Counted from the stretch's first letter, positions 1 to 64,000 are shown. The stretch is 64,000 nt of DNA from an uncultured delta proteobacterium (GCA_963707125.1 CAVPOU010000004.1:84241-148240); one strand, 5' to 3'. Notes: a model not told the origin generated them from the letters alone. A program made the numbers and translations.

Positions 1-16
1 CGGATCCAATCCCGAG

Positions 17-2548
17 TCATTCGACCGCAGGGTTCAGTCCATGCCTCTGTTCCCAGTCATCCGGGATTCCGTCCCCGTCCCAGTCCACACACACCGGGCC
101 GTGCATGGTCCTGGTCCCATCAAAATCAATGTCCTCCAGCTTGTAGTAGTAGAGCCTTCCACGCACCACTCCCCTATCCACATAGGTGTAGTCCCTTCCC
201 CTCACCGAGAAGGTCAGCCCGGGAATGAGCCTGTCCGTTATCCTCGTGTACGGCCCTCCCACACTCTCAGACCGGTACACGTGGAACCCAAAATTATCTA
301 TCTCCTGCGCCGTACTCCAGGAAACCAACACCTCGCTCTCTCCGCCGGTCGCTCTCAAAGAGAGAAGATCCACAGCCGTGGGCGGGCTCGCCTGCTCAGC
401 GCCGATGCTCACAAATCCGCTGGCCCCGCTCTCCGTTTTGTTCGGCCAGTTCATGTTATTGTATTCCGTCTGAATCCAGCACGCATCGCGGGGAACTCTG
501 GAAATCCGGACTTCGTCGAGGCTTCCGTCGAAGTAATGAAAGCTAGGAATGTATCCAAAAAGTAACGGCTGTGCCGTAGCATCTATGGTGCCTGTAGTCT
601 GGGGATACTGGTTTTCCTGTACGCCGTTTCTGTAAGTTGTAACATTTGACCCGTCATACGTTAAAACCAGATGTTCCCATATCCCCAACGAAAGAGCCCA
701 GACATTATTCTGATAGGGGGCTTCATCAATTTCGAATGAACCGGCGCCACCATAGGTCCACATCCAGTATTGACGATAGGTATTGTCACCCTTTGCAAGG
801 ATCCCCGCGTCACTCACCCAGCTGTTTACATTAAGCCAGAGCTCAACTGTGACATAATTGACATTAAGAATAGCGTTGTTTCCGCAATCCACATAATCGT
901 CATCCCCCGCAAAATAGTCTGCCCCACCTATCTTTCCAGTCGCATTGGTTGTGCCTCCACCCCCATCCTGAAAGTTTCGCGGCGTACCCGCGCCATTGTT
1001 ACCCGTTGAATCCACATGCCCCGCTACTCCATCATTAGGACTCTCGCTCAAATGCCACACCCCCACATAATTGGTATCCCATACCTGAGTTGGAGTTGCT
1101 GGGGGGGACGCAATGGAGCTATTGCCGTAATCCATGTAGATAACCGTATCAGTGCTGACGGAAAGGCTGGGAATCCTTACCCATGCGAGAAGCGTTCCGC
1201 TTGCCCCATCATACCTCTCGATCTCATGATCGAGTTGATTCAAGTCGGTGCCCCTGAAGATGATGTCATATCCGCTGCTACTGGTGACACGTCCGCCATT
1301 GGCCGTGGTCTTGAGATTGTTGTCGTTCTGGATGCTGATCAGAACAGGAAAGTCTGTTAGATTCGCGGAACAGCTCGCGCCCACCCTGGTCCGATCAATC
1401 GTGATGGGCTTTCGATAGGAAAACACCTCGGCAAATTGGACGACGAACCAACCGACATTTGCTGTGGCGGAGCCGGTGACCCCCCGGGTGATCCGGAGGT
1501 TCGTCGAGCTGGTGAGATCCAGAGTGAACCAACCGACGCCCGGGACATCATCGCCCGTGTAAGCGGACTTGCCGCCCCGGCCAAAGTAACCGCCCGCGGC
1601 GAGGCTCTTGGTGGTGTCCACGCTGGTGATAGTCACATCTTTCTGCGTCTCCGAGGTGGTGAAACTCTGTGAGCCGCGCTGGACGGTGGTGGCATCGGTG
1701 AAGGTGACCAGGTACCAGGTGAGATTGAGGTTCTCCAGGTTGTTGGCGTAGGTGCTGTCTCGGTCGAAGGTGAGGGTGGTGGCGTTGGTGAGCTGGTCCC
1801 TGACGAGCTTCTGGCTGATGTTGACCCCGGTGCCGCTAGGGCAGTTGTACGACGAGATCAGCCAGCTCTTGTTCACGTCCACGCTTGTGACCGTGGCGGT
1901 CTTGGAGGTATCGGTGTACAGAAAGGTCAAATCCCCGGACTGGACGATTGCGGAGTCGTACTGCACGACCTGCCACTCCACATAGGAGGTGGCATCCCCG
2001 TTTAACTGCATGGTGAGGTTAAGATTCGTGCTGCTGGTGAGCTTGGCCTTGACAAAGTCGTTGCCCCCGAAGCTCGCCCCACTGACCCTGTAGCTGATGA
2101 GAGGGAAGCTCTTGGTCGTGTCCACGCTGGTGATCGGAATGTCCAGGGAGGTGATCCCGTTCAGAGCCGCCGAGGTACCCCGCTGAACCGTGACCCCGCT
2201 TGTGACCTCTGCGACGTACCACTTCACAGTGACCGCTCCGGTAGTGCCATTCCGCTGGAAGGTGAGGGTGGTTCCGTTGGTGATCTGGCCCGTGATCTGA
2301 CCATCGTTCGGGGCACTGGTGTTTTCGCTCACCCCAAAGACCAGGAAGGCCTTAGTCGTGTCCACGGCGGTGATGGTCGCGGTAGCGATGCTATCGCCGC
2401 CGGCGATGGTGGTGATGCCGGTCTGGACGCCAGCAGCCTGTGCGACACCTGCGAAGGCAAGAGCCGCTAAAAGGATTAGAAGGCTCGCCCTCACCGCCAT
2501 CAAAGAACGAGAGCTGAAACGCTTTGAGTTTATCTTTTTTGTCCTCAT
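17..2548 (-). CDS. Secreted multidomain surface protein: signal peptide, four tandem ~90-aa beta-rich repeats, DUF2341-like domain, LamG/concanavalin-like domain, C-terminal beta-sandwich with Asp-rich tail
   Basis: 843-aa ORF. The N-terminus MRTKK...LAALAFAGVAQA looks like a signal peptide. Units ending ..(I/V)TSVDTTKS.. / ..TVQRG.. recur four times. FSYRKPITIDR..DFPVLISI..VIYMDYGN fits the DUF2341 pattern. GVWHLSE..LDEVRISRVPR fits the Laminin_G_3 pattern. The tail is DWDGDGIPDD. Recognised by eye only. Confidence 0.8.
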   Translation of the reverse strand: MRTKKINSKRFSSRSLMAVRASLLILLAALAFAGVAQAAGVQTGITTIAGGDSIATATITAVDTTKAFLVFGVSENTSAPNDGQITGQITNGTTLTFQRNGTTGAVTVKWYVAEVTSGVTVQRGTSAALNGITSLDIPITSVDTTKSFPLISYRVSGASFGGNDFVKAKLTSSTNLNLTMQLNGDATSYVEWQVVQYDSAIVQSGDLTFLYTDTSKTATVTSVDVNKSWLISSYNCPSGTGVNISQKLVRDQLTNATTLTFDRDSTYANNLENLNLTWYLVTFTDATTVQRGSQSFTTSETQKDVTITSVDTTKSLAAGGYFGRGGKSAYTGDDVPGVGWFTLDLTSSTNLRITRGVTGSATANVGWFVVQFAEVFSYRKPITIDRTRVGASCSANLTDFPVLISIQNDNNLKTTANGGRVTSSSGYDIIFRGTDLNQLDHEIERYDGASGTLLAWVRIPSLSVSTDTVIYMDYGNSSIASPPATPTQVWDTNYVGVWHLSESPNDGVAGHVDSTGNNGAGTPRNFQDGGGGTTNATGKIGGADYFAGDDDYVDCGNNAILNVNYVTVELWLNVNSWVSDAGILAKGDNTYRQYWMWTYGGAGSFEIDEAPYQNNVWALSLGIWEHLVLTYDGSNVTTYRNGVQENQYPQTTGTIDATAQPLLFGYIPSFHYFDGSLDEVRISRVPRDACWIQTEYNNMNWPNKTESGASGFVSIGAEQASPPTAVDLLSLRATGGESEVLVSWSTAQEIDNFGFHVYRSESVGGPYTRITDRLIPGLTFSVRGRDYTYVDRGVVRGRLYYYKLEDIDFDGTRTMHGPVCVDWDGDGIPDDWEQRHGLNPAVE

Positions 2549-3026
2549 GGTTTCATGCCTTATTCGTTGGAAACCTATTGCTTAAAGAAACTCCTGAAGG
2601 CAAGCGAGAATCGTCCCTGCATTACTCTGAGCAAGACCTGTGCCATGGAGTTAACACCAAACATTCTTCGTGATTTCAAAATGTTGCCAAGGAAGTGTAA
2701 ATCTAATTGTCAGAAAGATCTTGACAATTTCTGTCCAATTTGGATATTTTTGGGGAGGGATTGCTTAACTTACGATGGATCATTTAATTAGTTCATTTCT
2801 CAGGCCTACTCCCAACAAATGGTGATATTCACCTATGAGAGATACCAGGTCTTTGCGTTCTGCGAATTGGGAATCAAGGGTTTACAAGGGGAGGTCCATC
2901 CATTATTGTATTCTACCTGAGAGCAAGAAGGGGTTTGTTAACCGGTGAGCTCTGCTGGAACATCTAGCCGGTATTTTTCCGTAGTCTGCTCTCATTAGTT
3001 CAAAGTCGTCCTTGAGGTTTAAGCTA

Positions 3027-4295
3027 ATGAATGGCAAAGATGATAAGAACGGGGAAAAAGCAACCCCTCTATCCAGTAGCCAGGAATTGTTTGAAAAGAT
3101 CTTCAAGCGAGCAACGATGGAGATCAAAAGGGAAAAATCAGGGGAAGTTCAAACTCACCAACCCACCCCAAAATCCGATCCAGGACGAAGACAGCATCAA
3201 ACAAAGACACCGGAGATTAAGAAGAGCGCCGTTAAGGGTGCAGGGCCTCCTACCCCTCGAAAGCTTGAAACAGCCAAAACACCTCTTCCGGTGAAGAGTG
3301 AAAGAGCAGATTCAAACCCTCCGCCAAAAGGCATGTCCAAAACCGACAAGAAAAACGCGAAGAGATCCGGTGCTCCGAAGGCAGCAGTCCTCCTAGTCCT
3401 TCTAGCTATTCTTGCCGGGATAGTTTCGAACTACATGGGGATCATCGATATTTCTCTTTTGCTCAATTATTTTGGATTTGGTCCTCAGCAGGTCGTTCAA
3501 GCACCTATTCCCAGGAAACAACCGGCGAAGCCTCCTGAAAAGCCTGCTATCTCCCCAAAGCAACCGCAAGCGCAGGAAAAGGTTTCCACACCCCCACCTG
3601 CGCCAAGCGAACCAACTCCTCCAGCTGTGTCGAAGGAGGAGAAACTCGTGGAATTGGAAACGCCCACAGCAATCGCACAAGCAGCGCCGGGCGAGGAGCG
3701 AATCGAGAAAAAAGCGCCCTCCGTGTCCACTACCGACCAACCTAAGCCTCCTGAGGTTTCTGCCAAGCAGGAACCTCAGCCACTGCCACTCCAGACTCAG
3801 CCTTCGGCCAAACCCAGCGCAACGGAAGTTTCTCCCTCTCCGCCAAGGACCCCTGAATACCCTTATTCCGTATATCTCGGCTCTTTGAAAGCCCATGAAG
3901 CAGTTAAGAAAGCCATCTCCGACTATCAGGAAAAGGGGCTTTCTCCTTATTGGACAAAAGTGGATCTAGGGGATAAAGGTGTTTGGTTCAGGGTTTTTGC
4001 AGGGTATTTTCGAACCAAAGATGAGACCGAGAAGTACATCAGGGACCGGAACATTCAAGGAGCTACGCCTGGGATTACAAAATACGCAAATTGGATTGGG
4101 AGCTATGGATCTGACAAGGAAGTTGAGGATCAGAAGCGAGCGCTTCTGTCTGCAGGCTTTTATCCTTACGTCATTAAAGCGCCTGACGGGAAGAGCTTGC
4201 TCTATTCAGGAGCTTTTGACCGAAAGGAGTATGCGGAAAAAGAGCGAAGCGCCTTGGCCTCTAAAGGCATCAAGAGCGAAGTCGTAGAGCGGTAG
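3027..4295 (+). CDS. SPOR domain-containing membrane protein with a Pro/Lys-rich linker
   Basis: The ORF is open from 3012. ATG at 3027 has GAGG 9 nt upstream. One TM segment (AAVLLVLLAILAGIV), then a long P/K/E/Q-rich region. Two C-terminal SPOR-like units (YSVYLGSLKAHEAVKK..WFRVFAGYF and NWIGSYGSDKEVED..LLYSGAFD). Confidence 0.8.
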   Translation: MNGKDDKNGEKATPLSSSQELFEKIFKRATMEIKREKSGEVQTHQPTPKSDPGRRQHQTKTPEIKKSAVKGAGPPTPRKLETAKTPLPVKSERADSNPPPKGMSKTDKKNAKRSGAPKAAVLLVLLAILAGIVSNYMGIIDISLLLNYFGFGPQQVVQAPIPRKQPAKPPEKPAISPKQPQAQEKVSTPPPAPSEPTPPAVSKEEKLVELETPTAIAQAAPGEERIEKKAPSVSTTDQPKPPEVSAKQEPQPLPLQTQPSAKPSATEVSPSPPRTPEYPYSVYLGSLKAHEAVKKAISDYQEKGLSPYWTKVDLGDKGVWFRVFAGYFRTKDETEKYIRDRNIQGATPGITKYANWIGSYGSDKEVEDQKRALLSAGFYPYVIKAPDGKSLLYSGAFDRKEYAEKERSALASKGIKSEVVER

Positions 4296-4300
4296 AAGAA

Positions 4301-4336
4301 GTAATGAGTAATGAGTAACGAGGACTGAGGACTGAG
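4301..4336. repeat. Heptamer array (TAATGAG x2, TAACGAG, GACTGAG x2); its last 18 nt form the left arm of a perfect inverted repeat
   Basis: Read directly: gtaatgagtaatgagtaacgaggactgaggactgag. CGAGGACTGAGGACTGAG at 4319-4336 is the exact reverse complement of 4854-4871. Confidence 0.85.
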
Positions 4337-4424
4337 TAGAATAAACCCAGTACGGAAGACTGAGGCCTCAGTAATGAGTTTAAAACCGACAGAAACAAGG
4401 ACCTCAGGCCTGGTTACCCAGTCC

Positions 4425-4811
4425 TTAATGGGCTTTTGCCTGTTTCGCCACGGAAGACCTTAGACCGCCCACGATCCTCCCAACTTCTTCAGCGAGTAGC
4501 AATATTTCTTCAAACTCCGATTCGGCGACGTATCCGACGTCGAGGGCAACATAGAGTATCGACCGAAGCTCAGCACAGGAGCCCTTTGCGATTGAGAGAA
4601 ATTGATGGAATTCTTTTCGGCCACCTCTTTCAAATCCTTCTGCAATGTTGGACATAATTGAAACGGCAGCCCTTTGGATCTGACCTAAGAGACCAAAATC
4701 CCTCGCAAATCGATCTTGTCGAGTGATCTCATAGATTTTCTTTGCCAGTTGCCTCGCCTTTTGCCAAGCTATCAAATGTTCAAACCGCGTGATCTTGCCT
4801 TTCTCACCCAT
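4425..4811 (-). CDS. Four-helix-bundle protein (23S rRNA intervening-sequence protein / Avd-like family)
   Basis: 128-aa [58 protein letters not shown] is the characteristic pattern of this family. Confidence 0.85.
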
Positions 4812-4853
4812 ACCTACTCTCCCTCTTTTGCCACTGATTTTCCTCGCTCATTG

Positions 4854-4871
4854 CTCAGTCCTCAGTCCTCG
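4854..4871. repeat. Right arm of the 18-bp perfect inverted repeat flanking the four-helix-bundle gene
   Basis: CTCAGTCCTCAGTCCTCG is the reverse complement of 4319-4336. It overlaps the last codons and stop of the radical SAM gene (..PRTED*). CAATGAG- and CGAG-type heptamers continue outward. Confidence 0.85.
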
Positions 4872-6111
4872 GCACTAGCCTTTCCACCATCTCCATCATT
4901 TGCCGGTGCTTTGTGCCTCCCGGACAATACTCGCACTCTCCGTGAGGGGATATGGGAATTTTAAAAGCATGGGCTCTAAGGTGGGCGACCTGACAGAGGA
5001 AGTCCACAGGTTCTTCTGCATCTCCGCACTCAAGCACCCCGTTTGCAGGGCACATGCCGCACATGCTCCTTAGCTCGCAGGCCAGGCACTTTGTCTTTCG
5101 AGTGGCCTTCTTCCTGCTCACCTTCAGCAGGAACTCCTCCCAGCCTTCCTTGAAGCTGCCTTTCCTTAGGTCGTAGGTTTCGCCGTGCCGGAGCACGCAG
5201 GTGCTCAGCTTTCCGGAAGCGTCTATCGCAAAAGTGTTGTGAGCACCGCCGCAGGTGTAGAGTTCAACCCCCTCCTCAGGGTTGTGAGCAGGCCTCTTGA
5301 AATGCTCGCAGAACTTGACCCATTCGTTTTTCCTGTTCGGCTCCTTCAAATCCAGCTCCACCACTTCCGTGGGAGAGAGCCTCACACTAAGAGGGGCAAG
5401 CGATGAGTCAACCCTTCGGCTACCCCGTGCTTCTCCACGGGGCCTGCTCAGGGTTGACCCTGAGCGGGGCTTGAGCGCCGTCGAAGGGTCAACCCGAGGA
5501 TTGATCATGGCGTCAAACCGGAACTCCAGGCCCAGTTCCTCTTCGACGAAACGCTTCATGTCCCATATCTCATGGGTGTTGGGCTTGAGGACCATGGTCT
5601 TCAGAATCGGCGGCAAGCCCACCTCCATGAGAAGCCGCACTCCCCGCATGGTCCTGTCAAAGGACTTGGCAACACCCGTGACTCTATCATGCGTCACCGC
5701 TGTGCAGCCATAGAGGGAGACTTCTACGGAGAAAGGTCTCCACGTGGCCAGATATTCCGCTACCGCAGGGGTGATGAGGGTCGCGTTGGTGAAAAGAGTG
5801 ATCAGGAACCCTGCGTTCTTGGCATGCGCATAGATGTCTAAGAAATCCTTTCTGACAAAGATCTCCCCTCCGGTGTAAAGCAGCCACAGGCATCCTTCTG
5901 CGGCCAGCTCGTCAAGGATTCGGCAATGTTCGCCAAGAGTGAGTTCGGTGCGGCGGGCTTGTTGATCGCTAAGTGGAAGATTATTGTAGCAGTGAACACA
6001 GGTGAGGTTGCAGCGCTTGGTGACCTCCATGGAGCCATCGATGGGAACCCGTTTCGCTACAACGCGATCATGAACGCTCAGGCTCCAGTCTTGATAACTT
6101 TGAGTTTCCAT
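4855..6111 (-). CDS. Radical SAM / SPASM domain protein (peptide-maturase-like)
   Basis: 418-aa ORF. CNLTCVHC is the CxxxCxxC triad near the N-terminus. C-terminal Cys clusters (YTCGGAHNTFAIDASGKLSTC, CLACELRSMCGMCPANG, CEYCPGG) are typical of a SPASM/twitch extension. Confidence 0.85.
   Translation of the reverse strand: METQSYQDWSLSVHDRVVAKRVPIDGSMEVTKRCNLTCVHCYNNLPLSDQQARRTELTLGEHCRILDELAAEGCLWLLYTGGEIFVRKDFLDIYAHAKNAGFLITLFTNATLITPAVAEYLATWRPFSVEVSLYGCTAVTHDRVTGVAKSFDRTMRGVRLLMEVGLPPILKTMVLKPNTHEIWDMKRFVEEELGLEFRFDAMINPRVDPSTALKPRSGSTLSRPRGEARGSRRVDSSLAPLSVRLSPTEVVELDLKEPNRKNEWVKFCEHFKRPAHNPEEGVELYTCGGAHNTFAIDASGKLSTCVLRHGETYDLRKGSFKEGWEEFLLKVSRKKATRKTKCLACELRSMCGMCPANGVLECGDAEEPVDFLCQVAHLRAHAFKIPISPHGECEYCPGGTKHRQMMEMVERLVPRTED
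5405..5497. repeat. In-frame palindromic insertion inside the radical SAM gene
   Basis: Three copies of a 10-mer in alternating orientation: GTCAACCC at 5407-5414, GGGTTGACCC at 5451-5460, GGGTCAACCC at 5486-5495. An inner hairpin is CCCCGTG-cttctc-CACGGGG. The segment translates to the low-complexity stretch DPSTALKPRSGSTLSRPRGEARGSRRVDSSL between the core and the SPASM part. Confidence 0.5.
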
Positions 6112-6177
6112 GGATCAACATGGTACCATACCGTTTGAGCTTCTGCAAAACCCCTTAACATCCGAATACAAGACCAA

Positions 6178-6399
6178 TCACGAAAGCACGAAATTAGGAA
6201 AGCACGAAGGAAAACCAGGAGAGCTTTCTTTATATTTGTCAATCCTGATGGGTTTGTAAGAAGTCAGGAAATGACCTCTTGGGTCATTCCGGCGGAAGCC
6301 GGAATCCATTAAAAACAATCCATCCTGGACCCCGGCTTCCGCCGGGGTGACGGCTTTGAGGGCATTCCGGGAGAGCATCTGTTTTCATGCCTTCGTGTT
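6178..6399. repeat. MITE/REP-like intergenic element with CACGAAGG-containing terminal inverted repeats and internal hairpins
   Basis: The left end agcacgaaggaaaac (6201-6215) matches the right end gttttcatgccttcgtgtt (6381-6399). Internal perfect hairpins are ATTCCGGC-ggaa-GCCGGAAT (6286-6305) and CCCCGGC-ttcc-GCCGGGG (6330-6347). CACGAA motifs are reiterated at 6179-6206. Confidence 0.6.
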
Positions 6400-6481
6400 A
6401 GCGCTTCCTTTCTTGGTGCCAACTCGGCGCTTGTAGCAGAATTCCAGGTGAGGTAAAATAATCCTGCAAGCTGATTGACAC

Positions 6482-8296
6482 ATGCGGAGGGCAAGGGATC
6501 TGGATAACTGGTGGACCTATCTGAAGCAGGGACTTTCGCGTCCATCCCCTGAAGACAGGATTGCAGGTCAGGAGGGGTACGGAAACACTCTCGATAGTCT
6601 CCGCAACCTGCGACCGTACCTCCTCCGTCACTGGCGAAACGCGGCCGCTGGCCTTCTTCTCATTCTTTTTGCCTCCCTTCTCGCTTTCCCCCAGCCGCTC
6701 ATCACACGGTACATCGTGGATGATGTCATTCTGAAACGCCAGCTCGGGCTTCTGGCAGGCGCTATTGCTTTGCTCATCGTTCTTATCCTGGCTGAAAAAC
6801 TCGTCAAGGTGCTTGAAGACTTCACCTTTGCCCGTTTTGAGCAGGGAATCACGCTCGACATCCAGCAACGCCTCTTTGACAGGGTCCTCCACTTTCCCAA
6901 GTCCTTCTTCGATGAAATCCAGACCGGATATTTGATGTCCAGACTATCCGACGATGCAGAGGGGCTGCGCTGGTTCTTTTCGAGCACCGTTGTGTACGTT
7001 CTCAGCAATCTGATCCGATTCGCAGGAGGTGTCGGTTTTCTCTTTTACCTCGAGTGGCGGCTCGCGGTGATCATTCTCGTTATCTTTCCTGGGATCCTCT
7101 TTGCCATGAATTACTTTGCGAGAAAAGTGCATGTCCTGAGCCATCGCAGCATGGAGCAGGAAGCCCACATCTCCAGCCGCATGCAGGAAGCCCTGTCCTC
7201 CACGCCCTTGATCAAATCCTTCGCATCCGAGGATAGAACGCAGAATCGTCTCGTCTCCGAACTCAAAAAAGCATTTCAAATCTCCCTTGAGCAAACCGCT
7301 GTCAGCTCCTTGGCGGACACGGCGATCAGCATCCTGCCTGCTGTTTCGCGAGGCATTGCTCTTGCTCTAGGCGCCTACTGGGTCATCAAGGAGGAGTGGA
7401 CACTGGGCTCCCTTCTCGCGTTCCAGGGTTATCTGGGATATGTCTTTGGCCCGGCCCAGTTCCTCGCAACCGCCAATCTCCAGCTCCAGAAAGCCCTGGC
7501 AGCCCTTCAACGGATTTGGGCCCTCTTCCGAATCCTCCCTGAGGAGAATTCACGGACGGGGATCAAAGTGGATCATTTGAAGGGTGAAATCGAGTTCAGG
7601 GAAGTCTCTTTCTCTTACAACGGCCGTGAAAACGTGCTCGATCGTCTCTCTTTCGAGATCCGGCCCGGTGAACATTTGGCCGTGGCGGGACAGAGCGGTG
7701 TCGGAAAAACGACGCTCCTGAGTCTTATCCTTTGCTTCTACAGGCCTACGTCGGGTGAGATTTATTTTGACAGCCGGCCTGCATCCGATCTCCAGGTCAC
7801 GTCGTTGAGGAAAAAAATCGGGTATGTTTCTCAGAACACTCTCCTCTTGTCCGGTACGATCATGGATAACCTCAGGTACGGAAACCCCGAGGCCGGTGAG
7901 GAGGAAATGATTCAGGCATCCCGAGCAGCGGAATTGCATGATTTCATTACGGGTCTGCCATCGGGCTACCACACAGAGATCGGGGAAAAGGGAATAAGAT
8001 TATCGGAAGGGCAGAAACAGAGGCTTTCCATTGCAAGAGCGTTGGTCAAGGTACCGGATGTCCTTGTTCTTGATGAGCCCACCTCCTCCCTTGACGGCAA
8101 GACAGAGGGATCGATCCTTCGTTCTCTCCCTGCCTTCGTAAAGGACAAAACCCTCCTTGTCGTATCCAACAAACTCTCTACGCTGAAGTATTGCGATCGC
8201 GTGTTGCTCCTGGATGAAAACAAGCGCCTCACCTCGAGCACTCACCAGCAGCTTATGGAGACGAACGAGTATTACCGGTCCCTCATCCCGCATTAG
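6482..8296 (+). CDS. ABC exporter, fused permease/ATPase (MsbA/type-1 exporter-like)
   Basis: 604-aa ORF. About six predicted TM helices in the N-terminal half. Walker A GQSGVGKTT, signature LSEGQKQR, Walker B VLVLDEPTS. Confidence 0.9.
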   Translation: MRRARDLDNWWTYLKQGLSRPSPEDRIAGQEGYGNTLDSLRNLRPYLLRHWRNAAAGLLLILFASLLAFPQPLITRYIVDDVILKRQLGLLAGAIALLIVLILAEKLVKVLEDFTFARFEQGITLDIQQRLFDRVLHFPKSFFDEIQTGYLMSRLSDDAEGLRWFFSSTVVYVLSNLIRFAGGVGFLFYLEWRLAVIILVIFPGILFAMNYFARKVHVLSHRSMEQEAHISSRMQEALSSTPLIKSFASEDRTQNRLVSELKKAFQISLEQTAVSSLADTAISILPAVSRGIALALGAYWVIKEEWTLGSLLAFQGYLGYVFGPAQFLATANLQLQKALAALQRIWALFRILPEENSRTGIKVDHLKGEIEFREVSFSYNGRENVLDRLSFEIRPGEHLAVAGQSGVGKTTLLSLILCFYRPTSGEIYFDSRPASDLQVTSLRKKIGYVSQNTLLLSGTIMDNLRYGNPEAGEEEMIQASRAAELHDFITGLPSGYHTEIGEKGIRLSEGQKQRLSIARALVKVPDVLVLDEPTSSLDGKTEGSILRSLPAFVKDKTLLVVSNKLSTLKYCDRVLLLDENKRLTSSTHQQLMETNEYYRSLIPH

Positions 8297-8301
8297 AGCA
8301 T

Positions 8302-8420
8302 GCTGATGAAAAACGCCCATCTGCGGCGTTTCCCTCATCCCTCGTCACTGCGGCGTACTTCTGTGTACGCCTCGTTCCTCGGAATTTCGGGTGCCTTGCA
8401 TCTAGGCGTTTTTGATCAGC
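8302..8420. repeat. 119-bp repeat with 23-bp imperfect terminal inverted repeats (family 2, copy 1)
   Basis: GCTGATGAAAAACGCCCATCTGC (8302-8324) versus GCATCTAGGCGTTTTTGATCAGC (8398-8420). The interior shares tgcggcgta..tacgc..gccttgcatcta with 13125-13227. Confidence 0.6.
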
Positions 8421-8475
8421 CTGCTTATCAGGTAGTCTTCAGAGGTTTCGGTGCTCTGGGTCCTTCTTTTTCTGT

Positions 8476-10497
8476 CTACTGTCTACTGTCTTCTGTATTC
8501 TTCCCTTCGCTCTTTGCTGGAGCACAACTCTGGTCATCCGGGGCTGGCGGGAAATAGACCCTGAACGTGGTTTCTCCTGACTTGAGGCAGTCCTCCCGCT
8601 CCCTGCAAAACCGGCACTTGCTGATTCTTCCGGGGCAGAGATCACTGTCTTTGGGGATGAATCCGCATCGCGAGGATTCCATGTCGATTTCGAAGCTGAA
8701 CCGCTCGGCGAAAATCTTCATGCGCAGGAGGTCTGCTCCCTTACCTCCAGCGTAGAAGTCAAAAGGTCTCTTCGAGGAGTAGGCCATCGTATCATGGGTG
8801 GTAAAAAAACCTTCGAAGAGTCTTTTCTGATTCTCCTCCGTGATGCCGATCCCGTAGTCATGAACGATCAGCTCTCCTCCATCCCCTTTCCGATGAACCG
8901 TGATCTCGATTTTTCCTTCATCCGGAGTCGCCTCTATCGCATTCCGGAGGAGCCCATCCACCACTTTTTCGAGCACATCCTCCGGCACGCAAATGTTCGG
9001 CACCGATTCAAGATGAGTGGCGATCTCCACTTCCCGGTAAGGATACTTTGGTCTTAAAGTCTCGATCCTCCATTCCACAAATCTTTCCAGGGAGAATTCG
9101 GAAACCTTTATCTCCTTGGGCCCGTAGAGCTCTTCGATCTTGTTTTTGATCCTGTCAATGATTGGACCTTCTCCCACTTCCTGCACCACAAGAGTTTCAA
9201 GCTCATCCGTGCACTGCTCCAGAAGCATGTTGAGAAGATGGTAGGTCCGGTACTGCCTGTCGGCCATGATGTCTTCCACCTGGTACTGAATCCCCAGGAT
9301 GCGATCGAGGTTTCGCCAGGCTCTCTCGTAAGTCTTTTTCCAGCCTTGTTCCGGAAGATCTTCCAATTTTTTCGACAGGATGTTCAGGCTTGCCATGAGG
9401 ACTGAAACCGGGGTCTTCAACTCGTGGGAAAGATGGTTAATGGCCCGATCCTTGGCGCGGTTCAAACTCGCGAGTTCCTTGTAGGCTTCCGTGACCTCCT
9501 TGGCGTACCTCGCGTTCTCGATGGAGAGCGCCACGGTGCCGGCAATGAGATTGAGACGTTCCACGTCCGTCTGGTCAAAAACAGCCTTCCTCTTGTTAAT
9601 GGCACAGAGCACGCCAATGATGCGATCACCGCTCTTTAGAGGGACGTCCAGCATGTTGCGCGATTTGAAATGCATCTGGTCATCGACAAAGCCGTAGAAA
9701 TACGGATCCTTTGAGGTATCAAGGACAATGACCGGCTGACCCGTCTTGAGAACTCTTCCTGAGACCCCTTTGCTCGCGGGATACCGAACTTCCTTGGCTC
9801 TTCTCTGGGTGTCCCTGTCATCATAAGCCGCGCCCAGGAAGTAAAATTCTTTCTTCGCCTCATCCAGGAGAATCACGAGCGCGCCTTCCACCTCAAGAAC
9901 GCGTTTGATCTCTCTGCTCACGTAGTCCAGAAGATCTTCCAGACGAGGGTAGGAAGGCAGGGCCATGCTAATGCGGAAAAGAGCGTCCTGGGTCAGTTGG
10001 AGTTTTTTCTCCTGGGTGATATCTCTCAAGAGGACCACTTCTCCTGCCGGCTCGCCTTCCATTTCTGAAAAGACGGCGCCGCTCATCAGCACCTCGATGA
10101 CTTGTCCATCCTTGGTCAACCTCCTGCTCTCATGTCGATGGATCATCTTCTCATCGAGAAGTTTTTTGATATCCGCCTTGACCTGATCCTGAAGATCCGC
10201 CGGAACATAAGGGATGTGCTTCCCCTGCAACTCCTCAAGGGACCAGCCGAAGGTCTGGGTAAATGCTGGATTGAGGTAGCTCACCTTACCTTCCACGGTG
10301 AAGACCGCCATCGGGTAAGGGACAAAATCGAGGAGGGTCCTGTATCTCTTTTCAGCCACGCGGCTTGCTTCGTAGGCGCACCGGTAGTCATATTCAGACT
10401 CTTTCAGGACCTGCACCTGCTCGACCCTGTCCGGCTTCTTCTTTTTGCCCTTGGACGGCGATCGTTGCCCCCGGCCCTTGGATTTTGCGGTCATCAC
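8476..10497 (-). CDS. Sensor histidine kinase (PAS - GAF - HisKA - HATPase) with a Cys-rich insert in the ATPase domain
   Basis: 673-aa ORF. H-box HLSHELKTPVSVL. GAF-like segment (..VSGRVLKTGQPVIVLD..). ATP-lid residues GIGITEENQKRLFEGFF. C-terminal CGFIPKDSDLCPGRISKCRFCREREDC. No response regulator is adjacent. Confidence 0.9.
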   Translation of the reverse strand: MMTAKSKGRGQRSPSKGKKKKPDRVEQVQVLKESEYDYRCAYEASRVAEKRYRTLLDFVPYPMAVFTVEGKVSYLNPAFTQTFGWSLEELQGKHIPYVPADLQDQVKADIKKLLDEKMIHRHESRRLTKDGQVIEVLMSGAVFSEMEGEPAGEVVLLRDITQEKKLQLTQDALFRISMALPSYPRLEDLLDYVSREIKRVLEVEGALVILLDEAKKEFYFLGAAYDDRDTQRRAKEVRYPASKGVSGRVLKTGQPVIVLDTSKDPYFYGFVDDQMHFKSRNMLDVPLKSGDRIIGVLCAINKRKAVFDQTDVERLNLIAGTVALSIENARYAKEVTEAYKELASLNRAKDRAINHLSHELKTPVSVLMASLNILSKKLEDLPEQGWKKTYERAWRNLDRILGIQYQVEDIMADRQYRTYHLLNMLLEQCTDELETLVVQEVGEGPIIDRIKNKIEELYGPKEIKVSEFSLERFVEWRIETLRPKYPYREVEIATHLESVPNICVPEDVLEKVVDGLLRNAIEATPDEGKIEITVHRKGDGGELIVHDYGIGITEENQKRLFEGFFTTHDTMAYSSKRPFDFYAGGKGADLLRMKIFAERFSFEIDMESSRCGFIPKDSDLCPGRISKCRFCREREDCLKSGETTFRVYFPPAPDDQSCAPAKSEGKNTEDSRQ

Positions 10498-10674
10498 GTC
10501 ACCTCCCAGGTGTTCCCTCGTGTATTCTAGAAAAACTCAACCGGCCTTGTCATTACAATTCTCTTGCCCTCTTCAAAGGCTCTGTGCTATTCTTTCTAGT
10601 AAATACGCGGCTTTCCGCTCGCCGGAACCATCCTTGCGAGCGCCGGCGCCTCGTGAGTCAATGAGGAGGAATCC

Positions 10675-11367
10675 ATGAAGCGACTCTTCACCCCGGCTTC
10701 ATTGTGTTTTCTGTTTTGTTTTGCTCTTTTGTCTTTTTCCCAGGCTCAGACCCCTTCCGGACCTGCCATGGTGCTCCCCGAGAGATCCTTTGATTTCAGG
10801 GAAGTGGAGGAAGGGAAAGTCGTTGAACATGCCTTCAAGGTTTTGAACAAAGGCAACCAGCCTCTTGAAATCAAGAACGTGAATCCCGGGTGAGGCTGCG
10901 CCGTGGCCTACTATGATAGGTCCATCCCCCCCGGAGGGGAGGGAAAAATTACACTGAAGGTCGATACCAGAGGATACGAGGGCAAGTTCCGGAAAGCCGC
11001 TAGGGTCTACACCAACGACCCGAAAATCCCTCAGGACACGCTTATCATGGAGGCTCTGGTCAAAACGCCTATCGTGCTATCGGAGAGAATGGTTTTCCTG
11101 CAGGGAACCACGCAGGAAGCCGTCACAAGAGCCGTGGACATCAAAGGGGAGCTCAACAAGCCTCTGAAACTCGAGCCCGTCGACTACACCCTCAACGAGA
11201 AGGTGAAATTCAACATCGAAGAAGTTGCGAAGGGGAAGCACTACCGGGTCACCTTCACGAGCATCCCGAATGTGGGCAACTATTACCAGGGTCTCCTCAG
11301 GCTCAGGACAAGCTATCCTGAAAGACCGGAAGTCGTGATCCATGTGAGGGGGAAGTTCATCAACTAA
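10675..11367 (+). CDS. DUF1573-family secreted protein read through an in-frame TGA at 10891-10893 (candidate selenocysteine)
   Basis: ORFs 10675..10893 and 10903..11367 share one frame and are separated only by the TGA. GAGGAGG lies before ATG 10675. The N-terminus is signal-like. ..LEIKNVNPG-TGA-GCAVAYYDRSIPPGGEGKITLKV fits the DUF1573 SCGCT..PG..G.I pattern, with TGA at the first Cys. A hairpin sits at 10905-10922. Confidence 0.6.
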
Positions 11368-11447
11368 TGCTGACGGCTCTTCCTTGGAGTCTTAATCTGA
11401 GGCTTCTACGTAAAAAGTCCGAAAACGCCCTTTTCTGTCAATGTTAA

Positions 11448-11975
11448 ATGAACAATGATCAAGGCGAAATGATCTTCAGGAGAATGGATTTGGAAAAGCC
11501 TCCACGAAGCAAGAAGAAAAAGGAAGCAGTCGTAGAGATCTTTGCGGACGGGGCATGCAGTGGCAACCCAGGGCCCGGCGGGTTTGGGGTCATTTTGCGC
11601 TGCGGCAAAGCAACCAAAGAGGCATCCGGCTGTGCGCCTCACACGACGAACAACCGGATGGAACTAATGGGAGTGATCGAAGGCCTTCGTCTTCTTAAGA
11701 GACCCTGTAAGGTGAAGGTCATCTCCGATTCCAATTATGTTGTCAAAGGCATGACCCAGTGGATAAGGGGTTGGATTAAAAAGAAGTGGATGAATTCGCA
11801 GAAAAAGCCTGTGCTCAACAGAGATCTCTGGGAAGTGCTTCTTGATTTGAGCAAACCTCATGAGATGGAGTGGGTCTGGGTACCCGGACACAGCGGACAC
11901 AAGGAAAATGAGCGATGCGACGAACTGGCCAGAATGGCCATCAGACGCTGCAGCTCCCTGGAGGACAACAAATAA
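11448..11975 (+). CDS. rnhA: Ribonuclease HI
   Basis: [59 protein letters not shown] is the RNase H catalytic pattern (D, E, D, D). The start codon is uncertain; later Met codons exist at 11469 and 11484. Confidence 0.85.
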
Positions 11976-12145
11976 TGGAAGCATTTTCAATTTAGGGCAG
12001 GTAGCAATCATCCTGTCAAGTGGTTAGCCATTGACGGGAACTAAAAATTGTGATATTTATATATTCCACAGTTTCCGAAATTGCCTATGCATTAGTTAAT
12101 TTTTGTTTTGTTTGAACAAGAAATACTGATTTATAGGAGTCACTA

Positions 12146-13123
12146 ATGAAATGCCCTAAGTGCGGTTATGTCAGCTTTGACTATAACCTGAGTTGCCCAA
12201 AGTGTAACAAAGATATCTCCTCTGAACAGGAGAAACTGCATATTCCCGCATTCAGACCTGACCCGCCATTCCTTCTTGGCGCATTGACCGGGGAAGTCAA
12301 TGAGTCTCAGATTGGTCCTGCTCCTGCGGCATCTCAGATTCCCTTTGAAAAAGAGGCAGATATTAGCATGGACGACTCCAGCTCACTGGACTCCGATGAG
12401 GTCTCTCTTGACGATTCATCTGAGCTGAGCCTGGATTCGGGCGAGCTCTCCCTGGATGACACATCGTCCATCTCCCTGGACACAGGAGAGGTTCAGGCTA
12501 GAGTTGCCAAGGGCTTGCAGAAGTTAAAAACCGAGACGGGCAAATCTGATACAGGGGACTTCAAATTGGAACCTGAAGAAGCTCTTCCAGACTTCGATCT
12601 GGGAGAAGAAGGCGAAGAGGAATTTTTGCTGGATTCAGAAGAAAAAGGCGAAGAAGAATTTTCAGTGCAGGAAGCGGCAGATTCCGAGCTGGATATTACT
12701 CTCGACCTTGAGGAAGAGGAAACTGAAGGCTCTGAACCTGCCTCAGACCTGCTGAGCAAGAAGGACAAAGAAGCCACCGCTCCAGAGCTTGAGCCGCTGG
12801 ATCTGGAAGCGGAAGAGACTCAAGGCAAAGAGGAAATTGAACTCAGCCTGGATGACCTCAAAATCAATGACACGGGGGAACTGGAGCTTGGGTCCGATGC
12901 CAATGCTTCAGATGAATTGGACAAACTCCTCGAAATGGACGAAATCAAACTCGATGAAATCCCTTTACCGGGCGCCTCTCCAAAATCAAAACGTGAAGCG
13001 CGCGTGGTCAGCGCCACAGCCCTAAAGAAGAAGGCCGGCGCCACGCCTGCGGATGACGAGCTTTCTCTTGACCTGGAAGACCTGGATCTGGACCTGGAAC
13101 TGGAGGACGCGAAACCTCATTGA
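12146..13123 (+). CDS. Zinc-ribbon protein with a long hyper-acidic tail carrying reiterated (E)LSLD motifs
   Basis: AGGAG lies 7 nt before the ATG. N-terminal CPKCG..x11..CPKC. The remaining ~290 aa are D/E/S/L-rich with SLDSDEVSLDDSSELSLDSGELSLDDTSSISLD and a terminal LSLDLEDLDLDLELED. Confidence 0.7.
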   Translation: MKCPKCGYVSFDYNLSCPKCNKDISSEQEKLHIPAFRPDPPFLLGALTGEVNESQIGPAPAASQIPFEKEADISMDDSSSLDSDEVSLDDSSELSLDSGELSLDDTSSISLDTGEVQARVAKGLQKLKTETGKSDTGDFKLEPEEALPDFDLGEEGEEEFLLDSEEKGEEEFSVQEAADSELDITLDLEEEETEGSEPASDLLSKKDKEATAPELEPLDLEAEETQGKEEIELSLDDLKINDTGELELGSDANASDELDKLLEMDEIKLDEIPLPGASPKSKREARVVSATALKKKAGATPADDELSLDLEDLDLDLELEDAKPH

Positions 13124-13124
13124 C

Positions 13125-13227
13125 CCTGATCACCAGCAAGCGCTCGCTCCTCTTTGCGGCGTATTGCTCCATACGCTCAGTCGTAGCTCCTGGGCGCCTT
13201 GCATCTAATGCCTTGCCGGTGATCAGG
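13125..13227. repeat. Family 2 repeat, copy 2 (103 bp, TIR CCTGATCACCAGCAAGCG / GCCTTGCCGGTGATCAGG)
   Basis: The ends are inverted repeats read directly. The interior ..ttgcggcgtattgctccatacgctc..gcgccttgcatcta is related to 8302-8420. Confidence 0.55.
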
Positions 13228-13335
13228 AATCCTTCCAAACCTCCCTCCCTTTATGCCTTTGGAAGTTAGGCCGTGAATTTGGATTGATCTTTCGCCTTGA
13301 CATCGGATCGTTGGCCGGTATAATTGGCCCACGAT

Positions 13336-13408
<73 letters not shown>

Positions 13409-13428
13409 TCTCACGAAAAATAAAAAGC

Positions 13429-13462
13429 AAGGGGCTGTCGCAAATCCGACAGCCCCTTTTCA
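13429..13462. terminator. Bidirectional rho-independent terminator between tRNA-Phe and the convergent alkylation-repair gene
   Basis: GGGGCTGTCG-caaatc-CGACAGCCCC stem followed by TTTT on the + strand. It is preceded by AAAAATAAAAA, which gives a T-tract on the - strand. Confidence 0.7.
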
Positions 13463-13486
13463 TTCGCCGGCAGGTTTACCCCCCCT

Positions 13487-14203
13487 TCATATTCTGCCTT
13501 TCATGAAGAGTTCTCTTTTGGCAGCGGGGAATCTCTCGATCGCATACCGAAGCATGATCCGAGGCATTTGCCTGTACTGCGCTCTCAAGAAGCTTTCCTC
13601 AGCGGCCGGGTCCCTTTTCCCCACCTCCCTGAGCATCCAACCGACAGCCTTGTGGATGAGGTCTTCTTGATCGGAGATGAGAATCTCTCCGATTCTGAGT
13701 GTATCATCGAATTGGTGACTCTTGATGAACTGAAAGGTCGCCAAGATCGCAACTCGACGTTCCCACAATACGGATGACTGGGCGAGTCTATAAAGAGGCT
13801 TTCTGTTCCTGTTCATCAAGAAATCGCCGACAATGTTGGGAGCAGAGAGATCAACAAGATCCCAGTTGTTGATCCATCGAGTGCTTTTCAGGTAGAGGCC
13901 GTAAATCTTCTTTTTTTCGGCTTCGTCTCCCCTCATGTATTTGCGGATAAGGATCAGCAGGGCCAGAAGCCTTTCCTCGTGAACTGAAGACTTGAGCAAC
14001 GCTTCCACTTCGCCAAGATCCAGTTCCCCGTATTCTTTGGAAAGCTTTCTGAGTTGAGGAACCATGACCCCCAGGAAGATGTCCCCCTCCCCATACTCCC
14101 CAGGCCCTGTCTTGAAAAATCTCTGAAGGGTTTTCGCTTTCTCTTTGTCTTCAAGATTCAGCAATCGTTTTCGGATGTCTTCTGCTTTCATTGCAGGCTT
14201 CAT
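13487..14203 (-). CDS. DNA alkylation repair protein (AlkC/AlkD-like HEAT-repeat family)
   Basis: ..KTLQRFFKTGPGEYGEGDIFLGVMVPQLRKLSKEY..WINNWDLVD..AVGWMLREVGKRD is the family pattern. The ORF is open to 14269; the start is placed at 14203 (or 14191) from typical length. Confidence 0.8.
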   Translation of the reverse strand: MKPAMKAEDIRKRLLNLEDKEKAKTLQRFFKTGPGEYGEGDIFLGVMVPQLRKLSKEYGELDLGEVEALLKSSVHEERLLALLILIRKYMRGDEAEKKKIYGLYLKSTRWINNWDLVDLSAPNIVGDFLMNRNRKPLYRLAQSSVLWERRVAILATFQFIKSHQFDDTLRIGEILISDQEDLIHKAVGWMLREVGKRDPAAEESFLRAQYRQMPRIMLRYAIERFPAAKRELFMKGRI

Positions 14204-14340
14204 CCTCCAACAAGCACGGGATGAAAAAGATTCGCTCAGCCGAGCGGGAAAAAACACGCCACGGCTCATCGAGTGAGATCCGGAATATACCTACTGTGAA
14301 TAGCAACGAGGTGGGGAACTCATCCGTCATGCAAGAAGGT

Positions 14341-14814
14341 TCACTGGATGAGTCTTTCGAAATCCGCATCGCCTTTCAGCTTCTTGAAGTAGCTCTGCGC
14401 CCTGGCTTTTTCTTTGAACCCCGGTTCGAGTTCAATGGCTTTTCTCAACCTTGAAAGAGCTCCTTCTTTCTCGCCTTTCATCGATTCAATACAGGCGATG
14501 ACATACCAAGCACCTGCAAGCTGCGGATTGATCTCCACAGCCTTGAGTAATGCTCCTTTGGCCTCCGGGTAGCGATGGGTCCTAAAAAGCTCCTTGCCCT
14601 TATTGTTCCAGAGGTCGCCAAGATGCAGACTCATTTGAGCAGCCTTCGCCGCGGCTTCCTCTTGGTCCATTCCCTCATCGCCGAACGGGAGTTCGGACGC
14701 GCCACCTATTCTCCTCCTGTCATCTCCAGAACGTCTGTCCCGACCGGTTCGGCGTTCATAGGGGTAAGGAAACATAGCGAGTCGCCTCTCTCCAATTGGT
14801 TTTTCAGAACGCAT
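14341..14814 (-). CDS. TPR-repeat protein
   Basis: 157-aa ORF. The C-terminal two thirds show TPR-like periodicity (..GKELFRTHRYPEAKGALLKAVEINPQLAGAWYVIACIESMKGEKEGALSRLRKAIELEP..). Confidence 0.7.
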   Translation of the reverse strand: MRSEKPIGERRLAMFPYPYERRTGRDRRSGDDRRRIGGASELPFGDEGMDQEEAAAKAAQMSLHLGDLWNNKGKELFRTHRYPEAKGALLKAVEINPQLAGAWYVIACIESMKGEKEGALSRLRKAIELEPGFKEKARAQSYFKKLKGDADFERLIQ

Positions 14815-14843
14815 AAAATCAATCTACCAAGATACATGAAATT

Positions 14844-15001
14844 GTAACTGCTCAGGTGTTTAGGCTGAAGGCTGAAGGGCAATAGTGATCATCCATGACA
14901 CAATCACCTGCCAAGGTATCCAAACGATCTTGGCTTTGTGTGATCGCGCATGTCTTTTCCTTCAGTCTATCTACCTTCAGTCTATCCACCTGAGTAGTTA
15001 C
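14844..15001 (+). repeat. Family 1 structured MITE-like repeat, copy A (158 bp)
   Basis: Terminal inverted repeat GTAACTGCTCAGGTG / CACCTGAGTAGTTAC. Arms GGCTGAAGGCTGAAGG versus CCTTCAGTC..CCTTCAGTC. Central hairpin ACACAA..CCAAG..CTTGG..TTGTGT. It differs from copy B at 4 of 158 positions. Confidence 0.8.
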
Positions 15002-15012
15002 AGAAAATCAAT

Positions 15013-15330
15013 CTAATGGTAGCTCTTTAGAATTTCTAAATCAACCAAATATTGACCTTTGAGCCTTCCCCCATCATTTCTCTTAATTTTGCGAACTGAG
15101 GTTTTGAGGTGCTCGGACGGGAGAATCGAGTCGGCATCGTAGTACTCCATACTCAGCAATTCCCCTTCCCTGAACTCAAGCAGAGCGGAGGGATCCTGCT
15201 CCGCCAGGAGGCACAGGTAGGTCGGTGATTTGTGCCAGACTCTGAATCGCAGAGGTCCAAACTCAACCATGCAAGCTCTACTTGTTTCCTGATTCGCACG
15301 CGGCACTTCGCGCAAGGTCGAAAGATTCAT
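15013..15330 (-). CDS. Hypothetical 105-aa protein bracketed by family 1 repeats
   Basis: ORF only; no motif I can name with confidence. It lies between repeat copies A and B, downstream of an AT-rich tract. Confidence 0.5.
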   Translation of the reverse strand: MNLSTLREVPRANQETSRACMVEFGPLRFRVWHKSPTYLCLLAEQDPSALLEFREGELLSMEYYDADSILPSEHLKTSVRKIKRNDGGRLKGQYLVDLEILKSYH

Positions 15331-15479
15331 GGCGGCTCTCCTCCTTTAAACACTCTGGTTTAGAGGGCGTATCTGCACAAAAGTACACTGCACTATCCAT
15401 GCCAGCAACAACCCTAATTCGAGATGGGGAAGATTTTTTAGTGCTTCTTATCATAAAAAGGGCTATATTTAGGCCCATT

Positions 15480-15630
15480 TTAAGGTTATATTATATTTAT
15501 TATAAATAATTATATATAATTTTGTGTGTATTTATTTGTTATAAAAACTACTTTTCTTGTTAATAAAGAACAATAATTGTCATATTTCATACGATTTTAT
15601 GGAAATTATCTGTCTACTTCAATGCAGATT
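15480..15630. promoter_or_regulatory. ~150-bp strongly AT-rich tract upstream of the 15013..15330 gene
   Basis: ttaaggttatattatatttattataaataattatatataattttgtgtgtatttatttgttataaaaac.. stands out sharply from the ~50% GC surroundings. A function (promoter/UP element, nucleoid-protein site) is only inferred. Confidence 0.35.
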
Positions 15631-15631
15631 T

Positions 15632-15789
15632 ATAACTGCTCAGGTGTTTAGGCTGAAGGCTGAAGGGCAATAATGATCCTCCATGACACAATCACCTGCC
15701 AACGTATCCAAACGATCTTGGCTTTGTGTGATCGCGCATGTCTTTTCCTTCAGTCTATCTACCTTCAGTCTATCCACCTGAGTAGTTAC
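15632..15789 (+). repeat. Family 1 structured MITE-like repeat, copy B (158 bp)
   Basis: Near-identical to 14844-15001 and in the same orientation. Confidence 0.8.
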
Positions 15790-15861
15790 GAAGAGTTATC
15801 GATTTGATTCAGCTATGTGGTATCGGTTTCAATCGCTTGAATCCGACCATCCGCTTTGAGC

Positions 15862-15893
15862 CAAAAAAATGGCCTGGAGAAAGACTCCAGGCC
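15862..15893 (-). terminator. Rho-independent terminator downstream of groEL
   Basis: GGCCTGGAG-tcttt-CTCCAGGCC followed by ATTTTTTT when read on the - strand. Confidence 0.7.
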
Positions 15894-15917
15894 AAAGAAC
15901 AAATGAAAGCGGACTGA

Positions 15918-17899
<1,982 letters not shown>

Positions 17900-18109
17900 T
17901 TTCCTGATCTCCTCCCGTTAAGTTTCAATACGTCTATGAAATGACACTCGTTGAAAAGGCAAAAGCCAGACATTCAAATCAAAGGCTGGGAATCCCTCGT
18001 ACTCAACCACAGGGAACCGCAGCCAATAACATCCTGGTTAAGTTTGATTATTTAACTTAATTGCGGCAATCGGGATGTCAAGAGCAGCCACAAAATTTAC
18101 TTGCCGGTT

Positions 18110-19069
18110 CTAGTGTTTTTCCCTGAGCCACCACTGAAGGGTCAGCCGAATCCCCTGTCCCAGAACGGTCTCAGGAACCCACCCCAGGCCGTCCCTTGCT
18201 TTGCCGACCACCAAGCAACTTCTTTTGATATCGCCGGGCCTGGCATTCTGGGCAGAGAGGTGAGAAAGCGCCTGCGGGAGGCCGGGCTTGATTTCCCTTA
18301 CGGCCTCATAGATGACGTTGTAAAGATCCAGGGTCTTCGTTTCCTTTCCAGTCCCTATGTTAAAGAATTCCCCCCCTCCCTGCGTAAGGGCCTTGAGATT
18401 CGCCTTCACCGCGTCACCGACAAAGCAATAGTCCCGAATCATGCCTTCGGGCTCTTCCGGGAAATGATTCAGGATGGAAGGCTTCCCCTCCAAGAGATTG
18501 GTCATGAATATGCTCACCACCCCTGCCTCCCCTTGTGGAATCTGGCGCGGCCCGTAGATGTTCGCATACCTCAAGATGGTGTATTCGAGCCCGTGCTGAT
18601 GCCTGTAATAGCCAAGGTAGAACTCCGAGCAGAATTTCGATATGGCATAGGGAGAAAGAGGTTTCGGCGAATACCTCTCAGAAGTGGGGTACTCTCCCGC
18701 CTCTCCGTAGATGGCTCCCCCTGAGGAAATGAAGATCACTTTTCTCGTGTTGTGTTTTACGGCATTCTCAAGGAGATTTAAGAACCCCCTGAGGTTGATG
18801 TCCGCATCGAAAAGAGGATCAGAAACCGACGCGGGAACGCTGATCTGGGCCGCATGATGATTCAGGATTTCCGGTTTTTCCCGGGCAAAAACCTCGCGAA
18901 TCTCCGGAGAGCGGATGTCCATTTCGTAGAAGGTTGCTCTGGGGTTCAGGTTTGACTTCTTTCCCGTAAAAAGATTATCGACGACCACGACATCATGTCC
19001 TGCCCCGATGTACCCGTCGACCACATTGGAACCGATGAACCCTGCCCCGCCCGTAACCAGAATTTTCAT
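18110..19069 (-). CDS. NAD-dependent epimerase/dehydratase (GalE-like)
   Basis: MKILVTGGAGFIGSNVVD Rossmann motif and a YAISK catalytic YxxxK. The start is set at ATG 19069; the longer ORF to 19123 runs into a hairpin repeat. Confidence 0.85.
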   Translation of the reverse strand: MKILVTGGAGFIGSNVVDGYIGAGHDVVVVDNLFTGKKSNLNPRATFYEMDIRSPEIREVFAREKPEILNHHAAQISVPASVSDPLFDADINLRGFLNLLENAVKHNTRKVIFISSGGAIYGEAGEYPTSERYSPKPLSPYAISKFCSEFYLGYYRHQHGLEYTILRYANIYGPRQIPQGEAGVVSIFMTNLLEGKPSILNHFPEEPEGMIRDYCFVGDAVKANLKALTQGGGEFFNIGTGKETKTLDLYNVIYEAVREIKPGLPQALSHLSAQNARPGDIKRSCLVVGKARDGLGWVPETVLGQGIRLTLQWWLREKH

Positions 19070-19113
19070 GAAGACCTCCACTTCAACGAACGCAGTTAAT
19101 TGTTTACCATTCA

Positions 19114-19166
19114 GCCCCCTCACCCCGCCCTCTCCCTAATCCTGGGGAGAGGGGAAGGGTGAGGGG
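19114..19166. repeat. GC-rich hairpin repeat (CCCCTCACCC..CCCTCTCCC / GGGGAGAGGGG..GGGTGAGGGG)
   Basis: ~21-bp imperfect inverted repeat around a taatcct loop. Similar CCCTCACCC/GGGTGAGGG palindromes occur near 22115-22180, 23618-23700 and 24925-25030. Confidence 0.5.
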
Positions 19167-19318
19167 AACTCCAAGATGCCAAAAGAAAAACTGCGTTTGT
19201 ATCATAAAAGCGAACCTGTGCCTACCATTTCCGGCAGACGCGAGTCAAGGATTTCTCGTTCTCTTTCCCACTAATGTATTGCAATGGGAGCCTATGTTGC
19301 CATAAATTGAGTTGTTTG

Positions 19319-19470
19319 GTAACTGCTCAGGTGTTTAGGCTGAAGACTGAAGGGCAATAATGATCATCCATGACACAATCACCTGCTAACCTGCCTGCCG
19401 CGCCCGCGGCGCAGGCAGGTGTCTTTTCCTTCAGTCTATCTACCTTCAGTCTATCTACCTGCGTAGCTAC
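19319..19470 (+). repeat. Family 1 structured repeat, copy C (variant central hairpin)
   Basis: Same arms as copies A and B. The central segment is replaced by a different hairpin, CCTGCCTGC-cgcgcccgcg-GCGCAGGCAGG. Confidence 0.75.
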
Positions 19471-19515
19471 GGTTCTTGTTTATTTGGTTGATTCCATTCT
19501 TTCCGGAGAGATTCT

Positions 19516-21849
19516 TTGCTGCAGAAGAAGCACAACAACGTTCTTGATCACATCGGCTGGACGCCTCTTGTGCCCATCCGCCAGTTGAATACCAACCGAA
19601 GCGTTCAGATCCTGGCCAAACTCGAGTCCTTCAACCCCGGAGGCTCCGTGAAAGACAGGCCGGCCTTTTACATGATCGAAGAGGCGGAAAGAACCGGAGA
19701 ACTGACCAAGGACAGGATCATCCTGGAGGCAACGAGCGGCAACACAGGGATCGGGTTGTCTCTTGTGGCCGCCGTCAAGGGCTATCGCATCCTGCTGGTG
19801 ATGTCCGAAGCCGTCAGTGAGGAAAGAAAAAAGATTTTGAAAGCCATGGGGGCGGATCTCCAGTTCACCCCCGCCCACATGGGCACGGATGGATCCATCG
19901 AGTTCGCCTACAACCTGGTCCGAGAAGAAGCGCAGAAGTTCTGGCTTGCAGACCAGTTCAACAACGATGCGAACTGGCTCTCCCACTACCACGGAACAGC
20001 TATGGAGATATGGGAGCAGACCGGCGGCGCCTTGGACATGGTCGTGGCCAGCATGGGCACCACGGGCACCCTCATGGGGCTTGCCCGGCGCTTCAAGGAG
20101 CTCAAGCCCGAGGTCCAGATCATCGGCGTAGAACCTTACATGGGGCACAAGATTCAGGGTCTCAAGAACATGAAAGAGTCCTATCCCCCGGGAATCTACG
20201 ACCGGAAAAGAGCGGACAGGATTATGCATGTCGACGATGGAGAGGCTTTTGAAACCACCAGACTCCTTGCCAAGAAAGAAGGCCTTTTCGTGGGCATGAG
20301 CGCAGGGGCGGCCATGGCCGTTGCTCTCAGGCTCGCTCGAGAAATGAAAGAGGGACGAATCGTCGTCATCCTTCCGGACGGAGGGGAACGCTATCTGAGC
20401 ACTTCTCTTTTCGTGGACAGAAAAACCTCGGGGCTTTGCCTGTACAACACGCTCACGCGGAGAAAGGACGCGTTCGTTCCGATCCAGGAAAACCGGGTCA
20501 GCCTCTACAGCTGCGGGCCCACCCTTTGCCAGCACCTCCACATCGGGCAAGCCCGCCAGCTGGTTTTCTCCGACCTGGTCCGCCGCACCCTCGAGCTCAA
20601 GGGCTACGAGGTCACTCACATTGTGAACGTGACGGACATTGACGACCGAACCATTGAAGGCGCGGAAAAAGAGGGGGTGGACCTCAAAGAGTTTACGGAA
20701 AGGTACTATCAGGAGTTTCTTAAGGACCTGGATTCGCTCCTTGTCAAGAAGGCCACCGCCTATCCCAAAGCGAGCGAGCACATCGAGGATATGATCCAGT
20801 TTTCCGGCAAACTCCTCGACAAAGGGTACGCCTACGAGAAATTCCGCTCCCTCTATTTTGACATCTCCCGGTTCAGAGACTACGGGAGACTCTCCAGAAT
20901 CGACCTGGACAAGATTCACCTGGGGAAAACCGTGGATCTCGAACGATATGAAAAGGGCAATCCCAGGGATTTCACCCTCCTCAAGCGTTCCACCCTGAGC
21001 GAACTCAAGAAGGGCATATTCTTCCAGACCAAGTGGGGAAACGTAAGACCGAGCTGGCACCTCGAGTGCCCGGTCATGGCTCTAAAATTTCTCGGCGACA
21101 CCCATGACATCCACACCGGAGGAGCGGATCTCGTGTTCCCTCACCACGAGAACGCCATCGCCCTCAGCAGGGCAATCACCGGTAAACCGCTTGCCAATTA
21201 CTGGCTGCATCATGAACTGGTCATGGTGGACGGCAAGAAACCGGCCGACGGCAAGGAGAGCGAACACACCACGATCAAGAATCTTCTTAAGAAGGGGTAC
21301 ACCGGGAGAGAAATCAGATACTGGCTCATCAGCCATCATTACAACAAGCCCATCTCCTTTTCTCTGGCTAAGCTGGACAACGCGAAGAAGACTCTTTCCA
21401 ACCTGGACAAGTTCATGAAGAAAGTCTTCTTTTGCCGCTCCGGTGAAACCAACCCTGAAATGGACCAGGTGGTCTACAACCTCAACCACAAGTTTTCCGA
21501 AGCCATGGATGACGATCTCAACACCTCGCAGGCTCTGGCTGCCCTGTTCGAGTTTACCCGTGAAGTGAACCGCATCGTCGATCAGAAGGGACTCTCTCAG
21601 GAAGACAAGCAGCGGGTGAAAGAAGCCCTGGGCGCCGTCAACTCGGTCCTGGAGATCATGGACCTGGACGCGCCCAAGGCGGACGAAGCGATTGAAGCCC
21701 TGATTCAGAAAAGGGAAGCGGCTCGAAAGCCAAGGGACTGGCAAACGGCTGACCGGATTCGCCAAGAGCTCAAGAGGATGGGAATTGAGCTGACGGATAC
21801 CAGGGATGGAACCATGTGGCGGAGAGAATGGGATTCGAACCCGAGGTAG
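19516..21849 (+). CDS. Fusion protein: CysK/CysM-like PLP cysteine synthase (aa ~1-300) + cysteinyl-tRNA-synthetase-like domain with degenerate class I motifs (aa ~305-777)
   Basis: N-terminal half: ..NPGGSVKDRPA..TSGNTGIGL..GTTGT..SAGAA.. C-terminal half is collinear with CysRS (LYNTLTRRKD..YSCGPT..WHLECPVM..FPHHEN..DDDLNTSQALAAL..GTMWRR). It reads HIGQ instead of HIGH and KKPADGKESEH where KMSKS is expected. TTG start is assumed at 19516. Confidence 0.8.
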   Translation: MLQKKHNNVLDHIGWTPLVPIRQLNTNRSVQILAKLESFNPGGSVKDRPAFYMIEEAERTGELTKDRIILEATSGNTGIGLSLVAAVKGYRILLVMSEAVSEERKKILKAMGADLQFTPAHMGTDGSIEFAYNLVREEAQKFWLADQFNNDANWLSHYHGTAMEIWEQTGGALDMVVASMGTTGTLMGLARRFKELKPEVQIIGVEPYMGHKIQGLKNMKESYPPGIYDRKRADRIMHVDDGEAFETTRLLAKKEGLFVGMSAGAAMAVALRLAREMKEGRIVVILPDGGERYLSTSLFVDRKTSGLCLYNTLTRRKDAFVPIQENRVSLYSCGPTLCQHLHIGQARQLVFSDLVRRTLELKGYEVTHIVNVTDIDDRTIEGAEKEGVDLKEFTERYYQEFLKDLDSLLVKKATAYPKASEHIEDMIQFSGKLLDKGYAYEKFRSLYFDISRFRDYGRLSRIDLDKIHLGKTVDLERYEKGNPRDFTLLKRSTLSELKKGIFFQTKWGNVRPSWHLECPVMALKFLGDTHDIHTGGADLVFPHHENAIALSRAITGKPLANYWLHHELVMVDGKKPADGKESEHTTIKNLLKKGYTGREIRYWLISHHYNKPISFSLAKLDNAKKTLSNLDKFMKKVFFCRSGETNPEMDQVVYNLNHKFSEAMDDDLNTSQALAALFEFTREVNRIVDQKGLSQEDKQRVKEALGAVNSVLEIMDLDAPKADEAIEALIQKREAARKPRDWQTADRIRQELKRMGIELTDTRDGTMWRREWDSNPR

Positions 21850-21864
21850 AGGGTTACCCCCTGC
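21817..21864 (-). pseudogene. tRNA-Ser-like 3' fragment (variable arm, T-loop, acceptor 3' strand, CCA); possible attachment-site remnant
   Basis: The - strand reads ..AGGGggtaaCCCTctacctcGGGTTCGAATCCCattctctccgCCA. No matching 5' acceptor strand, D arm or anticodon arm could be found upstream, and the T stem has 2 mismatches. It overlaps the last codons (WRREWDSNPR*) of the CysRS-like ORF. Confidence 0.45.
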
Positions 21865-21891
21865 ACTCGCTTAACATCCGGGTATCATGTC

Positions 21892-22134
21892 ATGCTTTCC
21901 AAAGTAGAGGTTATGGAGACTTCCAGGGGGTGTACGCGTACGTGGTCATTCTGCATCATGAAGCAGATGTATGGGCAGACTTTCCGGACGTATCCCATCG
22001 AACGGGTCTTGGCGGATACAGATGATATTTATTATAACCGCCGGACGGGAGGCGCATTGCGGCCAGGAGGCATTAATCGTTTCGCAATTGAACTGACCTG
22101 GTTCGTAAAATCTCCCCTCGCCCCTCTTTGTTAA
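21892..22134 (+). pseudogene. Fragment of a B12-binding-type radical SAM gene
   Basis: VMETSRGCTRTWSFCIMKQMYGQTFRTYPIERVLADTDDIY resembles the ..SRGCxxxCxFC...R.R....V..E core, but the middle Cys is Trp and both flanks are missing. Confidence 0.35.
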
Positions 22135-22204
22135 AGAGGGACGATCCCTCCCTTTGTAAAAGGGAGGGGAGGAGGGACTGAGCGAACGGCCGCCGGCCCG
22201 CGGA

Positions 22205-22597
22205 TCAGTGCGACCCCTTGGCCGGCTCCGCCGGCACCTGAATGGTTCGGAAGAGAAGCAGCAGCCCGAAGATCAGCGCGAAAATCTCCCCGCCCAAGGT
22301 CAGGATCACCGACATCAGGTTCATCATGTCCACTGCCGACACCCAGGTGGCGACCGCGGCTCCTGCCGTGGTCTGCAAGGTGGGTATGCCCGCCTGCGGG
22401 GCCGACAGGAAATAGAAGAGCAGGGTACCCACCTCGAAGAGCAGCACCAGCATTGAGAAGAGAATGGCGATGCTTGCCGCCATCACCCCGGTGAAACCGG
22501 TTCCGGCTGCAGAAAACTCGGAGCGGCCGTTGAGAGCCTGGAACTGGCTCTCGAAGGACTGATTGCGGGCGCTGAATGGTGGAGGTTCTGGCTCCAC
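22205..22597 (-). CDS. Hypothetical small membrane protein
   Basis: 130-aa ORF with 3 hydrophobic segments; no recognisable family. It lies in a high-GC region where spurious ORFs are common. Confidence 0.35.
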   Translation of the reverse strand: MEPEPPPFSARNQSFESQFQALNGRSEFSAAGTGFTGVMAASIAILFSMLVLLFEVGTLLFYFLSAPQAGIPTLQTTAGAAVATWVSAVDMMNLMSVILTLGGEIFALIFGLLLLFRTIQVPAEPAKGSH

Positions 22598-23218
22598 AGG
22601 CTAGCAGGAGGTCAGACCACGAACCACCCAGCCGCAGGTGATCGGGACTCCCCTAGAACTGAGCGACGATCCGCGGAGGTGGAGGATGTCGTCGACGATC
22701 ACTTGCAGGTGCTGCCGGGTGCTCGGCATCGCCGTTGACCGGGCATCCGCATTCAGGGGCTGAAAGTGATCCCGCGCACGGAGTGGCATGCGGTATCTTT
22801 CGGGCTGTGCTGAACGGTATGGTTGTCTCGCAATGGCGCTCGAGCAAGTGACCGCACTTGCTCAAGGCACCACTGAGACACTCGCTAGAAGCCCCGGCGC
22901 ACCATGACGAGGACCTCGGTCGAGCTGTGGTTGAAGCCGGCGGCGTTGCTCTGGTCGCGCACGAGATGCACCGCCTCGCGCGCGCTCACCCCCTTGCCGT
23001 GCTCGAAGGTCTGCAGCGCCGCGGCAGGCGGCCGGTATCTTCTTTGCTCATGACTTCCCCTCCGGACGTCCCCGCCCTAGCTTGCCAGTCCCGCACCGGC
23101 TGCGCGAAACGCCGGCGCAGATCGTTCGCGATCGGCTCGACCTTCGTGCGGCCGTTCTGGTCGGCGATGCGTGCCTGTCGCCGTGACTACTCCACCGGGA
23201 AACTTCGAGCTTTCCGGA

Positions 23219-23450
23219 CTAGAAGAACAACGTCACGCGGCCGTTGATGATGTAGTCGTAGGTCGCTCCCGAAGGATTGCCGATCTTGGTCGCGCCGCCG
23301 AATGCGAATTCGAGGTTCCGGCTCCAGCGATGGACGAGCAGGAGGTCGAGGACTGGAGGATTGCGCTGGCCGTGCCGGCAACGGACGATACGGTCCGTAG
23401 CGAACGTTAAGCTGAGGAAGGACGACCTTATCCGTGGAAGATAGGTTTGC
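23219..23450 (-). pseudogene. C-terminal remnant of an outer-membrane beta-barrel (porin-like) gene
   Basis: The - strand frame reads ..SLTFATDRIVR..NLEFAFGGATKIGNPSGATYDYIINGRVTLFF*. It has alternating beta-strand character and a terminal Phe. No start codon or N-terminal part is present. Confidence 0.3.
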
Positions 23451-23884
23451 TCCTCTCATCTGTTTGCCCGGCTTTGGTTCTGGTGGCTATGGCGCTAGGA
23501 GGCTAGCCCCACTCCTGTTGCCGCGACTCAGTGGCGTGTCCTGATTGGCACGGATATCGTCGCCGGCCGATCGGCGGTTACTAATGGTCCCACAATTGTC
23601 TTTGCATCGCGAAGCCCCCTCTCACCCTGCCCCTGGTCGCCTTTTACCAGCCTCTGGCTGGCTGGCGCTGCCGAAGGCAGGGATAGGGTGAGGGGGAGCG
23701 CATAGTCAATACTATTTCGAGACGATTAACATCGGAGCATGCAAGTTGGGATTTCCCTATTCGTTGTGTTGTGCTATATTCGTGCGGTAATTCCGGTCTT
23801 CGGACCGGTCCGAAGGCCGGCGTTTCATGTCCGTTCATCCACCCGGCCGGCAATCCGAACTGTCAGAGGCACCCCAGCGATTCT

Positions 23885-24883
23885 ATGAGGCAACGCGTTC
23901 AGATAGGAAGCGCCACCTGGTCATTCCTGAGTTCCCGGGTGCTGCCGTTGCGCCCGGTTCAGCTGGTGATCCAGACCGGCTTGAAATGGGACCGTGACAA
24001 CTGCCCCGGCATGGCCGCGGCCCTTTCCTATTACGCCCTGTTCTCACTTTTCCCGCTGCTTCTGGTCATTCTGAGCATTGTCGGGGCCCTGATCGGCCCT
24101 GAGACGGAGGTATTTGAATACATTCAAAAGCTGATCGTACGGGATCTGCCCCCGGCCGTTCAAGACATGGTGGTGGGGACCATTGTCGCACTTAACGAAA
24201 ACAGCGTGGGTGCCAGCATTGTGGGGTTTAGCCTGCTTTTTTTTACGGCCAGCACCCTGTTTGTGGTTCTGCGCCAGTCGGTGAACATAATCTGGGAATC
24301 CCCCGCCCGCATCTCCGAGGCGGGCTCGATCCCCCGAATGGTGCTCTTCTTCATCCTCAACAAGCTGGTGGCCTACCTGCTGGTGCTGGCGACCGCCTTG
24401 ATCCTGTTGGTGTCTTTCGTGGCGAGCGTTTCCATCGGGGCTGTCATCGAGGTGGTCAACCACTTCCAGAAAAATGTCGCCTTCATCCAGCAGGTGGACG
24501 AACTGCTGCTAACCCGCTGGCTTCAGGTCAGCACTTCGGTCGTCATCCTGAGTGTAACCTTGTGCATTCTCTTCAAACTTCTGCCCACGGTCCGTCCCCG
24601 GTGGCGGGACGTATGGCTGGGGGCCATCCTCACGGCTTTCATGCTCGTCGGGCTGCAGAAGTTGGCCACGGGCGGCGTCGTTTCCGTTTTCGGCAAATTT
24701 CTGTCCTATGGGGCGATCGGCAGCGTTATGATTCTGTTGCTGTGGATCTTCATGGCCTGCCAGATCGTGTTTGTGGGGTGTGAGTTTTCGTATGTTTACG
24801 CGCAGCTTTACGGCAGCCGCCGCGGTAAGGCTCCACCCGCAGAGCGGGTGGCCTCAGGTTGCCCCCTCGAAGGGGGCTCTTGA
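23885..24883 (+). CDS. YihY/BrkB (ribonuclease BN-like) family membrane protein
   Basis: ..WDRDNCPGMAAALSYYALFSLFPLLLVILSIVG.. followed by 5-6 TM segments. The start is set at ATG 23885 within the ORF that opens at 23771. Confidence 0.8.
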   Translation: MRQRVQIGSATWSFLSSRVLPLRPVQLVIQTGLKWDRDNCPGMAAALSYYALFSLFPLLLVILSIVGALIGPETEVFEYIQKLIVRDLPPAVQDMVVGTIVALNENSVGASIVGFSLLFFTASTLFVVLRQSVNIIWESPARISEAGSIPRMVLFFILNKLVAYLLVLATALILLVSFVASVSIGAVIEVVNHFQKNVAFIQQVDELLLTRWLQVSTSVVILSVTLCILFKLLPTVRPRWRDVWLGAILTAFMLVGLQKLATGGVVSVFGKFLSYGAIGSVMILLLWIFMACQIVFVGCEFSYVYAQLYGSRRGKAPPAERVASGCPLEGGS

Positions 24884-25171
24884 TCAGCAGTTTGCCCAAA
24901 TTGCCAAAACACGTCCTCCCCCTTGATGGGGGAGGTCACCCGCCAGGCGGGTAAAGGTGGGGGTGAAAAAAGTGGCTGTGAAATCCCGTCACCATAACCC
25001 CCTCCCCCCGTATCAAGTACGGGGCAGGCTCTAGCCCCTCCCACCAGCCTTCGACGTGCTCACGGTCCCGAGGAAGATCGAGGGAGGGAGGGGAAACGCC
25101 GGATCGGTAGAACCTATCCGGGTCCTCCACCAGAGGTGAGGGTTCAGTCACAACCAAGCGGGCCGGGTGGA

Positions 25172-26138
25172 TTACCGCCGGGCCGTAATGCGCTGCCCGT
25201 CCGGGGTGTGCAGCACCAGGCGCCCCTGCGGACCGATCTCGAAGCGATGGGTTTTCTGGAGCAGCTCCAGGAAGCGCATCTCCTGGCGGCTCAACGGCTC
25301 CTCGCAGGCCATCTTCGTGCCGGCCATCTGCCCGAACGAAAGCCCCTCTCCGGTCAGGCGGAAGCTGCCCGTGAATCGGTTGCACGAGGCGTTGCCGGCC
25401 ACGCGGCCCTCCTCCAAAAAGAGGATCGTCGCCTTGGATTTTTCCGCCACCGGCACACCGTCGATGGTCTCCACGATCCACTCCAGCCCGGTGAGAAGAT
25501 TCCGGGGGTCGCCGCCGCAGCCTGCGTGCGCCTTGCCGTCGAGCTCGTAGCGCACCCGATAGGGGTGGGGCATCCCGGTGGCGACATCGGCGCAGATCTC
25601 CGGCCGGAGGGTGACCGCCAGGCGGCGGCCCTCGGCCGCGGTCCGGTAGAGGAAGCCCTCGGCGGTCGTTAGAGGTTCGGTTTTCGGCATGCGGAGCTGC
25701 AGGGCTCCGAAGTCGGCGTTGAGGAAGATCGCGTCGGCATCGATCGTGATCATCCAGCCGGGCTCCTGGCCGCGGGCGGTGAAGGGCAGGTCGGGCTCCC
25801 GCAGGGCGCGACACTCGGGAAGCTCCCGGCCGCGCACGGTCACCAGGGCCAGATCGCCCTTGCTCCAGAAACCGGTGGCGGTGTCCGTCGACGGCCGTAT
25901 AGCGGGCGCCGGAGGCCGATACGGCGGTTTTCAGGTCAAAGGATTCACCGGCAACGTTCATCCGCGCACGCCCCTCCGGTGCATTGAAGATGACCGGCGT
26001 GGTCCCGCACAGGTAGAGGATTTTGTCCGGGATCACCGGCTGTGCGCTCTTGTCCTGTCCGGTCCGGTCCGGGTGAATGCAGCCCGAGGCAAGCGCCGCA
26101 AAAGCCGCAAAAGCCGCCGCTACAAGCTTTTTGTTCAT
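25172..26138 (-). pseudogene. Lipoprotein with MliC-like and META (HslJ-like) domains, one frameshift near 25883-25890
   Basis: AGGAGG lies before ATG 26138. The lipobox is LASGC. ..LYLCGTTPVIF..SASGARYTAVD continues in another frame as TDTATGFWSKGDLALV.. (ORF 25172..25843), which contains NRFTGSFRLTGEGLSFGQMAGTKMAC. Confidence 0.7.
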
Positions 26139-26184
26139 ATAGTTCCTCCTTTCCCGGAGCCGGCACCGCCGCTGCGTGATTTGC

Positions 26185-26667
26185 CTATCCCTGGAGTACC
26201 TCCCGCAGCCGCTGCTCATCGTCGAGGGCAAGCGACGTCTTCAGGACTTTGCCTTTGAAACCTTGCAGGCGTTCCAGCACCTTGTCCTCCGTGGCCTGGC
26301 GAAAGAGCACGAACAGGACCGAAGCGCCGGGAGTGAAGTCCTTGCTGAACTCCTTCATGAACTTGTCGTCGATGCCGATGTCCGTCAGCTTGCCGCTCAG
26401 CGCACCGGCGGCGGCGCCCACGGCGGCGCCCAGCAGGGGATTGAGAAAGAGAACGCCGATGAGCATGCCCCAGAAGCTGCCGCTCACGGTTCCCGTCAAG
26501 GTCAGGTCGACCGCCTGATGCAGCTTCACCTTGCCCTTTTCATCCTTGGTGACCACGACAACGTCCTTCATGTCGATCAGATACTCTTTCTGCATCTTGG
26601 CCAATTCCGCCCGCACAGCAAAAGCGGTGTGCTCGTCGTGAAACTCGATCGCTACTAAGTCAGACAT
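26185..26667 (-). CDS. DUF1269-family membrane protein
   Basis: 160 aa. MSDLVAIEFHDEHTAFAVRAEL..KDVVVVTKDEKGKVKLHQ..Gly-zipper TM..GIDDKFMKEF is the typical pattern. Confidence 0.85.
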   Translation of the reverse strand: MSDLVAIEFHDEHTAFAVRAELAKMQKEYLIDMKDVVVVTKDEKGKVKLHQAVDLTLTGTVSGSFWGMLIGVLFLNPLLGAAVGAAAGALSGKLTDIGIDDKFMKEFSKDFTPGASVLFVLFRQATEDKVLERLQGFKGKVLKTSLALDDEQRLREVLQG

Positions 26668-26745
26668 AAAGACCTCCTTCGATGGGTTTAAATGGTTGGT
26701 GTCACGGTGCTGGTTCCAAAAACCCCATGAACACTAGGGACAGTG

Positions 26746-26832
26746 AAGCTCGTAGCGCACCCGACGGGGGTGGGGCCTTCCGGCGGCGACATCGGCGCAG
26801 ATTTCCGGCCGCATGCCGACCGCCAGGCGGCG
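26746..26832. repeat. ~87-bp diverged duplicate of an internal segment (25541-25630) of the MliC/META gene
   Basis: gaagctcgtagcgcacccgacgggggtgggg..ggcgacatcggcgcagat.tccggcc..gaccgccaggcggcg aligns with 25541-25630 with scattered substitutions. On the - strand it would encode ..RPEICADVAAGRPHPRRVRYEL. Confidence 0.6.
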
Positions 26833-26948
26833 TTCAGTCCCTCCTTTCCCCCGTCTTGCGCGAGACGGCGAAATTTCCTGTACCGGATTGCCGGTTTCTT
26901 ACTATCCCTGCCGGCCTCGGAGCAGCCGCTGACCCGACTCGCCGTGGG

Positions 26949-27512
26949 CTACAGATCGAGCCGTGTGATGCGCGCGCCGTCCAGCGAGATGCCCGCCATG
27001 AGCCCGCGGTTGGAAAGCACGTAACCGATGACGGGCTGCTGCGCCGTAGCCGTGGTCACCTGCGCGCTCGCGCCCACCGAGATCAAGGTCACCGATGCAT
27101 CGGCGCCCACCGTCCAGCCCGAGCTGTTCTGGAACTGCCTCAGCGCGTCGTCCGTCATGAACAGCAAAAAGACCGCCGTCGACTGGGCGCCGGCCTGCAG
27201 GCCGAACGATCCGCTCGTCGTGGCGTGGTAGCTCTTTGTCTTGCCGCCGATGCGCAGCGCTCCCTGGCCGCGCGAGGCGCCGACGATGAACCCGGCCTCC
27301 ATCACGGACGGGAACACCAGCACGCCCCGGGCGCGGCCCACCAACTGCTCCGATCCCTCGACCTGCCCATAGAGCCTGGCGAGCGCATTGTCGACTTCGG
27401 CATCGATGCTGCGGCGCCTCGTGTCAGGGTCGCCAGAACTCGGGCCGGTGGTGGTGCAGCCGAAGGCGAGCACCAGGAAAACGGCCAGAACAGATAGAAT
27501 TCGTTTGTTCAT
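26949..27512 (-). CDS. SYLF (Ysc84-like, DUF500) domain lipoprotein
   Basis: Lipobox LAFGC. ..ARGVLVFPSVMEAGFIVGASRGQGAL..GSFGLQAGAQS..GWTVGADASV..GLMAGISLDGARI matches the family pattern. Confidence 0.85.
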   Translation of the reverse strand: MNKRILSVLAVFLVLAFGCTTTGPSSGDPDTRRRSIDAEVDNALARLYGQVEGSEQLVGRARGVLVFPSVMEAGFIVGASRGQGALRIGGKTKSYHATTSGSFGLQAGAQSTAVFLLFMTDDALRQFQNSSGWTVGADASVTLISVGASAQVTTATAQQPVIGYVLSNRGLMAGISLDGARITRLDL

Positions 27513-27565
27513 TCAATGTCCTCCTTGTTTTAAATTTGTTTGGAACTGGATCAATTGATGTAACA

Positions 27566-27709
27566 AGATTTGTGCCAAGAGGGTCGACAGGCCAATTATT
27601 GACACAATCAATTGATATGATTTGATATTTATAGACGAACCAGATTTCGCGATCCGGAAGGCCATGGGCCGGTTTTCGTGGGATGCAGAGGAAGCGTTAA
27701 ATATCACGG
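27566..27709. repeat. ~145-bp non-coding repeat, copy 1 (second copy at 56156-56299)
   Basis: atttgtgccaagag.gtcgacaggcc.attattgacacaat.aattgatatgatttgatatt....gat.ccggaagg..atgg.ccggttttcgtgg.atg.agaggaagcgttaaatatcacgg is shared by both copies, roughly 85-90% identical by eye. Confidence 0.75.
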
Positions 27710-27761
27710 AAATTCTCACCGGCCTCGGCCACAAAGTCGAGGATCGCCTGCCGCCGCCGGT

Positions 27762-29057
27762 TCAGCGTTTCTTCGCGCGCCGTACATAAGACCCCACCCG
27801 GCCGATCTGCAACTGCCACCAGCCGAACGTTTCGGTGAGCCACTTGTAAACGGCGGCGCCGACCAGCGTGCCGAGAGCGACCGAGGTGATCACAAACACC
27901 ACCATGACCAGGCCTTCGAGCCCGGCAGCGCGGTCGCTCAGCATGCGCGTGACGCTCAGCAGGCCCAAGGCGCCCGGTACCAGCAGCCAGAAGGCGGGCA
28001 GGAAGGTCACGGTTGCCGGCGGACCGCGGAAGCGGAGCTGAATCAGGTAGCCCAGCGGTGTGGCCACCAGCGTGCCGAAGAACCCGCTGATCTCGCACCC
28101 CAAAAACCCTCCCGCGAGCCGCTGCGCCGCAAAGGCGATCAGCAGCACCAGGAGAATCCAGTGCAGGGAATTTCGCGGCGCCGAGAAGTGAAGATAAACT
28201 CCCAGGCCGAACACCAAGACGCCGGCCCAGGCGGCCTCCACTATTTTCACGTAATGCGCGGCGGAGTAGGTCAGGTCGTTGGGGCTGTAGCCGACGAGCA
28301 CGGCGCCCACCGCGAGACCGAACGCCAGCAGCACCAGTTGCACGAAGCCGGCGATCAGGCGGCTTGCGCCGCTCACCATGTCGCCGTAGGCGAGCTCCAC
28401 CATGCCGAGTGCGAGCATGCCGCCCGGCAGGAAGGTTATCAGCGGCGGCACCAGCGCGTGCAGGGGATCCACCGGCAGTCCATACTTCACTGCGAGGAAA
28501 ACGAGCGCGGAGACAAGCGCCGCGGCGATCACCGGCAGCGGCACCGCCTGCACGGCGCGCCCGCGGTTGGACAGTTTCACCGCGCCCACGATGAAACCAA
28601 GCCCTGCCGCCGCCGCCAGGTTGGCGGCCGTCGGCATCAGCACCATCGCCAGGCCGACGGTTAGAATCGTGTGGCCCACGACGATCCCGGCGGCACCGAA
28701 GCGCGCCTTCTGCGCCAGGATCGCCGAGAGCCGCTGCAGGCCCTCGCCCGGCGCCACCTCCGCTTTCTGGGCCGCCTCGCCCAACGCGTAAATGCCGCCG
28801 ATCTGGTCCAGTCGCAGCGTCTGCGGTTCGCATTGGACCAGGGTCACGCGCTCGCCTGCTTCGTCATGAATCGAAATGAACAGGGCGGTGGGAAACGCCA
28901 CGGCGCGCGACTTGCGCATCCCGTAGGCCGAGGCCGTGCGGCGCAGGATCAGCTCCACCTTCGCCGTCTGCTCGCCGCACGCTATGTAGGCCTGCCCCAG
29001 CCGGAACATGAACTCGATCAAAGTCGCCGTGTCGGGCGCCGTGGATTCTTTCTTCAC
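27762..29057 (-). CDS. Threonine/serine exporter (ThrE) family membrane protein
   Basis: 431 aa with a GTG start. N-terminal regulatory-like part (..FMFRLGQAYIACGEQTAKVELILRRTASAYG..) followed by ~10 TM segments, the typical ThrE (DUF1212+DUF3815) layout. Confidence 0.8.
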   Translation of the reverse strand: MKKESTAPDTATLIEFMFRLGQAYIACGEQTAKVELILRRTASAYGMRKSRAVAFPTALFISIHDEAGERVTLVQCEPQTLRLDQIGGIYALGEAAQKAEVAPGEGLQRLSAILAQKARFGAAGIVVGHTILTVGLAMVLMPTAANLAAAAGLGFIVGAVKLSNRGRAVQAVPLPVIAAALVSALVFLAVKYGLPVDPLHALVPPLITFLPGGMLALGMVELAYGDMVSGASRLIAGFVQLVLLAFGLAVGAVLVGYSPNDLTYSAAHYVKIVEAAWAGVLVFGLGVYLHFSAPRNSLHWILLVLLIAFAAQRLAGGFLGCEISGFFGTLVATPLGYLIQLRFRGPPATVTFLPAFWLLVPGALGLLSVTRMLSDRAAGLEGLVMVVFVITSVALGTLVGAAVYKWLTETFGWWQLQIGRVGSYVRRAKKR

Positions 29058-29096
29058 ATGAATGGTCCCAAAATGGTCTTTACATCGCGAAGCCGC

Positions 29097-30309
29097 CTAT
29101 TCCTGGGTCGCCAGCGCCACGGCCAAGCGGCAGCCCTTGAGGTACTCCGGCACGTTCACGTACTCCTTGACGGTGTGGACCTCGGCCTGTCCCGAGCCGA
29201 AGGTCACCGTCGGCACGCCGTGCTTGACCAGCCAGTTGGCATCGAGGCCTCCGTTCGAGCTGATGACCTCGGGCGTCATCCCGAGCGACTCGACCGCGCG
29301 CCGGGCATACTGCACCGCCGGCGATTTCTCGTCGAGCTTGAAGGGCGGATAGGACGGCTGTGCATCGAACTTGACCTCGGCCATCTCGCCGTCCGAGTTT
29401 TTCACGGCTTCCCGCGCCTTCATGAACGCGTCGCGGTAGCCCGCCGCGATTTTGCCGGCGAACGCGGCATCGTGGCTGCGTGCTTCGCCGGTAATGTGGA
29501 CGTAATCGGTGACGACGTTGGTGGCGTCGCCGGCTGCCTTGCGGTCCTTGCCGCCGAACACGCCCACGTTACTGGTCCCCGCGCCCTCGGGCTTCGTGAC
29601 CTTGCCGAACCAGCCGGCGCGATGCGCTTCGGCGAGTGCGATCGATCCGACGAGCGTGGCGGATATCCCCTTTTCCGGGGCCACTCCGGCGTGCGACGCC
29701 TTGCCCTTGATCTCCGCCTCCCAGTTTTCCTGGCCGACGGCGGCGATGAGCAGCATGTTCGCGTGGGTGGTGTCCACGTTGAAGCACATCCGGCGCTCCC
29801 CCGAGGTCCTTGGGGTCGAGCTCGCGGGCCCCGTGGATCCCGCTCTCCTCGCGGACCGTGAAGAGCAGGGTGAGCGGCGGATGCGGCAGCTTGTGCTTCA
29901 GCAGCGTCTCGACCATGGCGACGATCACCGCGCACCCCGTGCGCGCATCGCTGCCGAGCGCGGTGCTGCCGTCGGTCACGATCCGGTCCCCCTGGCGCAT
30001 CGGTTTGGCGCCGGCACAGAGCGCGACCGTATCCAGGTGGCTCGAGAACAGCAGCCTGTCTCCCTTCCGCGTCCCGGGAAGCTCCACGATCAGATTGCCG
30101 GTCTGCGTGGGCAGCGGGATCTTCTTGTGGACGTTGTCGAACCGGATGGCCGCCGCCGGCACCCCGACTTTCTGAAGTGCGTCCGCGACCGCCTCTGCGA
30201 TCGCCTTTTCCTCGCCGGTGATGCCTTCCACCGTCAGAAAGTTCATCAGGTGCGCTTCAGCGGCACTCACGTCCAGCGGCATGTCTTTCATCGCATTCTC
30301 CTTTAACAT
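29097..30309 (-). pseudogene. M20/M42-type metallopeptidase, one frameshift near 29795-29802
   Basis: The N-terminal piece (ORF 29569..30309: ..LLFSSHLDTV..GSDARTGCAV..FTVREESGIHGAREL..) continues in another frame (ORF 29097..29789: ..FNVDTTHANML..ASHAGVAPEKGIS..). The junction is at a C5/G5 run. Confidence 0.75.
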
Positions 30310-30410
30310 TATTGTTTTTGTCTAACAGTTTAGCTCTTTGAAATGGATGGCCTTTTTCTGTGTTTATTTCAAAGAGCTAAACTGTTACGTTTTTGTTATT
30401 CCGGCCGGCG

Positions 30411-31956
30411 CTAAAAGCCCCACGGCAGACCGAGCAGGTACCAGACGGCAAACAGACCCGTCCACGCAACGGTCATCCACACCGCGTAGGGCAGGAGCAG
30501 CGCCACCACAGTGCCGATGCCGGTGTTTTTGGCGTACTTCTGTGCAAACCCGACGACCAGCGCGAAATAGGCATTGAGCGGCGTCAGCGTGTTGGTCGGC
30601 GAGTCGCCGACGCGATACGCCGACAACACGGCCGCGGGGTCCACATTCAGGGTCACGAAGAGCGGCACGAAGACCGGCGCGAAGATCGCCCACTTGGCGA
30701 TCGCGGGCGTGAACACAATGTTCAACGCGGTGACCACGAGGATGAACCCCAGGAGCATCCAGATCGAGCCGATATTCGCGGCTTTGAGGGCGTCGGCCAT
30801 CGTCACCGCCATCAGCGTCGGCAGGTTGCTGTAGTTGAAATAGGCGATGAACTGGCTGATGACCAAAAACAGCAGGATGCGTTCCGCCGAGCCCGCTGAT
30901 CGCTTTGGTCATGGCGCCGATGACGTCGGCGCTGCTCTTCATCGTGGCGGCCCCGATGCCGTAAGCGACGCCGGCCGCGAGGAACACGAACATGATCGCG
31001 ACGATCAGCCCGTTCATGAACGGTGAGTTGCCGATCAGCGCGCCGGTTTCCGGATTTCGCAGCGGAGCGCCGGACGGCAGGGTCAGGAGCCCGAAAATCC
31101 CTAGCACCAGAACCAGAGCGACCGCGGCAAAGGCGAGACCGCGCCACTCGGCGGCCGCCAGGCTGGAGCCCTGCGCGGCTGGCTCAGTGCCCTCGGCGTG
31201 ACTCGGATCAAACTTGCCCAGCCGCGGCGAGATGACGCGATCGGTGACCAGCGCGATCACGATCACGAGCAGTGGCACCGAAACGATCGAAAACAACAGA
31301 CCGGAGGTTAGTTCGATCGTTCGCGTCGGGTCCACCATGCGGATCGCGTCGTTGGTCAGTTCGGTCAGCACCGCGTCCAGCGGCTTGATGAGCATGTTGA
31401 CGTTGAAGGCGCCGGCCACCGCTGCGAACCCCAGCGCGATGCCCGCCAGCGGGTGCCGGCCGAGGCTGAGGAACGCGGCGCCGGCCAGCGGGATCAGGAC
31501 CACATAGCCGGCATCTGCGGCAATGCTGGAGAGCACGCCGACGAAGGCCAGCAGGTACGTGATCGACCAGGCCGGCGCGACCGCCACGATCATGCGGATC
31601 AGGGCCTTGATGAGTCCGGCTTCCTCGGCCACGCCGACGCCCACCATCGCCACGACGAGGAGCCCGATCGCGGCGAACCCCATGAAGTTGGGCACCAACC
31701 GGACGTAAATGTCGCGGATCCCGCTCGCCGTGGCGAGGCTGCGCGCCTGCGTCGTAGCGGTCTCGATCGCGTGCGTCTCCGGATTGATCACCTGGTAGGT
31801 GACGCTCGCGCCGGTCGCTTCCAGAATGAAGGAGAGGACGATGACAAACCCAATCAGGATCAGGAAGATGATCACCGGATGCGGGACCCGGTTGCCGACT
31901 TGCTCGACGGTGTCCAGGAACCGCTGCATCATCGATTTGGGTGCTCTGGAGGTCAC
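30411..31956 (-). pseudogene. AbgT-family (p-aminobenzoyl-glutamate/dipeptide) transporter, one frameshift near 30875-30887
   Basis: ORF 30385..31956 is AbgT-like (..FLDTVEQVGNRVPHPVIIF..) up to ..AMTKAISGLGG. It then continues as ILLFLVISQFIAYFNYSNL.. in ORF 30411..30866. Confidence 0.75.
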
Positions 31957-32070
31957 AGCTCCTCGTCAGATGGGCATCGATATAAGAGAGTCCTCCGGAG
32001 AAGGACCGATATCGGCTCGCGCCGGGAGACTCCATAACCCCGTTTGAAACTGCAAGCGGTCGCAGCGGCG

Positions 32071-33052
32071 TTAGTGATACGGCGCGAACGCCGCGGCAAC
32101 GTCGGCGCCTTTTCCGCCGCGCATGACGAGGCCGAGCAGCAGCCGCGCCTTGAGGCCCGAGAGGCAGCCCGCGGACACGACACCGCGCTTGATCAGGTCG
32201 ATTTCCGCTCCGGGATAGCCGTAGGTGCGGGTGAAGACATGGCCCGTCATGGCACGGCTCGCGAGCACCACCGGTATTTTGGCCGCCAGGTCGCCGACGA
32301 TGGGAGCCACGTCCGCATGCACGTGGCCGGCGCCCATCCCCTCGATCACCACCCCCGCGTAGCCCAGGCCGGGCAGCGATCCGAACAGGCGCCCGTCGTC
32401 GCCCATGGCGGCCTTGATGAGCGCCACCGGTGCGGGCGGGCCCTCTGCGGCCGGCAGGGTGGGGTTGCGCGTCACGCGCACATAGAAGCGCGGCTGCCGT
32501 TCGATGAGGGTGCCGATCGGCCCGACCAGCGGCGAGAGAAACGCCGAGGGCAGGGCGGTGTGCGATTTTTGAACGAAACGCGCCGCATGAATGTCGTAGT
32601 TGAGGACCGCGAGCGTTCCGAGGCCGCGCGACTCCGGGCATGCGGCGACGATGGCCGCCGACAAGAGATTGGCGGGCCCGTCCGCGCCCGGTGCATCGGC
32701 GCCGCGCATGGCGCCCGTGACGACCACCGGCTTGTCGGAGTCGACGAGGAGATCGAGCAGGAACGCCGATTCCTCGATGGTGTCGGTGCCCTGGATCACC
32801 ACCGCGGCGTCGAACCCGGAAGCGAACGCCTCCCGGATCGTGCTCGGCGACTTCGACCAGGTTCGCCGGGGTGAGCGAGGGGCTGGGCAGGCGGAAGGGC
32901 GACCGCGCGTCGATGTCTCCGACTTCGGCGAGCGCGGGCACCGACGCCACCAGCTCGGCGGCGCCCAGTTTGGGGGTGATGCCGCCCGAATCGCTCGGGA
33001 CCATGGTGATCGTCCCGCCGAGCGAGAGAACGAGAAGACGGGGTTTGTTCAT
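32071..33052 (-). pseudogene. L-asparaginase (type I-like), one frameshift near 32845-32857
   Basis: MNKPRLLVLSLGGTITM.. (start 33052) runs to ..TPANLVEVA. It then continues in another frame as STIREAFASGFDAAVVIQGTDTIEESAF.. (ORF 32071..32802). Confidence 0.75.
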
Positions 33053-33071
33053 GGCGTCATCGTCCTTTCCG

Positions 33072-34727
33072 TTAATCTTCACGCTTCGGTTTGGGCGGCG
33101 GCGGATTCGCCGGGATCTCGCCCGGCTTGTAGTCGGGCAGCCGGCCGGCCGGGAAGATCGCCAGCAGGGAAAGCGCCGCCATGATCAGGAGGCCGATCTT
33201 GAGCGCCCGAAGCCGTGCTTCCTCGTTGATGCGCACCGCCTCCTTGATTTTCTCCGGGGGGATGCTGGTGCGCTCCAGGGCCGTCTTCAGCCGTTCATTG
33301 CTCACGAAGGTGATGTTGTTGTCCAGGTCGATCTGGGTCTGGAGCTCCGTTTTCAGTTCCGGGTGCTGGGTCAGCGACGCGAGGATGAAGGCGCTCAACA
33401 GGCCGACGAGCAGCGCGCCCGAGACGGCCGTGCCGACGGCGGCGGCGAGGTTGTTGGTCGTCCCGCGCAGCGAGCCGACGTCACCGGCCAGTTCCTTGGG
33501 CGAGGCGGTGACGAGCACGTTGAACAACAGCGTCACGAGCGACCCCTGGCCGATGCCGAACAGGATCAGCCCGATCATGACGACCGGTGCGCCCCAATCG
33601 TTGCGCACGACCCACGCGAGCCACAGCAGCGCGACCGTGCAGAGGACGAAGCCAGAGCGTCCGATCTGCCGCGGCGTGAGCTTTTGGTAGAGCTTGATGA
33701 TCAGCATCGCCGTGAAGAATACGGTGAGATTGAACGGCATCATCGCGATGGCCGTCTCGATCGGCGAGCGGCCCTGGATGATCTGGATATACAGCGGCAC
33801 GGAGAAGTTGAGCGCGCCCTCCAGCGCGACGACGGCGAACATCGCGTAGACCGCGGCCCGTTCGGAGGCGGAGGCGACCACCTCCAGGGCGAGCAGCGGC
33901 GTCTTTCCGGACGCCGTGCGCCGGCGCGTCCAGACGATGAAGGCCTGCAGCAGCACGATGCCGACCACGATCATGAACGGGGCGGGCGACATGCCGAGCA
34001 GGTCGAACGGAGCGGCAGGGCGCGCGAGACCGAGTCCCCACCGGTTCAGGTTGTTGAAGCCGAAGCTGATGAGGATGATCGCCGCGGCCGTCAGCAGCAC
34101 GCCGAACAGATCGATCTGCACTTCGGGCCGGCCCTTGGCCGGCTTGAGCTTGAAACTCAGGAGGAAGACCAGCGCGGAGACCGCGATCAGGATGGCGAAC
34201 GCAGGCCGCCAGCCGATGTAGGTGCCCAGCACGCCGCCGATCACGAAGGCCAGCACCCCGGCGCCCGCGCGCGCCGAACCGAGGGCGCCGAGCGCGGCGG
34301 CCTGCTGCTCGCCGTGGTACTCGTTGGCGATCAGCGCGACGAGCGAGGGGACCAGCGCAGCGCCCGCGAGGCCGCTCAGGAGCTGGGCGGTCGGCATGAG
34401 GTTGGCGGTCGGACTGAAGGTCATCAGCACCTGAGCCCCTCCGAACAGGATCACCACGGCGCGGAAGATGACCACGGCCCCGAACCGTTGGTTCAACTTG
34501 GCGCCGAGCATGACGAAGCCCGCCACGGCGAGCGAATACATCACGATCCCGGTGGCGACCGTGGTCGGCGGCACGTTGAAACTGTTCACCATGCCGCTCA
34601 GCGCGACCGGCAGCGAGGCCACATTGAAAGACATGATCGCCTGGCCGAAGGCGATGGCGATCATCGGCACCCAGGATTCCCGTTGTCCGGTCTGAGAGCC
34701 GGGCAGTGCATCGGTCTTGGTGGTCAT
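33072..34727 (-). CDS. MFS transporter, 14-TMS drug:H+ antiporter (DHA2/EmrB-like)
   Basis: The start at ATG 34727 has AGGAGA upstream. ~14 hydrophobic segments and a C-terminal hydrophilic tail. Confidence 0.8.
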   Translation of the reverse strand: MTTKTDALPGSQTGQRESWVPMIAIAFGQAIMSFNVASLPVALSGMVNSFNVPPTTVATGIVMYSLAVAGFVMLGAKLNQRFGAVVIFRAVVILFGGAQVLMTFSPTANLMPTAQLLSGLAGAALVPSLVALIANEYHGEQQAAALGALGSARAGAGVLAFVIGGVLGTYIGWRPAFAILIAVSALVFLLSFKLKPAKGRPEVQIDLFGVLLTAAAIILISFGFNNLNRWGLGLARPAAPFDLLGMSPAPFMIVVGIVLLQAFIVWTRRRTASGKTPLLALEVVASASERAAVYAMFAVVALEGALNFSVPLYIQIIQGRSPIETAIAMMPFNLTVFFTAMLIIKLYQKLTPRQIGRSGFVLCTVALLWLAWVVRNDWGAPVVMIGLILFGIGQGSLVTLLFNVLVTASPKELAGDVGSLRGTTNNLAAAVGTAVSGALLVGLLSAFILASLTQHPELKTELQTQIDLDNNITFVSNERLKTALERTSIPPEKIKEAVRINEEARLRALKIGLLIMAALSLLAIFPAGRLPDYKPGEIPANPPPPKPKRED

Positions 34728-34818
34728 GGCATTTATTCTCCTTTCTTGCGTTCGGTTCCTGTTTTCTCGGGCGCCATGCGTGCGGCGCACCGAGGGGTAT
34801 GGGTTCCGGCCGTGCAGA

Positions 34819-35823
34819 TCAAACGGCGGGCTTCGAGGCGAAGAGATTGAGTCCCAGCCGCTCCGAAAGGTATTTGGTGACGCGCTGACCCTTGATGCTG
34901 TTGCCGGCGCCGTCCAGCAGCGGGGAGAAGGTGCCCAGGCCGCCCTTGCCCGGTGACACGGTGACGATGCCGCCGCTCACCCCGCTCTTGCCGGGCAGCC
35001 CGATCTCATAGAGCCAGTCGCCGGAGCGCTCGTAGAGCCCGGCGGTCGCCAGCACCGCAAGCACCCGCTTGGCGACGGCGCCGTCAACCACGCGCTCCTT
35101 GGTCAGCGGATTCACCCCGCCGTCAGCCAGGGTGGCGCCCATCACCGCCAGGTCCTTGACCGTCACGTTCAGCGAGCACTGCTTGGTGTAGACATCGGTC
35201 GACTCCAGCGCATCGAAATAGAGCCGGCCGTATCCCTCCAGCAGCTTGGCGATGCCGCGGTTCCGCTGGTTGGTGGCCGCCTCGGACTCGTACACCTCCC
35301 GGTCGATCGCAAGCGTGCGGCCGGCAAAACGGGACAACCCTTCCCGGATAAACCGCCATTTGGCTTCGGCCGTCTCACCCGGCACGAGGCTGGTGGTGGC
35401 GATCGCCCCGGCGTTCACCATCGGGTTCATCGTGCGGTCCGCATTCAACTCGACGGCCATCACCGAGTTGAAGGGCAGCCCCGTGCTGTTTACGCCGATC
35501 TTGCGGCGCGCCTCCTCGCAGCCTACCGCCTGGGATACGAGAGCGAATACAAAAGGCTTGGAAACGCTCTGGATCGAAAATTCATTCGCCGTATCCCCCA
35601 CGGCGAAGACACGGCCGTTGATGCCGACCACGCACACGCCAAAAAGCTCCCGCGGCGTGCGGGCCAGGGCGGGTATGTAGTCCGCAACCTTGCCCTCATC
35701 CAGGGATTTGTAGCGCCGGTAGGCTTCTTCAATCAGGGTCGCCGCTTCCGGTTCCGGCGGCAGATGGCCGGTGGAAATGGCCGACTGCGCAGCGGCCTCG
35801 TCTACATCGATTTCGGTGAACAT
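34819..35823 (-). CDS. glsA: Glutaminase A
   Basis: 334 aa. ..YIPALA..FSIQSVSKPFVFALV..NPMVNAGAI..GKSGVSGGI.. matches the glutaminase serine-beta-lactamase-like motifs. Confidence 0.9.
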   Translation of the reverse strand: MFTEIDVDEAAAQSAISTGHLPPEPEAATLIEEAYRRYKSLDEGKVADYIPALARTPRELFGVCVVGINGRVFAVGDTANEFSIQSVSKPFVFALVSQAVGCEEARRKIGVNSTGLPFNSVMAVELNADRTMNPMVNAGAIATTSLVPGETAEAKWRFIREGLSRFAGRTLAIDREVYESEAATNQRNRGIAKLLEGYGRLYFDALESTDVYTKQCSLNVTVKDLAVMGATLADGGVNPLTKERVVDGAVAKRVLAVLATAGLYERSGDWLYEIGLPGKSGVSGGIVTVSPGKGGLGTFSPLLDGAGNSIKGQRVTKYLSERLGLNLFASKPAV

Positions 35824-36140
35824 GCCAGCCTCCTTTCACGGCACCGTTTAAGAAACGATAGAACTTTGCAGATTGGTGGATGCAGCAGGGGAAACCGTAC
35901 AGAAAATTTTTATTTTTATAATTACTTCCGATCTAGATGTCAAGGATTTTTCTAGGTGCAAAAAGAATGTTAAACTTTTCAAAATCCTCTTGCGCTAGTG
36001 ATTATTCTCTGTTAATTGTTCCAATTTTGACGGACAAGTATCATTTTAACAGCTCGTCTACAAGACCCTCAAACCGAAGAGGCTCAGAACAGTCGAAACC
36101 GGCTGGGACCCCATGCCCCGGCACTCCTGAAAGGCAGCCC

Positions 36141-37319
36141 ATGCACACGAACCGACACCATGGCTTTGGAAATGTGCGCCACCTCATCCCGGTCGGCGTC
36201 GGCCTTTTCCTTTTCTTGACGGCTGCTTGCGGCCGTCAGGAGGCTCCGGCCCCACCGCCGCCGCCTCCCCCGGCGGTGGTGGTGTCTCCTGTGCCGGCGG
36301 CGACCGTTCCGCTCTACGGGGAATATGTCGCCCGGACCGAGGCGCGCGAAACCGTGGCGATACGCTCCCGGGTGGACGGGTTCATCGAGAAGGTCCTCTT
36401 CGAGGAGGGCGGTCAGGTCAAGGCCGGGCAACTTCTGTTCGTGATCGACCAGCGGCCGTTCAGCGCGGCCCTTCAGGAGGCGCGCGGCAGCCTGGCCCAG
36501 GCCAAGGCCTCGCTCAGCAAGGCCACGCGGGATGTGGCCCGCCTGCAGCCGCTGGTGGCCGAATTCGCCGCCCCGCAGGTGGACCTGGACAGCGCCGAGT
36601 CGGCGGTCGAATTCAGCATGGCCTCGATTGAACGGGCCAAGGCCGCCCTCGCCATCGCCGAGCTGAACCTGAAGTTCAGCGAGATCCGCGCCCCCATCAC
36701 CGGCGTCATCGGCAAGCAGGAGGTCGCGGTGGGAAACCTGGTCTGCCGGGACCAGACCGGTCTGACTTCGATCTCCTCCTGGGACCCCATGCGGACGGTC
36801 TTCAGCCTCAGCGAGGGGGACTATCTGCGCCTGGGACAGCAGCGCCGCGACGACAATCCATTCATCCCGCGCAAAAACGCGGCACCCTTTGAATTGATCA
36901 TGGCCGACGGATCCTTCTACCCGCACCGCGGGAGCTTGAGCTTCCTGGACCGGACCCTGGATCTCACCACCGGCACCCTGAGCGTCTACGTCAGCTTCCC
37001 CAACCCCGACCGGCTGCTACGGCCCGGACTCTTCGGCCGCGTCCGGGTGGTGGTCGAGGCGAAACCCGACACCCTGCTGGTGCCGCAGCGGTCGGTCCAG
37101 GTGATCCAGGGCGTGAGCAGCGTCCTCGTCGTGGACTCGGACGGCCGCGTGGCGCAGCGCGTCGTGACCCTGGGGGAGCGGTTCAAGGATTTCTTCATCG
37201 TCACGGAAGGGCTTAAACCCGGGGAGCGCGTGGTGGTGGAAGGCGTGCAGAAAGCAATCCCGGGCCGGAAGGTCCGGCCCACCGAGCAGCCCATCAAACT
37301 GGAAGCGCTCGGGGGCTGA
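36141..37319 (+). CDS. RND efflux periplasmic adaptor (membrane fusion protein) lipoprotein
   Basis: Lipobox LTAAC. ..YVARTEARETVAIRSRVDGFIEKVLFEEGGQVKAGQLLFVID..IRAPITGVIG.. The start is set at ATG 36141 inside the ORF that opens at 35937. Confidence 0.85.
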   Translation: MHTNRHHGFGNVRHLIPVGVGLFLFLTAACGRQEAPAPPPPPPPAVVVSPVPAATVPLYGEYVARTEARETVAIRSRVDGFIEKVLFEEGGQVKAGQLLFVIDQRPFSAALQEARGSLAQAKASLSKATRDVARLQPLVAEFAAPQVDLDSAESAVEFSMASIERAKAALAIAELNLKFSEIRAPITGVIGKQEVAVGNLVCRDQTGLTSISSWDPMRTVFSLSEGDYLRLGQQRRDDNPFIPRKNAAPFELIMADGSFYPHRGSLSFLDRTLDLTTGTLSVYVSFPNPDRLLRPGLFGRVRVVVEAKPDTLLVPQRSVQVIQGVSSVLVVDSDGRVAQRVVTLGERFKDFFIVTEGLKPGERVVVEGVQKAIPGRKVRPTEQPIKLEALGG

Positions 37320-37324
37320 CGGCC

Positions 37325-40300
37325 ATGGTCAAGTACTTCATCCACCGCCCCGTCTTCGCCATCGTCATCGGACTGATCATCCTCATCGCCGGGGGGCTCG
37401 CCATCCTGGCCCTGCCGACCTCCCAATACCCGCCCATCAGCCCTCCCACGGTCACCGTGGAGACCTTTTTCGTGGGGGCCAGCGCCCGGGTGGTCGAGCA
37501 GAACGTGGCCATCCCGATCGAGCAGGAGGTGAACGGGGCCGAGAACATGCTCTACATGTCCTCGAGCAGCACCAGCGACGGCCGCTACCGCCTCGTCTGC
37601 ACCTTCGCCGTGGGGACCGACATCGATATCGCCCAAGTCGACGTGCAGAACCGCGTGAGCCGGGCCGACAGGGCCCTGCCCCCCGAGGTCATGAATTCGG
37701 CATTTCGGTCCGGAAAGCCTCGCCGGACATGCTGATGGTCCTTTCCCTCTTCTCCCCGGAGGGGACCTACGACGACCTGTTTCTCAGCAACTTCGCATCC
37801 CTGAACATTTTCGACCACATCGCCCGCATCTACGGTGTGGGCGACATCGCCATCGTGGGAGAGCGCGAGTACGCCATGCGCCTTTGGGTCCGGCCCGACA
37901 AGCTGGCCGGCCTGGGGCTCACGGCCCGGGATGTCGCCCAGGCGGTGCAGGACCAGAACATCCAGGCCCCCTCCGGCCAGGTGGGCCAACCGCCCGCCAC
38001 AGCCGGGTTGAGCCGGCAGGAGAGCGTGGAGGTTCGGGGGCGCCTGACCGAGGCGGAGGAGTTCGGGAACATCATCGTCCGTGCGCGCCCCGACGGCTCG
38101 ATCCTGCGGGTGCGGGACGTGGCGAGCACCGAACTGGGCGCCCGGAGCTACACCTCGTTCTCCCGCCGGGCCGGACAGCCGGCCACGACCCTGGTGATCT
38201 ACCAGCTCCCGGGAGCCAATGCACTCGACGTGGCAAGCAAGATCCGGGCCTTCATGGAACAGACCAGCCGCAGCTTTCCGCCGGGCCTCGAGTACGAAGT
38301 CTCATATGACAACACCTTGTTCGTTCGGGTTGCACTCCAGGAGGTGGTCTTCACCCTGTTCAAGGCCCTGGGACTGGTGATGCTGGTGGTCTTCGTCTTT
38401 CTCGGGAACTTCCGCGCCACGCTGATCCCCTGCCTGGTGGTGCCCATCCCCATGGTGGGCACCTTCGCCGCCTTCGCGGCCCTGGGATTCTCCATCAACA
38501 CCCTCTCGCTCTTCGGCCTGGTGCTGGCAATCGGCTCGGTGGTGGACGACGCCATCGTGGTGGTGGAAGCGATCAAGGCCCACATGGCGAAAGGCTTGAG
38601 TCCGCTGGAGGCCACGGAGAAGTCCATGGACGAGGTCACCCGACCGATCATCGGGGTGGCCTGCGCGCTGCTGGCGGTCTATGTGCCGGTGATTTTCCTG
38701 GGGGGCATCGTCGGCCAGCTCTACCGGCAGTTTGCACTCACTCTCTGTTTCGCCGCGCTGCTCTCGATTCTCGTCTCCCTGACCCTTACCCCGGCCCTGT
38801 GCGTCAAGATCCTGCGCGCCAAGAAGAAGGAGGGGGGGCTTCTCAACGCCTTCAACCGCGGGTTCAATCGGCTGTTCGACGCCACCACCTCCGGCTACCT
38901 CAAGGGGATTCAATTCCTGATGCGCCGCCTGATCCTGGCCCTGGTGCTGTTGGCGGCGGTCTACTTCGGGGCCGGCCGTCTCCTGCAGACCCTGCCGGGG
39001 GGACTGGTGCCCGATGAGGACCAGGGGGTGGTTTTCGCCACTTTCAACCTGCCGCCGGGGGCCACCCTGGAGCGCACCGACGCGGTCTTGTCGCGCGCGG
39101 AGCGGTTTGCAGCCGAGGTCCCGGGCATCCGGACGGTGCTTGGCTGGGGCGGCTTCAACCTCATGACCAGCTCTTTCAGCTCCGACGCCGCCACCCTGGT
39201 CATGACGCTCGCCCCGTGGGGAGAACGGACCTCCCCGGAGACCCAGCTCGTTGCCATCATGCAGGGCCTGAGGCGGGAGTTCGCCGACTATCCCGAGGCG
39301 CGGGCCTTTGTCTACTCCCTGCCCTCCATTCCCGGCATGGGCAATGTCAGCGGCTTCCAATACATTCTCCAGGACCGGGCCGACCACACCCCGGAGGAGC
39401 TCTTCCAGAGGGCCCAGGAGATGGTGGCCGCCAGCGCCGCAGAGCCTGCGATCGGCGTCCTGTTCAACACCTTCCAGGTGAACGTGCCGCAGGTTCAGCT
39501 GGAGATCGACCGGGAAAAGGTCCAGACCCTGGGGATCCCCTTGAGAGGCGTGCTCGAAGGCTTGCAGCTTTACTTGGGCGGTTTCATGATCAACGACTTC
39601 AACCAATTCGGCCGGGTCTTCAGGGTGATGATCCAGGCCAAGCCCGAATTCCGCCAGGGGCCCGAGGCCATCGGCGACATCTACGTCCGCAACACGGCCG
39701 GCAAGATGGTGCCTCTCAGCACGCTGGTGAAGATCAACGCGCAAAGCGGCCCCATCCACATAAACCGCTACAACATGTTTCGCGCGGCGGAGCTCTCCGG
39801 CCAACCGGCCCCCGGCTTCAGCTCCGGTCAGGCCATCGCCGCCATGGAGCGACTCTCCGAGACCCTGCCCCGCGGCTTCGGCCACGAATGGACGGGCCTC
39901 GCCTTCCAGGAGAAACTGGCCGGCGGCCAGGCCGTTTACATCTTCGCCTTTTCCGTGCTCTTCGTCTTCCTGGTGCTGGCGGCGTTGTACGAGAGCTGGG
40001 CCATCCCCATCGGGGTGCTCCTGGGGCTGCCGATCGCCGTTTTCGGCGCCTTTCTCGGGATCTGGTTTCGGGGGTTTGCGAACGATGTGTACGTGCAGGT
40101 CGGTATCGTGATGCTGATCGGTCTCAACTCCAAGCTCTCGATCATGATCGTGGAGTTCGCCAAGAACAAGCGGGACCTCGAAGGCTTTACAACCTTCGAC
40201 GCTGCAACGGAGGGGGCCAAGCTGCGCTTCCGGGCCGTCCTGATGACCGCTCTGGCGGAAGTCTTCGGCCTGATGACCCTGGTGCTCTCCTCCGGTGCCG

Positions 40301-40488
40301 GCGCCGCGGCCCGCACGTCTTTGGGCACCGCCGTCGTTGCCGGCATGGCCACCGCCACCGTGCTGAGCCTCTTTTTTATTCCGGTGCTTTACTACGCGGT
40401 TCAGACCCTGGTGGAGAAGATCAAGGGGCGCCCGCAGGTTCCCATCGACCTGACGGCGGCGGCATCGCGGCCGGCCGGCGAGCCGTGA
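37325..40488 (+). pseudogene. RND (AcrB/HAE1-type) inner-membrane efflux pump, one frameshift near 37694-37704
   Basis: ORF 37325..37735 (MVKYFIHRPVFAIVIGLIILIAG..) and ORF 37729..40488 are collinear with AcrB. ..PPEVMNS|GISVRKASPDMLMVLSLFSP is restored by a 1-nt shift. Confidence 0.8.
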
Positions 40489-40499
40489 AGGGGGATGTC

Positions 40500-41961
40500 A
40501 TGAAACGGTTTGTTTTCCTTTTGACCGGCGTTTGTCTTCTCGGCGGATGCCTCGCCCCGCCTTATGACCGCGCCCCGGGGGATGTGCCCGCCAGCTACCG
40601 GTTTCAGCCGCTCAAGGGGGAACCTCAACCGGAGCTCGCCTCCCTCGCCGACCTGGCGTGGTGGGAGATGTTCGACGACCCGGCGCTGCAGGGGCTGATC
40701 GCTGCCGCCCTGGCGCAGAACTACGATGTCCGCCTCGCCCTGGCCCGGGTGGCCGATGCGCGGGCCCTGGCGGGGGTGAGCCGCTCGTTTCTGATGCCCC
40801 AGGTGGGCGGCGTCGCCCGCTATCAGCGGCAGCGGGTCAGCCGGAGCAGCGTCGAGCCGCCCATCCCCTCAAGCGCCGATACGCCGGACAACTTTGCCCA
40901 GTTCAACTTCGACCTCTTCTGGGAGATCGACCTGTTCGGGCGCCTGCAGAACTTGAACGAGGCCGCCCAGTCGCTGTTCTTCGCTTCCGAGTGGGGGCAA
41001 CAGGCCGTGCTGTCGGCCGTGGTGGCTGATGTGGCGAGGGCCTACTTCGAGCTGCGCACCCTGGACTTTCAGCTCGAGATCTCCCGCGCCACCCTGGAGT
41101 CCTTCGAACGTTCGCGCCGCCTGGTCATGCTGCGGGTCCGGCACGGTCTGGTGTCCCGTGAGGAGCTGGCTCAGGCCGACGCCCTGGTCCATACCGCTGG
41201 CGCCCGGATTCCCGATCTGGAGCGGCTGATCGCGCAGAAGGAGAACCAGATCAGCATCCTCTTGGGGAACAACCCTCAGCCAATCCGCCGCGGCAAGTCC
41301 CTGCCCGAATTGGCGGTGCGACCGACGGTCCCGGCCGGGCTGCCCTCCGACCTCTTGGAGCGGCGGCCGGACATCCGCCAGTCCGAGGCGGTGCTCGATT
41401 GCCGCCAACTACCGCATCGGCGCGGCCCGGGCCAACTTCTTCCCCCGGATCGCCCTCACCGGCCAGGGCGGGACCCAGAGCGTGGACCTCTCGCTCCTGT
41501 TCACGGGAGCATCCACCTTCTGGAACATCGGCGCGATCGCCACCCTGCCCATCTTCACCGGGGGGTTCAACTACTTCACCCTCCAGGCCACCTATGCCCA
41601 GAAGGAGCAGGCCCTCACCCTGTACCAGTCCACCGTACGCCAGGCCTTCCGGGAGGTCTCGGACGGGCTGGTGGCGCATGCCCGATTCCAGGAATTCCTG
41701 TCGGAGCAGCAGGCGCTGGTCGAAAGCTACCGGGAATACGCCGTTCTCGCCAACACGCGCTTCAAGGGGGGGCTCGAGTCCTTCCTGTCGGTGCTCGATT
41801 CGGAACGCCAGCTGTTCGGCGCCAAGCTCGACCTGGCGGCGGTGCAGCGCGACCGGCTCCTCACCCTGGTGCAGCTCTATAAAGCCTTGGGAGGCGGCGC
41901 GGAGATCATTCGCGAACCTCACGCCGCGGGGAACGCCGCAGCCCTCTGCGCGACCCGATGA
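40500..41961 (+). pseudogene. Outer-membrane efflux factor lipoprotein (NodT/OprM family), one frameshift near 41391-41403
   Basis: MKRFVFLLTGVCLLGGC lipobox. ..RRPDIRQSEAVL then changes frame to ..AANYRIGAARANFFPRIALTGQGG.. (ORF 41482..41961). Confidence 0.8.
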
Positions 41962-41993
41962 CCGGTGCTGCCGGCCGACCGCATAGCGTTGGT

Positions 41994-42299
41994 CGTTGGG
42001 GGTCGGGCCGCGGCAAGTCCTTGATAATGAGATGAATAGTGCTGAGTCGAACCCCTGAATCCGGCCAATAGTGCATTTTTTGAGGCCAAAAAGCCCTTAT
42101 TGCTGAGAGTCCATGGCCAGAGCAAAACGACATTATGTTCCGGGCTACATTTGGCATATCACCCATCGATGCCATAAACGAGAATTCCTGACTATAAGCC
42201 TCTTTTCAAGGATGAAAACGAGGATATAGGTTTGGAAAACGCCCACCTCTGGGACCTTAATGCCGAATAATCAAGCACATGCCGTGGCCCGCCCCCCCC
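41994..42299 (+). mobile_element. 306-bp miniature element derived from a Y1 (IS200/RAYT-like) transposase gene, copy 1
   Basis: TIRs GGGGTCGGGCCGCGGCA / TGCCGTGGCCCGCCCCCC. The interior keeps only the first ~26 codons MARAKRHYVPGYIWHITHRCHKREFL, then a stop. Confidence 0.6.
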
Positions 42300-42485
42300 A
42301 CATGGGGTATCCACGCCTCCCACGTAGAACATGACATCGACGTCGCCCCGCCGCAGCGCGGCCAGCGCCTCGGGTCCGTTGAGCGGCACCCGGGGCGTGG
42401 AGCCCACATCGAGCCCATTCGCGACCAGCAGGGGTTCGGTGGAGGCATGGGTGCCTGTCCCCGGACCGCCGTTGGAGATCCGGCG
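42300..42485 (-). pseudogene. Fragment of a periplasmic solute-binding protein gene (TAXI/NMT1-like)
   Basis: The - strand reads ..ISNGGPGTGTHASTEPLLVANGLDVGSTPRVPLNGPEALAALRRGDVDVMFYVGGVDTP. It is cut on both sides by repeat elements. Confidence 0.35.
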
Positions 42486-42494
42486 CCCTCCCGC

Positions 42495-42589
42495 CAGTCA
42501 CTTCAGAAAAGGCCCATCCCTGTCCGACGGGTGGCTCGTTGCAAGAGATCCCTTTTGTGTAAGCCCATGTAAACACTTTTGAACGTTAC
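42495..42589. repeat. Family 3 repeat, right-end fragment
   Basis: cagtcact.c.gaaaaggccc..cctgtccga...taagcccatg.aaacacttttgaacgttac matches the right ends of 45644-45905 and 55732-56044. Confidence 0.6.
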
Positions 42590-42765
42590 CAAGGGCTTGG
42601 TTCGACACTCGATGAACCCCTGTTCTTCTTGAGCGAACGTTTTCTCTGCGCATGTGGCTCTGTGGTGAAAGATGGCTTTTCCGGTCTGCGGCGATTTAGG
42701 AGTTGCCATAAGTGCTGTTGTCAGATATACTTGTTTATCAAAACTGATAATCAAGTGTCTTTGTC

Positions 42766-43371
42766 ATGGACTACAAACGGTTTCTGAAAATTGAGAAACT
42801 CTCTTTCTCCCATGAAGACGTCGCCGACCTTCTAGCAATCAAGAAGGAGTCGGCTGCCGTCCTCTGCGCTCGGTACGTGAAGAAAGGGTTGCTCACGAGG
42901 CTCAAGAGGGATGTCTACGTGCGCACCGAAACCCTCGGCCATTTGAGCACGATGGATCTCTTCCGAATTGCGAATCTTCTCCAGGTGCAATCTTATGTTT
43001 CCCTGATGACCGCCCTTTCGCACCACGGGGTATCCTCCCAGGTGCAGAGGGGATTTGTAGAATCTGTCTCCATGAAGAGAACAACAGCATTCGACCGAGG
43101 GGGAATAGCTTTTCACTACCTCAAAGTCAGCACGGCGCTGTACGGTGGTTTTGTTAAAGATCAGGGGGCTTTCATTGCCTCCCCCGAGAAAGCTCTGCTC
43201 GATGCCGCTTACCTCTCTTCCATGGGCCGCTATGCCCTGGACGTGGCTTCCCTTGACCTGAGCAAGCTTGACCGGAAGAAGCTTGTTCGTCTGGCCGCCA
43301 ATCACCCTTCAAAGACAAAGAAATTCCTGGAGCGAATCTATGAAGAGACTCGAAGACCACGAGAGCTTTGA
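42766..43371 (+). CDS. AbiEi-like antitoxin / wHTH regulator
   Basis: 201 aa. N-terminal ..FSHEDVADLLAIKKESAAVLCARYVKKGLLTRLKRDVYV fits the AbiEi N-terminal pattern. It overlaps the downstream NTase gene by 32 nt. Confidence 0.65.
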   Translation: MDYKRFLKIEKLSFSHEDVADLLAIKKESAAVLCARYVKKGLLTRLKRDVYVRTETLGHLSTMDLFRIANLLQVQSYVSLMTALSHHGVSSQVQRGFVESVSMKRTTAFDRGGIAFHYLKVSTALYGGFVKDQGAFIASPEKALLDAAYLSSMGRYALDVASLDLSKLDRKKLVRLAANHPSKTKKFLERIYEETRRPREL

Positions 43372-43705
43372 GATGACTTTTCTCAACCGACTCGCTTCTA
43401 ATCGCCTGACAGGTTCCCTTGTGTTTGGCGGAGGAACGATGCTCAGGCTCTGCCACGAGCTGCCGAGGTATTCCCTGGATCTCGATTTCTGGTTTTACAA
43501 GGAGACCGACTTCAGCGATTTCTTCAGAAGTCTGCAAGATGCCGCGTCGCCGGCGTATGAGATTACAGATGCCCAGGAGAAATTCCACTCACTCCTGTTG
43601 GAAATGAGGAGAGTCAGAGGAACGACGAAACTGAAAATTGAAGTCCGCAAGAAGGTCGCACCCTCTGGTAGCTCAGAGCAGAAGATCGCTTATTCGCCCC
43701 ATTAG
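43340..43705 (+). CDS. AbiEii/AbiGii-family nucleotidyltransferase toxin, short (probably C-terminally truncated)
   Basis: ..LVFGGGTMLRLCHELPRYSLDLDFWF is the family's GGTAL..R.S.DLDF motif. At 121 aa it is shorter than the usual >200 aa, and a hairpin repeat follows the stop. Confidence 0.6.
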   Translation: MKRLEDHESFEMTFLNRLASNRLTGSLVFGGGTMLRLCHELPRYSLDLDFWFYKETDFSDFFRSLQDAASPAYEITDAQEKFHSLLLEMRRVRGTTKLKIEVRKKVAPSGSSEQKIAYSPH

Positions 43706-43859
43706 GACACAGATTAACGCGGATTTATTGGATTAAAAAAAAATAAAACATCTGTGCTCATCCGTGTCCAGAAGATTTCTCTGCGTTTCTCTGTGACTCT
43801 AGCGACCGCAGGGAGCGGGCGTGAGACATGGGATTTCTGTGCGATTTGGAGAGGCGGGG

Positions 43860-44282
43860 TCAGCCCGAGAACTTCAGAGTCGCCAGAAACAGATCCGGAG
43901 TTGTGGCGGGGATTTCCGACTTCTTATAGTCGCCGATATTTCTTGTTATAATGAATTCAGCGGCCACTTCCTTTGCCGCAGCAAACTGAACGGCATCCTC
44001 AAAATCGGTGATTTTAGACTCCAGCGCCAAACGGAGAGTGGATTCTTTTACAGGAGCAATCCGAAAGACAGAAAGTAAATCGGAAACGCAACTCTTAGCG
44101 AACTCCTTGCCCCTGGCTTTTGCAACGAGGTAGAAAATGGTGGTTACGGTGTGGGCGGCCAAATACGCTCTGGCGTGCCCGTTTTCAATTTCCGCCCACA
44201 GCCTTGCTGCGGAGGCGTAGAAGGGTTCTCTTTTTGCCAAGACATCAAGGATGACATCTATGTCGACAAGGATTGTTTTCAC
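43860..44282 (-). CDS. PIN-domain toxin (VapC-like)
   Basis: 140 aa. MKTILVDIDVILD..DFEDAVQFAAA..IITRNIGDY carries the PIN acidic residues. Confidence 0.85.
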   Translation of the reverse strand: MKTILVDIDVILDVLAKREPFYASAARLWAEIENGHARAYLAAHTVTTIFYLVAKARGKEFAKSCVSDLLSVFRIAPVKESTLRLALESKITDFEDAVQFAAAKEVAAEFIITRNIGDYKKSEIPATTPDLFLATLKFSG

Positions 44283-44515
44283 AGGTACTTGCTTTCAAGA
44301 TGGTCGTGGTATTTCTTCACAGAAGCCTCGTCTTCCTTAAGAATGCCTGTCAATTTGTTCAAAATGGGCGGCATCTCTTCCGGTAGCTTCTTAGAGGCGG
44401 CAAGGGAATCAAAAAAGACGGACACCGCCTGGGAAAGCGACAAGCCCCTCTTCCTTGCCCAAGCTTTGGCAAATCGGATGGTTTCGTCATCGACACTTAA
44501 CGTGAGTTTTGACAT
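44279..44515 (-). CDS. Antitoxin partner of the PIN toxin (DUF6364-like)
   Basis: 78 aa. MSKLTLSVDDETIRFAKAWARKRGLSLSQAVSVFF. It overlaps the PIN start by 4 nt. Confidence 0.6.
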   Translation of the reverse strand: MSKLTLSVDDETIRFAKAWARKRGLSLSQAVSVFFDSLAASKKLPEEMPPILNKLTGILKEDEASVKKYHDHLESKYL

Positions 44516-44790
44516 TTTGCCTCACCCCCCAGAAGAAATACGTATAACTATTTTAGCGCTATACGTGAGAATGTCAACCACCAAAACCTGCGTCTCTCGG
44601 AGCCGAAGTGCCTAAAGTTGGAAAAGAGAAGGAAAAGACAGGAGATCTCTCGCAGAGCTCCTAGAGGCCACAGAGAAAGCTATTAGACAGGATTATCAGG
44701 ATTACTGTTTTCTGAAATGCAAAGACCAACCATCTTGTTGATCCTTTCGATCCTGTCTAGAGAAGCTGTCGTATTGTCGTTGTCGTTGAG

Positions 44791-45096
44791 CGTTGGGGGT
44801 CGGGCCACGGCAAGTCCTTGATAATGAGATGAATAGTGCTGAGTCGAACCCCTGAATCCGGCCAATAATGCGTTTTTTGAGGCCCAAAAACCCGTTATTG
44901 CAAAGTCCATGGCCAGAGCAAAAAGACATTATGTTCCGGGCTACATTTGGCATATCACCTATCGATGCCATAAACGAGAATTCCTGACTATAAGCCTCTT
45001 TTCAAGGATGAAAACGAGGATATAGGTTTGGAAAACGCCCACCTCTGGGACCTTAATGCCGAGTAATCAAGCACATGCCGTGGCCCGACCCCCCAC
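44791..45096 (+). mobile_element. Y1-transposase-derived miniature element, copy 2 (direct repeat of 41994-42299)
   Basis: Same TIRs (GGGGTCGGGCCACGGCA / TGCCGTGGCCCGACCCC, perfect here) and the same truncated MARAKRHYVPGYIWHITYRCHKREFL ORF. Confidence 0.6.
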
Positions 45097-45171
45097 CCGA
45101 ATGACAGAAAAGGGCGTCTTCCGACTTTTTGCGAGTTCATCAATTATTGGGCCGTTAATAAGATGCCCGGC

Positions 45172-45618
45172 TCAACCGGAATAGGCCGCCACGCTGTAAA
45201 GCGGCACGATCCACCGCTGGAAAATGGTGATGAGCGCAAAGATGCCGATGATCAGCAGGATCAGCGAAATGATTTTTGCCAGCGGCCTGGATTCGCCGTA
45301 GGTGAACTGGCCGGACTGGATCTGCTTGACGAGCTTCACATGCTGAATGACTCCTCCGAGGATGCAGATCATCCCGAGAACGATGAAGCTCATCCCGAAC
45401 CAGAGCGGGGCATGGATCTGGTCGATAAACCGTCCGGTCGTCTCCATCTCATCCATCTCGATATATTCGTAGGACTTGGCGATGGCGAAGCCGAACGCGA
45501 TCAGGGAGATGGCCGTTCGGATCCAGGCCATGAGGGTCCGGTCGTAGGCCGCCCGGTTGCGCTCCTTGGCGAGCTCATTGGTGAGATTCACCTTTACCTC
45601 ATTTTCGTTTGCCAGCAT
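45172..45618 (-). CDS. DUF202 (YidH-like) membrane protein
   Basis: AAGGAGG lies before ATG 45618. ..ERNRAAYDRTLMAWIRTAISLIAFGFAI.. and 3 TM segments. The longer ORF to 45654 runs into the family 3 repeat. Confidence 0.8.
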   Translation of the reverse strand: MLANENEVKVNLTNELAKERNRAAYDRTLMAWIRTAISLIAFGFAIAKSYEYIEMDEMETTGRFIDQIHAPLWFGMSFIVLGMICILGGVIQHVKLVKQIQSGQFTYGESRPLAKIISLILLIIGIFALITIFQRWIVPLYSVAAYSG

Positions 45619-45643
45619 GTGTCCGCCTCCTTCAAACTGATTA

Positions 45644-45905
45644 GTGACGTTCAAAAGTGTGTGTATGGGACCGAGCTATCTGGACAGGGCTGGCACCTTT
45701 TCCTGCGTTCCAAGGGCTCCTGGGCTGGTGGCACGGACAAGCTTTGCTTGTCCGTGATAACACTGGCTCTGTTCTTTGCTCTCACGGACAAACGAGTTTG
45801 TCCGTGCCACCAGAGTCACTCCGGAATAGGTGCCAACCCTGTCCGATGTTCGGCTGGCCGCATGAGATGTATTTGTAAGCCCATGCAAACGCTTTTGAAC
45901 GTTAC
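45644..45905. repeat. Family 3 MITE-like element, full copy (262 bp)
   Basis: TIR GTGACGTTCAAAAGTGT / GCTTTTGAACGTTAC. Sub-terminal inverted GACAGGGCTGGCACC / GGTGCCAACCCTGTC. Internal hairpins are built on GGTGGCACGGACAA. Confidence 0.7.
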
Positions 45906-46035
45906 CAACTGATTCATTCCTCTTCGCGTCACGGTGAGCAGGGCCATTTATTAACCGGCTCGAATCTAAATTGACATGGAGCCTCCCGGTGCCGCGCACT
46001 CGGAAACGCACGGCACAGGGAGGCTCCGGTTCGGG

Positions 46036-47577
46036 TTAGTCGATGTTCAACGCCTGCTCCATCTTCTTCAGCACCTGGTCGATGCCGAAGCTCGCCGGCT
46101 TCATGCGCGGCGGGAACTCCTTGAAGGTTTCAAGGAAATTCTTTACGATAAACTGTGCGGCATAGGTCAGGTAAGCCCGGTCAATAAGCCAATCCCAGTA
46201 GGTGTTGGAGGTGATATCCGCCCGCTCGAAGGGGTCGGTGCGCAGGTTGAATATCTTGGGGATGCGCAGGTGGGTGAAGGGTTCCGCCCAGATCATGACC
46301 GTGCCCACGCAGCGCTGCTCGGCGAAGACGAATTTCCAGTTGTTGTAGCGCAGCCCGACCAGGTCCCCGTCATCCGAGAAGTAGACGAACCCGGGACGCG
46401 GCCCTTTCTCCTCCTTGCCCGTGAAGTGGGGCAGGAAGTTGTACCCGTCCAGGTGGACCTTGAACGTCTTGTCCCCGATCCTGTGCCCTTTCTTGAGCTT
46501 CTCGCCGATCTCCGGCTCGCCGGCCGCGGCCAACAAGGTCGGCAGCCAGTCCTGGTGGGCGATGATCTCGTTTGAGACCGTGCCGGCCTTGATCTTGCCG
46601 GGCCAGCGCACCATCATCGGCACCCGGAAGGCGCCCTCCCAGTTGGAGTTCTTCTCGTTGCGGAAGGGGGTCATGGCGCCGTCGGGCCAGGTGTTCATGT
46701 GCGGGCCGTTGTCGGTCGAATACATCACGATCGTGTCCTTGGCGATGCCGAGCTCGTCCAGGAGGTCCAGCATCTGGCCCACGTGCTTGTCGTGCTCCAC
46801 CATGGTGTCATGGTAGAAGGACTGCCAGCGCCCGGCCTGGCCGAGGATCTCCTTCGGCGGGTGGATGCGGAAGTGCATCCAGGTGGTGTTGAACCACACG
46901 AAGAAGGGTTTGTCCGCCTTGTGGGCCTGCTTGATGAAGTCCTTGGCCGCGCCGACGAACTCGGTGTCGCAGGTCTCCATGCGCTTCTTGGTGAGGGGCC
47001 CGGTATCTTCGATCTTCTGCTTGCCGACGCGACCCCAGCGCGGTTGCTCGGTGGGGTCGTCCTTTTCGGTCGCCCAGGAGTGGATGACGCCGCGGGGCCC
47101 GAAGGATTTCTTGAAATCGGGCAGCTCCGCGTCCGTCGGGTAGTCCACGTTTTCCGGCTCCTCCTCGGCGTTGAGGTGGTAGAGGTTCCCGAAGAACTCG
47201 TCGAAGCCGTGGGCCGTGGGCAGGTACTTGTTCTTGTCGCCGAAGTGGTTCTTGCCGAACTGGCCGGTGGCATAGCCCAGCGGTTTGAGCAGCTCGGCGA
47301 TGGTGGCGTCCTCGGCCTGCAGGCCGATGTCCGCGCCGGGCATCCCCACCTTGGTCAGGCCGGTGCGGTAGGGGCTCTGCCCGGTGATGAAGGCGGCGCG
47401 GCCGGCCGTGCAGCTCTGCTGGCCGTAGGAGTCGGTAAAGCGCATGCCCTCGTTGGCGATGCGGTCGATGTTGGGGGTGCGGTAGCCCATCAACCCCTCG
47501 CTGTAGCAGCTCAGGTTGGTGATGCCGATGTCATCCCCCCAGATGATGAGAATGTTGGGTTGCTTCTGTTTTGCCAT
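46036..47577 (-). CDS. Arylsulfatase (formylglycine-dependent sulfatase family), intact
   Basis: 513 aa. AAGGAGG RBS. NILIIWGDDIG..QQSCTAGRAAFITG (CxAxR FGly motif)..GKNHFGD. Confidence 0.9.
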   Translation of the reverse strand: MAKQKQPNILIIWGDDIGITNLSCYSEGLMGYRTPNIDRIANEGMRFTDSYGQQSCTAGRAAFITGQSPYRTGLTKVGMPGADIGLQAEDATIAELLKPLGYATGQFGKNHFGDKNKYLPTAHGFDEFFGNLYHLNAEEEPENVDYPTDAELPDFKKSFGPRGVIHSWATEKDDPTEQPRWGRVGKQKIEDTGPLTKKRMETCDTEFVGAAKDFIKQAHKADKPFFVWFNTTWMHFRIHPPKEILGQAGRWQSFYHDTMVEHDKHVGQMLDLLDELGIAKDTIVMYSTDNGPHMNTWPDGAMTPFRNEKNSNWEGAFRVPMMVRWPGKIKAGTVSNEIIAHQDWLPTLLAAAGEPEIGEKLKKGHRIGDKTFKVHLDGYNFLPHFTGKEEKGPRPGFVYFSDDGDLVGLRYNNWKFVFAEQRCVGTVMIWAEPFTHLRIPKIFNLRTDPFERADITSNTYWDWLIDRAYLTYAAQFIVKNFLETFKEFPPRMKPASFGIDQVLKKMEQALNID

Positions 47578-47676
47578 GTGTTGCCTCCTTGGTTGAGTGT
47601 TTGAACGTCCGTGATCGCGTTAGTCAGGGTTTAGGCAGCATGCGCGCCGCCAGATGAAACCATTGATCCGTTTGTG

Positions 47677-47890
47677 CTATCGAGCTACCTCTTCGATATC
47701 CGGCAATTGCCAGCTCCTATCGAAGTAAGATTCTGTCGGTGCATAGAGACGCAAATATGCAAACCAACCTTTTCCCGGAACAGTCGGTATCCAGTTCTTT
47801 TCAAGACCCTTGGGTGGTTCAGGGCCAAAATAGAGATCCACCGAGCCATCTTCGTTCTTGACAAGATCCATTCGGGAATCGAGCCCGGCA
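47677..47890 (-). pseudogene. C-terminal remnant of a DUF1254/DUF1214-family gene
   Basis: ..GLDSRMDLVKNEDGSVDLYFGPEPPKGLEKNWIPTVPGKGWFAYLRLYAPTESYFDRSWQLPDIEEV aligns with the C-termini of the genes at 57969, 59475 and 61046. The N-terminal ~400 aa are absent. Confidence 0.6.
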
Positions 47891-48042
47891 ATAGGGGCAA
47901 CGCCGCATTGGCGCCGATGCAGGCGGCGCCAACGCCGCCCATCACCCGCCGCAGGCCTTCTGTGCACCATAACCAGCTAACTTCGGCCGTCGGTCTGCAT
48001 GGGCGTTGTTAGCTGGCAGAACCACCGTCGCCCATCCACGAG

Positions 48043-49602
48043 TTACCTCTTCTCAGGCCGGAAGATGGTATTCCAGTCCCGCTTCATGTCCACAACGAGC
48101 CAGCCGCGCTTGGGGGCCTCCTTGAGGGCTTCGACAAGCTTGCCGGTACTCTTCGTCTTGGCATCATAGGCATATTCGCGTTCACTGTCGGTATGGTGGA
48201 CGATGAGGCCGAAACTAGGGCGCGGGTTGTTGATCGTGGTGTACTGCAACATCGCGTGGTCGCCGTCACTGTTCCCACAACATATCGTAGGTCGCCGGCC
48301 GATAAACTGATGAATGCCGACTGGCTTGCCCTCCTTGTCGTTGACGAATAAATAGTCGAGTGTTTTTGTCAGCACCGGTCCGCTGTCGCGTAGCTCGAAT
48401 GTCGTCCGCGCTGTCGAGCCGACAACCTGCTCCGGTGGTATGCCGTAAACGCGCTCCACCCAGACGCGCATGAAGTCCGCGCCGCCACCGGAAACGATGA
48501 AGTTCTTGAAGCCATTTGCCCGCAGATGGCGCAGGAGTTCCTGCATGGGTTGGTAGGTGAGTTCGTCATAGGGCCTGCCATATCGCGGATGTTTGGCCGA
48601 TGTGAACCATGCCTCCACGGCGTCACGAAACTCGTCGATCGTCATCCCTGCATGGGTGAGTGCCAAGACCTGCATCAGGCCATCGAAGTGTTCGCCTTCC
48701 AGGAGTTTTGAAAGTTCGCCGGCCAAGGCGGCTTGCACCATGGGATCCGAAGCGAGCTTGGGCTCAGTGAGGATGCGTCGGTTCAGTTCGTCGATGGCAA
48801 AGGCTGCCTGAAACGGCATCGGATTCTCCGGCCAGAGAGTGCCGTCGTTGTCGTACACGGCAATGCGTTCTGCCAGTGGCAAGAAGTCGGGTGATTCTTC
48901 CTTTGTCACCTTGGCGATGAACGCGAGGATCCCCTGTTTGGCGGGGCCATCGTTCCAGGAAGGCAGCGGATCAGTACAGTGAAGGTCATAGAGCTTCCTT
49001 TGTGCGACGCCATAATCCCCCAGCTGGTAGAGGCTCACGGATACGGCCCGGACGGTGAAGGCCTCGAATGGCTCGGCTTTCAGAGCGTCCACAAAGTCAC
49101 GGGTCCCTATACCGACGGTCAGATGAGGGTGGTAGTTCATGCCGGTGCGGGGTCCGACGAAGTTGTTCACGTAGTCCACGGTCGGCTGGCTGATCGCCCC
49201 GCCGTCGGGGCGGGGCGCAAAGGCCTCGCCGGTCCCCTGCTCCACCGCGAACGGGGCGACGGCGTCGATGATCCGTTGCTGAAGTCGGCGCATATCCTCG
49301 GTCGGCTCGATGACGATGCCCACCAACCGGAGATCCTTTTCGGCCAGGGCATAGTAGCCGATCGCATGGCATTCCCAATTCATCGACTGCTCTGCACGCA
49401 GCACTGCGGCCACAGCATTCGCGACCTCGTCGAGGTCCGCCGTCCGCACAAACCGCTGGAGCAGGGTGATGTGCGGCGCGTGGTTGGCATCGAGGGCGAA
49501 ACCGTCCGGATAGCTCTCTCGCAGCCGGGCGTTCGCCGCCTGTGCCTTCTCAACCGTGGCAGCATCTGGATCCAGCAGTATGTTGATCGCGATCAAGGTC
49601 AT
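48043..49602 (-). CDS. Fusion protein: 2H phosphoesterase (LigT-like) N-domain + HAD-superfamily phosphatase C-domain, copy 1
   Basis: AGGAAAGGAGA lies before ATG 49602. Two HxT/S motifs (HAPHITLL, HPHLTVGI). The HAD motifs are AVYDNDGTLW, VSGGG and GNSDGDHAML. Confidence 0.8.
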   Translation of the reverse strand: MTLIAINILLDPDAATVEKAQAANARLRESYPDGFALDANHAPHITLLQRFVRTADLDEVANAVAAVLRAEQSMNWECHAIGYYALAEKDLRLVGIVIEPTEDMRRLQQRIIDAVAPFAVEQGTGEAFAPRPDGGAISQPTVDYVNNFVGPRTGMNYHPHLTVGIGTRDFVDALKAEPFEAFTVRAVSVSLYQLGDYGVAQRKLYDLHCTDPLPSWNDGPAKQGILAFIAKVTKEESPDFLPLAERIAVYDNDGTLWPENPMPFQAAFAIDELNRRILTEPKLASDPMVQAALAGELSKLLEGEHFDGLMQVLALTHAGMTIDEFRDAVEAWFTSAKHPRYGRPYDELTYQPMQELLRHLRANGFKNFIVSGGGADFMRVWVERVYGIPPEQVVGSTARTTFELRDSGPVLTKTLDYLFVNDKEGKPVGIHQFIGRRPTICCGNSDGDHAMLQYTTINNPRPSFGLIVHHTDSEREYAYDAKTKSTGKLVEALKEAPKRGWLVVDMKRDWNTIFRPEKR

Positions 49603-49648
49603 GCGGCTTCTCCTTTCCTGGTAGTTCATGGTGAGTGTGTGTCTAGCT

Positions 49649-49785
49649 AATATGTAGATGTGTGGTTCTTCTTATCTCACATTTCCGATGATGGCCAGAA
49701 GCTTGAGAGAGATCAAGAAGGGTGCACGGGGGTTGGACCCGCTTTGCCGTCTCTGTTGTTTCCGAGCTGGCCATGGCATTTCTTG
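49649..49785. repeat. ~137-bp repeat shared with 53539-53686 (includes the 3' end of a SEC-C-motif reading frame)
   Basis: aatatgtagatgtgtggttcttcttatctcac.atttccgatgatggccagaagcttgagagagatcaagaagggtgcacgggggttggacccgctttgccgtctctgttgtttccga.ctggccatggcatttcttg is nearly identical in both copies. Confidence 0.75.
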
Positions 49786-51010
49786 TATGAGCGCTGCGCA
49801 GGGGCAGGAGGCGTTGCGGCGGTTTGCGAAAGTTTGCGGCGGGGCTTCCTCCTGCGCGAGCAGCTCTATGATTTTCGGAGACGGCGCGCGTCGAATGAGT
49901 AACTCGGTGAGAATTTTCAGCGAGGTCGGGCGTGCGTAAAAAACGATTTATAGCCGCACACAGGTAATTGAGTGCGGGCTCGCATCGGGGGTGGTCAAGA
50001 ACGATTTTAGGGGCACTCGGTGGCAGGCAAACAAATACTGGCATTGACGACAAGAACGGACAGGTTCGCGCTTGTCTGACGAACTTGTGCTGCTTTCCGA
50101 GTCCACGAGCTCGAAAGGGAGTTTGCATTATATTCCAGATAGTAGTCCGGTTCCACGAAGTGATCACAGGAATAGAGATCGCCGTTGTGCTCCAGTGCTA
50201 TGCCCAGGCCGCAGGTGGGACCGAAAATGCATAACGTTCCCGCCATCCCAGCCATCCGGCCAGGGCTCCGTCGAAATTGAGGACGAAGGTCCGCCCACAT
50301 CCCTTTCACCCATTCGTCAAAGATCTCAATCAAAAACCGGCCGCACTTCCCCGCGCTGAACGGATCGGTCGTGACCTCGTGCTTTCCTGAACGCGCTTCA
50401 TTTTTCCGCTCCACAATGGGGATGAACTGGAGATACGGACGTCGATTCATCCTGAAGAACCGGTAGACTTCTAGAGGATGATCAGCGTTCTGGCGTTGAC
50501 GGTGCAAAGGACATTGAACGCGACGCTATGTTCTTGCAGCAGCTTGGCCCCTTGACCGCTCGTTCGCATGTCTCTCGGCCGCCTTTATCTTTGCGGTAGA
50601 AGTCGTGCAGCTCTTAGGCCCGTCGAGACTGAGTCCGATCAAGAAGCCGTTTTCTCGAAAGATGACACCACTCCTCATCAAGCAAAACGCCGTTGGTCTG
50701 GAAGGTGTTCTCGATCCAGGTGCTGGGACGGCGGTATTTTCTGAAGCTCCAGGGAGCGCCGAAAGAAATCTAGCCGCATCAGCGTCGGCTCTCCGCCCTG
50801 CCAGGCCACGGTGACTTGAGGAACCTGATGAGCTTCCAGGAGCTGCTGGATATACGGGTCGAGAACCTCTTCCGACATCCGGAAATACCCGGATAAAGCC
50901 CTTCTCTTGAGGAAAAAACATAAGCACAGTGAGGTGCAGGCCGATCCTGTGGCTTGGCATGATATGGAAGGCGGTGGAAACTTTTGGAGGCGTGGTTTGT
51001 ATTCATTGGT
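49713..51010 (-). pseudogene. Anaerobic sulfatase-maturating enzyme (radical SAM, AslB/AtsB-like) with multiple frameshifts
   Basis: Pieces lie in three frames: ..AKP/GSACTSLCLCFF..RMSEEVLDPYIQQLLEAHQVPQVTVAWQGGEPTLMRLDFFRRSLELQK.. (50678..50878); ..FLIGLSLDGPK..; ..HPLEVYRFFR..LQFIPIVER..FDEWV..LCIFGPTCG..LEHNGDLYSCDHFVEPDYYL.. (50007..50507); ..CRQCQYLFAC..ALNYLCAA..; and a SEC-C-like ..NASCPC..KKCHGQ tail. Confidence 0.65.
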
Positions 51011-51137
51011 TTCCTTGGTTGAGGGATGTTCATATGGCCGTGGGGCTTGCAGGGCTTCATGGAGGTGCTACTTTTCTTGTCAGGACCGGCAGCGCGCTCG
51101 CGCTGCCGGCTCCGATCCTGTTACTGCCGCGCCATAA

Positions 51138-53417
51138 TCATGCGCATCTCGGCTCGCTATCTTCGATCACATCGCCGCTGACGTCGAACGTCACCTGTGG
51201 ATCGTACGGTGAACCAAAGGGCGGCTCGTAGAACGGCGCACCGGCGCGCCAGGATCGGCGCCGACGATCATCGCTCCGGTTAGCCCCAAGGTGAAAGGCG
51301 TGGTGTGAGGGAAATCGGCCTGGCCGACGAGTTTGCCATCGATGTAGAGCTGGGCGCGGCCGGGAGTGCCCTTGCCATTGGCGAAGTCCGGCGGGCCGGT
51401 CACTTCGAATTCGAAGCGCAGATCGTGGCGCTGGCCGGGATCGGGACGGTGCTCGCCACCTGCAGATAGTCGCGAGCCACGTAATTTTGAACGTATGGAG
51501 TTTGCCATCTTGCACGTAGAACGAATAGCCGCCATCCACGCCTCCAAAAGAAACGAGAGCCCTTCCGCTCCGCCCGAGGGGATCTCCACGTCTGCGGTGA
51601 TGCTGTGCGTGCGGTTGAGTGTAATCGCTCCGGCATTATAAGGCACAGCCTGCGTGTGCGGGTAGAAGGTGTAATGCGTGCGGTTCTTGGTGAGCTGCGG
51701 GCGTTCATCCGCGTAGCGCTGCACGCCGCGGCCATCCACCGGAAGCACGTGGTATTTCCCTGCTTCGACATACCAGGTAGCGATCATCTCGATCAGCTTG
51801 GAGCGGTTCCCTTCGGCGATGTTATGGTTTTCGGCGAAATCCGCGTCCACATGGTAAAGCTCCCAGCTTCTAGCATCCAGCTCGGTCAGTTTTCAGCCGG
51901 GATCGGATTCCAAAACCGGTACCTGCCTCGGTGAACGAAGGGCCGGGCCAGGGGCAGACTGCCCGCCAGCCATCGTGGTAGATGGAACGGTGGCCGAGCA
52001 TTTCGAATACTGGGTGTGATGCTTGCTCTCGGCTTGGGCATCATCGAGAGTATGCGCGAAACTGACACCCTCGATCGGGGATTGCTGGACGCCTTTGATA
52101 GAGGCAGGGGGTTCCAATCCGACGAGTTCCAGCACCGTAGGCATCCAGTCGATGACATGCGCATACTGGGTGCGCACCTCGCCCTGGCTTTGAAGCCGCT
52201 GGGGAAGTGCACGATGAAGGGATCGCAGATCCCACCCCGATAGGTCTCGCGCTTCCAACGGCGGAACGGTGTGTCGCCCGCCCACGTCCAGCCCCAGGGA
52301 TAATGGTTGAAAGTGGTCGGGTCGCCCAGCTCGTCAATGTGCTTGATATTCGTTTGCAGGTCTTCTTTCACGTTATTGAAGAACAGATTCTCGTTGACCG
52401 AGCCGGTCGGTCCGCCTTCGGATCTGGCGCCGTTGTCGGAGACTAACATGATCAAGGTATTGTCAAACTCGCCGAGTGGATTTCAGGAAGTCAAACATCC
52501 GGCCCAGATGGAAGTCGGTGTGCTCCATGAAACCGGCGTAGACCTCCATCATATGGGCGTACAACCTCTTTTCGTCCGCCGAAAGCGTATCCCACTGCGC
52601 CACATCGGGATCGTGCCGGGACAGCTCGGCATCCGCCGGGACGAGGCCCATCTCTTTCTGGCGGGCGAAGGTCTTTTCGCGGTACACATCCCAGCCCTCG
52701 TCAAACTGCCCTTTATACTTGTCCGACCATTCCTTGCGCACTGATGCGGTGCGTGCATAGCGCCGGGAGCAAAATACATGAAGAAGGGTTTATCAGGCGC
52801 CACCTGCTTGGCGTCGGCGATGAAGCTGATCGCCTTGTCCACCAGGTCCTCGGTGAGGTGGTAGCCCTCTTCGGGTGTCTTGGGAGGCTCCACCTGGTGG
52901 TTGTCATAAACCAGCTCGGGGTAATACTGGTGGGTCTCGCCGCCCATGAAACCGTAGTAACGCTCGAAACCGCGTCCCAACGGCCAGCGGTCATACGGTC
53001 CGCAGCCGAAATCTGGTCGGCCGGAGTCAGATGCCACTTGCCAACGGCATAGGTGTTATAGCCGTTCTGCAGCAGGATCTCCGAGAGGAAACCGTTCTCG
53101 AAGGGGATGTTCGCGTTATACCCGGGAAACCCGTCGAACCTTCGGTATGCAGGCCATGGCGTTGGAATGATGATTGCGCCCGGTAGGATGCAGGCGCGCG
53201 TGGGCGAGCATAACGCCGTGGTATGCATATTGTTGAAACGCAGACCGTTTTCCGCCAGGGCATCCATATGGGGGGTTTTGATCGGGTTGCCGTAACAGCC
53301 AAGCTGCCCAAAGCCGACATCATCCAGCACGATGAACAGGACGTTTGGCGCCCCTTCCCGGGCGCGCGTGGGCTCGGGCCAGGCCTGTAGAGGTGTCGAA
53401 CGTGCGGCCGACAACAC
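51138..53417 (-). pseudogene. Large (~760 aa) arylsulfatase with at least five frameshifts
   Basis: Seven overlapping ORF pieces are collinear with one sulfatase: ..NVLFIVLDDVGFGQ..TTALCSPTRACIL..(52713..53417); ..PYDRWPLGRGFERYYGFMGGETHQYYPEL..(52549..53037); ..KEWSDKYKGQFDEGWD..(52463..52741); ..MLVSDNGA..(51886..52455); ..VIDWMPTVLEL..(51893..52285); ..WYVEAGKYHVLP..(51191..51850); ..VTFDVSGDVIED (51138..51539). Confidence 0.75.
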
Positions 53418-53538
53418 CGTTAAAGGCAGTTCCGGGCTTGCACTCTTTTAGGGACATAGCGATAGCCTCCTTATTAGGAAATTAGAAATCTACAACCGAT
53501 AGGAATATCTTCAACCTAGTTTCCGCTCGTGCCATTCA

Positions 53539-53706
53539 CATTGCGCCGAATATGTAGATGTGTGGTTCTTCTTATCTCACCATTTCCGATGATGGCCAGA
53601 AGCTTGAGAGAGATCAAGAAGGGTGCACGGGGGTTGGACCCGCTTTGCCGTCTCTGTTGTTTCCGATCTGGCCATGGCATTTCTTGAATTTGAGCCCGCT
53701 GCCGCG
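53539..53706. repeat. Second copy of the 49649-49785 repeat, extended by a degenerate SEC-C-motif remnant
   Basis: The - strand reads ..[32 protein letters not shown] (CPC lost). 53669-53706 is also shared with 56320-56357. Confidence 0.7.
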
Positions 53707-53743
53707 GGCATCTCGCGAGCCCCCCTTGATAGCCAATTCTTTG

Positions 53744-55525
53744 CTAAAACCCATAAACCAACGGTGCCAGTGTCAGCACCACCGCACCGATTATGAGAGT
53801 GAGCGGCACCCCGACTCGCGCAAAATCCCCGAAGGTGTAGCCACCGGGTTCCTGGACCATCAGGTTCGTTTGAAAGCCTGCAGGGTTGATGAAGGCACAG
53901 GTAGAGGCACTCATCAATACCATGGCGAACGGCATGAAACTCACCCCCAGACTGTTGGCCAGGGATAAGGCCACCGGAAACATGAAGGCGGCGGCGGCGG
54001 CGTTCGTAATGATGTTCGTCATGAGGAGGGTGCCCACATAGACGGCGCTGAGGGCTATCACGGGACTGCTGCCGCCAATGCCGGCAATGACGCTAGCGAA
54101 TGCTGCAGACAGGCCACTGTTCGTCACCGCGGCTTCCAGGCCCACTGCGGCGCCCAAAACCACGATGGTTTGCCAGTCCAAACTACCCCACACCCTGCTG
54201 CTGGTCAGGCAGCCGGTGAGGAGCATGGCGCCTGTGGCCAGCAGGGCGGCATTGAGCATGCTCATCAGGCCAGTGGCCGTCACCGTCACCATGGTTGCCG
54301 TGATCACCGTGGCGATCACGGCCCTGTCCACCCGCTGCACCCGGTATCCTTCCAAGCGCCGCGTCAGGATAAAATCCAATTCCCGGCGGTTTTCGTAGAA
54401 GAAGGCATCGCTGACTTCGACGATGGCGGCATCTCCCGGTTCCAAGCGGAGCTCCGCCAAAGGCTGCGGCGGCGCCTGGCCGTGGCGGGAAATGCCCACC
54501 AGCATCATTTCGTAAGGGCTTCCGGGCAGCGGCAGGTCGGCTATCCGGTGCCCGATGGCCGGCGACCGGGCAGAGATAACGAGTTCGACGAGATGATGCT
54601 GGTAGCGCTTGGTCCTCATGGGGCTGGCGAAGACGGGGACCAGGCCCAGAGTCGTCCACAACTCGGGGAGGACGTCGGCCTGGGCGTAAAAGGTGAGCAC
54701 ATCTCCGGCTTCCAGCCTGCAGTGCGGCCCGGTTTCGATGGGAGTTCCCTGGCGGGTGACGGCTTCCAGGGTATAGCCGATGGGTTTCGCAAAACCAGCT
54801 TCCAGGAGCGTCTTACCCGCTAAAAAGGAATTTTCCTCCACCGCCAGTTCGCTCCGGTAGATACGTTTTTGTACGCCTGCCTCATCCTGACTTGTCCGGT
54901 CCGGTAAAAGACGCGTTCCCAGCAAAATCATAAAGGCCAACCCTGCCAGAGTTGCGGGCATGCCGATCCAGAAGGGATCGAACACCCCCAGGGGAGCCAT
55001 TCCCTTCAGTGTCCCTCTTTCCAAAGCGCTTGACACCAGACCGCCAATGATCAGGTTTACCGATGAGCCGATCAGGGTCATGCTCCCGCCCAAGATTGCC
55101 ATGAAACTAAGCCCCATGTATATCTTGGAACCTGCCAAACCGGTGGCGCGCGCTAAAGAACGCACCACCGGAATCATCATTGCCACCATGGGCGTATTGT
55201 TCAATAGGGCACTCCCCAGGGCCATCGGTGGAAAAATTCTGATTTGGGCCGAGGTTACGGATTCCGGCCGGCCGACGAGCCGCTGCGACAGGAGAGATAT
55301 AGCGCCGGTGGCGTACATGCCCGCAGCCACGGGAAACAAGGCGGCCACCGTCATCACTCCGGTATTGCTGAATCCTGTCAGGAGCGCTTCGGCCGGGGCC
55401 AATTTCAAGGTCATGGCCGTGGTCAAGGTTCCCATGAAAACCAGCCAGGCCGGAAAGCGGCCCCAAGCCAGAAACGCAAACATTATGACCAGAATGCTCA
55501 CCATCAGCCAGGCGTTCACCGACAT
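53744..55525 (-). CDS. SLC13/DASS-family anion permease with central TrkA-C domains
   Basis: 593 aa. N- and C-terminal multi-TM halves flank two TrkA_C-like segments (..LAGKTLLEAGFAKPIGYTLEAVTRQG..LEAGDVLTF.. and ..IGHRIADLPLPGSPYEMMLVGISRHG..LEPGDAAIV..). Confidence 0.8.
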   Translation of the reverse strand: MSVNAWLMVSILVIMFAFLAWGRFPAWLVFMGTLTTAMTLKLAPAEALLTGFSNTGVMTVAALFPVAAGMYATGAISLLSQRLVGRPESVTSAQIRIFPPMALGSALLNNTPMVAMMIPVVRSLARATGLAGSKIYMGLSFMAILGGSMTLIGSSVNLIIGGLVSSALERGTLKGMAPLGVFDPFWIGMPATLAGLAFMILLGTRLLPDRTSQDEAGVQKRIYRSELAVEENSFLAGKTLLEAGFAKPIGYTLEAVTRQGTPIETGPHCRLEAGDVLTFYAQADVLPELWTTLGLVPVFASPMRTKRYQHHLVELVISARSPAIGHRIADLPLPGSPYEMMLVGISRHGQAPPQPLAELRLEPGDAAIVEVSDAFFYENRRELDFILTRRLEGYRVQRVDRAVIATVITATMVTVTATGLMSMLNAALLATGAMLLTGCLTSSRVWGSLDWQTIVVLGAAVGLEAAVTNSGLSAAFASVIAGIGGSSPVIALSAVYVGTLLMTNIITNAAAAAFMFPVALSLANSLGVSFMPFAMVLMSASTCAFINPAGFQTNLMVQEPGGYTFGDFARVGVPLTLIIGAVVLTLAPLVYGF

Positions 55526-55561
55526 AGTCTCTCCTTACCGTCATAAACCTGACAAGTTACT

Positions 55562-55731
55562 TTACAGGCTCTTATGCAGGGCCTCGCCCTTGATCCGGCG
55601 AACCTCTTTGTCGTCCGGGTTCAAGAGGTAAGCGCAGTTGACCAGTTGAGCAGCCCAGGCGTATTCCTTCTTCCCTCTGGCTTGTCTGGCATGGACGATC
55701 ACCTTGTCCTTGCCTCCCATCAAATCCAGCA
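55562..55731 (-). pseudogene. Fragment of an alkyl/aryl-sulfatase (MBL-fold, dimerisation-domain region)
   Basis: The - strand reads LLDLMGGKDKVIVHARQARGKKEYAWAAQLVNCAYLLNPDDKEVRRIKGEALHKSL*. This resembles the ..GG.dkvl..A......G.Y.WaaeL.n..v...P.n..ar.l.a.al..L segment. It is cut at its 5' side by the family 3 repeat. Confidence 0.45.
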
Positions 55732-56044
55732 GTAACGTTCAAAAGTGTATGAATGGGACCGACTGATCTGGGCAGGCCTGGAACCTTTTCCTTCGTTCCA
55801 AGGCCGCCCGGGGCGGCCAAGTCTCCCGGGCTGGTCTTTTCTACGGTTTTTCGACGGGGGAGTTCTGCCCCCTCCCGCTGTTCCCCTCGCGTCCGCTTGG
55901 GGCCAGGGGTTTCCCCCATCGATAAACCGTGAAAAGACGGCGCCCTCCCGACAGTCACTCCGGAAAAGGCCCCAGCCCTGTCCGAGGCGCTGTTTCAGAT
56001 GTCACATCTTCTGCTAAGCCCATGCAAACACTTTTGAACGATAC
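55732..56044. repeat. Family 3 MITE-like element, full copy (313 bp)
   Basis: TIR GTAACGTTCAAAAGTGT / CACTTTTGAACGATAC. The sub-terminal ..gggcaggcctggaacc.. / ..ggccccagccctgtcc.. are as in 45644-45905, but the interior differs. Confidence 0.7.
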
Positions 56045-56155
56045 CAATCCAGCAGGCGTTCGGCTTCTTGTTTGAGCGGAAGTCAAAAGATCTGCGTAGC
56101 GTCCTGATCTTACCACCCCATGATGAAGTGCCTCTTATCGGATCGAGGGTAAACA

Positions 56156-56299
56156 AAATTTGTGCCAAGAGGATCGACAGGCCGATTATTGACACAATGA
56201 ATTGATATGATTTGATATTCATGGAGGAATAAGATTTCCCGATCCGGAAGGCGATGGTCCGGTTTTCGTGGCATGTAGAGGAAGCGTTAAATATCACGG
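56156..56299. repeat. ~145-bp non-coding repeat, copy 2 (see 27566-27709)
   Basis: Direct comparison with copy 1, same orientation. Confidence 0.75.
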
Positions 56300-56424
56300 G
56301 AAACACGGTTCCGGCCATGGCATTTCTTGAATTTGAGCCCGCTGCCGCAGGGGCAGGGGGCATTGCGGCCGATTTTCTCAGGGCCCGCCTCCGCCCGCCC
56401 ATCGGCCTTGGCCAGCAGGGTCAT
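56287..56424 (-). CDS. Small SEC-C-motif ORF (45 aa) or the 3' remnant of a larger SEC-C-tailed gene
   Basis: [45 protein letters not shown] contains an intact CPCGSGxKxKKCHG metal-binding motif. The frame stays open upstream into the neighbouring gene, so the start is uncertain. Confidence 0.4.
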
Positions 56425-56465
56425 CACCTGCGCAGCCGGCCGCGGCGCACACCAACGAAGCGCGG

Positions 56466-56825
56466 TTAGTGTTCCAGGCCGTCGTTGATGATGCCCAGGA
56501 CCTTCGGCGGCACCTCGATGACGGCCGGGCCCGTCTGCTTCAGGTCGAGGCTGAGGCTGGTGTAGATGCTCTCGGTGTTGTAGGTCAGGCCGATGGCGAT
56601 CGACTTGCCTTCACCCGGCTCGACGTACACGATCATGCCCCCGGTCTCGCTGACTCCGTAGTCGCGCGGGTGCGCGTCCAGAAAGGCCTGCATCGACATC
56701 GCGGGCATGAAGTCGAGGTAGGCCTGCGCGGCGCGCTGCAGGTCGAGTTGGTCGTAGAGCTTGCGAATGGTCTCTGCCGTCGGATAGCCGCCTTCGTATC
56801 GCAGTTCGTCTAGATTGCTGATCAT
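56466..56825 (-). pseudogene. N-terminal (DUF1254) fragment of a DUF1254/DUF1214-family gene
   Basis: GGAGGAATC lies before ATG 56825. MISNLDELRYEGGYPTAETIRKLYDQLDLQRAAQAYLDFMPAMSMQAF.. aligns with the N-terminus of the 57969 gene. It stops after ~119 aa, where the repeat/SEC-C region begins. Confidence 0.6.
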
Positions 56826-56844
56826 GATTCCTCCAAAATGCTCA

Positions 56845-57720
56845 TCAAGGGTTGGTGACGTGTGGCTGAGCGCGGGCGACCTGCTTGCGCCAGCGCTCAT
56901 AGGGAACGGCGAGCAACAGGGCGGCGAGCAGGTAGAGCAGGACCGTCCCGATGACGGTCGCCTCGTGCTCCGGGAAGGCGCCCGATGCGAGCAGCAGCGC
57001 GATGGCTGGGTGCCGGGAGACCGTGGCCGAGGCGAGCGCTCCACGGTTGCCCGGATCCGGGCCACCGAGCAGGTGCCCGACGAGCAGGCCAAACGCGACG
57101 ACGGCCAAGGTGACGACGAGCGTGCCCTGGCCGATCACGCCCAGGATCGCCCGGCCATGAACGATGAGCAGGACCACCGCGCCGAGCAGGAGGACCACTC
57201 CACCCACCCGGTCGGCAAGGGCCGCAAGCCGCGGCGCGGCGCCCGGGTAGAGGCGGGCCAGGCCCATGCCGACGGCCAGGGGGGCCGCGACGGTGACAAG
57301 AAGCACCACCTCCACGGCCAGGGGATCCAGGGCGGTAGCCACTCCGAATATCCGGTAGGCGATCCAGATCATGAGCGGAACGACCAGGAGCGCGACGCCG
57401 GATGACAGGACCTGCAGGCCGATGACGTAGTCGCTCTGGCCGCCGACCGCGGCTCCCTTCTTGGCCCACGGAGGCAGCACGGGCGAGACCGCGCACCCCA
57501 GCAGCACCGCGCCAACGCCCGCCTGGAGCGGCACCAGCCACACCAGCACGAGCACGAAGGCGGGCAGCGCCACGTACATCGCGACCATGGCGCGAAGGGC
57601 CAGCGCCGGCCTGCGCAGCAGCAGCAGCGGCTGCTCCAGGCGCGCCCGGATGCCGATGGCAACCACGAGCAGCACCACACCCAGGAGCAGCACCAGCTTG
57701 AGGATCGTCTCAGGATTCAC
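56845..57720 (-). CDS. Polytopic membrane transporter (bile acid:Na+ symporter / SBF-like fold suspected)
   Basis: 291 aa with ~9 hydrophobic segments. The family assignment rests on overall look only. Confidence 0.55.
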   Translation of the reverse strand: MNPETILKLVLLLGVVLLVVAIGIRARLEQPLLLLRRPALALRAMVAMYVALPAFVLVLVWLVPLQAGVGAVLLGCAVSPVLPPWAKKGAAVGGQSDYVIGLQVLSSGVALLVVPLMIWIAYRIFGVATALDPLAVEVVLLVTVAAPLAVGMGLARLYPGAAPRLAALADRVGGVVLLLGAVVLLIVHGRAILGVIGQGTLVVTLAVVAFGLLVGHLLGGPDPGNRGALASATVSRHPAIALLLASGAFPEHEATVIGTVLLYLLAALLLAVPYERWRKQVARAQPHVTNP

Positions 57721-57968
57721 GGTCTCTCTCCTCCGTCAGTTGAAGGGACACCTCGGCAACAGCCGCTGGCTGCAGAAACGAGGCGACAACTACCTTGACG
57801 CGCGCCGATCCGCAGGCGGCCAGCCCGAGTCACGGCGCCACCACGCCGGCCAGGCGCAGTGGCCACGCGATGGCTGCGCGCGGGGTGGGGCGGGGAACGA
57901 GGCGATTCATGGTCATGTCGTTCTGCATGGGGTTCTCCTTGCAAGCGTCAAATTGTTTGCTCTTCAAC

Positions 57969-59366
57969 TTAGACTTTCACAATGTCATCCGGTTTCCAGG
58001 TTTGATCGAAGAAGGGTTCCAGCGGACCGTACAGACGAATGTAAGTAAACCAGCCCTTGCCGGGAACGGTTTGGATCCAGTTCTTTTCCTTCCCTGCTGG
58101 CGCGCTAGGGCTGAAATAGATATCGTGGGATCCATCTTCGTTCTTTTCAGGTTCATCAAAGCTGTTGATACTTGGCTTGGGTTGATCGGTTTGGAGCAGC
58201 GAGCGCGTACCGGGATCATACAATGTCACAGACCAAAAGTTATTGATGGGGATGTTTGGCGGAAGGTGGAGCTTGTAGGTTTGGCCGCCGTCGAGATAAT
58301 CGCCATTGGCATCGACATAAGCCGCCATATACTGGGATCCGGCTCCGACCATTTTATGCACCATGGCAGGTGTCACACAAATGGCGGTGAAGTGGAACAG
58401 GATTCTGGCATCCAGGTTTCTGGCGCCATTCTTCAAGAACTCATGGCTGCCGCCGACAAAGATATATTCCCAGTTGCGATCCGGGTACACCTTCGTTTCC
58501 GCTTCACGTGACTGATAGGCGATCGCCCGGGCCATCCCCAAACCTGTTTGGGCGCCTTTATCGAGAATCTTTTTCATCCGTTCATCGGGGTTGAACGCTT
58601 TGCCTTTCTCGATGCCCAGCGCTCTCAACAGCCCTAACTGCTCCGATCCAAATGCTTCCGTTGGCTCATATTGGATCACCTTGTCCAGGTTGACAAAATA
58701 CTGGAAATCATTTGGGTGGGTGGTATCTGCCGATAATCCGCTTACGTTGATGATATTGGGCTTTCTCGGCCCATCCTTTAACGGATAAACCGCGCAATTA
58801 TCGCCATACCATTTTATAGCCTGCTCACCCATACCGCTGATTTGTTGGCTGGCACGCGCCATAATCCACACCTTGTAGGTGCGCGACCGACCCACAAAAT
58901 ATCCTTCGGGAACTTCACCTTCATAATCCGGCGGCAGCAGGAGGTACTTCCCCCCCTTTCCTTTATCCGGGCCGACCATGCCGAAATCGACAATGTACCG
59001 GAAATAAGCATCATTGGCCATGCCCAAAACCTGCGGGGGTATCTCAACAACGGTGGGGCCATCCTTCTTGAGGTCAATGATGCAAGAAAAATACACACTC
59101 TCTGTATTTCCTGTCAACATATACGGTGTAGCGTCCAGCAAATCAGCGGCAACAGCAAGGTCAGAACATTCCATACACCCAAATCCTTTCTCCTGCCCCT
59201 CAAGCAATGAATACATCGACATTGCCGGCATGAAATCAAGGTAGGCCTGGCACGCACGTTGAAAATCGAGCGCATCAAACAGCTTTTGAGCGGTCTCTTT
59301 GGTTGGATAACCGCCCAGCATAAATTCAAAATCACCGATCGGTGTAGTTAGTTTTTCCGTGCTCAT
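57969..59366 (-). CDS. DUF1254 + DUF1214 domain protein, intact (lower-GC paralog)
   Basis: AGGAGA lies before ATG 59366. ..GGYPTKETAQKLFDALDFQRACQAYLDFMPAMSM..GPDKGKGGKYLLLPPDYEGEVPEGYF.. and C-terminal ..EDGSHDIYFSPSAPAGKEKNWIQTVPGKGWFTYIRLYGPLEPFFDQTWKPDDIVKV. Confidence 0.85.
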   Translation of the reverse strand: MSTEKLTTPIGDFEFMLGGYPTKETAQKLFDALDFQRACQAYLDFMPAMSMYSLLEGQEKGFGCMECSDLAVAADLLDATPYMLTGNTESVYFSCIIDLKKDGPTVVEIPPQVLGMANDAYFRYIVDFGMVGPDKGKGGKYLLLPPDYEGEVPEGYFVGRSRTYKVWIMARASQQISGMGEQAIKWYGDNCAVYPLKDGPRKPNIINVSGLSADTTHPNDFQYFVNLDKVIQYEPTEAFGSEQLGLLRALGIEKGKAFNPDERMKKILDKGAQTGLGMARAIAYQSREAETKVYPDRNWEYIFVGGSHEFLKNGARNLDARILFHFTAICVTPAMVHKMVGAGSQYMAAYVDANGDYLDGGQTYKLHLPPNIPINNFWSVTLYDPGTRSLLQTDQPKPSINSFDEPEKNEDGSHDIYFSPSAPAGKEKNWIQTVPGKGWFTYIRLYGPLEPFFDQTWKPDDIVKV

Positions 59367-59474
59367 AATATTTTCTCCTGAATAATGGTCCACAACCCGG
59401 TTGAATTTAAACTAAAAGTTAGAAGTAAACTTCTTATGCCATAGACTCGCATCAGTGCCTGGAGGTCCCACCTG

Positions 59475-60953
59475 TCACTTCATCTTCGCTACGTCGCCGG
59501 GTTTCCAGGTCTTCGTGAGAGCCGGTTCGGTCGGCCCGTAGAGCCGCAGAACGGCGAAGTACCCTCTCTCGGGCACCGTGGCGAGCCAGTTCTTCTCCTT
59601 GCCCTCCGGGGCTTTCGGCCCGAGGTAGAGATCGGTGCTGCCGTCGGCGTTCTGGACCGGCAAGTCGCGCGATCCGAGCGACGGGAAGGGCTGGCCGTTG
59701 GCAAGGCCCGAAGCGTTCTCGGCTTCGTACAGCGTCACGGACCAGAAGTTCGCGGCCGGCACGTCCTTCGGCATGTTCAGCTTGTAGTTCGTCCCACCGG
59801 TCAGGGGCACGCCATCGCCGTCGGTGAAGGCGATGACGTAGAACGCTCCCTTGCCGGGAATCTGCGAGAGCATGCCGGGGCTGATCGAGTAGTAGTTCGA
59901 GAAAAACCACGGGCGGCAATCGACATCGAGAGCCCCGCCGCGATCCACTCGCCGCCAACTCAGGTCGAGCTTGCCGCTCGGCTTCTCCGCCGTCGCATCG
60001 GCCATCGGATTGACCCAGCGGCGGTCGGGGTACATCCGGAACGACCGACCGGACACGACCTCATCGAAGGCGATCACGCGGCTCATCTTGTACGCCGACT
60101 TCGCCGCGCGGTCGAGGATGCCCCGCATGCGTTCGTCCGGCTGAAACGGCTCCCCCTTCACGATGCCGAGTCCGGCCAGCATGCCCATCCAGTCCGGGTC
60201 GGCCAGGTGCGGCCCTTCGGCGTCCACCAGCTTCTTCAGTTGGTCGAAGGCCGTCGCGTCGCTGATCGGGAGCATGTTCGCCGGTACGCCCGAAGCATCC
60301 GGGAACTTCATCGGTTTGGCCTCGCCCTTCAGCGGGTAGATCTTCGTCTTCTCGATCAGCTCGACCGGCGGCTTCAGGTCGCTCGCATCGGCATAGAAAG
60401 CCCGGAGAAACACGAACACGTTGTTCGTGCCCGAGCGGCAGACGAAGTAGCCCTCCGGGACTTCGCCCTCGTAGCCCGGCGGCAGGAGCAGGAACTTTCC
60501 GCCCTTCCCCTGATCCGGGCCGAAGAAGCCGAAGTCGCCGGCGTACTTGCCGCCATCGACGGGGATCGGCCGTTGCCAGAAGTCCAACAGGATGCCCTGC
60601 AACATGGGCGGGGCGTCGAACACGAGCGGGCCGTCCTTGCCGAGATCGACGTAGCTCATCGCATAGATCACGTCCGAGTTCGGCGTGGTCACGAGCGTCC
60701 TGGCGTCGAGGCGCTTCTTCCACACCGGCAAGACGTTGTGCCCCTCGCCGAACGTCTTCTCGGAGCCGACCTTCATGCCGAGCGTATTGATGAGCGGCAA
60801 CGCCCAGAGGTACGTTTGCGTGGCGCGGTGGTAAAGCATTTCATCGCGTAGCGTCTGCGCCGTATCCGCCGTGGCTCGGTTTTCCACGAAAGGAAGGTTG
60901 GCGATCTGCTCTTGATGCTGAATGGCTGGCGACGTGTTAAGCTTTATGGACAT
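59475..60953 (-). CDS. DUF1254 + DUF1214 domain protein, intact (high-GC paralog)
   Basis: GAGGAG lies before ATG 60953 (MSIKLNT..). ..GPDQGKGGKFLLLPPGYEGEVPEGYF..ADGSTDLYLGPKAPEGKEKNWLATVPERGYFAVLRLYGPTEPALTKTWKPGDVAKMK. The 685-aa ORF in the track is an upstream read-through of this frame. Confidence 0.85.
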   Translation of the reverse strand: MSIKLNTSPAIQHQEQIANLPFVENRATADTAQTLRDEMLYHRATQTYLWALPLINTLGMKVGSEKTFGEGHNVLPVWKKRLDARTLVTTPNSDVIYAMSYVDLGKDGPLVFDAPPMLQGILLDFWQRPIPVDGGKYAGDFGFFGPDQGKGGKFLLLPPGYEGEVPEGYFVCRSGTNNVFVFLRAFYADASDLKPPVELIEKTKIYPLKGEAKPMKFPDASGVPANMLPISDATAFDQLKKLVDAEGPHLADPDWMGMLAGLGIVKGEPFQPDERMRGILDRAAKSAYKMSRVIAFDEVVSGRSFRMYPDRRWVNPMADATAEKPSGKLDLSWRRVDRGGALDVDCRPWFFSNYYSISPGMLSQIPGKGAFYVIAFTDGDGVPLTGGTNYKLNMPKDVPAANFWSVTLYEAENASGLANGQPFPSLGSRDLPVQNADGSTDLYLGPKAPEGKEKNWLATVPERGYFAVLRLYGPTEPALTKTWKPGDVAKMK

Positions 60954-61045
60954 GATTGACTCCTCTTGGGTTAAAGATATGGATCGAACGCAAGCACGCT
61001 CTCCGGAAGCGAGTTTTGCATCGCTGCCGGAGAGCGGCGAACAAG

Positions 61046-62451
61046 TCACTTGACGCGAACGAGATCCGGCAGTCCCCAGCTGCGATCGAAGTAGGTTTCG
61101 GTCGGCGCATAGAGGCGGAAGTAAGCGAACCAGCCACGACCGGGGGCCGTCGGAATCCAGTTCTTCTCCTTGCCCTTCGGTGCCTCTGGGCCGATGTACA
61201 AGTCCACGGAACCGTCGGCGTTCTTGATCAGGTCTTTCCGGGAATCCAGCCCGGCGATGTCGTGCTTCGTCTCGATGAAGCTGCGGGTCTCCGTGTCGTA
61301 AAGCGTCAGCGCCCAGAATTGCTTGGCGGGGGCATTCGGCGGAACGCGGAGCGTATAGTTGTTGCCGCCCTGCAGCCATTGCCCGTCCTTGTCTTTCTGG
61401 ATGCCGATGTAGACCTGTCCTAGTCCGGGAGTTTTGCTTGTCATCCCGGCGGAGAGGGTCATGGCCTCGTAGAACCAGGCCGTCGCGCTCATCGAGAGCG
61501 GTGTGGTACTTGGTCTCCTGGTCGGCATCCAACAGGATGGCGTTCTTCCAGTGGGTATCGGGCCACAGACTTGGCTTCCTTCTGGCGCTTGGCGTAACTG
61601 TGCGCCCGCGCCATCGACTCGCCTACCACCGCCGCTTGTTCCAGAATCTTCTTCTGCCGCGCGTCCGGCTCGAACTTCTTGCCCTTTTCGATGCCTAGCG
61701 GCTTGAGCATGGCCACCATCATGCGGTCGCGGTCGTGGACGGGTTCCTCATTGAGCATCTTGGAGACGAGCTGCCAGAACTCGAGCCCGGTTCCCGGCCA
61801 AGCGTACCACTTCTTCCCTTCTGCGGGAATGATCCGCGTCTTGCGTGGGTTGTCTCGTTTGGCATAGGGATAGGCTTGATAACTGCTCTTGAGCACTTCC
61901 GCTTGTTTCGGGTCCGTGGTCAGCACGCGAAACCCATGCAAGATGTTGTTTGCGGGAGATTCGAAGACGCGGTAGCCCTCGACGCCTTTGGGGGCTTTCT
62001 GGCCGGGCGGCACCACCAGGTACTTGCCACCTTCGCCCTTGTCGGGCCCACTCAGGCCCATGTCGGTGATCGGGCGCTGCCACAAGTCGAGGAGGCCGCC
62101 GGCAGTCAGACCTTTCGGATACTGAATCACCAGCGGGCCGGTTCGTTCCAGGTTCACGAAGCCAACCAGGTACGTCGTGGTGTCGTTCGGTGTGAGGATC
62201 CCCAACTTGTCGCGAAAACTCACAAATTGCACGAGATCGCCATCCTCCTGGCCGAACACAGTCTCGTACTGCTCCTGCCATTTCGCGAAAGAGACGATCG
62301 GAATCGCCCACAGGTAGGCTTGCGTGGCTCGCTGGAAATCCATCTCTTCATACAGCTTATCGACGGTTTCGTTGGATGGATACCCACCCTCGAACCTCAG
62401 CTGGCCAATGCGGGTTTCCATGCCACCGGTGGTGGGGAGCTTCGTTTTCAT
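61046..62451 (-). pseudogene. DUF1254 + DUF1214 domain protein with two frameshifts (near 61565-61570 and 61481-61487)
   Basis: GAGGAGG lies before ATG 62451. ORF 61489..62466 (..GGYPSNETVDKLYEEMDFQRATQAYLWAIP..GPDKGEGGKYLVVPPGQ..) passes to a short middle frame (WPDTHWKNAILLDADQETKYHTALDER), then to ORF 61046..61528 (ATAWFYEAMTL..ADGSVDLYIGPEAPKGKEKNWIPTAPGRGWFAYFRLYAPTETYFDRSWGLPDLVRVK). Confidence 0.75.
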
Positions 62452-62560
62452 GTTGTACCTCCTCATCTTGAATGGGTTAGATGATCATAGTTTGCAGGCT
62501 TCACCTTCATGACAGGAGCATCCTAATGCCTTCGCCTATCCAACATCACCCTTCCACGAG

Positions 62561-64000
62561 TTACCTCGACTCGGGCCGGAAGATGGCATTCCAGTCCCGC
62601 TTCATGTCCACAACGAGCCAGCCGCGCTTGGGGGCCTCCTTGAGGGCTTCGACAAGCTTGCCGGTGCTCTTCGTCTTGGCGTCATAGGCATATTCGCGTT
62701 CACTGTCGGTATGGTGGACGATGAGGCCGAAACTGGGGCGCGGGTTGTTGATCGTGGTGTACTGCAACATCGCGTGGTCGCCGTCACTGTTCCCACAACA
62801 TATCGCAGGTCGCCGGCCGATAAACTGATGAATGCCGACTGGCTTGCCCTCCTTGTCGTTGACGAACAAATAGTCGAGTGTTTTTGTCAGCACCGGTCCG
62901 CTGTCGCGTAGCTCGAATTTTGTCCGTGCTGTCGATCCGACAACCTGCTCCGGTGGTATGCCGTAAACGCGCTCAACCCAGACGCGCATGAAGTCCGCGC
63001 CGCCACCGGAAACGATGAAGTTCTTGAAGCCATTTGCCCGCAGATGGCGCAGAAGTTCCTGCATGGGTTGGTAGGTGAGTTCGTCATAGGGCCTGCCATA
63101 TCGCGGATGTTTGGCCGATGTGAACCATGCCTCCACGGCGTCGCGAAACTCGTCGATCGTCATCCCTGCATGGGTGAGTCCCAAGACCTGCATCAGGCCA
63201 TCGAAGTGTTCGCCTTCCAGGAGTTTTGCAAGTTCGCCGGCCAAAGCGGCTTGCACCATGGGGTCCGAAGCGAGCTTGGGCTCATTGAGGATGTGTCGGT
63301 TCAGTTCGTCGATGGCAAAGGCTGCCTGAAACGGCATCGGATTCTCCGGCCAGAGAGTGCCGTCGTTGTCGTACACGGCAATGCGTTCTGCCGGTGGCAG
63401 GAAGTCGGGTGATCCTTCCTTTGTCACCTTGGCGATGAACGCGAGGATCCCCTGTTTGGCGGGGCCATCGTTCCAGGAAGGCAGCGGATCAGCACGGTGA
63501 AGGTCATAGAGCTTCCTTTGTGCGACACCATAATCCCCCAGCTGGTAGAGGCTCACGGATACGGCCCGGACGGTGAAGGCCTCGAATGGCTCCGCTTTCA
63601 GAGCGTCCACAAAGTCACGGGTCCCTATACCGGCGGTCAGATGAGGGTGGTAGTTCATGCCGGTGCGGGGTCCGACGAAGTTGTTCACGTAGTCCACGGT
63701 CGGCTGGCTGATCGCCCCGCCGTCGGGGCGGGGCGCAAAGGCCTCGCCGGTCCCCTTCTCCACCGCGAACGGGGCGACGGCGTCGATGATCCGTTGCTGA
63801 AGTCGGCGCATATCCTCGGTCGGCTCGATGACGATGCCCACCAACCGGAGATCCTTTCGGCCAGGGCATAGTAGCCGGTCGCACTGGCATTCCCAATTCA
63901 TCGACTGCTCTGTACGCAGCACTGCGGTCACAGCATTCGCGACCTCGTCGAGGTCCGCCGTCCGCACAAACCGCTGGAGCAGGGTGATGTGCGGCGCGTG
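62561..64000 (-). CDS. 2H phosphoesterase + HAD fusion, copy 2 (runs off the window end; contains a 14-codon out-of-frame patch)
   Basis: Collinear and ~95% identical by eye to 48043-49602. NWECQCDRLLCPGRKDLRLV replaces NWECHAIGYYALAEKDLRLV because of two compensating 1-nt indels (~63855 and ~63884). Confidence 0.75.
   Translation of the reverse strand, partial: HAPHITLLQRFVRTADLDEVANAVTAVLRTEQSMNWECQCDRLLCPGRKDLRLVGIVIEPTEDMRRLQQRIIDAVAPFAVEKGTGEAFAPRPDGGAISQPTVDYVNNFVGPRTGMNYHPHLTAGIGTRDFVDALKAEPFEAFTVRAVSVSLYQLGDYGVAQRKLYDLHRADPLPSWNDGPAKQGILAFIAKVTKEGSPDFLPPAERIAVYDNDGTLWPENPMPFQAAFAIDELNRHILNEPKLASDPMVQAALAGELAKLLEGEHFDGLMQVLGLTHAGMTIDEFRDAVEAWFTSAKHPRYGRPYDELTYQPMQELLRHLRANGFKNFIVSGGGADFMRVWVERVYGIPPEQVVGSTARTKFELRDSGPVLTKTLDYLFVNDKEGKPVGIHQFIGRRPAICCGNSDGDHAMLQYTTINNPRPSFGLIVHHTDSEREYAYDAKTKSTGKLVEALKEAPKRGWLVVDMKRDWNAIFRPESR

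Follow-up and report, generated by a model that had tools for sequence, protein, structure and literature searches.

The window, a 64,000-nucleotide stretch of DNA from an uncultured delta proteobacterium, contains two copies of a single ancestral operon, which have diverged from each other and decayed in different ways. The order of that operon is anSME (a radical-SAM/SPASM sulfatase maturase), 2H-HAD fusion, DUF1254/DUF1214 paralogs p1 and p2, and sulfatase. The pairing that is conserved in evolution is that of the sulfatase and the HAD protein, rather than that of the DUF genes and the 2H-HAD fusion, which a preliminary description of the window had taken for the core. The evidence consists of observed gene content, homology, decay, recurrent linkage, paralog pairing and compartment co-variation. 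The recurrent gene set is widespread but unstudied, and provides a first testable clue to the role of DUF1254/DUF1214.

Two copies of one ancestral operon

Gene calls and Pfam annotation bore out the minus-strand gene order, coordinates and domains of the preliminary description (Table 1). The ancestral order is found intact on the metagenome contig L091, where anSME, 2H::HAD, p1, p2 and sulfatase are preceded by a sigma-54 activator and, further on, DUF362, and followed by a solute-binding protein and CitMHS and SBF transporters. Copy B (64000-59457) is collinear with L091 at 87-90% nucleotide identity (2H::HAD with L091 6978-8942; p1 at ~87%). It has kept p2 and a p1 with two +1 frameshifts, which had been noted before and were mapped with orthologues to ~61585 and ~61500-61510, all three frames being traversed; p3, the BASS-like transporter and a truncated fourth paralog follow. 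The anSME remnant beyond these is 87.5% identical at the nucleotide level to L091 6526-6645. In copy A (50950-46036) p2 is gone altogether and little of p1 is left. The nucleotide identity of this copy to L091 is 93% for the 2H::HAD gene, 90% for the DUF1214 tail remnant (84% at the amino acid level, compared with the L091 p1 tail) and 81% for the sulfatase, of which the nearest solved structure is 7AJ0 (PsFucS1, subfamily S1_13). The catalytic motifs have survived intact: the copy A fusion possesses both HxT motifs and the HAD motifs DNDGT, SGG, K and GNSDGD, and the sulfatase has CTAGR.

Table 1. Features of the two operon copies and the genes around them (window positions)
Feature	Position	Strand	Evidence
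2H::HAD fusion, copy B	62561..64000 (5' end cut by window end)	-	Pfam PF13563 + PF12710
DUF1254/DUF1214 p1, pseudogene	62466/62451-61046	-	PF06863 on 5' ORF, PF06742 on 3' ORF
DUF1254/DUF1214 p2, intact, 492 aa, no signal peptide	59475..60953	-	Both Pfam domains above cut-off
DUF1254/DUF1214 p3, intact, 465 aa	57969..59366	-	Both Pfam domains; GC3 0.575
Divergent BASS/SBF-like secondary transporter, 291 aa	56845..57720	-	~8-10 hydrophobic helices (hydropathy); GC 0.71
Fourth DUF1254/1214 paralog, head only (first ~117 aa)	56466..56825	-	Pfam E 1.3e-3
anSME-type sulfatase maturase, C-terminal remnant	56311..56439	-	tblastn with L001 anSME: 58% over 43 aa, E 8e-11
Alkylsulfatase fragment, dimerisation domain	55561..55719	-	PF14863 on 52-aa L083 gene, transferred via 99.7% alignment
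CitMHS/DASS-type anion transporter, intact, two TrkA_C domains	53744..55525	-	PF03600 E 4e-56, PF02080; TIGR00785 'dass' E 1.8e-25
Second sulfatase, N-terminal fragment, pseudogene	52713..53417	-	PF00884 E 1.4e-21, profile positions 1-112 only
anSME (radical-SAM/SPASM sulfatase maturase) pseudogene, upstream of copy A	49723..50950	-	Three tblastn pieces in different frames vs L001 anSME, E 9e-39 to 4e-17
2H::HAD fusion, copy A, intact, 519 aa from MTLIAIN start	48043..49602	-	PF13563, PF02834, PF12710
p1-type DUF1214 tail remnant, last ~69 aa	47677..47889	-	PF06742 E 3.6e-14
Cys-type formylglycine sulfatase, intact, 513 aa, no signal peptide	46036..47577	-	PF00884 E 6e-52; CTAGR motif
3.76-kb segment between 138-bp direct repeats	49649..53686		Repeats 49649-49785 and 53549-53686, 98.6% identical

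The near-identical second 2H-HAD gene, with a DUF1214 tail (PF06742) and an intact sulfatase (CTAGR) behind it, was likewise recovered as described: the fusions share 97.3% DNA identity over 1462 nt and 453 of 479 protein residues, an out-of-frame patch of 9-10 codons in copy B (indels at 63884 and 63856) excepted. The duplicated DNA ends 21 nt past the stop codon and the DUF remnant of copy A thus lies outside it; this remnant and the p1 tail beside copy B are just 73% identical in DNA. The pairing of 2H-HAD and DUF genes is indeed seen at both sites, but since the two copies descend from one ancestral operon it does not provide independent evidence of linkage. Across both copies one sulfatase, one 2H::HAD fusion, the p2-p3 pair and two transporters are intact and the operon-linked maturase is a pseudogene. 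With p1, anSME and the second sulfatase as pseudogenes and the patch in copy B, the window's own module is broken, and as a unit it may no longer be functional.

Window 36453-59512 recurs, bar a few structural differences, on the independent contig L083, which lacks the repeat-bracketed 3.76-kb segment and joins window 53549 to 49787. The window and L083 also differ by isolated 1-nt indels, some of them within the transporter and p3; indels of a single base could be assembly errors. The objection that the paralogs are assembly duplicates was rejected, given their mutual identity of 35-40% and the agreement with L083.

The membrane transporter (57720-56845), described previously with nine helices, has roughly 8-10, and its likeness to BASS/SBF proteins is weak (TIGR00841 E 1.9e-6; NTCP in PDB at E 0.23) and a Pfam scan gave no match. 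Its orthologue on the related contig L086, within a DNA block 91.7% identical to the window, just passes PF01758, and relatives adjoin DUF arrays again in L086, L104, L106 and L109. On L086 the SBF gene is followed, after the same 19-nt gap as in the window, by an intact 461-aa paralog, to the N-terminus of which the window's head fragment is 85% identical in amino acids. CitMHS genes accompany the module on L086 and L091 too.

DUF1254/DUF1214 paralogs mostly occur in pairs

The divergence of the window paralogs (p3 is 40% identical to p2) indicates that they are ancient and not recent tandem duplicates. The contrast in base composition reported for p3 was reproduced (GC3 0.575 vs 0.87 for p2 and 0.88 for the transporter) within a regional GC3 mosaic of 0.52 to 0.92, and p3 looks compositionally foreign. 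The adjacency of p2 and p3 is itself a conserved unit: the cyanobacterium Leptolyngbya ohadii (L087) has it too, with each protein 84% identical in amino acids and the pair flanked by an alkylsulfatase and SulP. Probably, then, p3 is the partner of p2. A second divergent paralog was located within 400 bp and on the same strand in 61 of 80 metagenome loci with a p2-type gene. The window 'array' is therefore built of obligate-looking pairs, and this gene adjacency suggests that the pairs form a two-subunit protein, in which p2, with orthologues at 71-96% identity in many metagenomes, represents the 'common' subunit type. Similar arrays were found in distant lineages (Phycisphaerales, L073; Synechococcus, L011; Agrobacterium pAt, L173), and L086 has six paralogs together with SBF, 2H-HAD and CitMHS. 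Neither NCBIfam nor the literature searched gives a function for DUF1254/DUF1214, in line with the preliminary description.

Neighbourhood surveys

Two sets of loci were inventoried, and enrichment was judged in both against a rough estimated chance level of ~1%. The first comprised 80 HAD-anchored genome loci from many phyla, being the best 80 matches and not a random or de-replicated sample. An orthologous sulfatase was present in 34 of these, directly upstream and co-directional in 25 cases, although more than half of the loci were without one within 10 kb. Fewer loci had FGE (18), a DUF1254/1214 gene (11, of which 8 had the sulfatase as well) or a 2H domain (10), so that the conserved pairing is not that of the DUF genes and 2H-HAD. 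The PGAP-annotated plasmid pMNOD02 of Methylobacterium nodulans, for instance, has the order transporter-FGE-arylsulfatase-HAD. The phosphoesterase functions 2H and HAD are coupled: in some lineages the domain order is permuted to HAD-2H, and in four loci (L113, L117, L126, L158) a UshA/CpdB-type metallophosphoesterase takes the HAD position beside the sulfatase.

The second set consisted of the best 80 metagenome matches to p2-type genes, some of which are near-duplicates, and its counts thus overstate independent events. In this survey of DUF neighbourhoods, which had been suggested earlier, 34 loci spanned 8 kb or more, and 11 of them had the sulfatase and/or HAD; among the 18 that spanned 15 kb or more, 6 did. 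Two thirds of the long loci had neither. These partners aside, only regulators recurred as neighbours, chiefly of the LysR type (6/34 long loci). The linkage of sulfatase, HAD and DUF genes is facultative in both surveys. The earlier notion of a recurrent uncharacterised module tied to sulfate-ester metabolism is supported.

Compartment and proposed function

The sulfatase, the HAD or 2H-HAD protein and the p2-type DUF protein either all have signal peptides or all lack them. The reported lack of signal peptides in the paralogs is correct for the window but peculiar to its clade, in which none of the module enzymes has one and the genes adjoin those of BASS-like, DASS/CitMHS and SulP carriers; in the other lineages examined, orthologues of each of the three enzyme types are mostly exported. 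In the clade the substrate would therefore be imported first.

The reading we prefer, the chances of which we judge to be about even, is that the module hydrolyses an imported anionic sulfate/phosphate ester. Sulfate would be removed by the Cys-type sulfatase, matured by anSME, after which the 2H domain would open a cyclic or diester phosphate and the HAD domain would remove the resulting monoester phosphate, a two-step logic as in CpdB. The DUF1254/DUF1214 two-subunit unit, p2 with p1 or p3, may bind this substrate or its product, or act on either. Considering their signal peptides, the enzymes of most of the other lineages examined would work outside the cytoplasm. We infer the common substrate, the reaction order and the heteromer; for the DUF family, the fusion and the 4OVY-type HAD, the literature searched, NCBIfam and solved structures offer neither biochemical nor genetic results.

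Alternatively, the genes could constitute a nutrient-scavenging island and not one pathway, in which the sulfatase obtains sulfate from organosulfates, a CpdB/UshA-like 2H::HAD or HAD protein obtains phosphate from (cyclic) nucleotides, the genes cluster solely through co-regulation or co-transfer and the DUF pair does something unrelated. The facultative linkage, the varying adjoining regulators (LysR, two-component systems, sigma-54 activators), the replacement of HAD by a UshA/CpdB-type gene and the way in which 2H plus HAD mirrors the two activities of CpdB are all compatible with this. However, in distant phyla the sulfatase and HAD genes are usually direct neighbours in the same orientation, ~100-300 bp apart, a spacing that looks operon-like rather than that of a loose cluster. 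Moreover, a DUF gene lies between sulfatase and HAD in Bosea (L050) and the DUF pair between 2H-HAD and sulfatase on L091, and the partners all switch compartment together, making such an island rather unlikely.

It is more doubtful still that the DUF array and the 2H::HAD fusion form the functional core, with the sulfatases as loosely associated neighbours. The pair p1-p2 does directly follow 2H-HAD in the window and on L091, a 2H or HAD-2H gene abuts the DUF pair in L102 and L111, and the L086 2H-HAD gene lies ~6 kb upstream of the six-paralog array. Among HAD loci, however, the orthologous sulfatase is three times as frequent as either 2H or DUF genes, the close relatives L001/L003 have sulfatase, 2H-HAD and SBF and no DUF gene, and in L. 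ohadii the DUF pair adjoins an alkylsulfatase without 2H-HAD.

Equally improbable is a recombination-prone dump of acquired, decaying genes in which DUF1254/1214 is 'mobilome' cargo multiplying in arrays, as the GC3 mosaic, the numerous pseudogenes and remnants, the repeat-bracketed indel relative to L083, the COG category of the family (Mobilome) and transposases/integrases near DUF pairs (L087, L172, L173) could imply, for the same parts are intact and co-directional on L091, on L086 and in distant phyla, p2 orthologues have kept at least 71% identity between phyla and have the Sec signal peptides that a functional exported protein should possess, and searches for nuclease or recombinase similarity found none, Foldseek leading to structural-genomics orphans only.

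Comparison with known systems

The proposed hydrolysis pathway resembles CpdB (2',3'-cyclic-nucleotide phosphodiesterase/3'-nucleotidase) and UshA (5'-nucleotidase) in outline, as a diesterase and then a monoesterase activity reside in one exported protein. The folds are unrelated, with calcineurin-like and 5'-nucleotidase C-domains in the former and 2H and HAD here, the nucleotide activity of the module is putative, and CpdB/UshA are periplasmic whereas the window's version is cytoplasmic. The HAD half of the copy A fusion belongs to the family of PDB 4OVY (E 7e-98; 9e-143 with a profile), a structural-genomics 'haloacid dehalogenase domain protein hydrolase' that differs in being a stand-alone HAD with no 2H domain and no assigned substrate; a profile search of PDB from this half reached no characterised HAD. 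VPA0735/VPA0106 of Vibrio parahaemolyticus (PDB 2P3Y, 3VB9, 3U07; structural-genomics models) are of the same two-domain DUF1254/DUF1214 family as p2 (phmmer E 9e-61 for 2P3Y/3VB9; Foldseek E 1e-32), and the literature searched reports neither divergent-paralog pairing nor a sulfatase/HAD link for proteins of this type. Nor was the combination of sulfatase, 4OVY-type HAD/2H and DUF1254/1214 pairs found described in that literature. The S1 sulfatase operons of polysaccharide- and organosulfate-utilisation loci share with the module a Cys-type sulfatase with C-x-A-x-R, an adjacent maturase (radical-SAM/SPASM here, FGE in aerobes) and anion transporters alongside. In contrast to these operons, the module is without glycoside hydrolases, lyases and SusC/D genes, and has as its recurrent partners the 4OVY-type HAD phosphatase, sometimes 2H, and the DUF1254/1214 pairs.

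Genes and remnants in the window

All the genes that the preliminary description had placed on the minus strand between 56466 and 64000 were recovered as ORFs, most of them with their Pfam domains, and the second 2H-HAD gene, the DUF1214 tail remnant and the intact sulfatase next to it were recovered too. The sulfatases, maturase, anion permease and alkylsulfatase fragment that were said to surround the array were found as well, though mostly broken. The remainder of the window is chromosomal, with groEL, tRNA-Phe, a fragmented RND efflux operon and assorted transporters.

Features of the module in the window, and UshA/CpdB-type genes at other loci (2H::HAD, 2H phosphoesterase fused to HAD phosphatase; p1 to p3, the DUF1254/DUF1214 paralogs)
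Feature	Position	Strand	Basis
2H::HAD fusion, copy B	62561 to >64000, cut by window end	-	PF13563, PF12710
p1, DUF1254/DUF1214, two ORFs	62466-61046	-	Pfam; orthologue mapping
p2, DUF1254/DUF1214, intact, 492 aa	60953-59475	-	both Pfam domains
p3, DUF1254/DUF1214, intact, 465 aa	59366-57969	-	both Pfam domains
Hydrophobic protein, 291 aa	57720-56845	-	~8-10 hydrophobic segments
DUF1254-like ORF end, truncated paralog	56825-56466	-	match to paralog on contig L086
2H::HAD, copy A	49602-48043	-	Pfam
DUF1214 tail remnant beside copy A	47889-47677	-	Pfam
Sulfatase, intact, CTAGR formylglycine motif	47577-46036	-	PF00884
anSME-type maturase pseudogene, several frames, upstream of copy A	49723-50950		
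Sulfatase N-terminal fragment	52713-53417		
CitMHS/DASS transporter with TrkA_C domains, intact	53744-55525		
Alkylsulfatase fragment	about 55561-55719		
Small anSME remnant	56311-56439		
UshA/CpdB-type gene beside sulfatase and DUF pair	L113 9197-9640		
UshA/CpdB-type gene beside sulfatase and DUF pair	L117 6574-8465		
UshA/CpdB-type gene beside sulfatase and DUF pair	L126 5291-7261		
UshA/CpdB-type gene beside sulfatase and DUF pair	L158 9457-11454		

Relative to the Pfam gathering scores of 22.2 bits (PF06863) and 25 bits (PF06742), p2 (93.4 and 107.1 bits) and p3 (76.5 and 112.1 bits) scored above the cut-off for both domains; in p1 the first domain was recovered on the 5' ORF (78.5 bits) and the second on the 3' ORF (117.2 bits). 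The two frameshifts claimed for p1 are indeed there, as intact orthologues cross all three frames; the mapping of these orthologues puts the passage through the frames between ~61585 and 61500, which implies two +1 frameshifts. Likewise, the low GC content reported for 57969-59366 was borne out by GC3, which is 0.575 in p3 and 0.87 in p2 (transporter 0.88, sulfatase 0.92, both 2H::HAD copies 0.74). A promoter and terminator scan of 55500-64000 gave a number of sites not above that in shuffled sequence, and a plasmid search for DNA near-identical to the window yielded nothing useful.

The fusion protein has intact catalytic motifs in both halves. The 2H half (PF13563, 43.3 bits with a cut-off of 27; PF02834, 23.8 bits with a cut-off of 23.3) displays in copy A the motifs HAPHITLLQ and HPHLTVGIG, both conserved across 16 aligned homologues, and within the HAD half (PF12710, 41.4 bits, cut-off 27) the elements DNDGT, SGG, K435 and GNSDGD are invariant in two alignments (A1 and A3). 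The HAD half matches the unannotated structure 4OVY. A sequence search of the PDB recovered no characterised close relative of the fusion, and in a profile search started from the HAD domain the only PDB entries retrieved were 4OVY and 4GXT, both uncharacterised.

The sulfatase (PF00884, 177 bits; C-T-A-G-R at residues 56-60) is an ordinary S1 formylglycine-dependent enzyme. Its closest solved relative is the fucoidan-active PsFucS1, a match that does not fix the substrate. The idea of a phosphonate monoester hydrolase found no support: among the 60 top-ranking solved relatives displayed, all but an E. coli YidJ-like putative sulfatase are named sulfatases. A choline-sulfatase/phosphocholine-phosphatase combination found no support either, since the choline-sulfatase model matched weakly and N-terminally only, and the HAD lacked detectable similarity to any characterised phosphatase. 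As to the supply of maturase, the anSME next to the sulfatase is a pseudogene, and the similarity to anSME of another radical-SAM gene, at 4855-6111, is weak (24% identity, E 4e-8, no SPASM match).

The hydrophobic segments of the 291-aa membrane protein agree with the nine transmembrane helices described earlier; its identity as a carrier is less clear-cut, the protein being weakly BASS/SBF-like in sequence. TIGR00841 scored 27.3 bits (E 1.9e-6) against a curated cut-off of 326 bits, no Pfam family matched at E 0.01 or better, and the similarity to NTCP (7VAF in the PDB) had an E value of 0.23. The orthologue on L086 narrowly passes PF01758 (25.8 bits, cut-off 24.3).

Two descendants of one operon

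The pairing of the 2H-HAD fusion with a DUF1254/1214 gene was earlier taken to occur twice in the window. The intact operon on a metagenome contig (L091) leads to a different reading. This contig carries on a single strand a sigma-54 activator, DUF362, anSME, 2H::HAD, p1, p2, a sulfatase, a solute-binding protein and CitMHS, with an SBF transporter farther along on the same strand. Copy B is collinear with it from 2H::HAD through the end of p2 at 87-90% nucleotide identity, and copy A matches 2H::HAD (93%), then just the final 196 nt of p1 (90%) and then the sulfatase (81%). In copy A, then, p2 is gone altogether and little of p1 is left; copy B is without the sulfatase and runs on into p3, the transporter and the truncated paralog. 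The head that remains of this paralog is 85% identical to the beginning of a 461-aa paralog that follows the SBF gene on the related contig L086. An operon like that of L091 explains both window loci, and because these descend from one operon, the two 2H-HAD/DUF adjacencies are not independent observations.

The duplicated DNA itself (48022-49482 and 62540-64000, 97.3% identity) ends 21 nt past the stop codon. Judged from this alignment the DUF remnant beside copy A, which shares just 73% DNA identity with the p1 tail of copy B, lies outside the duplication. The two 2H::HAD proteins are identical at 453 of 479 residues and differ in a patch of 9-10 residues in copy B, which results from one +1 and one -1 indel, 28 nt apart. 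Between the two copies the 2H::HAD genes have diverged far less than the DNA beside them, a sign of gene conversion or of a replacement of the gene in recent times; the fusion gene seems to have recently spread or been homogenised. In related MAGs (L002, L003 and L024) the DNA identity to 48043-49602 is 92-94%, and that of the adjoining sulfatase 85-87%.

The paralogs are not assembly duplicates, as they are mutually 35-40% identical and part of the array region is reproduced in an independent contig (L083). Identity to this contig is 97.7-99.7% across window 41993-59512 and about 90% over 36453-41986, and L083 reproduces 36453-59512 with three structural differences: it lacks 49788-53548, it lacks a 2.8-kb repeat-bracketed stretch (42299-45094), and it has ~1 kb of additional DUF fragments separating p3 from the transporter. 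Isolated 1-nt indels also distinguish the two assemblies; the transporter and p3 are each hit by one, and p3 is intact in the window. The single-base frameshifts could be either real decay or assembly error; the large truncations are structural and real. The window retains the module only as parts that complement each other: a sulfatase and a clean 2H::HAD (one of each), the p2-p3 pair and two transporters. Its own maturase is dead, and the locus represents a duplicated module in decay, of which intact examples exist elsewhere.

A 138-bp direct repeat (49649-49785 and 53549-53686, 98.6% identical) brackets a 3.76-kb segment in which the pseudogenes of the anSME and of a sulfatase lie. This segment is not present in L083, whose identity is otherwise 99.4-99.7% here, and so looks like a repeat-mediated indel polymorphism. 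Short direct repeats were found at 41987-42298/44784-45094, 14842-15005/15630-15792/19319-19471, 27562-27712/56152-56303 and 45643-45715/55731-55803. The short-repeat families are intergenic, 70-310 nt long and 80-97% identical, and one of them flanks groEL; they matched no Rfam family and could be MITE-like or regulatory elements. The RND efflux operon (35937-41882; MFP, AcrB, OEP) has its acrB and outer-membrane genes in pieces and is likewise broken in L083 (14912-20455), and the 90% identity of this stretch versus more than 98% in the flanks suggests a recombination boundary. Between it and the sulfatase locus lies an AbiEi/AbiEii-type toxin-antitoxin pair (42766-43371 and ~43400-44100; L083 12850-14092).

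Sulfatase and HAD as the conserved core

To specify the associations of the HAD, neighbours within 10 kb were collected for the best 80 genome loci of a large family, these loci being spread over many phyla. In this survey and in the one anchored on p2 some loci are near-duplicates, and the chance linkage of ~1% is an assumed figure. A sulfatase at least 40% identical to that of the window was present at 34 of the 80 loci, in 25 of these 34 directly upstream on the same strand; when any sulfatase-family ORF is counted the number becomes 53. Furthermore, FGE was found near the HAD at 18 loci, a DUF1254/1214 gene at 11 (joined at 8 of these by the sulfatase), a 2H domain at 10 and an SBF-like gene at a handful. 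These counts identify sulfatase and HAD as the conserved core and the 2H domain and the DUF genes as recurrent accessories, so that the emphasis should shift away from the DUF/2H-HAD core of the preliminary description. The arrangement transporter-FGE-arylsulfatase-HAD is also seen in the PGAP annotation of Methylobacterium nodulans pMNOD02.

The 2H and HAD domains occur in either order. In P0062, P0071, P0083 and P0085 (from Hyphomicrobium, Gemmatimonadales and planctomycete relatives) the order is signal peptide-HAD-2H, and this reversal is independent evidence that both domains work together. At 4 loci a TAT-signal UshA/CpdB-type gene (Metallophos and 5'-nucleotidase-C) takes the usual place of the HAD beside the sulfatase, which looks like non-orthologous replacement of the phosphoesterase. 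Both the free domain order and this substitution tie the two phosphoesterase halves together.

Pairing of the DUF1254/DUF1214 paralogs

The DUF1254/DUF1214 proteins form a large family of bacteria and eukaryotes, with structures solved between 2007 and 2012. Starting from a protein of this family, phmmer matched the VPA0735 structure over residues 16-490 (E 9e-61) and Foldseek matched an AF2 model (pLDDT only 65) to 2P3Y (E 1.2e-32, TM 0.66), and the structural matches comprised only the structural-genomics proteins VPA0735 and VPA0106 and a Burkholderia orphan. The statement that the family has no established function is in line with the literature searched, which gave none for DUF1254/DUF1214, VPA0735, VPA0106 or 4OVY, and with NCBIfam, which has no model for the 2H::HAD fusion or the DUF proteins. 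A paper on Malassezia speculates on a glycosyl-hydrolase-like jelly roll for the family, and one on Pseudomonas describes a member regulated by LexA, with nothing further on function.

Orthologues of p2 (71-96% identity) occur in many soil and freshwater metagenomes. Among the best 80 p2-matching metagenome loci, 61 have a second, divergent DUF1254/1214 gene on the same strand within 400 bp, and only 10 lack one despite room on both sides. The partner is of clade B at at least 23 loci, of p1 type at ~21 and of p3 type at ~8; clade A has the glycine-rich loop G-PDxGxGGK(Y/F)LLLPPGY, which is different in clade B. The p2-p3 pair recurs in the cyanobacterium Leptolyngbya ohadii (84% amino acid identity each) and on three further contigs (L096, L104 and L105). 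A sulfatase and/or HAD was found in the flanks of 15 of the 80 loci (11/34 for loci 8 kb or longer and 6/18 for those of 15 kb or more). When 121 further ORFs from these neighbourhoods were scanned with Pfam, LysR regulators alone recurred (6/34 long loci), and ORF clustering additionally picked two-component regulators. Arrays like that of the window were encountered in Phycisphaerales (three paralogs, two sulfatases, one HAD), Synechococcus and Agrobacterium pAt.

The biggest array found (L086 2424-20638) consists of 2H::HAD, a sigma-54 activator, ABM, DUF202 and then six DUF1254/1214 genes or fragments, with an SBF-like gene embedded and SBP_bac_3 and CitMHS after it. The Leptolyngbya ohadii cassette (NKFP01000007.1, 7273-14643), with an MBL-type alkylsulfatase, UPF0114, p2, p3 and a SulP transporter, is flanked by transposase fragments and looks mobile; it ties the DUF pair to another sulfatase class. 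The sulfur-regulated plasmid pANL of Synechococcus elongatus PCC 7942 has one DUF1254 gene (anL05, COG5361, L171 29941-31365), a lead that was abandoned, since the gene lies near the replication gene and away from the srp genes and its down-regulation was put down to plasmid competition.

Compartment and proposed function

Sec or TAT signal peptides were found on most p2 orthologues, on most HAD and 2H-HAD proteins and, at the HAD loci, on 37 of 47 examined ORFs of the sulfatase family. The versions of the window clade (in line with the lack of signal peptides reported for the window paralogs), Leptolyngbya and Synechococcus begin directly at the conserved core, and it is these cytoplasmic forms that have SBF-like, CitMHS/DASS or SulP carriers beside them. 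Seen in a handful of lineages, the joint switch of compartment by the partners is the strongest indirect sign that they may share a substrate, which would be a small importable anion.

The most likely reading, put forward with moderate confidence, makes the module a pathway that hydrolyses an anionic ester. Its substrate would enter through the BASS-like and DASS carriers, the anSME-matured sulfatase would remove sulfate, the 2H domain would open a cyclic or diester phosphate from which the HAD domain takes off the monoester phosphate (following the logic of CpdB), and a p2-p3 heteromer would bind or convert substrate or product. The main rival holds that these are separate sulfur- and phosphorus-scavenging enzymes that are merely co-regulated; against it one may set the joint compartment switch. 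In its most far-reaching form the proposed route has DUF1254/DUF1214 proteins as obligate two-subunit complexes, with a conserved p2-type subunit and a variable partner. Such complexes would be a new enzyme, or would handle the substrate, in the turnover of organic sulfate and phosphate esters; a dedicated sulfatase and a 4OVY-type HAD, either carrying a 2H domain or lacking it, would join them in a widespread, undescribed and usually extracytoplasmic pathway from Planctomycetota to Cyanobacteria and Alphaproteobacteria; we consider this speculative and rather doubtful.

The observation itself stands, and at the level of the family it supplies a useful lead. The divergent gene pairs, the operons with a particular sulfatase and HAD and the joint change of compartment are first leads for DUF1254/DUF1214, and the 4OVY-type HAD, of solved structure, gains a context in its usual neighbours, sulfatase and FGE. 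Cultured carriers include Methylobacterium nodulans ORS 2060 (pMNOD02), Agrobacterium tumefaciens AF1/95 (pAt), Leptolyngbya ohadii and Sinorhizobium meliloti (pSymA). Should the partners turn out to share a substrate, the environmental cycling of sulfur and phosphorus esters would gain a further step. The likeness of 2H::HAD to CpdB/UshA is a functional analogy only: the latter combine a calcineurin-like Metallophos domain with a 5'-nucleotidase C-terminal domain, whereas the window fusion has neither.
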